Below are positions 1 to 24,000 of a stretch of 24,000 nucleotides of DNA, in pieces. The notes beneath the pieces are model-generated. The model saw only the letters and a list, made by a program, of their open reading frames with translations, was not told the DNA's origin and searched no databases. Source of the stretch: a bacterium (lineage in GTDB: Bacteria > Patescibacteriota > Minisyncoccia > Phycocordibacterales > UBA5272); NCBI GenBank assembly GCA_043778525.1, contig JAYWGA010000020.1, forward strand, positions 7,317 through 31,316, in the 5' to 3' direction. The position numbers were made by a program, and so were the translations under genes. How positions within the stretch are numbered: position 1 is the stretch's first letter; the number at the start of each line of letters is the position of its first letter.

Positions 1-394
1 GGTAGGAGGGAAATATCACTCCGTGCTTTAGTGTTTCTATCTCTAGCGCACTATACATCACACCAGGCTCACAAACTGCAAAGTCTGTATTTGTCTCCAA
101 AATTTTATTCATATACTTTTTAAAAGAAAGTATGATGGAGCTGCCGAGTGGTCCACCAGACATACAGGTGCCAGATGCGCGTGATACTATATTTATTTTC
201 TCATTAGGATTTGTATTTGCAGCATTTTCTTTATTTACAAAGTTTACTATTTTTTGCACCTCTTCTTTGTTTTTAGGGAAAATCACTACAGCAGGGAAAA
301 CTTTAAACATGCTAGCATCGGAGCTATGCTCGGCGAGTATTTTTTGATCTGTACTAAAATCTAAATTTAAATCTTTTAATTTGTCTAAAAACAT
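1..394 (-). CDS. FAD-binding oxidoreductase (FAD_binding_4 / GlcD-like), N-terminal part; the 3' end lies beyond the window edge
   Basis: Manual translation of the minus strand from ATG (complement of 392-394) gives MFLDKLKDLNLDFSTDQKILAEHSSDASMFKVFPAVVIFPKNKEEVQKIVNFVNKE...IVSRASGTCMSGGPLGSSIILSF...CEPGVMYSALE. The pattern 'P..V..P.s.eEv..iv......R..GT..sGG' is typical of FAD-linked oxidases. The frame stays open to position 1. It is absent from the ORF track because it runs off the edge. Confidence 0.6.
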   Translation of the reverse strand, partial: MFLDKLKDLNLDFSTDQKILAEHSSDASMFKVFPAVVIFPKNKEEVQKIVNFVNKENAANTNPNEKINIVSRASGTCMSGGPLGSSIILSFKKYMNKILETNTDFAVCEPGVMYSALEIETLKHGVIFPSY

Positions 395-436
395 ATACTA
401 AAAAGTATAACAGATTTTTATTGAAAACATATTTTG

Positions 437-508
437 TCCCCTCGGGAGGAATCGAACCGCCATCAAGAGCTTAGAAGTCTCCTGTTCTATCCATTGAACT
501 ACGAAGGG
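437..508 (-). tRNA. tRNA-Arg (anticodon UCU)
   Basis: The reverse complement folds as a cloverleaf. Acceptor CCCTTCG/CGAGGGG, D stem GTTC/GAAC, anticodon loop CTTCTAA (anticodon TCT), T arm GGCGG-TTCGATT-CCTCC with one mismatch, discriminator A. No encoded CCA. Confidence 0.85.
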
Positions 509-556
509 AAGGATAAAAACATTATACACAATATTCTATAAAAAGGCAACGGCATT

Positions 557-1126
557 TTACTTCAATATAAAAGAAAAGGTTTTGGCGTGATTTGGGCTAT
601 GTCGGCGCATTTGTGGTAGCGAGGCCAATACAAATATAAGTATAAAAACATAACTAGAAGCAGCATAAAAAACCCAAATATTGGAATTAAAAGTATTTCT
701 CACAAATTCATTTGCACCAGCCAGTATAAAAAAGAATATACCAGTACGTAGCGTAGCCAGATACCAGCCTCTGTCGGTCAGATCGCAGTAGGCGTACAAT
801 GCTTTTTTGAGCACTAGCTTTTTAAAGTATAAACCACCCAAAAGCAGGGCAGCAAATACTCCATAATACAAAGTGTCGCGCAAAGTCACCATCGTCACAG
901 AGCTAAAAACATAACCACCACCATCAAAAACAAGAGTGATAGCAAGTATATAAAGATCTAAATAACTAAGTCTCTTTTGCCAAAGCCAAATAATAGAAAT
1001 AGAAATAATACTAAAAACAATAAGCAAAAGTACAGAAAAGAAAAAGTTTTTGTAAATAAAGTAAGATAAGAAAAATATGACAGTCGGCGCAAATTCAACT
1101 CCAAACATTAAAAGTATTTTATTCAT
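557..1126 (-). CDS. Polytopic inner-membrane protein, YciB/IspZ (intracellular septation protein A)-like
   Basis: 189 aa with about 5 hydrophobic helices. Size and layout resemble YciB (N-terminal F.P.v.FF..Y, central RDT..Y, C-terminal basic tail). Judged by eye only. Confidence 0.5.
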   Translation of the reverse strand: MNKILLMFGVEFAPTVIFFLSYFIYKNFFFSVLLLIVFSIISISIIWLWQKRLSYLDLYILAITLVFDGGGYVFSSVTMVTLRDTLYYGVFAALLLGGLYFKKLVLKKALYAYCDLTDRGWYLATLRTGIFFFILAGANEFVRNTFNSNIWVFYAASSYVFILIFVLASLPQMRRHSPNHAKTFSFILK

Positions 1127-1142
1127 TAAAAACTAGTATACA

Positions 1143-1655
1143 CTATTTTTGCATCTCTTTAAGTTTTTCGGGAGGTATATTCTCTAGATTCTTTGCCTTA
1201 CTATCAAAAAGTATACCTGCTAGATGATCTATTTCATGTTGAAAGACTTGTGACAAAAGCCCAGTCGCACCTCTGTTTTTTTTGTTTCCTTTTATATCGT
1301 AGTACTCTATATTTACTTTTTTACTACGAGCTACCTCACCATATAGCCAGCGTACAGACAGACATCCCTCCATCATATATTTTTTTTCTTTCGAGTATTT
1401 TGTGATTTTGGGATTTATAAATACTAAGTCCTGATCTGTGTAATTGTCTTCATAGGCGAGAGGCGAGAGCATAAAAATACATAAATTTTGCCCTATTTGC
1501 GGCGCAGCTATAGCCACGCCGTCATCTTGCTCACCTAGTGCTATTTTCATATTTTTTAATATTTCTTTTATGGTAGGAGAAGATATGTCCGAAATAGCCA
1601 CTTCATAAGATACAGACGACAGTGCTTTGTGACCTTTGTTTACTATTATTGACAT
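1143..1655 (-). CDS. def: Peptide deformylase
   Basis: All three PDF motifs are present: GVAIAAPQIG (motif 1), EGCLS (motif 2), HEIDHLAG (motif 3). 170 aa. Confidence 0.95.
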   Translation of the reverse strand: MSIIVNKGHKALSSVSYEVAISDISSPTIKEILKNMKIALGEQDDGVAIAAPQIGQNLCIFMLSPLAYEDNYTDQDLVFINPKITKYSKEKKYMMEGCLSVRWLYGEVARSKKVNIEYYDIKGNKKNRGATGLLSQVFQHEIDHLAGILFDSKAKNLENIPPEKLKEMQK

Positions 1656-1669
1656 ATTTATTTAAAAGC

Positions 1670-1678
1670 ATTATAACA
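1670..1678 (-). promoter_or_regulatory. Extended -10 promoter (TGTTATAAT on minus strand) for def
   Basis: The minus strand reads TGTTATAAT, 14 nt upstream of the def ATG. There is no SD-like sequence in between. Confidence 0.45.
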
Positions 1679-1718
1679 CAAAAAACCAAATTTGTATCTA
1701 TTATACTTTTTAATTTAT

Positions 1719-1727
1719 TGATATACT
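1719..1727 (+). promoter_or_regulatory. Extended -10 promoter (TGaTATACT), leaderless-type spacing
   Basis: TGATATACT ends 6 nt before ATG 1734, so the predicted TSS falls on or next to the start codon. Confidence 0.45.
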
Positions 1728-1733
1728 ATAAAC

Positions 1734-2246
1734 ATGAAAAATAAAACAATAAAATTAACAGTACTATTTGCAGCTTTGTTTGTCTTTGGAGCTGTATTAG
1801 GCTACTTTGGGGCAGAGCTGGCTGATAAAAAGCACAAAGGTGATATGGGCGAAATGGATGGTATGAATAACTCTACCATGAGAATGCCCGAAGGCTATGT
1901 GCCAACAGATATAAAAACAGTAGGCAAAAATATCTGGAAAGGTACTGGCTTTGAGCCGGGATTTGCTTTCAATATAAACAAAGACGAAGCAAATAACAAT
2001 TATCCGACAGAGCTTGCTTTTCAAAATGACGGCGCGGTGGATGGATATTTAAATTTAAAATCATCAAGCCCGGCACTCACTGAGTATGAAGGGAATTTAA
2101 TGGTGGGAGGGGACGCAGCAGTACCCGCAAAAATACAAATCACAAATAAAAAATGTACAAATGCAAGCGGCACTGTATCAAACAATACAGTAAAAATAGT
2201 TTTTGGTGATACTACCTATAATGGCTGCGCTGACGCAACAAAATAA
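1734..2246 (+). CDS. Hypothetical exported or membrane-anchored protein
   Basis: 170 aa with an N-terminal hydrophobic anchor (LTVLFAALFVFGAVLGYFG) and two Cys near the C-terminus. No motif recognised. The start is supported by the -10 element. Confidence 0.55.
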   Translation: MKNKTIKLTVLFAALFVFGAVLGYFGAELADKKHKGDMGEMDGMNNSTMRMPEGYVPTDIKTVGKNIWKGTGFEPGFAFNINKDEANNNYPTELAFQNDGAVDGYLNLKSSSPALTEYEGNLMVGGDAAVPAKIQITNKKCTNASGTVSNNTVKIVFGDTTYNGCADATK

Positions 2247-2249
2247 AGT

Positions 2250-2477
2250 TTATTTGGCAGATTCCAATTCTTTATCAAAAATCAGTAGTAATATTATCCC
2301 TATAAGTATAGAAATTATATTACTGAGGTCTGGATTCATGGGTAGCAGATAATGGTCGAGTAGATTCCACACACCTCGCCAAATGAATATAGCTGAAAAG
2401 ATAATTGTGATATTGCGGAGGAAATAATGATCTCGTATAAAACTCATTCCTTTAAAATGTTTTTTTCTTTTTGCCAT
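2250..2477 (-). CDS. Small hypothetical 2-TM membrane protein
   Basis: 75 aa with a basic N-terminus followed by two hydrophobic segments. It fills the gap between convergent and divergent neighbours. No homology recognised. Confidence 0.4.
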   Translation of the reverse strand: MAKRKKHFKGMSFIRDHYFLRNITIIFSAIFIWRGVWNLLDHYLLPMNPDLSNIISILIGIILLLIFDKELESAK

Positions 2478-2564
2478 GTTTTGCTTTTTTATTTATCTAA
2501 TCTAATTTTATATAAATAGTCTAGCAGATTTTGTTTTGTTGGTAAATACTGTTAGCTTGTTATG

Positions 2565-2573
2565 TGGTATAAT
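2565..2573 (+). promoter_or_regulatory. Extended -10 promoter (TGGTATAAT) for the RhuM/ATPase operon
   Basis: A perfect TGnTATAAT lies downstream of the track's ATG 2562, which argues that ATG 2586 is the real start and the 5' UTR is about 5 nt. Confidence 0.5.
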
Positions 2574-2585
2574 TATATAAAGTAT

Positions 2586-3608
2586 ATGCAATCAAATTCA
2601 GAGATTATAATTTATAATGACAAAAATGGTGATGTAAAACTTGATGTCCGTTTTGATGGCGAGAGTGCATGGCTATCTCAAAAAATGATAGCAGAGCTCT
2701 TTGGGGTTGACGTTCGCACAGTAAGTGAGCATATACAAAATATTTTTGAAACTAAGGAATTACAGGAAATTTCAACTATCCGGAAAATCCGGATAGTTCA
2801 AAATGAGGGTACAAGAGAGGTTTCTCGTGAGGTTTCGTTTTATAATTTAGACGTTATTATTGCTACGGGTTATAGAGTAAATTCTGTTCTAGCCACACAG
2901 TTTCGTATTTGGGCGACCACAAGGCTGAGCGAATACATCAAAAAAGGCTTTACCATGGATGATGATAGATTAAAGGGTATAGGTGGTGGCAATTATTGGA
3001 AAGAGCTTTTAGATCGCATACGCGATATTCGTAGTAGTGAAAAAGTACTTTATCGCCAAGTGCTAGATCTGTATGCGACAAGCATAGACTATGATGCAAA
3101 AAGTGACGAGTCAGTACTTTTTTTTAAAACAGTACAAAATAAATTGCATTATGCTGCAAATAAACATACAGCAGCCGAGACTGTGCACTCTCGAGCTGAT
3201 GCACAAAAAGATTTTATGGGACTCACTACTTTTAAGGGCACACAGCCTGTATTGTCTGAAGTCCGCATAGCTAAAAATTATTTGAATGAAGATGAAATTT
3301 TTATATTAAATAGAATGGTCTCCGCCTTTTTTGACCTCGCCGAAATAAAAGCCAAACAAGAAACGAAAATGCACATGAAAGACTGGGTAGTGGAGCTAGA
3401 TAAATTTGCTGCGAATTATGGTAAGGGGATATTAAAAGACTCTGGAACAGTAAGTCATGAGGAGGCTTTGGTAAAAGCAGAGAGCGAATATAGAAAGTAT
3501 CAAGTAAAAACACTCTCGCCAGTGGAAGAGGCCTATTTAGAAAGTATTAAGAGCATAGAGAGGAAGGTAGAGGTGAAAATTAACAAAGAAAATAAATGTT
3601 ATGATTAA
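2586..3608 (+). CDS. rhuM: RhuM-family protein (virulence protein RhuM family, PF13310-like)
   Basis: The N-terminus matches the characteristic RhuM signature: SEIIIYNDKNGDVKLDVRFDGESAWLSQKMIAELFGVDVRTVSEHIQNIF...YNLDVIIATGYRVNSVLATQFRIWATTRLSEYIKKGFTMDDDRLK. The start was moved from 2562 to 2586 because of promoter position. Confidence 0.85.
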   Translation: MQSNSEIIIYNDKNGDVKLDVRFDGESAWLSQKMIAELFGVDVRTVSEHIQNIFETKELQEISTIRKIRIVQNEGTREVSREVSFYNLDVIIATGYRVNSVLATQFRIWATTRLSEYIKKGFTMDDDRLKGIGGGNYWKELLDRIRDIRSSEKVLYRQVLDLYATSIDYDAKSDESVLFFKTVQNKLHYAANKHTAAETVHSRADAQKDFMGLTTFKGTQPVLSEVRIAKNYLNEDEIFILNRMVSAFFDLAEIKAKQETKMHMKDWVVELDKFAANYGKGILKDSGTVSHEEALVKAESEYRKYQVKTLSPVEEAYLESIKSIERKVEVKINKENKCYD

Positions 3609-5754
3609 AAAGATTATAAAAATTAAAAATATTGGTAAATATGATATACCGTCAGTTAATGAGGAAGACTTTTTTGGTATAAACACTCTAATTTTTGGCG
3701 CTAACAAAATAGGTAAAACTACGCTAGTAGCAATTCTCAGATCCTTAAGAGAAAATGATGTATCTATAGTTTCAAGTAGAAAAACATTTGGAACTTCAGC
3801 AGAGGAAAAGCAAGAATGCGAAATTGTTTGTGATGATGGTACAAGATTCATATATAATTCCTCGTGGTCATATAAAAATATAGAAATTTTTGACAATGAG
3901 TTTATAAATAGAAATATTTTTATTGGAGATAAGATAGAGCAAGGGCATAAAGCCCAGCTGCATAAAATACTGATAGATGAAACAAATTTAGGATTACAGA
4001 AAAATATAAATTTAGAAGAAATTCAATATGCACAATTAATTTTTGATAAAGAGCAAATTAGAAACTCATTGGGAAAAAATTTTAATGAATTTATTAAATT
4101 TAAAGATTCAGATGAGATTTTAGACGTTGATATAAAGATCAAAAACAATCTCAATAAACGTAATCAGTACAATAATCATAAAAAGATTAATCAGCTTAAA
4201 GTTTCGACAAAGCTATCTTTTAATTTTTTAGATTTTGAAATAAAAATTGAAGAAGATATTGACAACAATTTAGAAAAAATAATTAAAAAACATATTGAGA
4301 ATTGCTGGAACATTGAAGATAAAGATTTTAGTTTTCTAGCAATGGGTGTAAATAGAATATCTAATAATAAAAATTTATGTCCTTTTTGTGGCCAGGGGTT
4401 AGAAAATGTTTCTGAATTAATGTCTAATATGAAAATATTTTTTGGTGAAGCTTATAAGATGACACAAATGTCAATTGAATCATCTATAAAATCTTTTAAG
4501 TCGATTGATATAGAGAAAGAGATTGCGCAATTTAAAGCGGAAGGATTGGAATTTTTAAATTTTTCTAATGCAAAGGACTTAGCTGGTTCCTTTGATGTTA
4601 TTATTAAAAAACTTGATCAAAAGCAAAAAGATTTATCCCTTGATATAAAAATTAAAGAAGTGCCTGAGTATAATAACTTTAAGTCAGCAATACAAGCAAT
4701 CTATGTTGAATTAAATTCTCAAAAAATTGAATCTATGGAAATAGGCATATTAGAGAATGAAGAACTTTTACTAAAATTAAACAAAGAACGCTTTACTGTT
4801 GATGTAAATAATAGATTTAGAGAATATGCAAATATTGAAAAAAAATTGCTGATAAAAAAAGTACTCATAGACAAATTAAACGAAGAACTCAAAGTAGGTC
4901 TTAATGGTTTGTTCAAAGACTATTTATACGAGATTAATCTGATACTGAGTAGCTCTTATGCAAATTTTAAACTTACAGAACTTAAGTCTTTGTCAAACAG
5001 GACATTGAAAGAGTCATTTTTTTGCGACTATGCTTTTATTTTTGACGATAGCCACGTCATAAACATCTTAGATGAAGAATGTAAACCTCAGTTTAAAAGT
5101 ACATTAAGTGATTCCGATAAAAGAATCTTTGCTTTTGCTTTTTTTATTGCAAAGCTTAAAAAAGACAATTTATTAACCAGTAGGATAGTCATCTTAGATG
5201 ATCCATTTACAAGCTTAGACGAGGAAAGGAAAGACACTATGATAAATATTTTAAATAAACTAGCTTGTAAACAGTTGATTGTTTTGTCGCACAGTCGCAC
5301 TTTTATTAAGAGGTATCTTTCAATCTTTAAATCGAATGAATCAGACAGCTCGAAAGAAGTAAAGTCTTTAAGACTTATAAACTGCCTTTCAAAAAATAAA
5401 ACAAAAATTACTAATCTGGATATTGAAATAGACAATGATTTTCTTGAAGGTATTGAAAAATATTTAAATACATTAAATAGAGCAAAAATTGAATCTATAG
5501 AATCAGACTATGATAATATAAGAAAAATTATTGAATATATAGTAAAGGCAAAATATGGATCCCTACTGAGTGTTGAAGAGAGGAGAATGCCAATGAGATA
5601 CTTTAATAATCCAAATTGTAAATCTCAAATGAAAGATGAGATAAAAGAAAAGGATTATCAGGAAAATCACCACGACTTAAACAACCAGCCTTCACCAGAA
5701 GAGCTAATCAGTAAAAAAGATTATTTCATAGATAATGTACTGCCATTTATTTGA
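3601..5754 (+). CDS. AAA_13-type ABC/SMC-like ATPase with coiled-coil zinc-hook insertion and PrrC/RloC-like C-terminal domain (candidate anticodon nuclease)
   Basis: Walker A GANKIGKTT (aa 33-41). A long K/E/N-rich predicted coiled coil spans about aa 115-470 and contains CPFCGQ (aa 260-265). ABC signature-like LSDSDKR (aa 502-508), Walker B IVILDDPFTSLD (aa 529-540), H-loop VLSHS (aa 561-565). The C-terminus carries NIRKIIEY (R641-x3-E645) and ENHHD (H690/H691). The start ATG overlaps the rhuM stop (ATGATTAA). Confidence 0.8.
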   Translation: MIKKIIKIKNIGKYDIPSVNEEDFFGINTLIFGANKIGKTTLVAILRSLRENDVSIVSSRKTFGTSAEEKQECEIVCDDGTRFIYNSSWSYKNIEIFDNEFINRNIFIGDKIEQGHKAQLHKILIDETNLGLQKNINLEEIQYAQLIFDKEQIRNSLGKNFNEFIKFKDSDEILDVDIKIKNNLNKRNQYNNHKKINQLKVSTKLSFNFLDFEIKIEEDIDNNLEKIIKKHIENCWNIEDKDFSFLAMGVNRISNNKNLCPFCGQGLENVSELMSNMKIFFGEAYKMTQMSIESSIKSFKSIDIEKEIAQFKAEGLEFLNFSNAKDLAGSFDVIIKKLDQKQKDLSLDIKIKEVPEYNNFKSAIQAIYVELNSQKIESMEIGILENEELLLKLNKERFTVDVNNRFREYANIEKKLLIKKVLIDKLNEELKVGLNGLFKDYLYEINLILSSSYANFKLTELKSLSNRTLKESFFCDYAFIFDDSHVINILDEECKPQFKSTLSDSDKRIFAFAFFIAKLKKDNLLTSRIVILDDPFTSLDEERKDTMINILNKLACKQLIVLSHSRTFIKRYLSIFKSNESDSSKEVKSLRLINCLSKNKTKITNLDIEIDNDFLEGIEKYLNTLNRAKIESIESDYDNIRKIIEYIVKAKYGSLLSVEERRMPMRYFNNPNCKSQMKDEIKEKDYQENHHDLNNQPSPEELISKKDYFIDNVLPFI

Positions 5755-5838
5755 TATTATAAATAGAAATCAGAAGCAGTGTCACGCACTTATCTCAAAG
5801 CGGGAGATCAACAAAACTACTTTAAATTATTTACTTTG

Positions 5839-5920
5839 TGCCCAGGAAAGGACTTGAACCTTCACATCTTGCGATACTAGTTCCTAAGACTAGTGCGTCT
5901 ACCAATTTCGCCACCTGGGC
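5839..5920 (-). tRNA. tRNA-Leu (anticodon UAG), class II with long variable arm
   Basis: The reverse complement reads GCCCAGG-TG-GCG-AAATTGGTAGA-CGC-A-CTAGT-CTTAGGA-ACTAG-TATCGCAAGATGT-GAAGG-TTCAAGT-CCTTT-CCTGGGC-A. This is a perfect cloverleaf with anticodon TAG and no encoded CCA. Confidence 0.9.
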
Positions 5921-5991
5921 AGGTGTTTTGTAATTGTTTAAATTACAAGGACATTATAACACAAAAGTTATTTTTAGGAAAATTTAAAATA

Positions 5992-6000
5992 TGTTATAAT
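5992..6000 (+). promoter_or_regulatory. Extended -10 promoter (TGTTATAAT) upstream of the HAD hydrolase gene
   Basis: A perfect TGnTATAAT sits 14 nt upstream of ATG 6015. Confidence 0.45.
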
Positions 6001-6014
6001 ATGTTTAAATAAAT

Positions 6015-6731
6015 ATGATTAAATTACTTAGCCTAGACCTAGATAAAACAATCACAGAATCAAATTCTTGGGAAATTTTAAATACTCATTTTGGCATAAG
6101 TGAAGAGGACGATAAAAAAATGTATTATGATTTTATGAGTCAAAAGATAAGCTATAAAGAATGGCTGGACAAACTTGCTGACATTTGGAAAGAAAATAAG
6201 GAGCATATAACAAAACAATCTATAATGGATGCCTACAACCCCATATATAAAAAAGATATAATAAATACTATAAAGCAAATACGCCTTGAAAATCCTGGAA
6301 TAATAATAGGTATAACTACTGGTGCACCCAGTGTAGCCGCAGAAAAAAGTATGCATGATCTTAATTTAGATTTCGTTTTTTCTACCAACCATGTAGACTT
6401 TAATGAAAATGCAGAATTTACAGGTTTTATAGATCTAGGTGATGAAACTTTAAGTGGAAAACCAAATTTACTTTCTATTTTTGCAAAAGAAAAAGGAGTA
6501 TTTTTTCATGAGTGTATGCATGTGGGAGATAGTAGAAATGATATACAGCTTTTTAGAAGTACTGGCAATGGTGTTTCTTTCAAATGGTGTAAAGAAGATA
6601 TAAAAAATGAAGCCAAGGTAATAATTGAAGAAATACAGGATTTGCCTGAGGCTATAAAACAAATAAATGAAATTAACTATAAAAATTATCAATTGATTTA
6701 CCCTTATATAAAAACAAATACCAGTATTTAA
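6015..6731 (+). CDS. HAD-superfamily hydrolase (HAD-IB / phosphoserine-phosphatase-like)
   Basis: Motif I LSLDLDKTI (DxD), motif II-like ITTGAP, motif IV GDSRNDIQLF. 238 aa. Confidence 0.8.
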   Translation: MIKLLSLDLDKTITESNSWEILNTHFGISEEDDKKMYYDFMSQKISYKEWLDKLADIWKENKEHITKQSIMDAYNPIYKKDIINTIKQIRLENPGIIIGITTGAPSVAAEKSMHDLNLDFVFSTNHVDFNENAEFTGFIDLGDETLSGKPNLLSIFAKEKGVFFHECMHVGDSRNDIQLFRSTGNGVSFKWCKEDIKNEAKVIIEEIQDLPEAIKQINEINYKNYQLIYPYIKTNTSI

Positions 6732-6738
6732 AACTATC

Positions 6739-7242
6739 TTAAAACTCTACTGCATCACCCACTTTTATATTTAGCTTTTCAGACAGTCCCGCATTTATTT
6801 CTAGTACATATTTTATAGGAGCGGGGGAGAAAAGAGTTTTTGAGAGTTTTGGGTTTATTTCATTGTAGCTATTCTTACTCACATTTCGCTCTATGTCTAT
6901 TATTTTTTTAGAAGCGTCTATCCAAATGATATCTATATCGAAAGCCATGTCCTTCATCCAAAAGCCCTGCGTGGCTGAAGTATCAAAAATAAAAAGCATA
7001 GCGCTATTTGTAGCTAAACTCGCTCTATCACTCAGGCCCTTTTCTCTTTTTTTATCTGTGTCAGCTATTTCTACTTCAAATATATTATTATTTATTTTTA
7101 GTATATTATTTATTTTATTTTCAGCTATGCTATTTTGTACTTTGTCACTTTTGTTAAATGTATTTAATAGAGCAAAAGAAAATAAAGCTAAAATAAAAGC
7201 AAAGAGTATTATTTTTATTTTACTTTTCTTCTTTGTCATCAT
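6739..7242 (-). CDS. DUF192 domain protein with N-terminal membrane anchor
   Basis: The DUF192 pattern is recognisable: EIADTDKKREKGLSDRASLATNSAMLFIF...GFWMKDMAFDIDIIWID...KII. The start overlaps the rbfA 3' end by about 20 nt. Confidence 0.75.
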   Translation of the reverse strand: MMTKKKSKIKIILFAFILALFSFALLNTFNKSDKVQNSIAENKINNILKINNNIFEVEIADTDKKREKGLSDRASLATNSAMLFIFDTSATQGFWMKDMAFDIDIIWIDASKKIIDIERNVSKNSYNEINPKLSKTLFSPAPIKYVLEINAGLSEKLNIKVGDAVEF

Positions 7243-7558
7243 GTATTACCTCATCTATTTTATTGCGTAGCTTTTCACCTTTGTCTATGGCTATATCTAG
7301 GAATGGTAGGCGCCCTGTGCGGATATTTTTGAGGAGATAGTATCTCAGGTCTGCACGCTTGCGTATAGCAAAATGCAGCGCCTCTATCTCGCGAGCCTCT
7401 GGAAATACCGATATGTAGATGGTCGCAGCTTTTTCGTCGGGGGATATTTCTACTCTCGTCACAGTCACCATAGAGGTTAGATTTGACTCCGAAGAGAGAA
7501 ACTTACCACTGAGGTTTTTGATAAGTTCAAATAAATGTTCTTTGCGATATTCTCCCAT
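7220..7558 (-). CDS. rbfA: Ribosome-binding factor A
   Basis: 112 aa, immediately downstream of infB (4-nt gap), which is the classic synteny. The RbfA-like core is VTVTRVEISPDEKAATIYISVFP...LRYYLLKNIRTGRLPFLDIAID. Confidence 0.85.
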   Translation of the reverse strand: MGEYRKEHLFELIKNLSGKFLSSESNLTSMVTVTRVEISPDEKAATIYISVFPEAREIEALHFAIRKRADLRYYLLKNIRTGRLPFLDIAIDKGEKLRNKIDEVIHDDKEEK

Positions 7559-7562
7559 ATAT

Positions 7563-9071
7563 TTATACTATTTTTTTGATTATTAGCTGCAAAGTGTCGC
7601 CCTCGGCTATGTCATACTTTGAGTCGATCATGAGACCGCAGTCATTGCCTTCTTTTACTTCGTCTACTTCTTGTTTGAAAGATTGTAGCTCTATTATTTT
7701 ACCTTTACCTATTATGGTTTCTTTGCGCATAATGCGTATGGTGCCATGATTTTTGAGATATCCTTCAAATACCTTTCCTCCGACTACTTGTGAAGTTTTG
7801 CTTCTATTAAATACGCGTATGATCTTCAAAGATCCAGCCACTTCTTCTATCTCGGTCTTTGGACGGGCAGCTTCTGCGTAGACACTCAGCCATTCGCTCA
7901 TTTTGTAAATGATGTCAAAGCTATTTATTTTTACTTTTAGTCTGTCAGCAGTCTCGATAGCCTTTTTATCTATACCAGTATGAAAAGATATGAGGGCGCA
8001 AGTCTTGTCTATGCTCGCCATACTCACATCCTTTTCCATCACTAGGCCTACATCTTTTTGTATTATTTTAAATCGCACTCCATCTATTTTGATAGCCAGT
8101 ATTTCTTTTTCTATAGCCTCGAGACTACCGTAGGTGTCAGCTTTTATTATTATAGGCAGAGCAAAGTCCTCAGTAAAATTAAAATCGTCAGAAAAAATAT
8201 TTCCATTTTTGATAGCTTGCGCAAAAATACTTGCAGCATCTTCGGCATCTCGTTTTTTGTCATGTGCAGTGAAGGTCTTTCCTGTTTCTGGGACTTTATT
8301 AAAGCCAGTTATTTTTATAGGCTCCCCAGCACTTGCCTCTTTTATAGTTTTGCCTAAAAAGTTTTCCATTATACGTGTAGGCGAGGTCGCGTCTTCTACT
8401 TGTATGGTAGAGCCCGCGTGCACCTTTCCTTTTTTTACTATCAAGGTCGCCGAGATACCTCTTTTGCTATCTACAAATGACTCTAAGATGACACCTGAGC
8501 CTTCTTCATTTGCATCAAATGACAGATCTATTATTTCACTTTGTATCACTATGAGGTCTAGCAGCTCGTCTATATTTGTGCCCATCTTTGCTGAGATACC
8601 GACAAAAGGCACTGTTCCTCCCCAGCCCTCGACAAATATACCAATATCAGATAGAGAGTTTTTTACCATGTCTAGATTTGCACTCGGCTTGTCTATTTTA
8701 TTTATGGCTACTATACAAGGTAGTCCTGATTTTTCTATAGCTTTCCAGCTTTCTTTTGTTTGTGGCTTGGCGCCGTCTTCGGCTGAGACTACTAAGATAG
8801 CGATATCGGCAATATCTACTCCACGCTCGCGCATAGATGAAAAAGCGGCGTGGCCAGGCGTATCTAAAAAGGTGATAGGAGACTCTTTGCCGTCACTCGT
8901 TTTCCAGTTTACCTCGTACGCCGAAATATGCTGAGTGATACCACCAGCCTCGCCGTCTACTACATTACTTTTGCGTATATAGTCCAAAAGACTAGACTTG
9001 CCATGGTCTACATGGCCAACTATAGCTACTATAGGAGCTCTTTTGCTCACATTTTTTACAGGATTTGACAT
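7563..9071 (-). CDS. infB: Translation initiation factor IF-2 (short form, lacks the long N-terminal region)
   Basis: G-domain motifs VAIVGHVDHGKSSLLD (G1), GITQHI, DTPGH (G3), NKID (G4), followed by typical IF-2 domains II-IV. Only 502 aa. Confidence 0.95.
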   Translation of the reverse strand: MSNPVKNVSKRAPIVAIVGHVDHGKSSLLDYIRKSNVVDGEAGGITQHISAYEVNWKTSDGKESPITFLDTPGHAAFSSMRERGVDIADIAILVVSAEDGAKPQTKESWKAIEKSGLPCIVAINKIDKPSANLDMVKNSLSDIGIFVEGWGGTVPFVGISAKMGTNIDELLDLIVIQSEIIDLSFDANEEGSGVILESFVDSKRGISATLIVKKGKVHAGSTIQVEDATSPTRIMENFLGKTIKEASAGEPIKITGFNKVPETGKTFTAHDKKRDAEDAASIFAQAIKNGNIFSDDFNFTEDFALPIIIKADTYGSLEAIEKEILAIKIDGVRFKIIQKDVGLVMEKDVSMASIDKTCALISFHTGIDKKAIETADRLKVKINSFDIIYKMSEWLSVYAEAARPKTEIEEVAGSLKIIRVFNRSKTSQVVGGKVFEGYLKNHGTIRIMRKETIIGKGKIIELQSFKQEVDEVKEGNDCGLMIDSKYDIAEGDTLQLIIKKIV

Positions 9072-9077
9072 TTGTAC

Positions 9078-9086
9078 ATTCTATCA
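9078..9086 (-). promoter_or_regulatory. Extended -10 promoter (TGATAGAAT on minus strand) for infB, leaderless-type spacing
   Basis: The minus strand reads TGATAGAAT-GTACAA-ATG, with the hexamer ending 6 nt before the infB start codon. Confidence 0.45.
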
Positions 9087-9101
9087 TAAAAATACTTTTT
9101 T

Positions 9102-9110
9102 TGCTATATT
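9102..9110 (+). promoter_or_regulatory. Extended -10 promoter (TGCTATATT), leaderless-type spacing
   Basis: It ends 7 nt before ATG 9118, the start that is followed by a signal-peptide-like sequence. It is divergent from the infB promoter. Confidence 0.4.
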
Positions 9111-9117
9111 GTATATA

Positions 9118-10197
9118 ATGAAGAGCTTAAAACTTTTTACTTTTATTTTTGCTTTGTTTTTTATACAAAGTGCTAGGGCACTGGATATTTCTAATTTTCA
9201 AAAACATTTGACAGACAAAATAGTAAGCCAGACTTTTTTGGATCCAAAAGAGCAAACCTTTTGTGTTAAGGGGCCAGATTTTGAATTTGCCCAAAATGGC
9301 GCAAAACAAATAGTGCCAGCCTCAGTAGCAAAAATATATACGACCAATTTTGTGCTAGAAAAGCTGGATAAAAATATAGTGTTTGAAACTAAATTAAGAA
9401 TTATAAAAAACGTTTTGTATATAAAAAGTGAAGGCGATCCTACTTTTTCAGAAAAAGAATTATTGGATTTTCTTTTGAAAGAAAAGCTTAAAAACCCAAA
9501 ACTAAAAATAAATAAAATAGTTTATGACAAAAATTTTATCTATGATTTTTCTTTTGATAAAAAATCATTAGAAAATAATTTACAAAAATTTATAGATAAA
9601 AACAAAGAAAGTAAAGAAGATTATTTTGATAAAAAAGTAAAAATAGTGAAAGTATACAAAACTTTAATCGGCAAAAATTTTACGGTCTATAAATCTCCAA
9701 AACTTTTGGAAATAATAAAAGAGATGAATGAATATTCAAATAATAGTATCGCGGTCAATCTTTTAAATAAAGTGGGTGGCCCAAATATGATGATGAATAA
9801 TCTGCGTAAAAAATATGACGTAAATGCGCAGCAAATGTTTTTTAGAAATGGCTCTGGCCTACTGGGCAACTACACCACCTGTGATCTGACTATAAAGGTA
9901 CTCGAAAATATAAATAAAAATGCTAAAGCAAAAAACTTTGAAATAGCAAATGTATTTGATAGTCCAGGTAAAGAAAATACGGCGATGAGAAATATTTTAA
10001 AAGATTATAAATATGATGGCAAAATATATGCCAAAAACGGCTATCTGTATGGCTACAATACCATAGCTGGAGTTTATGAAAATAATGGTAAAAAAGTTTT
10101 TTTCGCTGTGTTTTTAAATTATGCAAATGCTAATGACTATCAAAAGGGTATATCTACAATAGATGAAATGTTGAAAATAATAATTAACAATAATTAA
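9118..10197 (+). CDS. Serine-type D-Ala-D-Ala carboxypeptidase / PBP4-like (peptidase S13-like), secreted
   Basis: Signal peptide MKSLKLFTFIFALFFIQSARA. Penicillin-binding motifs in the correct order: SVAK (SxxK), SNN (SxN) and a KNG (KTG-like) triad. The start was moved from 8998 to 9118, because the track ORF otherwise overlaps infB. Confidence 0.65.
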   Translation: MKSLKLFTFIFALFFIQSARALDISNFQKHLTDKIVSQTFLDPKEQTFCVKGPDFEFAQNGAKQIVPASVAKIYTTNFVLEKLDKNIVFETKLRIIKNVLYIKSEGDPTFSEKELLDFLLKEKLKNPKLKINKIVYDKNFIYDFSFDKKSLENNLQKFIDKNKESKEDYFDKKVKIVKVYKTLIGKNFTVYKSPKLLEIIKEMNEYSNNSIAVNLLNKVGGPNMMMNNLRKKYDVNAQQMFFRNGSGLLGNYTTCDLTIKVLENINKNAKAKNFEIANVFDSPGKENTAMRNILKDYKYDGKIYAKNGYLYGYNTIAGVYENNGKKVFFAVFLNYANANDYQKGISTIDEMLKIIINNN

Positions 10198-10239
10198 CTG
10201 AATAATTAAAAGTAAAATAAATAATAAAATATAGTTTCG

Positions 10240-10248
10240 TGCTATAAT
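10240..10248 (+). promoter_or_regulatory. Extended -10 promoter (TGCTATAAT) for ychF
   Basis: A perfect TGnTATAAT sits 9 nt upstream of ATG 10258. Confidence 0.45.
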
Positions 10249-10257
10249 ACTTTTTAT

Positions 10258-11358
10258 ATGAAATTAGCAATAGGAATAGTGGGACTGCCAAACGTAGGCA
10301 AAAGTACTCTTTTTAATGCACTGACCAAAAAGAGTGTGCCAGCAGAAAATTATCCTTTTTGTACTATCGATCCATCTGTGGGGATAGTGGCTGTACCAGA
10401 CGAGAGGCTGACAAAGCTCTCAGTGCTATCGGCCTCGGTAAAGACTGTACCGGCTGTGATAGAGTTTGTGGATATCGCGGGCCTTGTAAAGGGTGCGAGC
10501 AATGGAGAGGGTATGGGAAATGCCTTTCTTTCACATATACGCGAGGTAGATGCTATCGGCGAGGTGGTGCGACTTTTTGAGTCGGGAGATATCACACATG
10601 TGGAGGGTTCGGTATATCCGCTGCGCGATGTAGAGATTATAAACACAGAGCTGGCTCTCGCGGATCTTTCTACCATCGAAAAGCGCATAGACAATCTAGC
10701 AAAAGATATAAGAAAAAATATACCAGAGGCTATAAAAGAAAAAGAAGTACTCGAAAAGGCACTTGTAATAGTAAATAATTCTCTCTTGCTTACAAGTGAA
10801 GCTTGGACCGCAGAGGAGTTTGAAATACTTAAAAGACTAAGCCTACTTACAATTAAGCCGATACTATATATTTTAAATAAAAAGTCAGGTGGCAAAAACA
10901 TAGAAGAGACTGACGAAAGATTTACGGAGCTAGCAGCTTACATAGCCAAAACAAAAGCCAGCTATGTAATAATAGATGCCAAGGTGGAAGATGATTTGAA
11001 AGATTTTGAAGGCGAGGAGAAAGAGATGTTTAGGCAGGAGATATCTGGAGGTGTGTCTGATGACGGAGTAAATAGCCTTATAAAATCTGCTTATAACTTG
11101 CTCGGTCTTGAAACTTATTTTACTACAGGCGTGGACGAAAGCCGCGCCTGGACCATAGCAAAAGGTAGCACCGCACCTGTGGCTGGTATGGCTATACATA
11201 CAGACTTTAGGGACAAATTTATAAAAGCCGATGTGGTGTTTTACTCTGACCTACTAGAGGCTGGATCATACGGCCGCGCAAGAGAGAATGGAAAGCTACG
11301 CACTGAAGGCCGCGACTATATAGTCATAGATGGTGATGTGATAGAATTTAAAGTGTAA
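10258..11358 (+). CDS. ychF: Redox-regulated ATPase YchF (Obg-family GTPase/ATPase)
   Basis: The N-terminus GIVGLPNVGKSTLFNALT...NYPFCTIDPSVG...DIAGLVKGAS is diagnostic. The C-terminal TGS-like end is DGDVIEFKV. 366 aa. Confidence 0.95.
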   Translation: MKLAIGIVGLPNVGKSTLFNALTKKSVPAENYPFCTIDPSVGIVAVPDERLTKLSVLSASVKTVPAVIEFVDIAGLVKGASNGEGMGNAFLSHIREVDAIGEVVRLFESGDITHVEGSVYPLRDVEIINTELALADLSTIEKRIDNLAKDIRKNIPEAIKEKEVLEKALVIVNNSLLLTSEAWTAEEFEILKRLSLLTIKPILYILNKKSGGKNIEETDERFTELAAYIAKTKASYVIIDAKVEDDLKDFEGEEKEMFRQEISGGVSDDGVNSLIKSAYNLLGLETYFTTGVDESRAWTIAKGSTAPVAGMAIHTDFRDKFIKADVVFYSDLLEAGSYGRARENGKLRTEGRDYIVIDGDVIEFKV

Positions 11359-11389
11359 TTTTTTGCAAGTTTACAATGTATTAAAATAA

Positions 11390-12412
11390 ATGGGACAGCA
11401 AATAAATATAGTAATAAGTGGTAGGGTGCAGGGGGTAATGTTTCGTCAGTCTGTAAAAAGTTTTGCTGAAGCAAATAATATTTGCGGGTTTGCCGAAAAC
11501 ACGCAAGGCGGTGATGTAAAAATAATAGCTCAAGGAGAGCCAGATGATTTATTGGCGCTTTTTTCTTATTGCCATACTGGTCCACTACTAGCCAAAGTAA
11601 AAAGTATAAAAGGAGAGTGGTCAGAGATAGGGGAAAAGTTTATAGATTTTAAAGTAAAAAGAAATGGAAAAAATATACTAGAAGATCAAATAAATGCCTT
11701 TACAAATCTAGGTAAAGAAATCGTAAATATAAAACAAATACCAAAACACATAGTCATAATACCAGACGGCAGTAGGCGCTGGGCCAAAGAAAAAAAACTG
11801 CCAGAGGTATTTGGGCATAGAGAAGGTGCCAAAAAAATAAAAGAATTTGTAAACTTTTTAGTAAATACCGAAACGGAGCATTTGACCATTTGGGGATTTT
11901 CTACCGAAAACTGGAGTAGGCAGCAAAAAGAAGTGGATAGCTTGATGAAAATATTTTTAAATTCAATAAAAGAAATGGCCTATGAATGTGAAAAGAATAA
12001 AATAAAATTTAGGCATCTAGGCAGAAAGACAGAGCTTTCGCAGGAGGTATTAGACGCTCTTAAAAAACTAGAGACAGACACAGAAAACTATGGTCCAAAA
12101 AATATAAATCTAGCCCTAGATTATGGAGGTCGTGATGAAATAATAAGAGCCATACAAAAAATAAAAAATATAGAGCAAATAGGAAAAATGAACGAAGAAA
12201 ACTTTGGCAAATTGCTCGACACTAAAGATGTGCCAGACCCAGATCTGATAATACGTACTAGTGGCGAAAAGAGGCTCTCGGGCATATTGCCTTGGCAGTC
12301 TACCTATGCCGAGCTTTACTTTACAGACAAGCATTTTCCAGATTTTAATAGAGCTCAGCTGAGTTTGGCGGTAGAGGAATACTCAAGTCGCAAAAGGCGT
12401 CTGGGTAAATAG
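11390..12412 (+). CDS. uppS: Fusion protein: acylphosphatase domain (N) + di-trans,poly-cis-undecaprenyl-diphosphate synthase (C)
   Basis: aa 1-90 carry an acylphosphatase signature (ISGRVQGVMFRQSV...GFAENTQGGDVKIIAQGE). aa about 115-340 carry UppS motifs (IIPDGSRRWA, GHREGA, TIWGFSTENWSR, RTSGEKRLSGILPWQSTYAELYF). Confidence 0.9.
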   Translation: MGQQINIVISGRVQGVMFRQSVKSFAEANNICGFAENTQGGDVKIIAQGEPDDLLALFSYCHTGPLLAKVKSIKGEWSEIGEKFIDFKVKRNGKNILEDQINAFTNLGKEIVNIKQIPKHIVIIPDGSRRWAKEKKLPEVFGHREGAKKIKEFVNFLVNTETEHLTIWGFSTENWSRQQKEVDSLMKIFLNSIKEMAYECEKNKIKFRHLGRKTELSQEVLDALKKLETDTENYGPKNINLALDYGGRDEIIRAIQKIKNIEQIGKMNEENFGKLLDTKDVPDPDLIIRTSGEKRLSGILPWQSTYAELYFTDKHFPDFNRAQLSLAVEEYSSRKRRLGK

Positions 12413-12428
12413 ATACTAGAGTTCGGTA

Positions 12429-12437
12429 TGATATAAT
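12429..12437 (+). promoter_or_regulatory. Extended -10 promoter (TGATATAAT), leaderless-type spacing to ATG 12444
   Basis: The hexamer abuts ATG 12438 and ends 6 nt before the in-frame ATG 12444, which favours 12444 as a leaderless start. Confidence 0.4.
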
Positions 12438-12443
12438 ATGGCT

Positions 12444-14153
12444 ATGAAAATCTTTTATAGAATACTTGTGAGAGTTGCAGTATATTTAGTAGTATTTTCT
12501 ATTTTCTTTTTTATTTTTGATAAGTATTTTTATGAGCCAAATAAAAGCGTAAACTACGGCGCCTATGAAGCTATAAAAACTACTCAAGAATATGTAAAGA
12601 CTAAAGTTTTTAACAAAGGGGAAATGTCGCGACTGTATGCTGTCTCTGCGAGTGTGTATAGCGAGAGTTTAGATGCTGGAGCTAGCAAAGAATGCGCTAA
12701 ATATTTGTCTGACAATATTACTTTTAATCTTTATGATGAAAAATATGTGCTGACTGAAAATAAAAAAAATTGTGACTTGAAAATTTATAATAAATGGCTA
12801 GATTGGCATAGAAGTGATAAAGAATTTTTTAATAAAAGCTATACAAAGCCAAATATAAAAGATGTACCCAGCGCCACCTGGGAAAGTAAGGAAGAGCCAC
12901 TAATGCCAAATGCGGGTAATTGGAAAAGATTTGCAGAGCCATCGAGTCCTGATTTTGATAAGTATTATAAACTACCGCCACCACCATCAGTAGAGCAGGC
13001 TAAAATAGATGCAAAAGAAGTGCAAATGCAAATGCAAAAGGCGAGTGCCCAGGATAAAATAGATGCAGAGTACTACAATGCGCGCCAAGGTACGCAAGAG
13101 TACGTAGGTCTTTGGACTGACTTTTTAAATAAAGAAGTAAAAACCTTAAATAGAAAAGTATCTGAAAAAGAGTATGCTAAAATGCAAATGGCTTTGACAC
13201 AGTCTATGGCTGATAGCTTTTTGGAGACTTGGAAGTATAAATTTAAATACTGGACTGCGCGGCCTAGTATGGTCTTGCCTGAGCTAGAAAAAGATTTGCT
13301 TTTACCAAATCCAAACTTCCCTAGCTATCCATCGGGCCACTCTACGGTAGGTGCTACTGCTGCGACTGTGATGAAATATTTTATACCAGAGCGCGCTAGT
13401 GTGTGGGAGTATTATGCAGAGAGATCGCGTACAGGTAGGGTAGATTCTGGAGTGCATTTTGTAGTCGATACAGTAGAAGGGGGAATACTTGGCACAAAGA
13501 TAGCAGGCGAATATTTAAAGATAGCAAATGCAAAAGGCTTAGAGAGACTTGCTCTATTTGAACAAAAAAAGGACGGCAAAATATCTCTGTATGAGTACGG
13601 CTTTGAGGATGCAAAAGGCGATAGCAAAAAAATATATCTGACACTAGACGAAAGCGAAGCTAAAAATATAAAATATAGAAATGGTCTAAAAAAGCTACAT
13701 ATTAATGACTTTTGGAGTCCAGACAGATGCCTCGGCATACTTTCACAGTCTGGCCCCGAGTATTTGGTATTTTCAGATTCATTTATAGATGATCCTGTTA
13801 AAAAGAATTATATAAACTTTATTTATATTTATAATATATATAAAAATAAACTAGAGAGCTTTCGTACCGATATACCAGCCGAAAAGTTATTCTTTGTAGA
13901 TAATAATTTTTATTTTTTAGCAAAAGATAAAGCAATATATAAAATAGATATAAATAATATTAAAATAATTTTAGAAAAAGATTTATCATTGGAGTATTTG
14001 GAAAATGCAAAAAATACACAAGAGAATAAAAAGTTTTTACTAGACCTTAAACCAGAAAGTGGCTCGGCTATAAAAGTGTTTTACCAAAACAAAAATATTT
14101 TAGAATTATTTAAGGAGGAAGGGTTTAAATATTTTATTATCGGTATAATATAG
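12444..14153 (+). CDS. Membrane-anchored PAP2 / vanadium-haloperoxidase-like phosphatase-superfamily protein with extra N- and C-terminal regions
   Basis: N-terminal TM segment. PAP2 motifs in order: KFKYWTARP (Kx6RP), PSYPSGHS (PSGH), GRVDSGVHFVVD (Rx5Hx3D). About 200 aa of unrecognised C-terminal sequence. The alternative start is 12438. Confidence 0.7.
   Translation: MKIFYRILVRVAVYLVVFSIFFFIFDKYFYEPNKSVNYGAYEAIKTTQEYVKTKVFNKGEMSRLYAVSASVYSESLDAGASKECAKYLSDNITFNLYDEKYVLTENKKNCDLKIYNKWLDWHRSDKEFFNKSYTKPNIKDVPSATWESKEEPLMPNAGNWKRFAEPSSPDFDKYYKLPPPPSVEQAKIDAKEVQMQMQKASAQDKIDAEYYNARQGTQEYVGLWTDFLNKEVKTLNRKVSEKEYAKMQMALTQSMADSFLETWKYKFKYWTARPSMVLPELEKDLLLPNPNFPSYPSGHSTVGATAATVMKYFIPERASVWEYYAERSRTGRVDSGVHFVVDTVEGGILGTKIAGEYLKIANAKGLERLALFEQKKDGKISLYEYGFEDAKGDSKKIYLTLDESEAKNIKYRNGLKKLHINDFWSPDRCLGILSQSGPEYLVFSDSFIDDPVKKNYINFIYIYNIYKNKLESFRTDIPAEKLFFVDNNFYFLAKDKAIYKIDINNIKIILEKDLSLEYLENAKNTQENKKFLLDLKPESGSAIKVFYQNKNILELFKEEGFKYFIIGII
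14141..14149 (+). promoter_or_regulatory. -10 promoter element (cggTATAAT), leaderless-type spacing
   Basis: TATAAT ends 7 nt before ATG 14157. Confidence 0.35.
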
Positions 14154-14156
14154 TAT

Positions 14157-14570
14157 ATGCTAAAGTTTTATTTTAAAGTGCGCAAAAGGGTGACTAGTGT
14201 TAGGAAGCGGACACGAAAGAAAAATAGTATAAAAAGCCAAAAAGACTATATAGAGCATAAGGAAATGGCGAGAGTGCTAGTCCTGGAGAGGCTAGAGTAT
14301 TTTAATCAATTTTACAATTTAAAATGGGGCAGGGTATCTATTAAAAATGTAAAGACGCGCTGGGGCAGCTGCTCTTCTAAAGGCAATCTCAACTTTAGCT
14401 ACAAAATAATAAAGCTAGCGCCGCATCTAGCTGACTATATTATAGTGCATGAGCTATGCCATCTGAAGGAGATGAATCACGCGCAAGCTTTTTGGGACTT
14501 GGTAGCACAGCAAATGCCAGAGTACAAGGCATTAAAAAATGAGCTGGCTAAAATTAAACTATATAACTAA
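14157..14570 (+). CDS. YgjP-like (DUF45 / M48-SprT-like) zinc metallopeptidase, short form
   Basis: Matches the DUF45 signature ending in the HExxH metal site: RWGSCSSKGNLNFSYKIIKLAPHLADYIIVHELCHLKEMNHAQAFWDLV. 137 aa. Confidence 0.8.
   Translation: MLKFYFKVRKRVTSVRKRTRKKNSIKSQKDYIEHKEMARVLVLERLEYFNQFYNLKWGRVSIKNVKTRWGSCSSKGNLNFSYKIIKLAPHLADYIIVHELCHLKEMNHAQAFWDLVAQQMPEYKALKNELAKIKLYN
14529..14556 (+). repeat. Left copy of a perfect 28-bp direct repeat (gcattaaaaaatgagctggctaaaatta), inside the 3' end of the ygjP-like gene
   Basis: Identical letter-for-letter to 15072-15099. It encodes ALKNELAKI in the ygjP-like reading frame. Confidence 0.95.
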
Positions 14571-14579
14571 GCCACAATA

Positions 14580-14588
14580 TGATAAAAT
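14580..14588 (+). promoter_or_regulatory. Extended -10 promoter (TGATAAAAT) for the MazF-like gene, leaderless-type spacing
   Basis: It ends 6 nt before ATG 14595 and lies inside the repeat-bounded insertion. Confidence 0.4.
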
Positions 14589-14594
14589 GTAGAT

Positions 14595-14978
14595 ATGAAA
14601 GATTTTAATGCATGGAGCGAGGTCAAAAAATCACAAGACGATAAAATTAGAAATGTATTTTGCAAAGAGCGTGATATTTGGTGGTCTACACTTGGACTAA
14701 ATATTGGCGATGAGGAAGATGGTAAGGGTGAGTTATTTGAAAGACCGATCATTGTAATTAAAAAATTTAATAATAATATATTTTGGGGATGTGCTTTGTC
14801 TACTAAAATAAAAGATAATAATAAGTATTATGTAAAAGTTAAAACTAAAGAAGGTGTGCAGTCTGTGATAATTTCTCAGCTGCGCTTATACGATACAAAA
14901 AGACTTGGAGAAAAAATAGATGTAGCAAGTAAAGAAGATTTTGAAAAAATAAAAACAGCAATTAAAAATTTGCTGTAA
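14595..14978 (+). CDS. PemK/MazF-family toxin-like protein (orphan; no adjacent antitoxin ORF seen)
   Basis: RDIWWSTLGLNIGDEEDGKGELFERPIIVIKKF matches the MazF/PemK core 'GeIwwv.lG.n.G.Eq.G..RPvlVi'. Later SQLRLYDTKRLGEKI matches 'sQirtid..Rl..kiG'. 127 aa. Confidence 0.7.
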   Translation: MKDFNAWSEVKKSQDDKIRNVFCKERDIWWSTLGLNIGDEEDGKGELFERPIIVIKKFNNNIFWGCALSTKIKDNNKYYVKVKTKEGVQSVIISQLRLYDTKRLGEKIDVASKEDFEKIKTAIKNLL

Positions 14979-14992
14979 TTATTGTTATTACC

Positions 14993-15010
14993 CGAGAGAT
15001 TTCTCTCTCG
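14993..15010. other. Perfect 7-bp stem / 4-nt loop hairpin (CGAGAGA-TTTC-TCTCTCG) downstream of the MazF-like gene
   Basis: Seen directly in the sequence. There is no U-tract on either strand, so a role as an intrinsic terminator is uncertain. Confidence 0.3.
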
Positions 15011-15071
15011 AAAGCCCGGAGGCATTTGTATCTATAATATTATACGAAAACAATAAATAAGTCAAGGTAAT

Positions 15072-15099
15072 GCATTAAAAAATGAGCTGGCTAAAATTA
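15072..15099 (+). repeat. Right copy of the 28-bp direct repeat; overlaps the stop codon of the minus-strand deacetylase gene
   Basis: Identical to 14529-14556. Read in the + frame it continues as ALKNELAKIILK-stop (TAG at 15108-15110), which looks like the ancestral 3' end of the ygjP-like gene. Confidence 0.95.
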
Positions 15100-15933
15100 T
15101 TTTAAAGTAGATTTTTTAGCTGGAAAAAGCTCGTAAAATAATCCCATATTACTATTTATGTTGTACCTATTTAATTTAAAGATATCTTTTTGCGTATGAT
15201 AGTTACCATAGCTATCCGACACTGCCGCTATGTAGCCAGCCTCTTCTACTATTTTCGTGACGGTAGCATTTGTGAGGCCATAAGGGTATGAAAAAATATT
15301 TACAGGCTTGCCTATTTTGTCTTCTAGTATTTTTTTACTTCCAGCTATTTCTCTTTCTAGTATTTTTGTGTCTGTTATTTTATTTAGTTTTGGATGAGAG
15401 ACGGTATGCGCTCCTATGGTCATATTATTTTTATCCATATCTATTATATCTTTCCAGCTCATGGCTATGGGGTAGTTTTTATTTATGGCTTTAGTATAAA
15501 TAAAAAAGTTTGCTCGCAAATTATATTTTTTAAGTATAGGGTAGGCATTTGTGTACTGATTTCTATAGCCATCATCAAAAGTGATAATGACTGGATTTTC
15601 GGGAAGTGGCGTATTTTTATTTAAATTATTTACTAGATCATCAAAACTTATAATACTATAATCATTTTCTTTTAGATACTTCATCTGGGTTTCAAAAATA
15701 TTTATAGGCGTGATAAATTCTTTTGCAAAAATATTATCTTTTTTATTAAAATCTCGCACTTGATGATAGGTGAGTATCACCACTTTTGTACTAGTACTTT
15801 TTGTAAAGTTTTGCTCAAGAGTTTCTAGCTTTACCTCAGATATTTCAAAAGGTGTCTCACCAGGGTAGGCAAAGGTGGCTTGTGATAAACAGATAACAAT
15901 AAAAAACGAAATTACTTTAATAATTTTTTTCAT
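15097..15933 (-). CDS. Polysaccharide deacetylase family protein (NodB/PgdA-like), secreted
   Basis: Signal peptide, then NodB motifs ITFDDGYRNQYTNAYPILKKYNLRANFFI and IGAHTVSHPKL. Confidence 0.9.
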   Translation of the reverse strand: MKKIIKVISFFIVICLSQATFAYPGETPFEISEVKLETLEQNFTKSTSTKVVILTYHQVRDFNKKDNIFAKEFITPINIFETQMKYLKENDYSIISFDDLVNNLNKNTPLPENPVIITFDDGYRNQYTNAYPILKKYNLRANFFIYTKAINKNYPIAMSWKDIIDMDKNNMTIGAHTVSHPKLNKITDTKILEREIAGSKKILEDKIGKPVNIFSYPYGLTNATVTKIVEEAGYIAAVSDSYGNYHTQKDIFKLNRYNINSNMGLFYELFPAKKSTLK

Positions 15934-15939
15934 TGTTTA

Positions 15940-15948
15940 ATTATATCA
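15940..15948 (-). promoter_or_regulatory. Extended -10 promoter (TGATATAAT on minus strand) for the deacetylase gene, leaderless-type spacing
   Basis: The minus strand reads TGATATAAT-TAAACA-ATG. Confidence 0.45.
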
Positions 15949-15994
15949 CGCAAACGTAGGCCTTTCCATTTCAAATTGCGTTTTCTGCTCCATA

Positions 15995-16753
15995 TTATAA
16001 TTTTTTATATTTACCATTTCCTAAAAATTCTATATAATTTTTATCTCTCAGTAATTGTAATTGCTGCCTAAGTTTATCCTTTATGTGTTTGTTTTTAGTA
16101 AATATTTCCTCAAGTCTTGCTTTGTGCTTGTAAATATCTTGAAGTGTAAAATAGTTTTTACACTTGTCTACGATTTTTAAAACTTCAAAAGCCCATCCAC
16201 GTTTTTCTAAATTATCTATTTTAAAATTTTTAGTCTTATTCCAGTTTTCTTTTATAATCTTTTTATCTACGATTTCTCCATTTTTAATTAAAAAGATTTT
16301 TCCAATATCAGGTATTTCAGAATAAAGTATATTGCAACCAATCCAACCAGCCCTTTTAGCCGTATTTGAAAGTGGTTTTCTTTTTTCTATAATATTTTCA
16401 GTAAAAAAGTATTTGGGTATTGCTATCACATCTCTTACTATAAAATTTGCATTATAATTTAGAAAAATGAGATTGGGGTTATTGTTAGAATTAACTCTAT
16501 TTATCATTGTACTGTATGCACCGTCCACAATTTTTTTTGATACCATTCCTTTCTTTGATTTGAGTTCAAATTCTTCTTTACAATTTGAACAGTAAAAATC
16601 TGCGACAGGTGAATTGTTTTCAAATTGAGTTAAATTATTTAGACAGCTAACACAGTATCCGTTTTCTAGATACCAAGGCTCAGTCATCACTCTAGCTTTT
16701 TGTGAAGAGCTTTTGTAATCTGTACTTGTATATTTTTCTAAAGATAATGTCAT
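15995..16753 (-). CDS. dpnC: DpnI-type methylation-dependent type IIM restriction endonuclease (G-m6A-TC specific family)
   Basis: Collinear similarity to my recollection of S. pneumoniae DpnI over the whole length. Shared segments: YKSSSQKARVMTE, YC.SC.N.L..FENN.PVADFYC..C.EEFELKSKKG, DGAY.TM..RV...NNPN, RKPL..TA.RAGWIGCNI, and the C-terminal wHTH end NKHIKDKLRQQLQLLRDKNYIEFLGNGKYKKL. Confidence 0.9.
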   Translation of the reverse strand: MTLSLEKYTSTDYKSSSQKARVMTEPWYLENGYCVSCLNNLTQFENNSPVADFYCSNCKEEFELKSKKGMVSKKIVDGAYSTMINRVNSNNNPNLIFLNYNANFIVRDVIAIPKYFFTENIIEKRKPLSNTAKRAGWIGCNILYSEIPDIGKIFLIKNGEIVDKKIIKENWNKTKNFKIDNLEKRGWAFEVLKIVDKCKNYFTLQDIYKHKARLEEIFTKNKHIKDKLRQQLQLLRDKNYIEFLGNGKYKKL

Positions 16754-16794
16754 TTAAAATTTGTTAGCTTATATTTTTCTCCTATAAATAAATT

Positions 16795-17628
16795 TTATTC
16801 ATAGTCATTGATATTAATTGTATTTAGTTTTTGAAGGCCATATACAGGATCTTCTAAAAATTTTTTGATAAAATACTTACCTTTATTCGTCACTGATATT
16901 TTGTCTTCTTTTTGATCTATTTCTATAATCCCATTACTATGGCAATAGGCTAATATGTCTTTTGGAATTTCGAATTGTACTTCGCCACTAAAATTATTTT
17001 TTTCTTTTACTTTAGCATTTTTTTCATAGTAGGATTCTATAATTTTATCAAACTTATATGAAAAATTAAGCACTTTAAACTTTTGATAATCACGTATCCA
17101 TTGTATCGTGGGATCTGTTTCTTTTATAATCTTCTCTAATTGAGACCTATTTATTTCTGCTGTTTTTTTCTTAACCTCTTCACTTAAGATGGCGTTTTCA
17201 GATTTTATAACCTCAACCTCTTTTTTATTCCGTGCTATCTCAGCGTCTTTATGTTTCGCATATAAAAAATCGTATAAAGATTTTTCATCGAAGCTATTAA
17301 ATTTCTTAAATACTATTGAATAGATGATAGCGCTTATAAAAACTGGAATTAAATATATTGATACATAAATATTTATTTTTTCTAAAAAAAGATAAGTATT
17401 ATTTTTTATAAAATCTGGAAGAGCTGTATACTTACTCCAATTAGAATAAACTAGCTTGTCTGCTATGTCTGCTCTTCCAAAAAATATGTATAGAATAATA
17501 CCTTTATTCCAGAGTATAAAAGATAAAATATAAACTCTAAAAACAGAAGACGTAGGAGGGCTATTTAAAAAATCATACATTAAATCTGCCCAGCTTTTAT
17601 TCTTATCCACAATTTGAGATTCACTCAT
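16795..17628 (-). CDS. Hypothetical membrane protein: 2 predicted TM helices + coiled coil + C-terminal winged-helix-like domain
   Basis: 277 aa. Hydrophobic segments VFRVYILSFILWNKGIILYIFF and IYVSIYLIPVFISAIIYSIVF, then a charged heptad-like stretch (KDAEIARNKKEVEVIKSENAILSEEVKKKTAEINRSQLEKIIKE). The C-terminus ILAYCHSNGIIEIDQKEDKISVTNKGKYFIKKFL resembles a wHTH. It lies 41 nt upstream of dpnC on the same strand. No family recognised. Confidence 0.6.
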   Translation of the reverse strand: MSESQIVDKNKSWADLMYDFLNSPPTSSVFRVYILSFILWNKGIILYIFFGRADIADKLVYSNWSKYTALPDFIKNNTYLFLEKINIYVSIYLIPVFISAIIYSIVFKKFNSFDEKSLYDFLYAKHKDAEIARNKKEVEVIKSENAILSEEVKKKTAEINRSQLEKIIKETDPTIQWIRDYQKFKVLNFSYKFDKIIESYYEKNAKVKEKNNFSGEVQFEIPKDILAYCHSNGIIEIDQKEDKISVTNKGKYFIKKFLEDPVYGLQKLNTININDYE

Positions 17629-17835
17629 ATTTTTATTTAAATTTTTTGCTACGATGTCTGGTCTAGTACGAGTGACGTACGTGTGTGTAAGGGTTTTCGA
17701 GCGGATTATATCTATTAGCCTGACCCCTCTAGGTCGTTCTTTTACAAGTGGAAAAATTGTATTTGCTGTGATTTTGCTGTGAAAATCGATGTTATTTTAT
17801 AAAATAAAAACCCATAAGTATTGTATACTTATGGT

Positions 17836-18207
17836 ATGTCTAATATTAAAACTCTTAAACCTTTTCTACCAGGTCATGATCCCAGAAGAAACATCAAAGG
17901 AAGGATATCAAAACCTGTGAGTGAGACAGGTATCTTTAAAAGGCTTCTTCTCGAACATATGCAAAAGAAAGTAATAGTCGGCGGTGAGGAGAGAAGAATC
18001 ATGGATATTATAGTAGAGAGAATTGTAAATGATGCCGCAAAAGGTAAAGCTAGCGCAATCAAACTTATACTAGATAGAACTGAGGGGAAGAGCCCAACCC
18101 AGAAAGCACTGTTTGCAAAAATGGATGGGGAAGAAAGAGGTGTTGGTGGATATGAAATACCAGAGGAGGATATGGCACGTTTGCGCAAGATTTTTGGAGA
18201 TACGTAA
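17836..18207 (+). CDS. Phage-type small protein, DUF5681-like (small-terminase-associated family look-alike)
   Basis: LKPFLPGHDPRRNIKGR resembles the 'F.pGqSGNP.GRPkG' N-terminal motif. IVNDAAKGKASAIKLILDRTEGKS resembles 'A..Gd..A.kl.ldR.eGKp'. G+C is visibly higher than in flanking genes. The start is set at ATG 17836, 6 nt after the TATACT -10 at 17824-17829. The track used TTG 17821. Confidence 0.5.
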   Translation: MSNIKTLKPFLPGHDPRRNIKGRISKPVSETGIFKRLLLEHMQKKVIVGGEERRIMDIIVERIVNDAAKGKASAIKLILDRTEGKSPTQKALFAKMDGEERGVGGYEIPEEDMARLRKIFGDT

Positions 18208-18297
18208 GAATGTATGAAGTCTTAGAAGATCGACCTTCTTCCCAAGACTTACACACTTTAACTTACTTAAAAATATTTGTGTAGTCCGAGTTATCCA

Positions 18298-18609
18298 CTA
18301 TTTCATTCCGAGATCATTCATGTCTTTATAGAGCTCCTCCCTCTCTTTTTCACTCAAACGCTCTATTTCTAATTTGTTAATTCTTTCTAAACCTTCGTCT
18401 TTTGATAGGCCTATTTTTTCTGAAAGAACAAAAAATCTAAGATCATTTAAGATTTGAAAGACATGGATAAATTTCTTATGTCTTTCAATTGTGTGATTAG
18501 TGCCAAGCCACAGAAGCATAAGAATAAAAACTGCTATATTAGTTTTATCTAAACCAAATATTAAAAATGCGAAAAATATTATAAGAAGCCAATTGTATAT
18601 TGTTTTCAT
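18298..18609 (-). CDS. Small hypothetical 2-TM membrane protein with charged C-terminal helix
   Basis: 103 aa. Hydrophobic segments WLLIIFFAFLIFGL and IAVFILMLLWLG, then an E/K-rich tail. It is preceded by a long structured leader. No homology recognised. Confidence 0.55.
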   Translation of the reverse strand: MKTIYNWLLIIFFAFLIFGLDKTNIAVFILMLLWLGTNHTIERHKKFIHVFQILNDLRFFVLSEKIGLSKDEGLERINKLEIERLSEKEREELYKDMNDLGMK

Positions 18610-18810
18610 AAACTTTGGACGGTTTTATTATGAAGGATCTTGCTAGGTAGCAAAAAGCTCCTAGCCAGTTCCGGCATATCCCGTGAAATATACCCATACC
18701 CGTTTCCAGGTATGACCGTCCAAAGTAGACTCTGACTAGGAGTTTTTTACTTTGGACGGATTTGGCGACCATATCCTATTGCTAGGGGTTAGGTCTCTAT
18801 ATTAAGTTGT
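18610..18810 (-). promoter_or_regulatory. ~200-nt structured 5' leader / candidate cis-regulatory RNA with alternative helices
   Basis: Three copies of a 12-mer: 18612-18623 and 18748-18759 are direct copies, and 18715-18727 is inverted. Internal hairpins lie at 18642-18665 (GCTAGG...CCTAGC), 18695-18714 (CATACC...GGTATG) and 18775-18786 (CCTA-GCAA-TAGG on the minus strand). The region is G+C-rich relative to its surroundings. The proximal 12-mer ends 2 nt from the ATG. Confidence 0.5.
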
Positions 18811-18816
18811 AAATTT

Positions 18817-18825
18817 ATTATACCA
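18817..18825 (-). promoter_or_regulatory. Extended -10 promoter (TGGTATAAT on minus strand) driving the structured leader
   Basis: A perfect TGnTATAAT on the minus strand about 205 nt upstream of ATG 18609. This contrasts with the 6-14 nt spacing seen at other genes in this window. Confidence 0.45.
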
Positions 18826-18882
18826 TTTTACTTGGTATTTTTATACTGTAGCTTACATTCAAACTATTGTGTAGTCATAAAG

Positions 18883-21800
18883 CTAATCACTTAAGAAGTG
18901 GCATAATTGAAGATATCTTTGAAAAAGTTTTTTACACATATCTTTATCATTTATAAGCTCATATGCTTTCATCATATTCACAAAACCTCCGTGTCCAGTA
19001 TTTTTATATAGATGTAGTTCCATCTCTTTTTTCATCCTAAGATCACCTAGAGCAACCGAAACTCCTAAGTAAAAATATGGCGAATTAGAAGTAAACCAAT
19101 CAGTGTGTGGAAAGGTATATCGAGTCAGAGTTTCTGTAAATGGCGCAATATTACCAAGGTACTTAAAGGTTCTGTTCAGGAGTAGCTCCCAAGAATCTCT
19201 ATTTGAAATCACAATTCCATTTTTATAATCTTCTAATTTTTTATAAAATCTTTTGATTTTTGCCTTGTTGGTCAATCCAATCAAAATCTTATGTAAATCT
19301 TTGTTAGATATTTTATTTGTATCATCACTATTATTTTTCTCATCAAACTCAACATTCACTGTTTTATTATATTTATTACAAAGCTCAATGTAAGAAACTT
19401 TTAAATCCTTATAGTCTATATCTCTAAGGAAATAGGTTATGCCTTCTGTTTTCATCTCTTCAACTAAGTTGTAGGCAATTTCAAATGCAGCCTTCTTGTC
19501 CTCTTCGGAATATATTGGTGATTTTGACACCTCTACATAAACTTTAATCTTATGCTCATAACTGTCAGAGTTTGGTTTGTTATCGTGATTATAATCTTGC
19601 CTGTACTCGAGAATACCCTCTTTAATCTCATCAAGATCAGTACCGATTCTCACCTTGCCCAATAAGATGTATGTATTAGCCTGATTGTTATAATTTCTGT
19701 AACCCTTATCCTTGATTAAAGTCTTTCTTAATTCATTTGCAAATGAAATATCAAATTTTGAGGCTAACTCAATAACATTGTAAGGTCCTTTCCATGTCAC
19801 AGCCCCATCTGTAAAACTTGAAACATGGAGAGTGAGTTCAAAAATTTCAGATAAGTACTTCTTTATATTTTCAGTAGTCTCACAGTTATTTCTTATGAGA
19901 ATTTCTAAGGAGTCCACTAGCTGATGACTGACCAAGGAATCTTTTCTCCATCCATGCCTTAGAACACTTTCTTTTAAACCTTTTACAAAGTATTCTCTGG
20001 CTTTTTGTTGGTCAATTTTTGAATAAAATAATGATAGAGAAAAACAATCATTAACTAAGGATTGATAATCATCAAATTTTTTGAGCTGGACTTCAATTTT
20101 ATTTAAATCAGTCTGATTAATTAACTTATCAAACAGTTCTTTGTTTATAGATACTAATTTGTAGTAAAAACTCCAAGGAATTATGCCTGATTCTGGTCCT
20201 AGTAACTTTTCCTTTAGAATAAATAGGTCTTCAACCTTTATAGTGGTTACAAGCGACTTACTAAAGATCTGCGCCCAAAGGAAAGAGATATCTGTTTTTA
20301 GATAGCGATCAAGTCTGTCATCTCTCTCTTTTATATAAGAAAAATAATTTCTTAACACGAGCCCAATTGTAGATTTAGTTTTAATAATATTTATATATGA
20401 GTCAAAAAGTGCTGAGTATAGTTCAAGCTCATCTAAGTATTTAAAATTATCATTCGGGTCATTATTTATTTGGCTAAATTTATTTTCATTTAAAGCATAT
20501 GAAATTATTGAAAACTTATGTGGAATGTTATACATATGCCAATCCACCTTCCTTTCGTTTCTCGTTTTTACCAAAAGTTGTTTTAGTAAAGTAGTCTCTT
20601 CATCATTAAGACTCAATCCAAAGTATGTCTTGTAAAATGAGATGTGGTAGTTTTCTTCCCCGAAGGTTACGTTTTCTAGAATTAAACGTTTCTTGATCAA
20701 ATTTTGTATCTTTCTATTTACTAAAAGTGTATTAATTCCATCGAATGACAAGAGCACTCCTAGTAAGGCGTTAAACTCAAAAGTGTCTAACTTGTTTAAG
20801 TTACTAATTAAAAACTTATCATCAACTGATAAAATTGCATAATAAAAAGAGTTTATTAATTTCTCCTTATTGTTTTCTCTTGAAAAACTTTTATCATTCT
20901 CATTCTCGTAAAATTTATAATTTACGCGAATTTGATCTTCCAAAACCTTTGAGGCACTACGTTTTTTTATAACAATCAATATATAAATAAAGTCTGACCA
21001 ATGTTGCCAAAACGGATCTGTAACATGGGTATTTTCACTTTTGTTTTTGAAAAAATCCTTCTCGTGGAATATATCTTGAATTTTAGATATGTGAGTAATT
21101 ATTTTCTGCGAAAACTCTTTTTTACCGCTCTTCCAAAAAATAACAGCATTCTCTATCATTGGTCCGATAGAGCTCCAAGCTCCAGATAACTTGTCATTTA
21201 TTTTATAGTCATTTTTATCCTTATCCCATGCATCAAAAGTTTTATTTAAATAGTCTAAATCCAAAAAAAACATCTTTTTCATTTTAAAACTATCACTTTC
21301 CAACAATTCTTCCATCACCCCAGGCTCTTGATTTGCAAGTGCGGGAATAAATTCTGAAGAATTATGATAATAAGCATCATCAACTCCGTATCCAGTATGA
21401 TTGCCAAGATATACATCGAGTAAATTTATATCAAGTAATCCCACAATATCATTATTTTTTTCATAACATTTTCTTAAATACTTTAAGAAGTATTGTTCGA
21501 AAAAGTCACGATTAGAGAGAACATCTGTACGACGTAGTATAAATGGATCTTTTTCATATTCTAATTTTAATCTCTGTATAAAGAAAAACTCTTGATACCT
21601 TCTGTGTCGATAGATATAGTCGAGTCTCGTTTCATTATCTAAATAACTATTTTCAAAAAATAGATCAGTGAGATAGTTTAATATCTCATTTGTCGAGTTG
21701 TAATCCGCCCTAGGAAAGATGCTAGCAATAATGTCTTGAAGTTCTGATTTCGGTAATCTAAACTGAAATTTCTGATAGGAGCGAAAGGATATCTCTTGAT

Positions 21801-23148
21801 TCAGAGTAAGTATTTTTTCTGGTTTCTCATCCAAAATATTTAAAGTCTCAATATTTTTCTTATGATCAGGGGAATACAGAAGAATCTGCACATTCTCTTC
21901 AATTAAATCAGCAACTGTACTTTTCTCATTTAGTTCTTCTATGGTATCCCACAGTAATTTTATAAATAAAATATCCACTATCTCAGAGATTAGTAATTTA
22001 TTATTTTTCTTAAGTTTGCTTAGGTATTTATCTTTTATCTTGTTGTTTTTACTCTTAAAGTAAAGATCGATATAAGTATTATCTAAGCTTGAAAAGCAAA
22101 AATGCTCAGCCTTAGGTAAGTAAACTGCAGCTCTTGTTTTATTAGAATTACCAGATCGACAAGATATAATAATTTTTTTGGTTGTACTTAATTGTTCTAG
22201 GTTTCTTATGTAAAAAAGTGTCTGATCTGCCTTTTCTGGACTCAACTCGTCGAGACCATCAAATATATAAATGAAATCAAGTTTCTTGTTTCTAACCGAG
22301 AAATCATTTTGCCTATCCCTTATAAGACCCTCCAGATTTTCATTCACGCAATCTTTAAGATTAATAATCATGGGGATTGCTTTGTTCTGTGCCCACACTG
22401 CCAACATCTCTTTTTTGTTTTTCTTATTTAATCCTGAAAAATCTCTAAAAAGAGCGTGTGAAAAAATACTCTTACCAGAACCTGGATGTCCTAGCAGTAA
22501 AAATACCTTTTGTTTTCTTGAAAGAATGCTTTTAACTGGATCCACCATTATTTTGTTGTTACTAGACAGTGGTAACTTAAGATATCCTTCTGACTGAATA
22601 AATGTTTGTATGCTTAAATTAGAGTCATTTTTAATAAAAGAGTAATTATCAGCTTCTCCAAAGTAGATCTGTCCCAAGTCCAAATTACCTGGTTGATTTA
22701 ATGAAATTGAGAAATTTCCAGGATCAAACCAAGATATTTCAATCTTTAATTCTTTAGCAGAGTCAATTAATACCTGCTCTTCAGATGAAACTGTAGTACT
22801 TTTTTTACTACTTTCACTTCGTAATTTATTCACATAAAAAATTACATTATTAAGTTTTGGGTGCTTAGCCTTAGCTTTTCTTAAACCATCCTCCAAGCTT
22901 TTATAATTAATATTTGATTCAAAAAATTTTGACTGAAAACCGATAACTCTTTTACCAACAGAAACTGGAGGCTTCTCTATACCTGTTTGATTTCGATAAC
23001 CAGAAATTCCATCTGATATTTTATAAGTTCTACAAAACAGAAAATAACAAAGTTGCTCAAAAGAACCCTCTGGGTCGCCATTTTCTAACCTAAACTTGTC
23101 GAAGTTAACATTTACTATATTTTCAGTCTGTTTTTTAGTTGTAGACAT
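18883..23148 (-). CDS. STAND/NACHT-type NTPase (NLR-like/Avs-like) with N-terminal Mrr-like PD-(D/E)xK nuclease module and ~1000-aa helical C-terminal region
   Basis: N-terminus: FEQLCYFLFCRTY...QTGIEKPPVSVGKRVIGFQSKFF resembles Mrr_cat 'FE.l...ll...G...D.GID.....vQcKr'. Walker A LLLGHPGSGKS (aa 217-227; nt 22468-22491 for GHPGSGKS). NACHT-style Walker B IYIFDGLDEL (aa 293-302). Then IIISCRSG, followed by about 1000 aa of largely helical-looking sequence with no motif recognised. The start codon lies 3 nt after the hsdS stop. Confidence 0.85.
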   Translation of the reverse strand: MSTTKKQTENIVNVNFDKFRLENGDPEGSFEQLCYFLFCRTYKISDGISGYRNQTGIEKPPVSVGKRVIGFQSKFFESNINYKSLEDGLRKAKAKHPKLNNVIFYVNKLRSESSKKSTTVSSEEQVLIDSAKELKIEISWFDPGNFSISLNQPGNLDLGQIYFGEADNYSFIKNDSNLSIQTFIQSEGYLKLPLSSNNKIMVDPVKSILSRKQKVFLLLGHPGSGKSIFSHALFRDFSGLNKKNKKEMLAVWAQNKAIPMIINLKDCVNENLEGLIRDRQNDFSVRNKKLDFIYIFDGLDELSPEKADQTLFYIRNLEQLSTTKKIIISCRSGNSNKTRAAVYLPKAEHFCFSSLDNTYIDLYFKSKNNKIKDKYLSKLKKNNKLLISEIVDILFIKLLWDTIEELNEKSTVADLIEENVQILLYSPDHKKNIETLNILDEKPEKILTLNQEISFRSYQKFQFRLPKSELQDIIASIFPRADYNSTNEILNYLTDLFFENSYLDNETRLDYIYRHRRYQEFFFIQRLKLEYEKDPFILRRTDVLSNRDFFEQYFLKYLRKCYEKNNDIVGLLDINLLDVYLGNHTGYGVDDAYYHNSSEFIPALANQEPGVMEELLESDSFKMKKMFFLDLDYLNKTFDAWDKDKNDYKINDKLSGAWSSIGPMIENAVIFWKSGKKEFSQKIITHISKIQDIFHEKDFFKNKSENTHVTDPFWQHWSDFIYILIVIKKRSASKVLEDQIRVNYKFYENENDKSFSRENNKEKLINSFYYAILSVDDKFLISNLNKLDTFEFNALLGVLLSFDGINTLLVNRKIQNLIKKRLILENVTFGEENYHISFYKTYFGLSLNDEETTLLKQLLVKTRNERKVDWHMYNIPHKFSIISYALNENKFSQINNDPNDNFKYLDELELYSALFDSYINIIKTKSTIGLVLRNYFSYIKERDDRLDRYLKTDISFLWAQIFSKSLVTTIKVEDLFILKEKLLGPESGIIPWSFYYKLVSINKELFDKLINQTDLNKIEVQLKKFDDYQSLVNDCFSLSLFYSKIDQQKAREYFVKGLKESVLRHGWRKDSLVSHQLVDSLEILIRNNCETTENIKKYLSEIFELTLHVSSFTDGAVTWKGPYNVIELASKFDISFANELRKTLIKDKGYRNYNNQANTYILLGKVRIGTDLDEIKEGILEYRQDYNHDNKPNSDSYEHKIKVYVEVSKSPIYSEEDKKAAFEIAYNLVEEMKTEGITYFLRDIDYKDLKVSYIELCNKYNKTVNVEFDEKNNSDDTNKISNKDLHKILIGLTNKAKIKRFYKKLEDYKNGIVISNRDSWELLLNRTFKYLGNIAPFTETLTRYTFPHTDWFTSNSPYFYLGVSVALGDLRMKKEMELHLYKNTGHGGFVNMMKAYELINDKDMCKKLFQRYLQLCHFLSD

Positions 23149-23151
23149 AAA

Positions 23152-24000
23152 TTATGCAAAAGATTTTGCCATTACAGCATTAAATAACTCATCGACCATT
23201 TGAGTTGATTGAAGCTGCTTCTCTTTTTGAACTTCAATCCCCTTAACTAATTCCGCAAATTTATTTTGTAATTCAATTGGAGACAAAGAGATAATAAGAT
23301 TTTTTATAATAGTCGAATTCCATCCTTCCATGATTGCACCCTTAGAAACATTTCGAGTCTGTTTTCTAACCTCATTGTCAAAAAGTAACGATGCCCACAA
23401 ATAAACAGGGTTCAATCTTGTCTTGTTTGTGGTAATTACGCACAAGTGCTTAGTACTCATGCATTTTGGTAAATCATCTGGAGCAACCACAACTCTACCA
23501 ACAGTTCCCATTATCGTTACCAGTACATCACTAGGGTGAACTTGAAATTTTATAAATTTCTTGAATTTTTCTTCTGGGAGACATCTTTTATATGTCCATC
23601 TAAATTTATTCTTTACTACATTATCTATACCTAAAACAGGGACACCAACCTCTGTAAATTCATGGTGATGCAACTGGCTACCGAAAGGGCCTGTTCTTAT
23701 TGAGCTTTTATCAATGACTAAATTAACAATCTTATCTTTAGGATATGCTTCTTTGCTAAAAAAGTTTTCAAATAAATCAGTTACAAGATCTTCCATTTTC
23801 TTATTTGCCTCAGCTCTCTTATTTTTCAAATCCTCAGCTTCTTTAATAAGAGAAACGATTCGTTTCTGCTCATTCAGATCTGGATTACCTTTTGTATCTG
23901 TTGGAATAGGTACAGTGATTTTTTGTACATACACTTTTGAAATATGTTTAAGTCCTGCACCTTTAAATCCTGTATCTAATATGTGCTTGTTACTTAGTAA
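23152..24000 (-). CDS. hsdS: Type I restriction-modification specificity subunit HsdS, C-terminal part (5' end beyond the window)
   Basis: Central conserved region I.VPIP...EQKRIVSLIKEAEDLKNKR followed by a target-recognition domain (GPFGS...VPVLGIDNV...) and a C-terminal conserved helix (PIELQNKFAELVKGIEVQKEKQ). The frame stays open upstream of the track's GTG through position 24000 (LLSNKHILDTGFKGAGLKHISK...). Confidence 0.9.
   Translation of the reverse strand, partial: LLSNKHILDTGFKGAGLKHISKVYVQKITVPIPTDTKGNPDLNEQKRIVSLIKEAEDLKNKRAEANKKMEDLVTDLFENFFSKEAYPKDKIVNLVIDKSSIRTGPFGSQLHHHEFTEVGVPVLGIDNVVKNKFRWTYKRCLPEEKFKKFIKFQVHPSDVLVTIMGTVGRVVVAPDDLPKCMSTKHLCVITTNKTRLNPVYLWASLLFDNEVRKQTRNVSKGAIMEGWNSTIIKNLIISLSPIELQNKFAELVKGIEVQKEKQLQSTQMVDELFNAVMAKSFA

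Follow-up and report, generated by a model that had tools for sequence, protein, structure and literature searches.

RloC proteins are characterized by a length of ∼658–897 aa (∼2-fold that of PrrC), ABC motifs, a coiled-coil insert with CX2C and an Arg-X3-Glu-X36-52-His motif; wobble-nucleotide excision and inhibition by Zn2+ are features of the family, and residues R692, E696 and H737 of GkaRloC are essential (PMC2610378). RloC has an internal switch and can be transferred without a silencer (PMC3458546). The HEPN assignment of PrrC and RloC comes from Anantharaman et al. (PMC3710099), who in 2013 described ‘multilevel defence’ neighbourhoods of restriction–modification (R-M), PrrC/RloC-like and RhuM genes and who proposed RhuM as a toxin. 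In the phage tests presented in bioRxiv 10.1101/2024.09.26.614923, a representative of PDC-S05 (RhuM domain) acting alone reportedly reduced EOP 10–1000-fold and blocked T7, T5 and T4. The RhuM protein that figures in these tests of the preprint is a homologue other than the one described below.

We analyzed a 24 000 nt stretch of bacterial DNA (the window) with a RhuM-family gene of 340 aa (positions 2586–3608, plus strand) followed by a gene for a RloC-like ATPase of 717 aa (3601–5754, plus strand). The pair is an ordinary further example of the association described in 2013 (PMC3710099) and not a dedicated two-protein system. Its sole unusual feature is that it stands apart from the R-M chassis.

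The family assignments given to the two genes in the initial annotation were borne out by Pfam: the RhuM protein matched PF13310 with 348 bits (E = 4e-104, cut-off 33.7) over profile positions 1–248 of 252, and the ATPase matched PF13166 (AAA_13) with 61 bits (cut-off 36). PADLOC, another check proposed there, matched RhuM to PDC-S05 (E = 5e-143) and the N-terminal 310 residues, and only these, of the ATPase to PDC-S06 (E = 3e-36). Each is a single-gene candidate; they are not catalogued together as a two-gene system.

The RhuM ORF spans positions 2562–3608, with an alternative start, ATG at 2562, that would yield 348 aa. The ATG at 2586 is the likely start because the N-terminus read from it fits homologues and one 340-aa gene call on an identical contig. 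An N-terminal HTH/winged-helix-like region (approximately residues 5–115) precedes the highly conserved, mostly helical RhuM domain. More than 8000 homologues were found at E < 1e-20, the top ones with 65–71% identity; searches of PDB sequences and of NCBIfam with RhuM gave no match. Modelling of RhuM with AF2 gave a poor structure (pLDDT 57), confident in the N-terminal part only; the top Foldseek match of this model was DdrC (E = 9e-4, TM 0.28–0.40), a weak lead only. Some RhuM relatives carry a Fic annotation. Fic/DOC homology or fusion was not seen for the RhuM protein of the window: Pfam found no Fic domain in it and an hhalign comparison of the RhuM profile with a Fic protein returned a probability of 0.05.

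The start of the ATPase is secure because the N-terminus MIKKI(L/I)KIKNIG is kept in close relatives. The protein has a Rad50/SMC-like ABC head, split by a coiled-coil insert, and then a C-terminal predicted anticodon-nuclease (ACNase) domain, putatively of the HEPN type. A PDB profile search matched Rad50, and Foldseek related the AF2 model (pLDDT 82) to SMC/Rad50 heads with coiled coil. The Walker A motif, or P-loop, GANKIGKTT (residues 32–41; positions 3694–3723, plus strand) has G38, K39 and T41 invariant in 150 relatives. From Walker A to the signature runs a mainly helical insert of ∼460 residues; in the AF2 model its long helices are joined by a loop that contains CPFC (C260-x-x-C263; 4378–4389, plus strand), a CX2C sequence and putative zinc hook with both cysteines present in 150/150 relatives. 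The ABC signature LSDSD (residues 502–506), the Walker B/D-loop ILDDPFTSLD (531–540) and the switch H564 lie at positions 5104–5292 (plus strand), with S503, D533, D534 and H564 invariant in 150 relatives and D506 and D540 invariant as well.

The predicted catalytic triad, R641-X3-E645-X45-H691 (5521–5673, plus strand), fits the RloC motif and corresponds to the essential residues of GkaRloC (PMC2610378). Its arginine is conserved in 147/150, its glutamate in 148/150 and its histidine in 115/118 aligned relatives. The C-terminal domain around these residues is helical in the AF2 model; the canonical Rx4-6H spacing was not seen in the alignment. The size, the ABC motifs, the CxxC zinc-hook insert and the Arg-Glu-His triad were all found, and by every sequence criterion the ATPase is a member of the RloC anticodon-nuclease family. 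JGI gives a homologue with 58% identity the name ‘wobble nucleotide-excising tRNase’. With the ATPase, a PADLOC scan to E = 10 matched PDC-S06, mad3 and, marginally, mad8 but none of the models named after PrrC or RloC, and NCBIfam gave sub-threshold ABC/RecF matches only. A PHROGs search gave nothing useful. The ACNase activity, substrate and trigger would be those of the distant homologues GkaRloC and PrrC, from which we extrapolate.

Compared with known RloC (GkaRloC of Geobacillus kaustophilus, Campylobacter rloC/E/G), the 717-aa ATPase falls in the same size class, as do its 149 relatives (683–865 aa). It shares the Rad50-like ABC ATPase, the coiled coil with the CX2C zinc hook and the spacing of the triad, as well as being a low-GC, poorly expressed gene found with or without linked type I R-M. 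Sequence similarity to RloC is distant only, and the clade of the window ATPase is embedded in R-M loci far more often than the 8/73 reported for RloC.

PrrC of EcoprrI, a tRNA-Lys ACNase embedded in the type IC R-M prr locus, which silences it, is an ABC ATPase plus ACNase with the same catalytic triad, and the relatives of the window ATPase reside, like prrC, in EcoR124-type (type IC-like) hsd operons. The differences are several. PrrC is compact (341–416 aa) and has no coiled-coil/zinc-hook insert, whereas the window ATPase has 717 aa and CxxC; prrC is always linked to R-M, whereas the window ATPase adjoins no R-M genes. The compact form and the type IC hsd embedding of PrrC are both missing here, although the embedding was found for seven relatives. 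In the prr locus, prrC is situated between hsdS and hsdR; the slot of the ATPase relatives is between hsdM and hsdS.

The initial annotation had supposed a fixed RhuM/ACNase pairing, with RhuM as sensor, regulator or immunity partner. In such a dedicated two-component system RhuM would sense for the RloC-like nuclease, silence it or confer immunity to it, the role that R-M plays for PrrC, and would thereby enable the cassette to do without R-M. Gene neighbourhoods speak against it. The seven other close ATPase relatives (46–62% identity) are all inside one conserved type IC-like operon, hsdM-slot-hsdS-hsdR; its HsdM proteins are 82–88% and its HsdR proteins 78–85% identical to one another, and HsdR has the EcoR124_C domain. 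Five of these slots hold the ATPase alone, with no RhuM (P0002, P0007, P0016, P0018 and P0021), and two hold RhuM together with the ATPase (P0004 and P0013). With the window pair included, the gene directly 5′ of the close-clade ATPase is hsdM in 5/8 loci and RhuM in 3/8. A toxin–antitoxin reading with RhuM as the antitoxin was rejected because most ATPase relatives have no RhuM.

Farther away the pairing is rarer still: RhuM directly precedes the ATPase in 1/137 distant relatives, counting those with enough upstream sequence. The usual neighbours of distant ATPase relatives are R-M genes; immediately upstream were N6_Mtase (25), Methylase_S (23), Eco57I (16) and ResIII (6) among 101, and RhuM once. 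Such R-M operon neighbourhoods agree with the restriction-linked, defence-island character that had been ascribed to the RhuM and AAA_13 families. The initial annotation had named adjacency not conserved beyond this genome as evidence against its proposal, and in substance this is what we found, although the adjacency recurs in three loci (L172, L174 and L113). L172 and L174 have the gene order hsdM-RhuM-ATPase-hsdS-hsdR, the exact gene combination of the multilevel-defence neighbourhood (PMC3710099); the window pair is its inner part, without its R-M genes.

In its wider distribution RhuM is independent of the ATPase. This ATPase was present at none of 63 other RhuM loci. At L025 and L162 RhuM is situated 2–5 kb away, on the opposite side of the ATPase, and an Aliarcobacter plasmid has the order hsdM-RhuM-hsdS-NTPases-hsdR. 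The closest RhuM proteins (70–71% identity; the nearest two examined) are unpaired, being solitary or beside Fic, methylase or GmrSD genes. RhuM proteins paired with related ATPases are only 54–56% identical to the window RhuM and form no clade with it; the similarities of the two genes are incongruent, and co-inheritance of the pair was not seen. A scan of viral contigs with a single RhuM sequence gave no match, and with a RhuM profile it gave 60 loci.

The junction of the two genes offered support to the dedicated-system reading. The 8-nt overlap noted earlier, ATGATTAA (3601–3608, plus strand), was confirmed on the sequence, with the Y-D-stop of RhuM read over the M-I-K of the ATPase, and the RhuM/ATPase junction of L172 is identical: TATGATTAA. 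The window pair and the three other loci, four in total, share the RhuM-to-ATPase order with tight spacing, which leaves room for a functional link. Against this, in loci that lack RhuM the ATPase is joined to hsdM equally tightly, by overlap or by abutting it. The tight coupling of the ATPase is with whichever gene precedes it and has no specificity for RhuM. The ATPase start in the window has no Shine–Dalgarno sequence before it; L172 has AAGGAGG at this place.

An extended −10 promoter shared by the two genes had also been proposed. The motif itself stands: a promoter-like match, TGGTATAAT, is present at positions 2565–2573 (plus strand) and ends 13 nt 5′ of the RhuM ATG, a spacing that would leave a very short leader or none. 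In the window TGNTATAAT was observed 9 times versus 3.1 expected (0/100 shuffles reached 9); with this enrichment, and with most copies just 5′ of gene starts, the motif is credible as a type of promoter in this genome. No further copy was found on the plus strand from 2574 to 5754, which makes a single promoter common to RhuM and the ATPase plausible, and to that extent only the proposal holds. A terminator search at the pair found none.

Further points for the dedicated system are that the sole member of the close clade without adjacent R-M retains RhuM, a single case that fits RhuM substituting for R-M, and that an HTH-type N-terminus with a weak match to the DNA-break binder DdrC would suit a sensor of DNA state. 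RhuM would then stand in for R-M: its HTH would bind DNA, sense phage DNA or damage and directly gate the RloC-like nuclease. If this were true, RhuM and RloC would make a self-sufficient, portable two-protein abortive-infection system able to leave the R-M operon, and gating would be the first molecular role for RhuM. The internal switch of RloC (PMC3458546) and the protection that the preprint's phage tests attribute to RhuM alone argue the other way. Together with the neighbourhoods, they make a dedicated system quite improbable, and we regard direct gating by RhuM as equally hard to believe.

The pair is situated between housekeeping genes (ispA-like, def, HAD, DUF192, rbfA and infB), as initially described, in a genome with 33% GC; homologues occur in Saccharibacteria and Parcubacteria MAGs, and on these two grounds the organism is probably Patescibacteria/CPR-like. 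ARAGORN confirmed the convergent tRNA-Leu(UAG) (5838–5920, minus strand), a neighbour whose membership in the system is not implied; its 3′ end faces the ATPase stop codon at a distance of 83 nt. The tRNA had been taken for an island insertion point. We found no recombinase within 2250–5920, nor was the tRNA 3′ end repeated as an att-like direct repeat flanking the pair, and with integrase and repeats both absent an integrase-mediated, tRNA-targeted island was rejected.

The statement that no R-M genes adjoin the pair is correct for the immediate neighbours, with no hsd gene within 13 kb of the ATPase, but not for the contig, on which a complete hsdR-hsdM-hsdS operon lies 13–17 kb from the pair. 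The distal part of this resident type I R-M operon is in the window (18883–24000, minus strand): a 1421-aa P-loop-like ORF (18883–23148) and hsdS, which starts at 23152 and extends past the window end. Farther along the contig, hsdS is followed by hsdM, hsdR and the gene of a large serine recombinase.

The resident operon suggests PrrC-like control in trans, in which its R-M complex would hold the nuclease latent until release by phage anti-restriction, with RhuM a bystander. Davidov and Kaufmann proposed that RloC interacts in trans with type I R-M (PMC2610378), and relatives of the ATPase are overwhelmingly embedded in R-M loci. The resident HsdM and HsdR, however, are only ∼25% identical to those of the chassis, and the resident HsdR has no EcoR124_C, which makes cognate contact doubtful. 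The resident R-M belongs to a family other than the chassis of the ATPase relatives; a possible partner in trans, it is an unlikely controller of the nuclease.

With its R-M chassis missing, the pair could also be what is left of a degraded type I R-M locus, non-functional, kept by chance and with no current role. No remnant of chassis hsdM, hsdS or hsdR was detectable anywhere in the window, the flanks of the pair included, and the lack of a Shine–Dalgarno sequence 5′ of the ATPase (versus L172) and of a detected terminator fits decay. On the other hand, both ORFs are full length with all catalytic residues intact, the pair has a good promoter motif 5′ of it, of the type found in this genome, and the identical ATPase protein is found on 11 contigs, nine of which belong to loci shown with the pair (five samples are listed). 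Selection would quickly act against an ACNase without control, so the intact gene suggests an ACNase that is controlled and in use. We therefore consider a relic highly improbable.

The pair is probably best explained as accessory content (restriction-linked ORFs) of a type I R-M operon existing without the operon, i.e. as two anti-phage genes that would be co-transcribed and act separately. In the ATPase, the Rad50-like ABC head, the coiled coil and the CxxC zinc hook would silence the C-terminal Arg-Glu-His RNase until a DNA-break or anti-restriction signal releases it; the freed RNase would cut tRNA anticodon loops and turn off translation in the infected cell (abortive infection). Since RloC carries its own switch, it would be viable with no adjacent R-M silencer. 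RhuM would contribute its N-terminal HTH-type DNA-binding module and very conserved helical domain, and RhuM genes often fill the same slot of type I R-M operons. Most likely, the overlap serves to limit translation of a toxic, low-GC nuclease gene and to couple it to the gene upstream, and is no sign of a specific RhuM–ATPase partnership.

The pair adds no new kind of system. It is a natural example of type I R-M slot contents, RhuM and a RloC-like tRNase, persisting alone in a small low-GC genome, and its detachment lends support to the idea, already published, of RloC-type nucleases that bring their own switch. The type IC-like chassis with its variable hsdM-slot-hsdS position is a handy site for mining accessory defence genes, and the detached pair is a compact construct for probing independence versus cooperation of RhuM and RloC, and the function of RhuM.

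The RhuM gene (ORF at 2562–3608, + strand, likely start ATG 2586, 340 aa) and the ATPase gene (3601–5754, + strand, 717 aa) overlap by 8 nt, ATGATTAA, as the initial annotation had stated and as a reading of the sequence confirmed. The family assignments were upheld by Pfam checks: the first product matched Virulence_RhuM (PF13310, E = 4e-104) and the second AAA_13 (PF13166, 61 bits with a threshold of 36). PADLOC assigned RhuM to PDC-S05 and the ATPase to PDC-S06, both single-gene candidates. A promoter-like motif, TGGTATAAT, is located at 2565–2573 (+), 13 nt 5′ of the RhuM ATG; a motif scan of the + strand detected no second TGNTATAAT copy inside the pair. The window contains nine copies of TGNTATAAT versus 3.1 expected (none of 100 shuffles reached nine), with copies at 1670, 2565, 5953, 5992, 10240, 12429, 15940 and 18817, most of them only 1–15 nt 5′ of start codons or of a tRNA. 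Because nearly every copy sits just 5′ of a gene start, TGNTATAAT is a believable promoter type of this genome, judging by sequence. The closeness of most copies of this extended −10 motif, three-fold enriched in the window, to starts suggests widespread leaderless or near-leaderless transcripts.

We aligned the ATPase with 22 relatives (alignment A1) and then with 150 relatives. In these alignments the Walker A residues G38, K39 and T41, the C260-P-x-C263 motif, S503 and D506 of the ABC signature, D533 and D534 of Walker B with the switch histidine H564, and R641, E645 and H691 of the C-terminal domain were invariant or nearly so. The AF2 model (pLDDT 82) has an ABC head interrupted by ∼460 residues, chiefly helical, with the CxxC motif placed in an inter-helix loop; Foldseek matched this model to coiled-coil-bearing heads of SMC, cohesin and Rad50, and a PDB profile search led to Rad50 as well. 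Davidov and Kaufmann characterized RloC by a length of 658–897 aa, PrrC-like ABC motifs, a Rad50-like coiled-coil/CX2C zinc-hook insert and a C-terminal Arg-X3-Glu-X36-52-His triad, mutation of which removes nuclease activity and toxicity (PMC2610378). All four features are found in the sequence of the window ATPase (717 aa, R641-X3-E645-X45-H691). PrrC was rejected as its identity, as PrrC is short and lacks the insert, whereas the window ATPase is 717 aa long and has it. We infer nuclease activity, substrate and zinc response for the window ATPase. That the pair, lying apart from R-M genes and with these residues retained in the ATPase, is an inert relic seems very unlikely.

The close clade consists of eight distinct ATPase proteins (46–100% identity), and the upstream context was readable for all eight. 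Five of them (P0002, P0007, P0016, P0018 and P0021; loci L171, L010, L173, L006–L009 and L240) are encoded in the order hsdM-ATPase-hsdS-hsdR without RhuM; P0002, at 62% identity, is the nearest relative of the window protein. The order hsdM-RhuM-ATPase-hsdS-hsdR is found for P0004 and P0013 (L172 and L174), and RhuM-ATPase with R-M not adjoining for the window protein (window and L001–L005). HsdM is 82–88% identical across five operons (L006, L010, L172, L173 and L174) and HsdR 78–85% across four (L006, L172, L173 and L174); HsdR in these four contains an EcoR124_C domain and is therefore type IC-like. Sequence comparison thus makes the host operons one tight family, a conserved R-M chassis in which hsdM and hsdS bracket a slot of variable content. 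ATPases embedded in the chassis share just 46–62% identity with the window protein; for the two embedded RhuMs and the window RhuM the figure is just 54–56%. The slot (L006, L010, L171, L172, L173, L174 and L240) contains the RloC-like gene, with or without RhuM; genes flanking the chassis operons include Fic, AbiE and KilA-N. The GC content of the RloC-like gene is 10–15 points under that of its neighbors at every locus examined: 0.271 versus 0.368 in the window (3601–5754, +), 0.37 versus 0.46–0.50 at L172 (5154–7307) and 0.245 versus 0.38–0.42 at L174 (6001–8151). Such a GC deficit agrees with the low expression and rare codons described for rloC genes.

Beyond the close clade, we collected from genomes and metagenomes 160 further relatives (22–38% identity, plus two partial loci at 51–55%); about one-third of the 160 have hsd genes in the flank. 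An ATPase ORF of at least 1500 nt was required for the census, which left 150 loci, 137 of them with enough upstream sequence. A co-directional ORF lies immediately upstream of the ATPase in 101 of the 137, most often matching N6_Mtase (25), Methylase_S (23), Eco57I (16) or ResIII (6) in Pfam. RhuM occupies this place in a single census locus (L113); it is otherwise found within 8 kb at three loci (L025, L077 and L162), on the downstream side of the ATPase in L025 and L162.

The RhuM family is very large and very conserved (>8000 matches at E < 1e-20, many 65–71% identical). Neither of the two nearest RhuM homologs is accompanied by the ATPase, and the A1 profile detected no ATPase in 63 further RhuM loci (60 contigs of a viral collection and L175–L177). 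The closest homolog (71% identity) is part of a mini-island (L175, 4192–8188) of Fic, EcoRI-type methylase, RhuM and GmrSD genes, the last being a type IV restriction enzyme. This island differs from the chassis, and RhuM is thus linked to restriction systems of several kinds; the second of the two nearest homologs, in L177, stands alone, with recJ on one side and an RNase H gene on the other. On an Aliarcobacter plasmid the order is hsdM-RhuM-hsdS-NTPases-hsdR, and in type I R-M operons RhuM genes have been noted between the core genes (PMC9881135). The window RhuM is 70–71% identical to unpaired RhuMs versus 54–56% to RhuMs paired with related ATPases, and thus pairs were assembled more than once or reshuffled. 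By sequence, then, RhuM/ATPase pairs are not inherited as a unit.

The initial annotation had read the overlap and the promoter as marks of a dedicated two-gene operon and had suggested that a fixed pairing would make RhuM a sensor, regulator or immunity partner; the neighborhoods do not support a fixed pairing. Adjacency is absent in five of eight close ATPases, present in one of 137 distant ones and absent from all 63 RhuM loci. The RhuM/ATPase junction of L172, TATGATTAA, is identical to that of the window, and short gaps separate the two genes in L174 and L113; the ATPase is equally tight on hsdM, with a 14-nt overlap in L006 and 1–5 nt gaps in L240, L010 and L173. The ATPase start thus overlaps or abuts whichever gene precedes it, and tight coupling therefore goes with the ATPase gene whatever operon it is in and is no evidence of partnership with RhuM. 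That the ATPase is a true RhuM-gated nuclease, as the shared junction might suggest, is quite unlikely given these counts.

A tRNA-Leu(UAG) gene (5838–5920, − strand) does adjoin the pair, as the initial annotation had stated, with 83 nt between its 3′ end and the ATPase stop codon, and housekeeping genes do flank the pair. Searches for a recombinase gene within the pair, for an att-like copy of the tRNA end and for a terminator were negative, and relics of chassis hsdM/S/R were detectable neither beside the pair nor in the rest of the window; DNA similarity to relatives ends at the gene borders. Eleven contigs encode an identical ATPase protein; five loci, from five samples, stand for nine of these contigs, all of which carry the pair. 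Composition and the taxa in which relatives occur make the genome a probably Patescibacteria-like one. A 75-aa ORF directly upstream (2250–2477, −) unexpectedly matches the C-terminus of ‘Fuseless’ in Pfam (PF15993, E = 1e-9) and probably encodes a small membrane protein. Amid housekeeping genes lies a small defence-like cluster (14157–17628): a YgjP-like metallopeptidase (14157–14567), a MazF/PemK toxin (14595–14975), a DpnI-family methyl-directed restriction enzyme (15998–16753, −) and its neighbor, a 277-aa protein (16798–17628, −).

The claim that no R-M genes lie next to the pair holds for its immediate neighbors but not for the contig: hsdS of a complete type I operon, hsdR (769 aa)-hsdM (492 aa)-hsdS (376 aa), begins at 23152 (−) and extends past the window end, the operon and its neighbor occupying 18883–24000 (−) and continuing in L178/L179 (1–10000). 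After hsdS, in an ‘rlo’-like position, is a 1421-aa ORF of the same orientation, for which Pfam gives no more than a faint P-loop (NPHP3_N) match, and a 441-aa large serine recombinase gene adjoins the operon. In-trans action with type I R-M was proposed for RloC generally (PMC2610378), and by analogy this resident system could act on the window ATPase. It is only ∼25% identical to the chassis family; cognate contact is doubtful, and PrrC-like silencing of the nuclease in trans unlikely.

The AF2 model of RhuM is confident only N-terminally (residues ∼20–115), where strands and an HTH-like helix pair coincide with a weak HTH_36 match in Pfam; the conserved helical domain was modeled poorly. 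The top PDB match of this low-confidence model (m60b0a58fda7b), Deinococcus DdrC (8u0g), a DNA-damage-response DNA-binding protein, is weak (E = 9e-4, TM 0.28–0.40); as a weak lead, it points to possible binding by RhuM of DNA that is damaged or foreign. Homology with Fic was not detectable. About 100 positions are invariant among 38 aligned RhuM sequences, and conservation this high points to RhuM being either an enzyme or a binder under tight constraint. Anantharaman et al. described PrrC/RloC, RhuM and R-M genes in association and proposed multilevel defence with RhuM as toxin (PMC3710099); such conservation would be unusual for a fast-evolving toxin. Our literature search found no paper establishing RhuM biochemistry. 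According to a preprint, a single PDC-S05 (RhuM-domain) gene by itself reduced EOP in E. coli B about 1000-fold for T7 and T5 and about 10-fold for T4 (10.1101/2024.09.26.614923).

The most probable reading, and a reasonably likely one, takes the pair for an accessory cassette orphaned from a type I R-M operon and formed by an RloC-family anticodon nuclease and a RhuM defence protein that act separately. The nuclease would carry its own ATPase/zinc-hook switch; the two genes would be co-transcribed and translationally coupled, yet separate in action. Klaiman et al. (2012) argued that the zinc hook and DNA-dependent ATPase of RloC form an internal switch, which would let rloC spread without a linked silencer (PMC3458546). 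The only unusual feature of the window pair would then be its detachment from R-M.

Follow-up and report, generated by a model that had tools for sequence, protein, structure and literature searches.

Between a YgjP-like gene and a polysaccharide deacetylase gene in the window (the whole 24,000-nucleotide stretch of DNA that was analyzed), a gene for a MazF-like toxin occupies a segment bracketed by a perfect direct repeat, and the locus thus raises two questions: how the segment came to lie there and whether the toxin is without a partner. A preliminary description of the locus took it for an orphan toxin on a minimal toxin cassette. The reading that we consider probable is that the 515 bp between the repeats constitute a toxin-small RNA (sRNA) module, that its insertion left the repeat as a footprint, and that the RNA most probably serves as antitoxin.

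The repeat (GCATTAAAAAATGAGCTGGCTAAAATTA) is 28 bp long and perfect in the window sequence, where its copies occupy 14529-14556 and 15072-15099; it extends to 31 nt, from 14526 and 15069, with one mismatch (G/T). Just these two copies are present in the 596-kb assembly with up to 4 mismatches tolerated. The left copy lies inside the gene for a YgjP-like metallopeptidase-domain protein (14157-14570, plus strand, 137 amino acids; PF01863, E = 3e-35), where it encodes ALKNELAKI. The right copy continues in frame to ALKNELAKIILK and a TAG stop at 15108-15110, and its last 3 nt (15097-15099) are the stop codon of the polysaccharide deacetylase gene (15097-15933, minus strand; PF01522, E = 6e-30), which is convergent with ygjP. 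The positions of the two repeat copies and their relation to both genes had been given in the preliminary description and are confirmed here. The unique segment between the copies spans 14557-15071 (515 bp), with a GC content of 28 to 32% that is no different from that of the flanks, and the last four codons and the stop of ygjP (KLYN) now come from this insert; the new stop is provided by a junction sequence of ∼18 nt (14557-14574) that occurs in no other module copy in a five-copy alignment. In the reconstructed empty site, as read from the sequence, ygjP and the deacetylase gene overlap by 14 nt. YgjP homologues were found in 71 of 96 genomes of the family, and their C-terminal tails are too variable to say which of the two ends is ancestral.

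The locus is 100% identical on 12 contigs that derive from separate samples and assemblers, and for this reason the arrangement is no assembly artifact. A search for the empty site by exact-protein look-up of the deacetylase and the toxin found none, as all 12 public contigs were clonal and occupied; synteny between ygjP and the deacetylase gene was not conserved in four genomes of the same genus and two of the same family, and the exact junction pattern had 0 matches in the JGI metagenomes. Because no empty site was found, the insertion, together with its direction and recency, is inferred from the footprint and not observed. The missing empty site, and a repeat length (28 to 31 bp) near the usual k-mer sizes of assemblers, would suit the idea that the repeat has nothing to do with insertion and is either a later local duplication in an old ygjP-mazF-deacetylase order or a k-mer artifact. 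We hold this to be extremely improbable: the same arrangement emerges from different k values, programs, and samples, the boundaries of the repeat match the ends of the homology between module copies, the footprint is seen again at unrelated sites, and the right copy restores an in-frame end to ygjP.

The toxin gene (14595-14978, plus strand) encodes a predicted product of 127 amino acids that, as judged by profiles and a structural model, is a genuine MazF/PemK-fold protein. Residues 25 to 126 match PF02452 (PemK_toxin) with E = 4.3e-11 and a score of 43.4 bits, where the curated cut-off is 23.1; a profile search of the PDB retrieved MazF, EndoA, and PemK at E values of ∼1e-4 with the RP motif aligned; and the top 50 Foldseek matches in the PDB with the AlphaFold2 model (pLDDT 72, pTM 0.62) were all MazF, EndoA, PemK, or MoxT (TM 0.6 to 0.74). 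These results support the MazF-like assignment made earlier from the open reading frame. R50-P51 is invariant in the toxin family and aligns with the RP of Staphylococcus aureus MazF; S69 and K73 are also invariant, which does not in itself imply a match to the catalytic Thr. PADLOC and NCBIfam returned no matches for either the toxin or YgjP. A predicted extended −10 promoter (TGATAAAAT, 14580-14588, plus strand) abuts the gene in a leaderless layout, with 6 nt between the hexamer and the start codon (ATG, 14595). The leaderless-type promoter proposed in the preliminary description thus appears sound, and the layout is common to the family: −10-like hexamers are most frequent 6 nt ahead of the start codon (31 of 81 loci), and 2 of 81 loci have a Shine-Dalgarno-like motif.

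By routine annotation, a solitary MazF toxin is a partnerless type II toxin. No open reading frame for a protein antitoxin is listed in the 515-bp segment, none fits upstream of the toxin gene at 14571-14594, and a small upstream frame is absent from most of 80 related loci. The minus strand carries a candidate sRNA gene (14945-15031; ∼55 to 87 nt; minimum free energy, −27.8 kcal/mol; z = −5.9) that is convergent with the toxin gene and overlaps its end; a screen for a small overlapping antitoxin RNA had been proposed in the preliminary description. Its strong putative sigma-70 promoter (15037-15065, minus strand) comprises a −35 box TTGACT (15065-15060), a 17-nt spacer, and a −10 box TAATAT (15042-15037). 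In the sequence of the predicted RNA, a conserved, single-stranded 5′ CAAAU (15028-15024) is followed by a short hairpin, H2 (GCC/UCCG/GGC, 15023-15014), and by an 8-bp hairpin with a GAAA loop, H1 (15011-14992); a terminator hairpin with a U-run (14976-14955), found by a terminator scan, lies across the final ∼30 nt of the toxin open reading frame. What the preliminary description called a 7-bp hairpin (14992-15011 here) is part of a conserved convergent sRNA gene.

This architecture recurs in ∼67 of 79 loci of the toxin family across many phyla, with the minus-strand consensus (67/79 loci) TTGACA-16/17-(TG)nTAnnnT, 7 nt, CAAAU-H2-H1-U-tail. The register of −35 box, spacer, −10 box, and 7 nt to CAAAU is held in ∼85% of loci, in phyla of very different GC content. 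A covariance model (R1) made from one sRNA subclass retrieved that subclass alone (24 loci) and missed the variant of the window; since R1 was restricted to its own subclass, conservation of structure was measured by a register-free parse. By this parse, and in the 58 of 79 loci that passed a prefilter for two hairpins, H2 pairing is maintained across 21 different stem sequences, and H1 comprises 56 different sequences, every one of them stable (median z, −5.5). The composite motif occurs at exactly three sites in the genome, all of them facing a MazF paralogue. An Rfam scan gave a best E value of 0.4, with all matches far under the family gathering scores.

A counterpart of this gene pair is present on the plasmid pVir of Campylobacter jejuni 81-176, where CJJ81176_pVir0047 is a homologue with 40% identity to the window toxin. 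The plasmid produces CJpv3, a 77-nt RNA that was detected by Northern blotting and has a very strong transcription start site (Dugar 2013, Tables S5 and S12, PMC3656092); that study described it as a candidate sRNA flanked by two "hypothetical" genes and did not link it to a toxin or a toxin-antitoxin (TA) function (Dugar et al. 2013, PMC3656092). CJpv3 faces the homologous toxin gene, is convergent with it, and ends 5 nt past the toxin stop, in the same layout as in the window, although its 5′ end is longer than that of the consensus in the candidate phyla radiation (CPR); the TAAAU of the pVir RNA is preceded by 17 nt of transcript.

These observations bear on the possibility that the toxin is solitary after all, with a downstream element that combines a bidirectional terminator with a fortuitous promoter, and with a non-TA role or a neutralizer encoded elsewhere. 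Promoter-like matches are indeed abundant in the AT-rich 1.3-kb stretch (14 observed against 5 expected), CJpv3 is only a candidate sRNA as to function, and an Rfam family match is absent. We nevertheless consider a solitary toxin improbable, given a promoter-CAAAU register kept in genomes of such different base composition, stems that covary, a motif confined in this genome to MazF paralogues (3/3), and a pVir counterpart that is an abundant, discrete RNA. Because a conserved facing sRNA gene, the probable antidote, lies in the same segment, the toxin is not an orphan, and the 515-bp segment is a complete, self-contained two-gene module of toxin and sRNA in place of the minimal toxin cassette first envisaged. 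The earlier statement that integrase, transposase, and antitoxin are all lacking holds for the recombinases, none of which is encoded in or next to the segment (the list of open reading frames shows no integrase or transposase within the 515 bp), but it does not hold for the antitoxin, for which the sRNA is the candidate.

The sRNA is most probably the antitoxin of this toxin. We favor direct binding of the toxin by the RNA, in the manner of a type III-like pseudo-substrate, and not antisense pairing, since conservation extends to an invariable 5′ motif and to stems that covary, neither of which pure antisense action would need. An antisense antitoxin of the type I kind, which would base-pair with the toxin mRNA at its 3′ end, causing decay of the message or blocking its expression, appears unlikely to us, even though the layout lends itself to it. 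Type I systems of Firmicutes include convergent antisense antitoxins that overlap at the 3′ end, and the RNA overlaps the 3′ untranslated region and, in the subclade of the window, the last ∼30 nt of the open reading frame, the overlap running through a terminator hairpin that doubles as coding sequence. Such pairing, however, follows from the overlap itself and leaves the conserved 5′ CAAAU and the structure-preserving covariation unexplained; in many subclades the RNA stops at the stop codon, which leaves only the common terminator as overlap. The toxins of type I systems, moreover, are small membrane peptides and not RNases, whereas the window toxin is a 127-amino-acid protein of MazF fold, so that only the antisense layout is partly alike.

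The module also departs from the type II and type III systems. It shares with MazEF/PemIK (Kis-Kid) a toxin of the same family and fold (PF02452) with the catalytic Arg-Pro aligned, but it has neither a protein antitoxin gene nor an operon, its partner is a convergent sRNA, and a separate leaderless promoter precedes the toxin gene. With ToxIN, CptIN, and TenpIN/AbiQ, it shares the combination of an endoribonuclease of MazF/Kid-like fold and a noncoding RNA, direct inhibition being proposed in the window; type III toxins are endoribonucleases with a MazF/Kid-like fold (review PMC5086642). The type III antitoxin, however, is a tandem repeat array located upstream and carried on one transcript with the toxin, whereas the RNA of the window is single-copy, downstream, and convergent and has a promoter of its own; no tandem repeats were found within the module or in the 600 nt that precede the toxin gene, and the toxin matches PemK and not the ToxN, AbiQ, or CptN family. 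Cleavage by ToxN at an AAAU-like motif, which the 5′ end of the sRNA resembles, is unconfirmed in that review (PMC5086642) and was not counted as evidence. If the partner is indeed the sRNA, many such genes in the reduced genomes of uncultured bacteria (Saccharibacteria, other Patescibacteria, and Rickettsiales) and on plasmids of Campylobacter and Helicobacter would be complete addiction or defense modules of a new design, and MazF would gain a type III-like regulator.

Other copies of the cassette, which the preliminary description had suggested looking for, exist: five module copies with 73 to 83% identity lie in five different contexts. Homology among them stops exactly at the −35 box of the sRNA promoter, 6 nt before the right repeat copy begins, and GCATTAAAAAATGAGCTGGCTAAAATTA is missing from the other copies; because the homology ends before the repeat, the repeat is target DNA and not element DNA. 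The C60 repeat array has no sequence relation to the module. Across the family, the longest exact flank-to-flank repeats, at 4 of 72 loci, measure 28, 30, 31, and 36 bp; none of 600 cross-locus control comparisons gave more than 13 bp, and 12 of 73 module loci exceed the 99th percentile of this control. Seven of these 12 (7 of 73 other sites) have host-derived repeats of 18 to 97 bp that abut the module. The four closest copies (L052, L051, L133, and L137) have no flanking repeat, and the footprint is therefore not universal.

Site-specific integration characteristically duplicates the 3′ end of a gene, as in islands that target tRNA genes, and two recombinases are encoded in the genome, a tyrosine recombinase (C3) and a large serine recombinase (C51). 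The 28-mers could on these grounds be attL and attR cores left by a small mobilizable cassette that a recombinase of either type, acting from another locus, had integrated at the 3′ end of ygjP. Neither recombinase lies near the site, though, and the repeats that flank the module share no sequence motif between sites and vary in length (18 to 97 bp), while the 28-mer is found only twice in the genome and in no module copy elsewhere, as befits target DNA. We therefore rate integration of this kind as very unlikely. Homing and mobilization in trans, which had earlier been suggested, find no support either, the latter as regards an integrase. A transposon, insertion sequence, or MITE was rejected on the same variation in duplication length and on the absence of inverted repeats at 14557 and 15071, and an integron gene cassette was rejected because the 3′ element consists of a promoter and sRNA and not attC, in a single insert between housekeeping-type genes with no integrase nearby.

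The preliminary description was right that 28 bp far exceeds the duplications made by transposases, but the footprint is not unprecedented, as a class of long target duplications with no known mechanism has been published for restriction-modification gene units (Furuta 2010, PMC2853133). The same paper cites Nobusato et al. (2000) for a restriction-modification insertion with long target duplication. The module resembles this class in being a small selfish unit without mobility genes that is flanked by repeats of single-copy target DNA, and in that the repeats are long and variable and often span the start or stop of a neighbor so that the neighbor survives. The class criterion is >30 bp, which places the window repeat (28 bp perfect, 31 bp with 1 mismatch) at its lower edge; sister sites of the module family have repeats of 34 to 97 bp. 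The restriction-modification cases were proven by empty sites in sister genomes, whereas the insertion in the window is read from its footprint.

Under the preferred reading of an inserted toxin-sRNA module, the module would have entered the junction of the convergent ygjP and deacetylase genes, which overlapped by 14 nt, at a site where ...TACAAGGCATTAAAAAATGAGCTGGCTAAAATTA would have been joined straight to TTTTAAAGTAG. The insertion would have duplicated 28 to 31 bp of the target, and both convergent genes would for that reason have retained complete 3′ ends, which is in line with the earlier proposal that a 515-bp insert had duplicated the junction and left both ends intact and is supported by the footprint and the in-frame end of ygjP. 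An insertion with a long and variable target duplication would need no recombinase in the insert; as speculation, it might proceed by fill-in of a staggered break or by template switching while foreign DNA is being joined. Whether MazF-family toxins, as protein RNases inhibited by a single convergent sRNA with its own promoter and a conserved CAAAU 5′ end, make up an undescribed TA class, whose modules of ∼0.5 kb spread in tiny CPR and other genomes by recombinase-free insertion that copies tens of bases of the target and so can place them between, or even within, overlapping gene ends with no harm to the genes, is in our estimate an evenly balanced question. If so, a mode of mobility described only for restriction-modification genes would extend to a toxin module, which would offer a compact substrate for its study. 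The locus presents a clean and apparently recent insertion footprint, in which the module ends are fixed within a few bases and a cassette lacking a recombinase appears to have entered a densely packed genome precisely where two convergent genes overlapped. At two of the other module sites (L108 and L079), the ends of convergent genes are duplicated as well.

The 28-mer GCATTAAAAAATGAGCTGGCTAAAATTA occurs at 14529-14556 and again at 15072-15099, and these are its only copies in the whole 596-kb assembly holding the window (75 contigs, 35% GC; up to 4 mismatches allowed), which confirms the perfect repeat of the preliminary description; similarity runs 3 nt further left, to 31 nt with one G/T mismatch. 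The left copy lies within a YgjP-like ORF (14157-14570, plus strand; PF01863, E=3e-35). As first proposed, the right copy stays in frame through ...AKIILK* (TAG at 15108-15110), and its last three bases serve as the stop of the polysaccharide deacetylase ORF that converges on ygjP (15097-15933; PF01522, E=6e-30). Joining the flanks into a reconstructed empty site leaves the two genes overlapping tail to tail by 14 nt. An assembly artefact at the repeat is ruled out, since the arrangement is unchanged across 12 public contigs derived from several samples with different assembly programs and k-mers. These contigs represent one clone, and thus no empty site or polymorphism was found among them.

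The ORF between the repeats (14595-14978, plus strand) is identified by sequence and model comparisons as a genuine MazF/PemK-family protein and putative toxin. It matches PF02452 above the cut-off (E=4e-11), and a profile of 29 relatives matches Staphylococcus aureus MazF, Bacillus subtilis EndoA, and Bacillus anthracis MoxT along the full length of the domain, and the Arg-Pro motif aligns. The best 50 PDB matches of its AlphaFold2 model (pLDDT 72) are all MazF-type toxins (TM ≤0.74). Three more MazF paralogues (contigs C55, C69, and C45) and a fragment (contig C60) are encoded in the same genome. The predicted promoter TGATAAAAT (14580-14588, plus strand) ends 6 nt ahead of the ATG. A −10-like hexamer peaks sharply at this spacing in the family (31/81 loci) and Shine-Dalgarno-like motifs are near absent (2/81), which makes the leaderless layout, noticed at the outset in this gene, a trait of the toxin family. 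The MazF assignment and the leaderless layout of the preliminary description therefore stand; the orphan status of the toxin does not.

Among 80 relatives' loci from species-representative genomes (Saccharibacteria, other Patescibacteria, Gracilibacteria, Rickettsiales, Bacteroidota, Chloroflexi, and others), a small ORF directly upstream of the toxin gene is found in few, while a noncoding element of ∼90 nt lies right downstream in almost all. Its opposite strand reads, in 67 of 79 loci, TTGACA, a 16- to 17-nt spacer, (TG)nTAnnnT, 7 nt, CAAAU, a short hairpin (H2), a linker, a GC-rich hairpin (H1), and a U-rich tail ending near the toxin stop codon. In a set preselected for two hairpins (58/79 loci pass the filter), H2 pairing is preserved over 21 different stem sequences (e.g., GGG/CCC, GCC/GGC, GGCC/GGCC, UGGC/GCCA, and CGAC/GUCG), and the 56 different H1 sequences are each far more stable than shuffles (median z, −5.5). 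The combination of promoter, CAAAU, and stable fold has exactly three matches in the whole genome, including that of the window on contig C20, and all three face a full-length MazF paralogue. The conserved architecture supports a structured RNA gene, whose RNA is predicted in this organism; no Rfam family match was obtained. In the window, the minus strand carries the −35 box TTGACT (15065-15060), the −10 box TAATAT (15042-15037), CAAAU (15028-15024), H2 (15023-15014), and H1 (15011-14992), the last being the hairpin of the preliminary description, now placed within the predicted gene. The 87-nt predicted RNA folds at −27.8 kcal/mol (z=−5.9). The window's toxin would thus be no orphan, its partner being the predicted convergent RNA.

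A third hairpin with a U-run (14976-14945, minus strand) also codes for the conserved toxin C terminus ...KTAIKNLL. These last codons (...K T A I K x L L *) are conserved in nucleotides in the window (14955-14976) and at loci L052, L051, L053, L133, L137, and L141; they form a hairpin followed by a U-run on the opposite strand, so the coding sequence seems to double as the RNA terminator in this Saccharibacteria subclade.

Experimental support for an RNA opposite this type of toxin comes, by analogy, from Campylobacter jejuni 81-176, where pVir0047 (plasmid pVir, 30634-31038), a toxin homologue with 40% identity, is faced by CJpv3. This independent case is a Northern-detected 77-nt RNA (31119 to 31043, minus strand) with by far the strongest transcription start site of its neighborhood, which its authors did not link to any toxin (Dugar et al. 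2013, PMC3656092, Tables S5, S12, and S14). A Nitratiruptor plasmid copy has the exact consensus architecture. In our literature search, no MazF-family toxin was described as having an RNA partner.

Module copies with 73 to 83% protein identity occur in five unrelated contexts: the window, locus L133, the P0122 contig, genome G004 (adjoining membrane-protein genes), and locus L137 (between a Mur ligase gene and recG). Their homology begins ∼20 nt ahead of the ATG and reaches exactly as far as the −35 box of the RNA gene (GTCAA[G/T]), beyond which all five diverge. The right repeat of the window begins 6 nt past this box, and ∼18 nt (14557-14574), now providing the ygjP stop, separate the left repeat from the first conserved base. 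Measured against these homology ends, the 515 bp between the repeats are one complete module and nothing more. A ∼55-nt upstream block (..CTTTAnAAnnnCTTTATGAAAAnTTTnGGG..TTTGnTAGnnT) is also kept in many Patescibacteria copies (80 family loci, L051-L130), which indicates a longer left module part in that clade. Modules frequently lie between convergent genes (19/53) and rarely between divergent ones (3/53); 42 of 53 scorable loci are co-oriented with the upstream neighbor.

Footprints were sought at 72 to 73 loci by comparing 200 to 220 nt upstream of the toxin gene with 200 to 220 nt past the RNA promoter. Exact shared words reach 28 to 36 nt at four of the loci (window, L128, L074, and L057), against a control maximum of 13 (600 cross-locus pairs), and local alignment places 12/73 loci above the control 99th percentile. 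Three of the 12 repeats begin at the −35 box of the RNA gene itself and stem from modules in tandem or from module remnants. L089 indeed has two RNA gene copies (2299-2348 and 2888-2936, both minus strand); there, as at L057 and L107, a second copy of the RNA gene or of its promoter lies upstream of the toxin gene, which is thus flanked on both sides in these tandem or remnant modules. Host-derived repeats abut the module in seven loci: the window (31 nt), L108 (34), L128 (40), L053 (39), L074 (52), L079 (18), and L104 (97 nt, to be read with caution because the left copy is at a contig end). At L108 and L079 (Alphaproteobacteria/Rickettsiales), as in the window, the module lies between convergent genes and the repeat spans both 3′ ends. 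No common motif links the flanking repeats, and their lengths differ widely, which argues against a site-specific recombinase or transposase as the inserter; the genome encodes one tyrosine and one serine recombinase, both elsewhere, and nothing ties either to the site.

[quoted passage not shown] 2000 defined for restriction-modification units and Furuta et al. 2010 (PMC2853133) extended; the latter note repeats that frequently include a start or stop codon and are found chiefly in species with natural competence. The module was probably inserted in this way; staggered-break fill-in or template switching as the route is speculation. The interpretation in the preliminary description is partly supported. 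The present reading stays within known kinds: a MazF toxin whose probable partner is an RNA, and a toxin-antitoxin module that would have used the long-duplication route. The locus adds a clean, perfect footprint at the overlap of two convergent genes, its boundaries coinciding with independently defined module ends.

All that can be said of the date of the insertion is that it came after the divergence from same-genus species, in whose genomes ygjP and the deacetylase gene lie apart; it is probably recent, since the noncoding right copy remains perfect. In another genus of the family (L048, G011:C76, 839-2266), ygjP-like and deacetylase genes adjoin divergently rather than convergently, so their pairing may be older than the present orientation.

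Public same-clone contigs (L037/L040 and L038) share 100% identity as far as window position ∼17652, where they separate into two versions, one as in the window (a DUF5681 ORF, then a 1,421-aa NTPase-like ORF) and one with a 610-aa gene, which places the edge of a strain-variable island 2.5 kb from the module. Directly after the deacetylase gene lies a DpnI-type methyl-directed restriction enzyme gene (15995-17628 region, minus strand; PF06044 and PF17726; PADLOC mREase_II, E=9e-93), followed by a 277-aa ORF without family match save a weak LmuC-like stretch; a type I restriction-modification specificity-subunit fragment is found at 23152-23934. Contig C60 (2,196 bp) carries four ∼110-nt direct repeats (90 to 93% identity; ∼1-83, 574-689, 1256-1375, and 1864-1970), found on this contig only, each with a GC hairpin (GCAAAAGCCGGC-loop-GCCGGCUUUUGU; loop and inner stem vary) and then a promoter-like stretch. 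The small cassettes between them hold a MazF-like ORF that is truncated, a reverse ORF of 127 aa, and a pair of antitoxin-like and RelE/ParE-like genes, and the array resembles an integron or toxin-antitoxin cassette array. At 2562-5754 (plus strand), in otherwise housekeeping surroundings (IF-2, YchF, and UppS), the overlapping genes for a RhuM-family protein (PF13310, E=4e-104) and a 717-aa AAA_13 ATPase look like a defense or anticodon-nuclease-type module.

Follow-up and report, generated by a model that had tools for sequence, protein, structure and literature searches.

CPR bacteria account for a large share of bacterial diversity and have tiny genomes in which CRISPR is rare, so their resistance to phages is an open question. 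Hotspots of defence genes of the P2/P4 type were reportedly described by Rousset et al. in 2022; P2 and P4 use tyrosine integrases. In prophage and satellite hotspots, several unrelated defence systems lie within a few kilobases beside an integrase, and the content of the slot differs between related elements. PrrC/EcoprrI and RloC are nucleases of abortive infection that reside in type I restriction-modification (R-M) loci; as suicide-type effectors, they are encoded right behind hsdS and co-transcribed with the R-M system. Avs4 (AVAST type 4; EcAvs4, PDB 8DGF), a single-gene system that spreads horizontally, is composed of an N-terminal Mrr-like nuclease, a STAND NTPase, and an extended C-terminal sensor for the phage portal protein. 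The occurrence of defence islands in hotspots is attributed to Makarova et al. (2011, J Bacteriol 193:6039, as cited in PMC12259885). The operational definition of a defence island in PMC12259885 is at least five defence genes of at least three families, separated by gaps of at most ten genes; according to that study, individual CPR genomes have few but densely packed defence systems, and groundwater genomes seldom contain defence islands.

Here, we describe a locus at the right end of a 24,000-nucleotide stretch of DNA (the window) from an ultra-small Patescibacteria (CPR) bacterium. It is a genuine anti-phage gene cluster, ordinary in kind. Judging from sequence comparison, the cluster is probably the cargo of a stripped-down phage-derived element that carries a serine recombinase and LOOT RNA and would provide layered defence.

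Extent and gene content of the variable region

The genome of the host is approximately 0.6-0.8 Mb in size, and the assembly is 77% complete. Between ychF and cysS, a variable region specific to the strain spans about 23 kb, namely window positions 11359-24000 and about 10.7 kb of the next contig, with synteny to congeners broken on both sides. The contig ends 2 bp beyond the window, and the expectation that the island extends past position 24000 was borne out by three assemblies of the same strain (L046, L047, and L049), which join it at 100% identity to a contig (C51) containing the remainder of hsdS followed by hsdM, hsdR, and a serine recombinase gene. The open reading frames listed in the original prediction are all present at the positions given, and the family assignments stand. 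The prediction counted seven clustered elements; the clustering is real, whereas eight elements had been named, and a polysaccharide deacetylase gene at 15097-15933 had been overlooked among otherwise correct positions. The region contains the following features (E-values follow the names of profiles):

11390-12412, + strand: acylphosphatase-UppS fusion (Pfam Prenyltransf 2e-69, and Acylphosphatase)
12438-14153, + strand: 571-aa membrane protein with a PAP2 phosphatase domain (Pfam PAP2 4.9e-7)
14157-14570, + strand: short YgjP-like (DUF45/WLM-type) metallopeptidase (Pfam PF01863 3e-35)
14526-14556, no strand: left copy of a 31-nt direct repeat, 30/31 identical to the right copy at 15069-15099
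14595-14978, + strand: MazF/PemK-family toxin (Pfam PF02452 4.3e-11; phrog_9567 9e-17)
14976-15068, - strand: convergent small-RNA gene (promoter and hairpins, conserved module)
15097-15933, - strand: secreted polysaccharide deacetylase, PgaB/IcaB-like (Pfam PF01522 6e-30)
15995-16753, - strand: DpnI-type (type IIM) methyl-directed restriction enzyme (Pfam and PADLOC)
16795-17628, - strand: 277-aa protein, no family
17836-18207, + strand: 123-aa DUF5681-like protein (Pfam DUF5681, PF18932, 1.9e-5, below cut-off)
18298-18609, - strand: 103-aa membrane protein in the variable slot downstream of LOOT, no family
18610-18797, - strand: LOOT RNA with a 3' extension (Rfam RF03000 at 18673-18795)
18883-23148, - strand: 1421-aa STAND NTPase with an N-terminal Mrr-like nuclease, Avs-like (Avs4 models match the N-terminal part)
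23152-24000, - strand: HsdS, C-terminal 282 of 376 residues (PADLOC Specificity_I 8.9e-56)

The variable region begins directly after ychF, and genes of the cell envelope (deacetylase, UppS fusion, and PAP2) share it with the defence genes. The acylphosphatase-UppS fusion, which is the first gene of the region, has no match in four congeners, and the UppS family is present in only 7 of 25 relatives. The PAP2 protein is an envelope protein, not a defence component, and its only matches, 33-36% identical, are found in two of four congeners, elsewhere in the genome. The deacetylase matches PgaB-type NCBIfam models under their cut-offs and has a 40% identical homologue within the LOOT element of a relative (L145). 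The YgjP-like match is restricted to profile positions 95-205 of 207; its HExxH motif reads HELCH, and the third-position GC content of the gene is in the 98th percentile, differing from that of its neighbours.

None of the genes at 11390-24000 is syntenic in three congeners, and none of the island genes is next to ychF in these congeners or in three more distant relatives. In this genome, the counterparts of the genes that flank ychF and cysS in congeners are located on other contigs. Among 120 other genomes of the order, the STAND gene was found in none and the DpnI gene in one or two. The cluster is thus variable among close relatives, as expected of a defence island, and the scenario in which these are syntenic core genes fails. 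Three units supported by hidden Markov models are located in the window: the DpnI-type nuclease, type I hsdS, and the STAND NTPase, the Mrr nuclease head of which is Avs4-like. Together with hsdM and hsdR, they amount to five defence genes identified by PADLOC or Pfam, within 16 genes including that of MazF, in agreement with the number and spacing in the definition of a defence island. R-M (type I and IIM) and the Avs-like STAND are clear families; a third would be reached only by counting the incomplete MazEF or an RloC-like gene at 3601-5754, 8 kb upstream, which is 13 genes from DpnI and 9 from MazF.

The STAND NTPase and restriction enzymes

The type I R-M system is complete in assemblies L046 and L047, with HsdR of 769, HsdM of 492, and HsdS of 376 residues; hsdR is split in L049, and the gap in hsdS of L050 is a run of N. 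HsdR contains ResIII, HSDR_N_2, and EcoEI_R_C domains, and HsdM was identified by PADLOC (1.2e-148). The STAND gene starts 3 nt after hsdS, and a four-gene operon, hsdR-hsdM-hsdS-STAND, is complete across the contig join, followed by the large serine recombinase.

Residues 12-236 of the STAND protein match positions 2-231 of the Avs4 profile of PADLOC (PDLC02169, 8.3e-35) and residues 2-248 of the Avs4 structure 8DGF (2e-34). The match to the NCBIfam Avs4 model (NF041815, 1.3e-37) comprises only about the first 235 residues, at 128.6 bits against a cut-off of 1500. In 26 homologues, E58 and K74 of the conserved nuclease motif E58...Q72-x-K74 are invariant, as are G220, P222, G223, G225, and K226 of the Walker A motif (GxPGxGKS) and the Walker B motif D297-E301 (DGLDE). 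The Pfam NACHT model matches the protein at 0.003, under its cut-off, and is a precomputed annotation of many homologues. The C-terminal part had been considered to lack a family for most of its length; however, the protein is conserved over its entire length, with more than 150 full-length homologues from many phyla. The C-terminal 900 residues, which have no match to Avs4, constitute a conserved family of their own, and a low-confidence single-sequence model (pLDDT 41) predicts them to be all-helical.

The type IIM assignment of the DpnI-type enzyme is upheld by both of its domains, which are near full length: the catalytic domain PF06044 (8.7e-73, positions 1-181 of 183) and the C-terminal winged-helix domain PF17726 (DpnI_C, 1.3e-27, positions 1-70 of 70). 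The PADLOC model mREase_II matches the full length of the protein (8.7e-93), and the GC content of the gene is in the 6th percentile. A D12-class Dam methylase (PF02086) has no match in the 77% complete genome, and therefore the host, with its 1308 GATC sites, would tolerate the enzyme. Matches to PF01555 in the genome are sub-threshold and contain internal stops.

A MazF cassette with a convergent small-RNA gene

The mazF gene was identified by Pfam and PHROGs and has no PADLOC match. It has the toxin domain of type II MazEF modules and no adjacent co-transcribed gene of a protein antitoxin; the gap between ygjP and mazF is 24 nt. Four paralogues are located elsewhere in the genome: one is a 78-aa fragment, and three are full-length and solitary, likewise with no upstream open reading frame. 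Among 61 relatives, 22 have members of the family, and a single genome may contain as many as seven copies. The MazF cassette is flanked on both sides by the 31-nt direct repeats, and in the right copy the reading frame of ygjP is carried on as far as a stop codon. Therefore, a 543-bp cassette entered the 3' end of ygjP with duplication of the target.

The convergent small-RNA gene has a promoter (TTGACT-17-TATAAT) and an ACAAAUG motif at the 5' end, together with two hairpins, a small one and a terminator whose end coincides with the stop codon of mazF. Of 32 MazF matches examined, 24 have the mazF-small RNA module, the stems of which show compensatory changes; the small RNA has no Rfam match. 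It is a candidate RNA antitoxin. MazF, seemingly an orphan, is thus accompanied by a conserved convergent gene.

LOOT RNA as a probable leader of a variable gene

The LOOT motif reportedly originates from Weinberg et al. 2017; the main text of that study (PMC5737381) does not mention it. In the locus described here, LOOT aligns to model positions 1-121 of 121 with 73.1 bits, well above the gathering score (46.4). The original prediction recognised a leader of the small membrane protein gene, but not that it is a catalogued RNA (LOOT, RF03000). The feature at 18610-18797, the 3' extension of which reaches the start codon of the 103-aa gene, has a folding z-score of -6.7. The 11 nt preceding the ATG are a copy of the 5' arm of the LOOT central stem, a relationship that holds with at least seven different sequences across loci. 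The 5' arm, the 3' arm, and the copy preceding the ATG thus covary three ways. LOOT begins about 10 nt past a -10 box, here and in relatives. The -10 box, the variable gene downstream, and the covarying copy of the arm at the start codon point to a cis-acting leader.

As predicted, searches of Pfam, NCBIfam, PADLOC, and PHROGs assigned the 103-aa membrane protein to no family, and the GC content of its gene is in the 14th percentile, low like that of dpnI. In 17 of 20 loci of relatives, an open reading frame starts shortly downstream of LOOT, at a distance of -20 to 138 nt (48-83 nt in 13 of them). The family of this reading frame varies by locus, and most of the encoded proteins, judged by eye, are membrane or secreted proteins. 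The 103-aa protein is possibly a superinfection-exclusion factor.

Probable cargo of a decayed element

Of 61 genomes searched, 17 contain LOOT, namely this genome and 16 of 60 relatives. The backbone of the region appears to be a reduced copy of a phage-derived element whose family is widespread in the order. Elements of relatives are arranged as a large serine integrase, a variable cargo slot, LOOT, and one or two small variable membrane-protein genes, after which terminase and ParB-methylase genes follow in convergent orientation. Genes conserved near LOOT encode a large terminase (phrog_38, 2e-74), a small-terminase-like helix-turn-helix (HTH) protein, and a ParB-methylase (phrog_498, 4e-90), maintained in 9-12 of the relatives' loci. 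In the locus described here, the integrase is intact (441 aa, phrog_95, 1e-64), and the DUF5681-like gene occupies the position of the small-terminase-like HTH gene, with no sequence match of its product to that cluster. The weak likeness to DUF5681 stands, but the score is below the Pfam threshold (25.6 versus 27.5 bits). As LOOT of relatives resides beside orthologous integrases and terminases, with recurrent R-M cargo, we interpret the island as the cargo of a decayed element. The genes had initially been listed with no organising principle, which the serine recombinase-LOOT element, with R-M and STAND in its cargo slot, would provide.

It is possible, though clearly less probable, that the LOOT element is a dedicated carrier of defence cargo in CPR bacteria, with LOOT as a riboswitch-like leader and STAND as a possible guard of the R-M enzyme. 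A signal would then choose between formation of the central stem and masking, by the 3' arm, of the region where the cargo gene behind LOOT starts, and the STAND nuclease would fire upon inhibition of the R-M enzyme, as PrrC does. The guard appears to be the less likely half of this reading: the neighbours of STAND homologues include type III R-M and AbiE as well as type I R-M, which makes a specific relation to one R-M enzyme unlikely.

Alternatively, unrelated accessory genes could have become neighbours by chance at a rearrangement hotspot, with the recombinase and LOOT as bystanders. The composition of the region, which the original prediction proposed to profile, is a mosaic with no single foreign block, in which the YgjP and DUF5681-like genes are not GC-poor. 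It points to several separate acquisitions rather than one element, and thus counts against the cargo interpretation; the MazF cassette was inserted separately and has a duplication of its own. Synteny with congeners is broken on both the ychF and cysS sides, which indicates rearrangement rather than a clean insertion, so that a simple insertion is not demonstrable, and searches for att sites and ends of the element found none. However, a serine recombinase is present in 18 of 21 LOOT loci, mostly in the same order and orientation, and 11 of these recombinases are 53-62% identical to the one described here. Type I R-M matches occur within 10 kb of LOOT in five other LOOT loci. This is too regular for bystanders, and we consider the chance neighbourhood unlikely.

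We regard it as similarly improbable that the genes at 16795-17628 and 18298-18609 encode new defence components working with their neighbours, as had been proposed from guilt by association. Both are located between the DpnI and STAND genes, both are GC-poor like dpnI (the 277-aa gene in the 5th percentile), and the latter is in the LOOT-controlled cargo slot, which in phages would often hold exclusion genes. In contrast, neither gene accompanies STAND homologues in 38 loci. The 277-aa protein has no match in Pfam, NCBIfam, PHROGs, or the PDB, in agreement with the claim that it has no recognisable family, and its one PADLOC match is weak (LmuC, E 0.0018). Its family comprises at least 161 clusters, and the two homologues examined are encoded among housekeeping and signalling genes (FecR, cyclase, methyltransferases, CTP synthase, and BacA) rather than defence genes; guilt by association therefore does not hold for this protein. 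The winged-helix call was not confirmed by the low-confidence model (pLDDT 46); together with the alignment, this model suggests hydrophobic helices at the N terminus, then a long helix, and a small domain at the C terminus that is conserved.

It is less likely still that the region is an intact prophage or integrative element that remains mobile, since the whole integrase gene, full-length LOOT, and open frames of all the defence genes contrast with the lack of homologues of the large terminase, small-terminase-like HTH protein, and ParB-methylase in the window and anywhere in the 77% complete genome.

Proposed mechanism and significance

Within the interpretation as cargo of a decayed element, the type I enzyme would methylate self DNA and cut unmodified incoming DNA, and the stand-alone DpnI-type enzyme would cut incoming DNA with methylated GATC. 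The putatively helical C-terminal part of STAND may bind a phage protein, upon which the protein would oligomerise through its NTPase and release the Mrr-type nuclease, resulting in abortive infection. It is also possible that the MazF RNase cassette, curbed by the convergent small RNA, adds a further abortive layer. LOOT would act as a 5' leader: its central stem has a 3' arm that could pair either within LOOT or with the copy of the 5' arm preceding the start codon, and this alternative pairing would switch the translation of the 103-aa membrane protein. We infer this layered mechanism from established knowledge of the families.

The island as such holds no new principle. The locus offers a concrete route to layered defence of CPR bacteria, in which a small phage-derived element brings an R-M operon and an Avs-like sensor-nuclease, adjoined by a methyl-directed enzyme and a putatively RNA-controlled MazF. 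It also exemplifies two pairings absent from the literature searched: LOOT with a putative translational leader function, and MazF with a convergent small RNA.

Comparison with known systems

Like the prophage and satellite hotspots, the locus combines unrelated defence systems next to an integrase, in a slot that varies between related elements. It differs from the P2/P4 hotspots in its CPR host of about 0.7 Mb, the presence of LOOT and a large serine integrase, the apparent loss of packaging genes, and the admixture of envelope genes. The STAND protein shares the overall organisation of Avs4; however, only about 235 N-terminal residues match, and the NTPase is nearer to NACHT, with a weak Pfam match. 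Its position right behind hsdS resembles that of PrrC and RloC, whereas the effector is predicted from its sequence to be a STAND-regulated DNase-type enzyme, not an anticodon nuclease. The toxin shares the signature of the PemK/MazF fold family (PF02452) with MazEF and PemIK, but a conserved convergent small-RNA gene abuts its stop codon instead of a MazE-type gene accompanying it. The txpA/RatA genes of Bacillus are type I pairs with a layout like that of mazF and the small RNA. LOOT is assigned to the sRNA class in Rfam, and the match described here is full-length and above the gathering score, yet it appears to be a cis-acting leader.

A defence cluster interspersed with envelope genes

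The region at positions 14157-24000 is a genuine defence cluster of a type I restriction-modification (R-M) system, an Avs-like STAND nuclease, a type IIM enzyme, and a cassette of MazF and a small RNA. The cluster is probably carried by what is left of a serine-integrase/LOOT element, and envelope genes are interspersed in it. The host is a CPR/Patescibacteria bacterium, and its genome is a metagenome-assembled genome (MAG) of 596 kb in 75 contigs, 77% complete. We checked the genes with a list of open reading frames (ORFs) and four HMM libraries, and all those named in the original prediction of a composite defence island were recovered. The prediction gave a total of seven elements while naming eight, and left out the gene of a secreted polysaccharide deacetylase. 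The region contains the following features:

14157-14570, YgjP-like protein with a HELCH motif (3e-35; match limited to the C-terminal half of the profile)
14595-14978, MazF/PemK toxin
14976-15068 (-), convergent small-RNA gene, the local copy of a MazF-linked unit
15097-15933, secreted polysaccharide deacetylase (PF01522, 6e-30)
15995-16753, DpnI and DpnI_C domains (PADLOC mREase_II, 9e-93)
16795-17628, 277-residue ORF without family
Between the two ORFs without family, DUF5681-like ORF (match below the Pfam cut-off)
18298-18609, 103-residue ORF without family
18673-18795 (-), LOOT RNA (Rfam RF03000)
18883-23148, STAND protein of 1421 residues
23152-24000, HsdS, C-terminal 282 residues

The composition of the region is mosaic and deviates only mildly. 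Among the genes of the genome, the GC content of the 277-residue protein gene lies at the 5th percentile, DpnI at the 6th, MazF at the 16th, and STAND at the 19th; YgjP and the DUF5681-like gene lie at the 70th and 76th, respectively.

Both DpnI domains are matched over their full length. The enzyme is tolerable only if host GATC sites, of which the genome has 1308 (observed/expected 0.86), stay unmethylated. This fits the results that no D12-class Dam methylase was detected in the 77% complete genome, and that PF01555 gave only broken, sub-threshold matches there. The target of DpnI would be incoming Dam-methylated DNA. A Dam-type methylase is apparent in at least one relative's LOOT locus, from an N-terminal sequence read by eye.

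The family of the 277-residue protein comprises at least 161 clusters at 50% identity, with no Pfam match among 50 scanned members and no PDB match to the family profile. The structure model of the protein (pLDDT 46) is unusable. The original prediction considered this gene a defence candidate through guilt by association. The proposal is unsupported, since the two homologues that we checked lie in non-defence contexts, and neither this gene nor that of the 103-residue protein accompanies STAND homologues.

A second, small defence patch is located 8 kb upstream of the cluster, at 2562-5754 (+), beside tRNA-Leu (5838-5920). It consists of a RhuM-family gene (4e-104) overlapping an AAA_13/RloC-like ATPase gene, with a GC content of 0.25-0.27. 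The core genes of RbfA, IF2, and YchF stand between the patch and the island.

The region is variable among relatives

In three congeners, whose YchF is 72% identical, ychF is followed by a nitroreductase gene, whose orthologue in the genome studied here is on another contig, C71, with different neighbours. Further C71 genes and then genes of contig C63 follow in the congeners. The window genes from position 11390 on have no counterpart near ychF, either in the three congeners or in three relatives at a greater distance. At the cysS end, the congeners' next gene downstream has its equivalent here on contig C13. Therefore, the 23 kb between ychF and cysS lie at two synteny breakpoints. We also searched 120 other genomes of the order (0.5-1.1 Mb each, completeness mostly above 90%), and found the STAND protein in none of them; DpnI has one good and one degraded match. 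The fused UppS was not found in the four congeners, and the PAP2 protein has only weak matches in relatives. Synteny and presence counts together exclude the possibility that these are syntenic core genes.

The upstream side of ychF is likewise non-syntenic with the congeners. UppS (undecaprenyl-diphosphate synthase) was found in only seven of 25 genomes of the order and in none of the four congeners (G001-G004), a scarcity unexpected in bacteria with retained peptidoglycan genes. The UppS of this genome carries a fused acylphosphatase domain. Taken from its first TTG, the ORF of an S13 D-Ala-D-Ala carboxypeptidase (8998-10197 (+)) shares 74 nt with the 5' end of the IF2 gene (7563-9071 (-)). 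Gene callers take a later start (359 residues), and the gene is GC-poor (10th percentile).

The type I R-M and STAND genes form one operon

The contig (C20) ends 2 bp past the window, inside hsdS. The predicted continuation of the island past 24000 was borne out by three assemblies of the same strain (L046, L047, and L049), in which one side matches C20 and the other matches contig C51, at 99.98-100% identity. Contig C51 carries hsdR, hsdM, and the recombinase gene. The order is CAP-domain protein, 610-residue protein, DUF2130, large serine recombinase (opposite strand), hsdR, hsdM, hsdS, STAND, and the 103-residue protein gene, and it runs on as far as ychF and IF2. HsdR has 769 residues, HsdM 492, and HsdS 376, and the R-M genes on C51 were confirmed by PADLOC and Pfam. 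The stop codon of hsdS is separated from the STAND start codon by 3 nt, and therefore hsdR-hsdM-hsdS-STAND constitutes one operon. An identical STAND protein is encoded on five assembled contigs of the strain other than C20.

Three assemblies end at one shared breakpoint within hsdS, where the sequence is rich in AT and has a single SNP, and where L050 has a run of N. The contig break inside hsdS is an assembly matter. Phase variation of hsdS by the nearby recombinase is ruled out, as hsdS is intact in all three bridging assemblies.

The DUF2130 gene adjoining the recombinase gene (L004, C51:5468-6739 (-)) is intact in L046 (424 residues) and split in L047 (2354-3627; 94 and 259 residues), and hsdR is split in L049 (587 and 183 residues). 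These splits are strain-level frameshifts or assembly errors. A second N6_Mtase-type gene (C13:23965-24714 (-), 623-residue frame, 2.6e-32) may be part of another R-M or type IIG system.

The cluster probably occupies a phage-derived LOOT element

The LOOT RNA scores 73.1 bits over the full Rfam model, against a gathering score of 46.4. Of the 61 genomes searched, 17 have LOOT in one to three copies, namely 16 of 60 relatives and the genome studied here. ORFs within 10 kb on either side of 20 relatives' copies were clustered. A large serine recombinase (phrog_95 integrase, 1e-64) is encoded at 18 of the 21 LOOT loci, and in 11 of these it is 53-62% identical to the recombinase of the cluster. 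The recurrent order begins with the recombinase on the minus strand and continues through 0-9 kb of variable genes to LOOT on the plus strand, behind which come one or two small variable genes and then convergent genes. In relatives, the convergent genes encode a large terminase (phrog_38, 2e-74), a small-terminase-like HTH protein, and a ParB-N6/N4 methylase (phrog_498, 4e-90).

In the genome studied here, the slot between the recombinase and LOOT is filled by the 9.3-kb hsdRMS-STAND operon, and the DUF5681-like gene occupies the position of the small-terminase-like gene. No homologue of the terminase or ParB-methylase was detected anywhere in the genome, nor any remnant in the window at E values up to 10. 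The deacetylase has a 40% identical homologue within one relative's element. Five other loci (L132, L136, L139, L142, and L145) have type I R-M gene matches no more than 10 kb from LOOT, and others carry apparent type II R-M pairs and an OLD-like ATPase, as judged by eye from the ORF sequences. We read the copy studied here as a stripped-down phage-derived element that kept its defence cargo. Insertion of the element at the ychF start codon was considered and rejected, as ychF is within 10 kb of LOOT at none of the 20 relatives' loci, and the region abuts the 3' end of ychF.

One relative's locus (L134; G020:C4:50723-50849 and 55056-55182) has two LOOT copies with identical scores, 4.3 kb apart. 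Both lead into the same genes of a 171-residue protein, a 229-residue protein, and a serine recombinase, so the LOOT-cargo-recombinase module was tandemly duplicated as a whole.

LOOT as a putative leader switch

A -10 box ends approximately 10 nt upstream of LOOT, here and in several relatives. LOOT is closely followed by the start of an ORF at 17 of the 20 relatives' loci, in 13 of them after 48-83 nt. The family of this ORF varies by locus; most products appear by eye to be membrane or secreted proteins, and two are nuclease-like. At nine of 17 loci, the 9-15 nt directly ahead of the ATG are a copy of the 5' arm of the LOOT central stem, and these copies represent at least seven different sequences. 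Between loci, arm and pre-ATG sequences match over at least 9 nt in only eight of 272 pairs, and each of these joins loci with one and the same arm sequence. Two pairings are therefore open to the 3' arm, one inside LOOT and one with the start region. The local leader has a minimum-energy fold (-72.6 kcal/mol, z -6.7) that contains the LOOT structure and leaves the pre-ATG copy unpaired.

The -10 box, the close ORF, and the arm copy before the ATG support the leader control suggested in the original prediction for the 103-residue product. A role of LOOT as a leader switch would go beyond its 'sRNA' label in Rfam; the main text of PMC5737381 contains no description of LOOT. Because the 103-residue protein gene is positioned in the LOOT-controlled slot, we speculate that it has a prophage-type membrane function, such as superinfection exclusion.

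Conservation reaches approximately 35 nt past the 3' end of the Rfam model (18610-18672 (-) and the relatives' loci L131-L150), with an extra conserved hairpin whose loop is GCUUUUUG. In this stretch, the 5'-arm copy sits directly ahead of the downstream start codon.

The MazF cassette and its convergent small RNA

The mazF gene is carried on a 543-bp segment between 31-nt direct repeats (30 of 31 positions identical). The right repeat copy continues the ygjP frame, and therefore the cassette was inserted into the 3' end of ygjP. The genome encodes four more MazF paralogues, three of them full-length and solitary, each with its own promoter. The MazF family is present in 22 of 61 relatives, in up to seven copies per genome and elsewhere among housekeeping genes, and close homologues carry the label 'Patescibacteria group'. 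YgjP as the MazF antitoxin is ruled out, since the three full-length paralogues have no neighbouring YgjP and the cassette itself interrupts ygjP by insertion.

Directly after the mazF stop codon, 24 of the 32 MazF-family matches examined (the window copy; L175, L154-L182) have a convergent unit. Its promoter reads TTGACW, 17 nt, TATAnT. The transcript starts at its 5' end with ACAAAUGG, followed by a tetraloop hairpin and a terminator hairpin. The stem of the tetraloop hairpin shows compensatory changes (GGAC/GUCC, GGCU/AGCC). The small RNA matches no Rfam family and is a candidate RNA antitoxin of MazF.

The STAND protein and its relatives

The Avs4 match is confined to residues 12-236 of the STAND protein (PADLOC, 8e-35; PDB 8DGF, 2e-34), which make up the Mrr-like nuclease head; the NCBIfam Avs4 score is 128.6 bits against a cut-off of 1500. 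The remainder belongs to a family with more than 150 homologues over the full length, each of approximately 1400 residues and 33-50% identical. Their hosts are Wolfe-, Kaiser-, Magasanik- and Saccharibacteria, Aminicenantes, Acidobacteriota, Bacteroidota, Bacillus, Priestia, and one archaeon. Across 26 aligned homologues there is no variation in the Walker A and B motifs or in the nuclease motif (E58, K74), and C-terminal motifs such as RHGWRKD show little or none. The structure model of the C-terminus, computed from single-sequence input, has a pLDDT of 41 and is unusable.

A search with the single STAND sequence found no related loci; these were obtained with the alignment of 26 homologues. 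Among the genes nearest to 31 homologues are those of type I enzymes, type II and III methylases, AbiE, and PDC-S02. The STAND gene lies within 22 nt of a same-strand upstream gene at eight of the 30 loci that have an upstream ORF. Three of these tight upstream genes have an assignment, namely type I hsdR (Saccharibacteria MAG), a type III mod/res-like pair (Wolfebacteria MAG), and AbiEii (Oligoflexia MAG). A specific partnership of STAND with type I R-M is unsupported, as homologues are equally tight behind the type III mod/res-like pair and AbiEii. Because the tight upstream genes are this varied, the STAND gene is a mobile system of one gene that settles downstream of other defence operons.

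The putative LOOT switch and the MazF-linked small RNA are findings separate from the island and more novel than it. A recent survey distinguished at least 90 structurally distinct defence-associated STAND families (10.64898/2026.01.04.697583), and the STAND protein described here is a member of this known defence-associated kind.

Follow-up and report, generated by a model that had tools for sequence, protein, structure and literature searches.

The 5' leader of a small membrane-protein gene in the window (the whole 24,000-nt stretch of DNA analysed here) is, judged by its cmscan match, a member of LOOT, a known RNA family, and it probably serves as a cis-acting translational switch, a reading to which we give a probability of roughly 60%. 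The ~200-nt leader would be transcribed from LOOT's own extended -10 promoter and would act in cis on translation of a 103-aa protein. When the first of three repeated segments (R1) pairs with the second (R2), the conserved LOOT fold would be complete and the start region single-stranded, i.e., open; when the third (R3) takes R2 instead, a 12-nt stretch that stops 2 nt short of the AUG would be buried, which would block 30S binding and close the start site. We infer that translation depends on this choice of partners and that the choice responds to a signal of some kind. The elements concerned are the following:

18759-18748, minus strand: R1, CCGTCCAAAGTA / CCGUCCAAAGUA, the 5' strand of the LOOT helix P2.
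18727-18716 (to 18715 with an extra U), minus strand: R2, TACTTTGGACGG / UACUUUGGACGG(U), which forms the 3' side of P2 and can pair with either R1 or R3.
18623-18612, minus strand: R3, ACCGTCCAAAGT / ACCGUCCAAAGU, the alternative partner of R2.
18298-18609, minus strand: ORF of 103 aa, the candidate regulated gene, with a hydrophobic N-terminal third and a charged C-terminal half.

The repeat on which this arrangement is built, the 11-mer CCGTCCAAAGT, is present in three exact copies in the window (0.14 expected), a count reached in none of 100 shuffles. An initial annotation made from the sequence had described three 12-mers here; all of them exist and R3 was placed correctly, but the coordinates of R1 and R2 had been exchanged, apparently by mixing strands. 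Its proposal that R2 can form 12 bp with either R1 or R3 in a mutually exclusive manner agrees with our results: R1:R2 (18716-18727 with 18748-18759) and R2:R3 (18612-18623 with 18715-18726) are both perfect 12-bp helices, the latter shifted by one base relative to the former. R3 indeed stops 2 nt upstream of the start codon (18612 compared to the ATG at 18609), and the untranslated region is G+C-rich as had been described, with 40-46% G+C in the leader region against approximately 25-30% in the flanks. Moreover, the 216-nt leader folds with -74.1 kcal/mol compared to -45.0 +/- 4.3 kcal/mol for shuffled sequences (z = -6.7), in keeping with the earlier view of a structured leader RNA. A second structured RNA was sought in the intergenic region 17629-17820, where no stable fold was found (z = -0.9).

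Positions 18795-18673 on the minus strand match the Rfam family LOOT (RF03000) with 73.1 bits in cmscan (gathering threshold 46.4, E = 2.8e-12), and the match is full length, covering model positions 1-121 of 121, while the five closest relatives score 67-80 bits. The initial annotation had been unable to assign the leader to any known riboswitch or leader class, a statement that this above-threshold match overturns. An Rfam scan of 18450-18950 at E <= 10 returned, besides LOOT, sub-threshold chance matches only. The LOOT motif was reported in the screen of Weinberg et al. 2017 (PMC5737381), is displayed as a "metagenomic-based RNA" in Rfam 14 (PMC7779021), and was assigned approximately 43 bp and six helices in a family alignment analysis (PMC7657543). 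Rfam types it as "Gene; sRNA" and assigns no function, and its 121-position model stops at the helix P4; in the literature searched, no later functional work on LOOT since 2017 was found. The core comprises four helices, with P3 and then P4 following directly after the 12-bp P2 stem formed by R1 and R2:

18673-18795, minus strand: LOOT core with P1, P2, P3, and P4, the match to the RF03000 model.
18767-18795, minus strand: P1, GACCUAAC...GCAA...GAUAUGGUC, from the Rfam alignment, with covariation in family alignment A2 (helices 1-2).
18695-18714, minus strand: P3 hairpin, CAUACCUG-GAAA-CGGGUAUG, from the Rfam alignment, 98.7% paired in A2.
18673-18694, minus strand: P4 hairpin, GGUAUA...UAUGCC, from the Rfam alignment, 93.5% paired in A2.

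The outer stem of P1 (18795-18792/18770-18767) and its inner stem, capped by GCAA (18782-18779), flank an internal loop in which CCUAA (18793-18789) lies opposite UAUGG (18773-18769), an instance of the family pattern CCUAA / (C/U)AUGG, and which we take to resemble the 11-nt GAAA-tetraloop receptor. In the window copy and its closest relatives, the P4 loop is longer and not of the GNRA type, carrying the insertion UUUCACGGG. The R1:R2 helix, the GNRA-capped stem, and the CATACC hairpin, all pointed out in the initial annotation, correspond to P2, P1, and P3 of LOOT. The hairpins described earlier (CAUACC/GGUAUG with a GAAA loop, GCUAGGAGC...GCUACCUAGC, and CCUA-GCAA-UAGG) are all present, but a fourth (18694-18673) had been missed. 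In the comparison with LOOT as modelled by Rfam, the window copy shares the P1 internal loop with its GNRA cap, the long P2, P3 with GAAA, and P4; together with its relatives, it adds a pseudoknot in which the 3' tail covaries with the P2 loop, a motif conserved on the 5' side, and a promoter, and in a subclass of relatives the R3 element at the start codon.

For the family-wide analysis, LOOT loci were collected by a pattern search in which CCTAA, AYGG, and the P3 hairpin were required; the sample is therefore a biased subset, and all family figures below apply to the matches listed, which comprise 127 LOOT loci, approximately 120 distinct leaders, and 69 distinct LOOT types. LOOT is abundant in Patescibacteria among these matches. 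The GAAA loop of P3 was fixed by the pattern in the A2 sample and is also upper-case in the Rfam consensus. Across the alignment, 85% of cells are paired and double-sided changes are seen in 35 of 45 pairs, while none of 500 shuffles scored as high. It should be noted that MAFFT alignments give low counts for R1:R2 (60-65%), because MAFFT misaligns the variable P2 stem, and that P2 was judged from the Rfam model and from per-sequence searches.

Two further elements lie upstream of the core:

18817-18825, minus strand: extended -10 box TGGTATAAT, lying ~208 nt before the ATG and putatively serving as promoter for the LOOT leader.
18800-18810, minus strand: 5' motif ACAACTTAATA (ACAAYTKAATA in the family), between the -10 box and P1, outside the Rfam model.

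The -10 box had been placed ~205 nt upstream of the gene in the initial annotation, which fits its location at 18825-18817. A two-hexamer sigma-70 scan does not flag TGGTATAAT, as it has no -35 box; the putative promoter is assigned from the extended -10 box, which recurs at a similar place in other LOOT types. Indeed, a TATAAT-like hexamer with at most 1 mismatch ends 20-29 nt upstream of the P1 CCTAA in 36 of the 67 other LOOT types listed, often preceded by TG, compared to a background of 1-7 per 5-nt bin, and visual inspection of the 67 upstream regions listed showed the 5' motif in most of them. Furthermore, among the matches listed, an ATG ORF starts on the same strand within 140 nt of P3 in 65 of 69 LOOT types. 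Taken by its position, LOOT thus appears to behave as a 5' leader with its own -10 box. Such a ~200-nt leader is unusual in the window, since many ORFs there have a -10-like hexamer close to the ATG (ending 5-16 nt from it in approximately 12 of 21) and lack a Shine-Dalgarno (SD)-like motif at the expected position (one weak GAGG was found elsewhere). Among the matches listed, an SD precedes none of 16 R3-class ORFs compared to 11 of 45 other LOOT ORFs.

The abundance of leaderless genes in the window, the lack of an SD before R3-class ORFs, and the constant position of R3 just 5' of the AUG would also suit a processing element, in which R2 guides R3 into place and cleavage of the leader just before the AUG, either self-catalysed or carried out by an RNase of the host, yields the kind of leaderless mRNA that the organism usually translates. 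Tetraloop-receptor architectures are typical of large ribozymes, and the putative one in LOOT adds to this picture. Yet leaderless translation needs a nearly exact 5'-AUG, whereas the distance between R3 and the AUG varies from 0 to 5 nt and is occasionally larger; no known ribozyme motif was matched, and no conserved cleavage-site nucleotides were seen in alignment A4, which makes such processing very unlikely.

For the translational switch, the initial annotation had proposed a covariation test, and R1, R2, and R3 do covary in related loci. Among the matches listed, a Watson-Crick complement of at least 9 nt to a locus's own R2 lies downstream in 18 of 69 LOOT types (26%) compared to 0.57% with the R2 of other loci, and one of at least 10 nt in 14 of 69 compared to 0.09% in the controls. 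These tests were restricted to Watson-Crick pairs, with controls sharing 6-mers excluded, as a permutation test permitting G-U pairs was too noisy. An unbiased comparison of the start region (-22 to +6) with the whole LOOT of the same locus gave complements reaching 9 nt or more for 16 of the 61 cases listed (1.3% in controls), and in all but one of these 16 strongest cases (15 of 16) the partner is R2. The gap between the end of R3 and the ATG is 0-5 nt in almost every case listed. With about 16 R sequence variants among the matches, the pair types in individual columns of the R3 alignment A4 differ widely, e.g., GC 22/AU 20, CG 18/AU 16/UA 5, or CG 16/GC 12. In L009, L033, L079, L082, and L134, R3 tracks the complement of R2 and not the sequence of R1; in L008, the sole change in R3 is C-to-U, which retains a G-U pair; and in near-identical LOOT copies R3 is retained while the spacer and the ORF are wholly different. 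This pattern of substitutions indicates that R3 is under selection across the LOOT family. As only about one-quarter to one-third of the variants listed have R3, the mechanism would be that of a subclass and not of every LOOT.

The two helices are, moreover, close in stability. In the 42 of approximately 120 distinct leaders listed that have an R2:R3 platform, mean energies are -20.4 kcal/mol for R1:R2 and -18.9 kcal/mol for R2:R3, and the nested minimum free energy (MFE) fold picks R2:R3 in 10 of the 42. In the window, the R1:R2 state has -80.1 kcal/mol and the R2:R3 state -74.1 kcal/mol; pseudoknots are ignored in these nested-fold energies, and one would also arise from R2:R3 if it formed alongside the long pseudoknot helix. 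R1:R2 and R2:R3 being almost equal in energy, a modest input could tip the balance. A different platform, a terminator, was found in 8 of 120 leaders listed by a search confined to the region after the tail (without that limit, mostly local hairpins with the conserved U-tract were returned), and in these leaders the 3' strand of the pseudoknot is the anti-terminator partner. For the remaining leaders among the ~120 listed, which are of neither the R3 nor the terminator type, no platform was recognised. In the window itself, no terminator was found after LOOT, the only terminator-like prediction being P3.

The second long-range contact was revealed by the loop of P2 and the tail beyond the Rfam model, which in the window are 85% complementary over 20 nt:

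18732-18751, minus strand: P2 loop, in which CUCCUAGUCAG (18742-18732) is the 5' strand of the pseudoknot.
18649-18668, minus strand: 3' tail beyond the Rfam model, with CUGGCUAGGAG (18668-18658) as the 3' strand of the pseudoknot and GCUUUUUGCU as a conserved U-tract.
18642-18665, minus strand: local 3' hairpin GCUAGGAGC-UUUUU-GCUACCUAGC, present in the MFE fold, a rival of the pseudoknot for the same 5' strand.

In the family alignment, the 11 pairs of the pseudoknot are 96.3% paired, compared to 36-51% when the strands are slid against each other; 10 of the 11 changed on both sides, with 107 doubly changed cells compared to 28 in shuffles. This covariation shows that the loop of P2 pairs with the sequence following the 3' end of the modelled region, in a pseudoknot that is absent from the Rfam annotation. 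The apical P2 stem drawn by Rfam (ACUC/GAGU) was also considered, and it is only 72% paired in the same alignment. For its covarying column, the pseudoknot partner gives UA 40/CG 26 with none unpaired, while the apical partner gives UA 28/CG 11 with 27 unpaired; therefore the pseudoknot, or an alternation of both, is favoured over the ACUC/GAGU stem. As a conserved "anti-pseudoknot" arm, the local 3' hairpin was rejected owing to weak enrichment (complementary run of 6.7 nt compared to 5.5 nt in shuffles); its complementarity reaches p <= 0.05 in 16 of the 69 LOOT types listed and is not a general feature of the family. The multi-stem, riboswitch-like junction enclosed by R2:R3 in the initial annotation was thus an incomplete picture, in which the best-supported long-range contact, between the P2 loop and the 3' tail, had not been seen.

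For the translational switch, this pseudoknot, which joins the loop of P2 to the tail that follows P4, would represent a second conserved long-range helix of the same fold. A possible extension of it pairs the A-run and the 3' end of R1 (18751-18744) with the U-tract GCUUUUUGCU (83.5% paired), and this A/U extension, since it shares nucleotides with the upper part of P2, could plausibly influence the choice between R1 and R3. Our tentative guess, held with low confidence, is that the pseudoknot and its extension favour R2:R3, i.e., the OFF state, with which the terminator subclass would fit, its anti-terminator partner being the pseudoknot 3' strand. The opposite direction is conceivable as well, since with P2 and the pseudoknot both present in the signal-bound state, the R3 class would be ON and the terminator class OFF.

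A more specific version of the switch, which we consider possible but doubtful, is that LOOT is a ligand-binding riboswitch aptamer, with P1-P4 and the pseudoknot forming the pocket, R3 or a terminator serving as interchangeable expression platform, and a small molecule or second messenger as ligand. The conserved compact core with its likely tetraloop-receptor contact and pseudoknot, the consistent 5'-UTR position on the strand of the downstream gene, the presence of at least 2 kinds of platform on the same core, and the near-equal energies of the competing helices all speak for it. Conversely, a protein, temperature, or purely co-transcriptional kinetics would be equally suitable, the sign of regulation would be opposite in the two platforms if the bound state has P2 and the pseudoknot, and the regulated genes share no pathway. 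The 65 downstream ORFs listed, in which no common pathway or hint of a ligand was found, fall into 58 unrelated clusters (mostly uncharacterised envelope proteins, which is atypical for metabolite riboswitches) with a median length of 165 aa and a range of 34-725 aa, and the Pfam domains found in them are sporadic (zinc ribbons, DUF4352, pilin, subtilase, and HNH). Their one shared property is a membrane anchor, predicted for 47 of the 65 compared to 67 of 273 neighbouring ORFs among the matches listed.

The window gene conforms to this, and the small membrane protein of the initial annotation stands: the N-terminal third of the 103-aa product is consistent with two putative membrane helices. 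The protein has no Pfam or PADLOC match and together with its relatives forms only 6 clusters among 5.8 billion proteins; for 4 of the 5 other clusters (all but P0005), LOOT lies directly upstream in each of the loci retrieved. Protein sequence is nevertheless not what is conserved across LOOT loci. An addiction-type gene, as suggested earlier, is possible for the 103-aa protein but does not describe the family in general. A type I toxin-antitoxin locus was considered and rejected for the window, as such toxins are usually under 60 aa and are paired with an antisense RNA that has its own transcript.

The size and hydrophobicity of the window protein have a bearing on another alternative, namely that LOOT is a separate sRNA with R3 as its target, so that a short-leader mRNA from a promoter in the spacer, with R3 at its 5' end, would be repressed by R2:R3 in the manner of a tandemly encoded type I antitoxin RNA. 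Rfam's typing as "Gene; sRNA" points in this direction, as do some LOOTs that precede a true terminator and TATAAT-like AU-rich motifs (CATAAT, ATTATTAG, TGGTATAAA) seen by eye 5-15 nt upstream of R3 in several spacers; in the window, the ORF promoter would be a weak CATAAT at 18632-18627, 17 nt before the ATG. However, the spacer hexamers are poor -10 matches, and 17 nt compares with 5-16 nt at other genes; the window LOOT has no terminator after it; a free sRNA would have its R2 tied up in the 12-bp stem, leaving pairing in trans without advantage over pairing in cis; and the downstream proteins, including subtilase and pilin-like proteins, are not toxin-like as a class. In the window region, neither an antisense RNA family nor a convincing second promoter was found. 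We therefore regard a trans-acting sRNA as unlikely.

The upstream neighbourhood of LOOT varies freely across the loci listed. In the window, the upstream gene encodes an Avs4-like STAND protein, to which the initial annotation had linked the leader; the relatives carry a serine recombinase or other cargo in its place, ruling out a conserved STAND/Avs linkage of LOOT and the small ORF, and the idea that this RNA is part of a STAND/Avs defence system is thereby removed. In the closest relatives, a module of LOOT, small ORF, and DUF5681 lies beside a divergent serine recombinase and copper-resistance genes; such a recombinase with copper-resistance genes is found upstream in L003, L004, and L005, and unrelated genes at other loci. 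Homologues of the L003 recombinase are present within the fetched locus in 43 of the 127 LOOT loci listed, where most are divergently oriented and lie 146-264 nt upstream, or are separated from LOOT by 2.4-4.4 kb of cargo.

This association, together with the high variability of both the upstream cargo and the downstream ORF, raises the question of whether the 12-mers are DNA sites, either operator or recombination sites (e.g., of a large serine recombinase) or boundaries at which downstream genes are exchanged; protein operator sites on DNA had also been named as an alternative in the initial annotation. Such a role is extremely improbable. Changes in R3 match the complement of R2, down to one that is compatible with a G-U pair and would be meaningless on duplex DNA, and R1:R2 lies within an RNA fold with tetraloops and covarying helices. 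Moreover, approximately 16 R sequences would need matching changes in protein specificity, yet the recombinases are 58-73% identical across differing R types among the matches listed, and two-thirds of the loci listed have no recombinase nearby. R3 is tied to the ATG (0-5 nt) and not to a homology breakpoint; both of its flanks are non-homologous among LOOTs that are nearly identical.

With its position as a 5' leader, an unmodelled pseudoknot, and the R1/R2/R3 signature of a translational switch in a large subclass, LOOT gains a testable role. Patescibacteria are ultra-small episymbionts in which surface proteins are central to the lifestyle, and to our knowledge, almost nothing is known about their gene regulation. 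If the switch is real, it would provide a handle on the control of envelope proteins in Patescibacteria and their mobile elements, a strong candidate for an orphan riboswitch whose defined read-out would help in the search for a ligand, and a case in which start sites are controlled although the genome seems mostly leaderless and SD-less. Going further, LOOT may conceivably be a true sensor RNA, i.e., a new riboswitch class or a similar signal-responsive fold, widespread in Patescibacteria (CPR) and serine-recombinase elements and switching fast-changing membrane and surface genes through interchangeable platforms, an idea that we entertain only speculatively. As the regulated genes are so diverse, its signal would then be a global cue and not a pathway metabolite, for which a nucleotide second messenger, an envelope or host-contact signal, or phage infection would be candidates.

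Several known systems share parts of this arrangement. In type I toxin mRNAs (hok/sok-type, tisB, zorO, dinQ), mutually exclusive long-range pairings set access to the toxin start region, which resembles LOOT in the exclusive pairings at the start of a small hydrophobic protein; in contrast, the LOOT domain is tetraloop-rich, leads unrelated proteins of widely differing length, and has no tie to a toxin family. The c-di-GMP-I riboswitch (GEMM-I) has a compact aptamer with a GNRA tetraloop docked in a receptor and is found upstream of heterogeneous genes, many of them for envelope or surface proteins and some of phages or mobile elements. LOOT is alike in its compact core with putative GNRA docking and its heterogeneous downstream genes, whereas the helix arrangement differs and there is no sequence or model similarity (no other Rfam match at E <= 10). 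A further parallel would be with translational riboswitches such as the Vibrio vulnificus add adenine and the Escherichia coli thiM TPP riboswitches, in which a strand of the aptamer stem alternatively pairs with the ribosome-binding region: in LOOT too, a strand of a core helix also pairs with the initiation region, and a folded 5'-UTR domain is combined with competing helices of similar stability and with start-site or terminator platforms. Unlike the genes of add and thiM, those behind LOOT share no pathway, and instead of an SD, the element hidden comprises the 12 nt just before the AUG, in a genome that is apparently SD-less and largely leaderless and with an R3 that is approximately a copy of R1, including its A-rich 5' flank.

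The leader directly upstream of the 103-aa membrane-protein ORF (window 18609-18298, minus strand), whose product is hydrophobic in its N-terminal third, contains three exact copies of an 11-mer, compared to 0.14 expected in the window. The initial annotation had described them as 12-mers, R1 to R3, and everything it said of these repeats was borne out except the coordinates of R1 and R2, which had been interchanged. The elements of the locus are as follows.

18825-18817, minus strand: -10 box TGGTATAAT
18759-18748, minus strand: R1, CCGUCCAAAGUA
18742-18732, minus strand: P2 loop strand CUCCUAGUCAG, complementary to CUGGCUAGGAG
18727-18716, minus strand: R2, UACUUUGGACGG
18694-18673, minus strand: P4, overlooked in the initial annotation
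18668-18658, minus strand: tail strand CUGGCUAGGAG, immediately 3' of P4
18623-18612, minus strand: R3, ACCGUCCAAAGU
17821-18207, plus strand: DUF5681 ORF (123-128 aa), convergent with the small ORF

Within the window, R2 forms a perfect 12-bp helix with R1 and, in a register offset by one base, with R3, and the two states differ by 6 kcal/mol. The ATG at 18609 begins 2 nt past the end of R3. The leader region is richer in G+C than its background (40-46% versus about 28%), and the 216-nt leader has a folding energy of -74.1 kcal/mol (z = -6.7). Approximately 12 of the 21 window ORFs have a TATAAT-like -10 hexamer ending 5-16 nt before the ATG, without an SD-like motif at the expected position (one weak GAGG lies elsewhere), which suggests that genes in the window are mostly transcribed as leaderless mRNAs. 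Thus, the long leader is indeed exceptional here, as had been proposed.

The RNA had been considered unmatched to any known riboswitch or leader class. This did not hold, as window 18795-18673 (minus strand) is a full-length match to the Rfam family LOOT (RF03000; 73.1 bits versus a gathering score of 46.4, E = 2.8e-12). R1:R2 corresponds to the base of LOOT stem P2, the GNRA-capped stem noticed earlier to inner P1, and the CAUACC/GGUAUG hairpin to P3 with its GAAA loop; the P1 internal loop CCUAA/UAUGG looks similar to the 11-nt GAAA-tetraloop receptor. The Rfam model does not cover R3, the 3' hairpin or the tail 3' of P4.

A family sample was drawn with a degenerate pattern from conserved LOOT blocks. 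Scanning IMG/VR gave 7 matches, 4 of them true LOOTs, and one-genome-per-species contigs gave at least 120 stretches; among the matches listed, nearly all were LOOT-like and from Patescibacteria MAGs, and the resulting 127 copies represent about 120 different leaders and 69 different P2 types. It should be noted that this sample is a subset of the family and that CCTAA, AYGG and the P3 hairpin are built into the pattern, so that conservation there cannot be read from it. A few copies (including L021, L087 and L130) come from MAGs labelled Methanofastidiosum, Methanoregula, Gammaproteobacteria, Verrucomicrobiia or Chitinophagaceae, which may mean either that CPR contigs or mobile elements contaminated these bins or that the host range is truly broader.

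Across the sample, a Watson-Crick complement of the locus's own R2 of at least 9 nt was found downstream in 18 of 69 types, and of at least 10 nt in 14 of 69, compared to 0.57% and 0.09%, respectively, for R2 of unrelated loci. An unbiased scan of start regions (-22 to +6) against the whole of their own LOOT gave matches of at least 9 nt in 16 of 61 (control 1.3%), with R2 as the partner in 15 of the 16 strongest cases, and R3 ends 0-5 nt before the ATG. The R sequence exists in approximately 16 variants (e.g., CCCGCUAGAG, CCGCUAAAGUG, CCAGUCACGG, CCACACCAAUG and CCGACCAAGG), with two to four pair types in several columns. Nearly identical LOOT copies have unrelated spacers ahead of R3 and unrelated ORFs behind it, which makes R3 a conserved island. 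R3 is under selection. Furthermore, it tracks the complement of R2 and not the sequence of R1: R2 pairing extends further with R3 than with R1 in two loci (L009 and L033), R1 carries a mismatch where R3 is perfect in L134, R3 forms C-G where R1 has U-G in L082, and the single R3 change in L008 is C-to-U, retaining a G-U pair. The covariation test proposed in the initial annotation for mutually exclusive helices was thereby passed. A cis-acting switch, in which R2 would pair alternatively with R1 or R3, is our preferred explanation (probability roughly 0.6). It is improbable that the RNA acts in trans as an sRNA targeting R3, and DNA operator or recombination sites are the least probable reading of the repeats.

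The P2 loop and the tail can form a pseudoknot of 11 pairs. Over the 69 types, these positions are 96.3% paired, compared to 36-51% when slid; both sides have changed in 10 of the 11 pairs, with 107 doubly changed cells versus 28 in shuffles. An A/U-rich stretch can extend the pseudoknot (18751-18744 with 18656-18649; 83.5% paired versus 39-60% when slid), with its last four pairs in competition with the top of P2. The predicted pseudoknot is better supported than the small apical stem of the Rfam drawing. The 3' hairpin in the window shares the 3' strand of the pseudoknot; as a general family feature, this hairpin was rejected.

Several features indicate that LOOT behaves as a 5' leader. Hexamers resembling a -10 box, many of them TG-extended, concentrate 20-29 nt upstream of P1 (36 of 67 types), and in 65 of 69 types an ATG ORF on the same strand begins at most 140 nt from P3. 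The 65 downstream products fall into 58 clusters, with only scattered zinc ribbons, DUF4352, pilin-like, subtilase and HNH domains found by Pfam, and 47 of them have a predicted membrane helix, compared to 67 of 273 neighbouring ORFs. Between the -10 box and P1, most loci conserve ACAAYTKAATA (window 18800-18810, minus strand), which lies outside the Rfam model and for which no partner sequence was identified. An SD-like motif was found in 0 of 16 ORFs of the R3 class, compared to 11 of 45 other LOOT ORFs; that the RNA is a processing element yielding a leaderless mRNA is nonetheless very improbable. A hairpin (AUACCA-AGUAAAA-UGGUAU; 18817-18839, minus strand) overlaps the -10 box with its 3' arm, and relatives have, by eye, different yet complementary arms in the same place (ACCUCG/CGAGGU, GUAGCAAA/UUUGCUAC, GAUAGCA/UGCUAU). 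This hairpin might shield the promoter against transcription from upstream, or be a piece of a longer RNA.

In 8 of 120 leaders (L068, L087, L092, L103, L112, L119, L127 and L129), a clear intrinsic terminator lies between LOOT and the ORF, its 5' arm (CGCCAGCU) being complementary to the 3' strand of the pseudoknot (AGCUGGCG) in a terminator/anti-terminator arrangement. With the R3 class included, the same LOOT core thus carries at least two kinds of downstream platform. At the ATG, several leaders of the terminator subclass repeat 5-6 nt of their own R1 (CCCAU in L103 and L015; CCAAC in L112), and start contexts AUAUGAC are complementary to GUCAUAU, which is conserved where R2 meets P3.

In the proposed switch, R1:R2 would form the LOOT fold and leave the start region open, whereas R2:R3 would bury 12 nt beside the AUG and block initiation. 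Mean helix energies are balanced (-20.4 kcal/mol for R1:R2 versus -18.9 for R2:R3), and nested MFE prediction picks R2:R3 in 10 of 42 leaders. Formation of the pseudoknot and its extension may loosen P2 and pass R2 to R3 (OFF). We weakly favour this direction, since it fits the terminator subclass, where pseudoknot formation would free the terminator; should a signal-bound state hold P2 and the pseudoknot together, regulation would have opposite signs in the two subclasses. It is rather unlikely that the switch takes the more specific form of a true ligand-binding riboswitch.

The window is chromosomal (IF-2, RbfA, peptide deformylase, YchF); its IF-2 is short (502 aa), its G+C is low, and a near-identical LOOT is present in a Paceibacterota MAG (L019). 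Taken with the apparently leaderless mRNAs, these features make a Patescibacteria (CPR) chromosome the probable source. Two defence-type clusters were found. One (14595-23934) encodes a type I R-M specificity subunit, an Avs4-like STAND protein (1421 aa; N-terminal match 8e-35), a DpnI-like methyl-directed restriction enzyme, MazF/PemK and a YgjP-like peptidase; the other (2562-5754) comprises RhuM and an AAA_13 ATPase and adjoins tRNA-Leu (5838-5920). The initial annotation had tied the leader to the STAND gene. This link is incidental, since three related loci (L003, L004 and L005) instead carry a divergent large serine recombinase and copper-resistance cargo upstream, and resemble the window only from about 60 nt upstream of the -10 box onwards.

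The small protein is rare (6 clusters among 5.8 billion). For 4 of the 5 other clusters (P0005 is not among them), every fetched locus has LOOT (67-80 bits) directly upstream and a convergent DUF5681 gene downstream, the latter lying beside the small ORF wherever the contig reaches far enough; together, LOOT, small ORF and DUF5681 form a conserved module. The G+C of the DUF5681 ORF (38-46%) exceeds that of its surroundings. Intergenic region 17629-17820 contains a direct repeat TCACAGNAAAATCACAG, a motif GTACTAGACCAGACATCGYAGC and a terminator-like palindrome CCATAAGTATACAATACTTATGG followed by T5, all conserved in relatives, and no stable overall fold was found in it (z = -0.9); it may serve the divergent DUF5681 and 277-aa genes as an operator/promoter region.

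Homologues of the L003 serine recombinase were found in 43 of 127 loci among the matches listed, usually divergent and 146-264 nt upstream, or beyond 2.4-4.4 kb of cargo (e.g., KAP NTPase, OLD/UvrD-like proteins, restriction enzymes). Near-identical LOOTs are shared by MAGs of different CPR classes and viral contigs. LOOT therefore travels with integrative elements, at a cargo hotspot, and the type I R-M and Avs4 block of the window is one such cargo.

LOOT is already known as an RNA family: it was first reported in the 2017 Weinberg screen (PMC5737381), is labelled "metagenomic-based RNA" in Rfam 14 (PMC7779021), and was assigned about 43 bp and six helices in the CaCoFold paper (PMC7657543). 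The literature searched, which did not extend to the 2017 supplement, yielded no functional study. In comparison with these descriptions, the R3 element, the pseudoknot, the leader behaviour and the predominance in Patescibacteria seen in this sample are apparently new to the searchable literature.

What the first reader, a model, noticed from the sequence alone, without database searches (positions are those of the whole stretch)
18883..24000. Giant NACHT/STAND NTPase with Mrr-like nuclease head, wired directly behind a type I R-M specificity gene
The 1421-aa ORF starts 3 nt after the hsdS stop on the same strand (TAA at 23152-23154, ATG at 23146-23148). It is therefore almost certainly co-transcribed with the type I R-M genes, in the position PrrC occupies in the classical prr locus. 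Three parts are visible. The first is an N-terminal restriction-endonuclease-like module (E58 in GIE, Q72-x-K74). The second is a NACHT-style P-loop (GHPGSGKS ... IFDGLDEL). The third is about 1000 aa of unrecognised, helical-looking C-terminal sequence that could act as a sensor. Bacterial NLR/Avs proteins are known antiphage sensors. A version embedded as a restriction-linked ORF would be a distinct configuration, and I cannot assign its huge sensor domain to any family. A possible function is a backup that fires when the R-M system is neutralised.
Basis: partly seen in the sequence, partly recalled or inferred. Interest (0 to 1): 0.8.

Follow-up and report, generated by a model that had tools for sequence, protein, structure and literature searches.

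The report
Avs-type immune sensor behind restriction operon
The 1421-residue gene is a previously uncharacterised member of the known bacterial "antiviral STAND" (NLR-like) immune receptors, with an Avs4-type DNA-cutting head, and its position as the last gene of a type I restriction operon looks like ordinary defence-gene clustering, not a conserved partnership.

Summary
A 1421-aa ORF (18883-23148, minus strand) starts 3 nt after the hsdS stop. On the full contig it is the fourth gene of a tight hsdR-hsdM-hsdS-ORF operon.

Its three parts are these:
- An N-terminal nuclease homologous to the Mrr-like effector of E. coli Avs4 (PDB 8dgf). The equivalents of E49/Q63/K65 are E58 and K74, invariant across homologues, and Q72, conserved in at least 90%.
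- A NACHT-type STAND NTPase with conserved Walker A and B motifs. Structural matches are Avs4, then NLRP3, NLRC4 and NAIP.
- An 860-aa all-helical solenoid sensor found only in this family. Its only significant solved-structure match is the Avs3 sensor.

It is not Avs4 itself, because only the first ~235 residues match. About 120-200 relatives at 25-50% identity keep the same architecture. They occur across many phyla, often in candidate-phyla-radiation bacteria.

In about 50 homologue contexts there is no conserved partner. Two loci sit behind type I genes, one behind type III, two within about 5 kb of type II systems and one behind a lone methylase. The rest lie next to AbiE, Fic, Gabija or recombinase genes, or stand alone.

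The "backup for a neutralised R-M system" idea has no support. The best reading is a stand-alone phage-protein sensor that oligomerises and cuts DNA, carried on a serine-recombinase island.

The parts
18883..23148 (-). Complete 1421-aa ORF (including the stop codon): an Avs-type antiviral STAND protein.
   Evidence: ORF list and translation. An identical protein, P0001, is found on 6 metagenome contigs.
22654..23115 (-). N-terminal effector, aa ~12-165: an Avs4-type Mrr-like PD-(D/E)xK nuclease. E58 and K74 are invariant and Q72 is nearly invariant.
   Evidence: PADLOC Avs4 8.3e-35. NCBIfam Avs4 1.3e-37, model positions 5-227 only. PDB 8dgf_A by phmmer 5.4e-17 and by family profile 7.9e-35. 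Foldseek top hit 8dgf, 9.3e-15. Residue conservation. The model shows an alpha-beta-beta-alpha-beta-alpha-beta core.
21469..22551 (-). STAND NTPase module, aa ~200-560: a NACHT-like nucleotide-binding domain followed by helical and winged-helix subdomains.
   Evidence: Pfam NACHT matches 35 of 36 family members (best 1.3e-8; the query scores 19.7 bits, below the 26.7-bit cutoff). Foldseek hits to NLRP3, NLRC4 and NAIP at 1e-8 to 1e-6. K226, D297, D300, E301, R331 and H515 are invariant.
22468..22491 (-). Walker A motif, GHPGSGKS (aa 220-227).
   Evidence: Read from the translation. G220, G223, G225 and K226 are invariant in the 36-sequence N-terminal alignment; K226 is also invariant across 55 sequences.
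22246..22272 (-). Walker B region, IYIFDGLDE (aa 293-301).
   Evidence: Read from the translation. D297, G298, L299, D300 and E301 are invariant.
18886..21468 (-). C-terminal sensor, aa 561-1421: an all-alpha solenoid specific to this family.
   Evidence: AlphaFold2 model with pLDDT 87.5 and pTM 0.80, about 50 helices and no strands. The only significant PDB match is SeAvs3, 8dgc_B (E 1.3e-4, TMq 0.45, 868 columns); other matches are generic solenoids with TM below 0.2. The sensor profile finds no PDB sequence. It finds only 197 of 1.84 billion representative proteins, almost all with the same architecture.
23149..23151 (-). 3-nt spacer (TTT) between the hsdS stop and the ORF start. There is no Shine-Dalgarno sequence.
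   Evidence: Sequence. Upstream regions compared.
23152..24000 (-). 3' part of hsdS (the type I specificity subunit), cut by the window edge. The full gene is 376 aa and is preceded by hsdM and hsdR beyond the window.
   Evidence: PADLOC Specificity_I 8.9e-56. Pfam Methylase_S. Full operon on L001 and L002.
18694..18715 (-). Terminator-like hairpin about 170 nt downstream of the ORF stop. It is a possible operon end.
   Evidence: Consensus scan. The number of such sites is not above the shuffle expectation, so this is weak evidence.

Best explanation
The ORF encodes a single-polypeptide antiviral STAND (Avs, bacterial NLR-like) pattern-recognition receptor from an uncharacterised family.

Inferred mechanism, by analogy with the solved Avs3 and Avs4 complexes:
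1. The 860-aa C-terminal helical solenoid binds a conserved phage protein made during infection.
2. Binding releases autoinhibition of the NACHT-type NTPase, which, with ATP bound, drives oligomerisation (tetramers in Avs3, Avs4 and Avs7).
3. Oligomerisation brings the N-terminal Avs4-type Mrr-like nuclease domains together.
4. The assembled nuclease degrades double-stranded DNA indiscriminately, aborting the infection.

Shown here: homology of the head to the EcAvs4 nuclease with the catalytic triad conserved; a NACHT-like NTPase with intact motifs; a confidently folded, family-specific solenoid sensor; and defence-island and mobile-element neighbourhoods.

Inferred only: the trigger, oligomerisation, DNA cleavage and the abortive outcome. 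The trigger is unknown. The only structural lead is a resemblance to the terminase-binding Avs3 sensor.

The gene is the fourth cistron of an hsdR-hsdM-hsdS operon. The operon lies on an island with a large serine recombinase in a probable Patescibacteria genome. The R-M linkage is best read as co-transcription and co-mobilisation of independent, layered defences, not functional coupling.
For: - N-terminal aa 12-236 match Avs4 models and the EcAvs4 structure sequence.
- E58/Q72/K74 align with EcAvs4 E49/Q63/K65 (alignment). E58 and K74 are invariant and Q72 nearly so.
- The N-terminal model (pLDDT 82.8) matches 8dgf first, then the NLRP3, NLRC4 and NAIP NACHT modules.
- NACHT Pfam hits occur in 35 of 36 members.
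- Walker A and B, R331 and H515 are invariant.
- The sensor model has pLDDT 87.5 and its only significant PDB hit is SeAvs3.
- The family keeps one fixed architecture: 63 of 66 sensor-bearing proteins of at least 1100 aa carry the same effector and all 66 the same NTPase.
- Neighbours of homologues are heterogeneous defence or mobile genes. They include type I, II and III R-M, AbiE, Fic, GajB, HEPN, RhuM, serine recombinases and integrases, with no conserved partner.
- The taxonomic spread is wide and patchy and includes one archaeon, as expected for a horizontally moving defence gene.
- In other samples of the same population, hsdR carries a frameshift or hsdS is broken while this protein stays 100% identical.
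- The literature describes Avs proteins as a modular effector-NTPase-sensor design, with at least 90 families that sense core phage proteins (PMC13581612).
Against: - There is no experimental evidence for any step.
- The query's own NACHT Pfam score is below the gathering threshold (19.7 vs 26.7 bits).
- Pfam Mrr_cat is not hit at E <= 1.
- The Avs3 sensor match is modest (TMq 0.45, rmsd 12.7 A, 11% identity). It may reflect only a shared solenoid build.
- The 3-nt junction, and several other cases where a homologue is the tight last gene behind R-M genes (L010, L016, L014), leave room for some functional link.
- No named Avs or bNACHT model in PADLOC 2.0 or NCBIfam 20 covers the NTPase or the sensor. 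Family membership therefore rests on architecture and fold.
Confidence: 0.72

Rival explanations
1. R-M-coupled guard. The protein monitors the type I R-M complex or senses phage anti-restriction proteins such as Ocr or ArdA mimics. It fires its nuclease only when restriction is neutralised.
For: - The ORF is the fourth cistron, 3 nt after hsdS.
- When homologues have a tightly coupled upstream gene on the same strand, it is often an R-M gene: type I hsdR in L010 (gap 6 nt), type III mod and res in L016 (gap 10 nt), and an N6/N4 methylase in L014 (gap 22 nt).
- Type II R-M systems lie 0.5-5 kb upstream in L085 and L087.
- Precedents for retaliation modules inside type I operons exist (PrrC from my own knowledge; T1RM-embedded TgvAB in PMC11411939).
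Against: - The hsdS junction is unique to this genome among about 50 contexts.
- The R-M partners differ in type and gene order, so there is no common protein to guard.
- Most homologues have no R-M gene within two genes on either side and sit alone or next to AbiE, Fic, GajB or recombinases.
- The sensor is equally conserved whatever the neighbour.
- No domain is shared with PrrC or RloC (there is no AAA_13 domain and no anticodon-nuclease domain).
- Variants with a frameshifted hsdR or a broken hsdS keep an identical NACHT gene.
- GC content of the gene (30.5%) differs from hsdR and hsdM (36%), hinting at separate acquisition.
Confidence: 0.07
2. It is a bona fide Avs4 (AVAST type 4): a diverged orthologue that recognises the phage portal protein as EcAvs4 does.
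For: The best named hit in every library is Avs4. The head and linker up to the Walker A motif are homologous, at 33% identity to the 1579-aa P0118, whose length and N-terminal-only match suggest an Avs4.
Against: - The NCBIfam Avs4 score is 128.6 bits against a cutoff of 1500, and only model positions 5-227 of 1579 align.
- There is no sequence similarity after aa ~236.
- The sensor model does not retrieve 8dgf at all and instead retrieves Avs3, 8dgc.
- Effector domains are known to be shuffled between Avs families (PMC13581612).
Confidence: 0.05
3. It is a non-defence STAND protein or a decaying gene: for example a regulatory or housekeeping NTPase, or an inactive remnant carried along with the island.
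For: STAND clades switch between defence and non-defence roles (PMC13581612). No named defence model covers the NTPase or the sensor.
Against: - The 4.3-kb ORF is intact, with invariant nuclease and NTPase catalytic residues across relatives at 25-50% identity.
- A nuclease effector is shared with a proven defence protein.
- The neighbourhoods are defence and mobile-element contexts.
- The protein is identical across several samples.
Confidence: 0.05

Closest known systems
EcAvs4 (AVAST type 4; PDB 8dgf; NCBIfam NF041815)
   Same: The N-terminal Mrr-like nuclease and the linker up to the Walker A motif are homologous (profile E 7.9e-35), and E/QxK is conserved at aligned positions. The overall order is the same: effector, STAND NTPase, large helical sensor. 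It is a single-gene system.
   Different: The NTPase and sensor show no detectable sequence similarity. The protein is 1421 aa against 1587 aa. The sensor fold does not retrieve Avs4. The full-length model score is far below the cutoff (128.6 vs 1500 bits). The trigger is unknown, whereas Avs4 senses the portal protein.
SeAvs3 (PDB 8dgc), a sensor of the large terminase subunit
   Same: It is the only significant solved-structure match of the 860-aa sensor (Foldseek E 1.3e-4, probability 1.00, TMq 0.45 over 868 columns). It has the same tripartite Avs logic with a PD-(D/E)xK-type nuclease head.
   Different: Identity is 11% and rmsd 12.7 A, with no sequence-profile match. The Avs3 head is a Cap4-type nuclease, not Mrr-like. 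Avs3 is about 2000 aa. Terminase sensing by this protein is only a lead.
The wider antiviral STAND / bacterial NLR-like families (Avs1-24 and bNACHT; Lee et al. 2026, PMC13581612)
   Same: Modular effector-NTPase-sensor build; a mostly clade-specific TPR-like helical sensor; defence-island context; a NACHT-like NTPase structurally close to NLRP3, NLRC4 and NAIP.
   Different: I could not place it in any named family. PADLOC 2.0 and NCBIfam 20 models match only the head. The paper's clade tables are not held, so it may or may not be among its 589 clades and 684 sensor clusters.
PrrC / RloC and other genes embedded in type I R-M operons (for example TgvAB, PMC11411939)
   Same: It sits directly after hsdS in a type I R-M operon and is probably co-transcribed with it. 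It is likely an abortive-infection type of second layer.
   Different: There is no homology: no AAA_13 ATPase and no anticodon nuclease. It lies at the 3' end of the operon, not between hsdS and hsdR. The association with type I R-M is not conserved in the family. No evidence exists for physical or regulatory coupling.

Membership tests
Avs4 (AVAST type 4) | N-terminal Mrr-like nuclease homologous to EcAvs4, with the catalytic E...QxK motif. | tested here: met
   E58, Q72 and K74 align to EcAvs4 E49, Q63 and K65. E58 and K74 are invariant and Q72 nearly so.
Avs4 (AVAST type 4) | Full-length match to the Avs4 equivalog model (NTPase plus portal-binding sensor). | tested here: not met
   NF041815 scores 128.6 bits against a cutoff of 1500, and only positions 5-227 of 1579 align. 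PADLOC Avs4 aligns positions 2-231 of 1570. The sensor model does not retrieve 8dgf.
Avs4 (AVAST type 4) | Activation by the phage portal protein. | not testable with these tools
   This needs co-expression or binding assays.
Antiviral STAND (Avs) / bacterial NLR-like receptors in general | Tripartite architecture: N-terminal effector, central STAND NTPase, and a large C-terminal repeat sensor (>=400 aa). | tested here: met
   Effector aa 12-165, NTPase aa ~200-560, and an 860-aa solenoid sensor.
Antiviral STAND (Avs) / bacterial NLR-like receptors in general | Intact NTPase motifs: Walker A lysine, Walker B acidic residues, sensor arginine and winged-helix histidine. | tested here: met
   K226, D297, D300, E301, R331 and H515 are invariant in 55 sequences. 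Assigning R331 and H515 to the sensor-1 and WHD roles is an inference from their position.
Antiviral STAND (Avs) / bacterial NLR-like receptors in general | Genomic association with defence systems or mobile elements. | tested here: met
   Neighbours include R-M types I, II and III, AbiE, Fic, GajB, HEPN, RhuM, serine recombinases and integrases. No formal enrichment statistic was computed.
Antiviral STAND (Avs) / bacterial NLR-like receptors in general | Phage protection through trigger-induced oligomerisation and effector activation. | not testable with these tools
   This needs experiments.
NACHT clade of STAND NTPases (Pfam PF05729) | Significant match to the NACHT profile. | tested here: inconclusive
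   The query scores 17.8-19.7 bits (E 8e-4 to 3e-3), below the 26.7-bit gathering score. However, 35 of 36 family members hit NACHT at E <= 0.01, with a best of 1.3e-8.
NACHT clade of STAND NTPases (Pfam PF05729) | NBD-HD1-WHD fold like that of animal NLRs. | tested here: met
   Foldseek hits to NLRP3 (7alv, 3.5e-8, rmsd 5.0 A over 381 columns), NLRC4 (4kxf), NAIP (8fvu) and NLRP9.
Mrr catalytic domain (Pfam PF04471 Mrr_cat) | Profile match to Mrr_cat. | tested here: not met
   There is no Mrr_cat hit at E <= 1 for the whole protein, and Mrr_cat is not among the 25 listed of 28 families hit by the 36 N-termini. 'Mrr-like' rests on the Avs4 depositors' label and the E...QxK motif.
PrrC / RloC-type R-M-linked anticodon nucleases | Gene located inside a type I R-M operon next to hsdS. 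| tested here: met
   It lies at the operon's 3' end, after hsdS.
PrrC / RloC-type R-M-linked anticodon nucleases | ABC/AAA_13-type ATPase plus a C-terminal anticodon nuclease domain. | tested here: not met
   No AAA_13 hit. The NTPase is NACHT-like. An unrelated AAA_13 protein lies at 3601-5754.
PrrC / RloC-type R-M-linked anticodon nucleases | Association with type I R-M conserved across homologues. | tested here: not met
   Only the window and L010 among about 50 contexts lie next to type I genes.

The most novel reading that the evidence does not exclude
The family is repeatedly captured as the tightly coupled last gene of R-M operons: type I twice, type III once and a lone methylase once. 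One reading the evidence does not exclude is that its sensor recognises phage anti-restriction proteins, or another consequence of R-M evasion. That would make it an NLR-like 'guard' of restriction systems, not a sensor of a structural phage protein. A milder novel reading is that this is an undescribed Avs family that serves the tiny genomes of candidate-phyla-radiation bacteria and travels on serine-recombinase cassettes.
Probability: 0.06. Interest if true: 0.75.

Novelty: new member of a known kind. Interest (0 to 1): 0.33.

Why it matters
If the reading is right, this is one more family in the large and fast-growing catalogue of bacterial NLR-like phage sensors. Three points are of interest:
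- It shows the Avs4 nuclease head recombined with a different NTPase clade and a private sensor whose trigger is unknown.
- It is common in Patescibacteria (CPR) genomes, whose immune repertoires are poorly studied.
- Here it forms a compact, mobile, three-layer defence island: type I R-M, the Avs protein and a DpnI-like methyl-directed enzyme.

It does not, on present evidence, reveal a new principle of R-M-coupled immunity. The practical value is a well-defined candidate for a trigger screen, with obvious mutants to test (E58A, K74A and K226A).

Tried and rejected
I split it into residues 1-600 and 561-1421.
- The sensor profile against PDB sequences gave only noise.
- I tried to place the family in the Lee et al. 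2026 clade and sensor-cluster tables, but no supplements are held. Gao 2022 and Kibby 2023 are not held. Searching six homologue accession numbers in the literature found nothing.
- The promoter and terminator scan of 18000-24000 gave counts at or below the shuffle expectation. It therefore gives no evidence for or against an internal promoter.
- phmmer with this locus's HsdR, HsdM and HsdS against all homologue loci found no second hsdRMS triad.
- I rejected the idea that the family is phage-borne: only 2 IMG/VR contigs carry it.
- I rejected sensor shuffling onto other architectures.
- The weak NCBIfam hit to EruA (E 0.011, Walker B region only) was disregarded as P-loop noise.
Full report
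**Observation.** The window holds a 1421-aa ORF on the minus strand at 18883-23148. Read on that strand, the junction is GCA TAA TTT ATG. The stop of the upstream gene is at 23154-23152 and the ATG at 23148-23146, three bases later. The upstream partial ORF is a type I specificity subunit (PADLOC Specificity_I 8.9e-56; Pfam Methylase_S).

An identical protein (P0001) occurs on six metagenome contigs. The longer ones show what lies beyond the window edge. The order is hsdR (769 aa), hsdM (492 aa), hsdS (376 aa) and this ORF, all on one strand with gaps of 4, 1 and 3 nt. A large serine recombinase is transcribed divergently upstream of hsdR.

**Anatomy, head.** Residues 12-236 match Avs4 models (PADLOC 8.3e-35; NCBIfam NF041815 1.3e-37), but only model positions ~2-231 of ~1575. 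The sole PDB sequence hit is EcAvs4 (8dgf_A), at 5.4e-17 with the single sequence and 7.9e-35 with a 36-member family profile, covering chain residues 1-249. In that alignment E58, Q72 and K74 pair with EcAvs4 E49, Q63 and K65. E58 and K74 are invariant and Q72 nearly invariant across 55 homologues. From memory, Q63/K65 are the residues mutated to inactivate the EcAvs4 Mrr-like nuclease. I could not retrieve that paper to confirm it. Pfam Mrr_cat itself is not hit.

**Anatomy, NTPase.** The Pfam NACHT match of the query is sub-threshold (17.8-19.7 bits), but 35 of 36 family members hit NACHT, with a best E-value of 1.3e-8. An AlphaFold2 model of residues 1-600 (pLDDT 82.8, pTM 0.81) retrieves 8dgf first (9.3e-15). 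It then retrieves the NACHT modules of NLRP3, NLRC4, NAIP and NLRP9 (1e-8 to 1e-6, rmsd ~5 A over ~400 columns). K226, D297, D300, E301, R331 and H515 are invariant.

**Anatomy, sensor.** Residues 561-1421 fold confidently (pLDDT 87.5, pTM 0.80) into an all-helical solenoid of about 50 helices. The only significant solved-structure match is SeAvs3 bound to terminase (8dgc_B: E 1.3e-4, probability 1.00, TMq 0.45 over 868 columns). Everything else is generic solenoid such as exportins and importins, with TM below 0.2. Avs4 is not retrieved. A sequence profile of the sensor finds nothing in the PDB.

**The family.** A word-indexed search found 117 relatives at 27-50% identity, nearly all 1330-1445 aa. 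A sensor-profile search that read all 1.84 billion cluster representatives found only 197 proteins. All were fragments or proteins with the sensor starting near residue 550. Of 66 such proteins of at least 1100 aa, 63 have the same effector and all 66 the same NTPase. Two of the three exceptions look N-terminally truncated, and P0355 may carry a swapped head. P0118 (1579 aa), probably an Avs4 proper judging by its length and N-terminal-only match, shares only the first ~235 residues at 33% identity.

This is therefore a distinct, rare, fixed-architecture family that borrowed the Avs4 head. Hosts are scattered: many candidate-phyla-radiation lineages, Acidobacteriota, Bacteroidota, Bacillota, Gammaproteobacteria, Myxococcota and one Methanomassiliicoccales archaeon. 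Only two IMG/VR viral contigs carry it. The window's own organism is probably a Patescibacterium. Its YchF is 64-66% identical to proteins named as Patescibacteria or Minisyncoccia, although closer hits are unnamed.

**Is the R-M junction conserved?** I examined 41 full-length loci from species-representative genomes and nine further homologue proteins looked up with pre-annotated genes. Three of those nine duplicate genome loci (L006=L011, L007/L008=L030, L009=L035). phmmer with this locus's HsdR, HsdM and HsdS found no second hsdRMS triad next to a homologue.

About nine homologues have a tightly coupled same-strand upstream gene (gap of 25 nt or less), and these partners differ:
- type I hsdR of the EcoR124 kind (L010, gap 6 nt; a different type I family and gene order from the window);
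- type III mod and res (L016, gap 10 nt);
- an N6/N4 methylase (L014);
- a Methyltransf_32 protein (L015);
- AbiEii (L018, overlapping);
- Fic (L027);
- RlaP nucleotidyltransferases (L029);
- DUF6602 (L083);
- an unknown 991-aa protein (L059).

Pfam and PADLOC scans of the two nearest genes on each side of all 41 loci showed no family in more than 3-4 of 146 neighbours. The mix was typical of defence islands and mobile elements: methylases, ResIII, GajB, AbiE, HEPN, RhuM, serine recombinases and integrases. Type II R-M systems lie 0.5-5 kb upstream in L085 and L087. Large serine recombinases flank the gene in the window's contig and in three of its closest relatives. P0059 sits in a decayed prophage or satellite-like island.

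The hsdS-STAND junction is thus unique to this genome. Association with defence genes in general, including R-M of every type, is clear. A specific partnership is not.

**Within-population variation.** In other samples of the same population, a 1-nt indel splits hsdR (L004). hsdS is disrupted, or the assembly ends, at one position (L005, L003). The STAND protein stays 100% identical throughout. GC content steps down along the operon: hsdR and hsdM 36%, hsdS 33%, this ORF 30.5%. That is weakly consistent with separate acquisition.

**Transcription and translation.** No promoter-like signal above the shuffle expectation lies between hsdS and the ORF, and a terminator-like hairpin follows the ORF by about 170 nt. 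Both are weak evidence. This genome lacks Shine-Dalgarno sequences almost everywhere, so the missing ribosome-binding site at the junction is not informative. Co-transcription is likely on geometry alone.

**Mechanism.** By homology of the head to EcAvs4, by the NLR-like NTPase fold, and by the general model established for Avs3, Avs4 and Avs7 (PMC13581612), the most likely mechanism has three steps. The sensor binds a conserved phage protein. Nucleotide-dependent oligomerisation follows. The Mrr-like nuclease domains then assemble and degrade DNA, causing abortive infection. The trigger is unknown. The Avs3-like sensor resemblance makes the large terminase a first candidate (my estimate about 0.2), but Avs sensors with different folds can share targets and similar folds can differ.

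Defence or abortive-infection genes embedded in type I operons are already well known (TgvAB and Payne's embedded candidates in PMC11411939; PrrC and RloC from my own knowledge).

**Comparison and novelty.** The protein works like an Avs and passes the architectural, motif, fold and context tests for that superfamily. It fails the membership test for Avs4 proper: 128.6 bits against a 1500-bit cutoff, and neither the sensor nor the NTPase matches. It shares nothing with PrrC or RloC beyond position. No named model in PADLOC 2.0 (2023) or NCBIfam 20 (2026) covers its NTPase or sensor. Lee et al. 2026 catalogue 589 STAND clades and 684 sensor clusters, and I could not check their tables.

I therefore rate it a new (uncharacterised) member of a known kind, with interest 0.33. 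It is solid and testable but conceptually expected, given the known modularity of Avs proteins and the known clustering of defences with R-M operons.

Noticed in passing
window 2562-5754 (+), next to tRNA-Leu at 5838-5920: A RhuM-family gene (PADLOC candidate PDC-S05, 5.6e-143) overlaps by 8 nt a 717-aa AAA_13 ATPase (PDC-S06, 3.1e-36). AAA_13 is the ATPase family I recall as including PrrC and RloC. This forms a second small putative defence islet in the window.
   Followed up: partly
window 15995-17628 (-): A DpnI-like methyl-directed restriction enzyme (Pfam DpnI 8.7e-73; PADLOC mREase_II 8.7e-93) is preceded by a 277-aa ORF with no family hit. At 27% GC this is the lowest-GC gene measured in the locus. 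Together with the type I R-M system and the STAND protein, it makes a three-layer island.
   Followed up: partly
window, start regions of 19 genes: A Shine-Dalgarno motif was found upstream of only 1 of 19 genes. TATAAT-like boxes sit 6-15 nt before many start codons (def, HAD, YchF, YgjP, polysaccharide deacetylase). This suggests leaderless or SD-independent translation in this probable Patescibacteria genome.
   Followed up: no
window ~14526-14556 and ~15069-15099 (L001 18593-18623 and 18050-18080): A 31-nt direct repeat (97% identical) flanks the PemK/MazF-like toxin gene (14595-14978). It may be a footprint of cassette insertion. No antitoxin was identified.
   Followed up: no
L004 2830-5138; L005 6624-7728; L003 start; L001 ~9092-9127 (in hsdS, just beyond the window edge): Other samples of the same population show hsdR split by a 1-nt indel. 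They also show hsdS disrupted, or the assembly broken, at one fixed position. The STAND protein remains identical. This could be strain heterogeneity or hsdS variation.
   Followed up: partly
L001 3622-4947; L082 4538-5719; L083 1792-3525; L084 3859-5484: A large serine recombinase (Resolvase, Recombinase and Zn ribbon domains) lies within a few kb of the family gene in the window's contig and in three of its closest relatives. This suggests a small recombinase-mobilised cassette. tRNA-Gln lies at L001 2225-2296.
   Followed up: partly
window 11390-12412 (+) and 7563-9071 (-): Undecaprenyl-diphosphate synthase is fused to an N-terminal acylphosphatase domain (340 aa). IF-2 is only 502 aa. Both are unusual gene forms, perhaps typical of reduced CPR genomes.
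   Followed up: no
L031 1669-8859; L047 4292-9070: Giant ORFs of 2396 aa and 1592 aa lie just upstream of the family gene in a Chlorobiota MAG and in Clostridium collagenovorans. They were not annotated.
   Followed up: no
P0355 (1352 aa); L057 (Methanomassiliicoccales MAG): P0355 carries the family's NTPase and sensor but has no match to the Mrr-like head, so it may be an effector swap. One homologue is archaeal.
   Followed up: no
L086 3867-5188; L083 6158-6997; L006 7070-7867: Other upstream neighbours of homologues are a Prok-JAB plus ThiF (E1-like) pair, a DUF6602 protein with a 3-nt gap to the STAND gene, and a Hypoth_Ymh protein. All are poorly characterised and may be defence-linked.
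   Followed up: no
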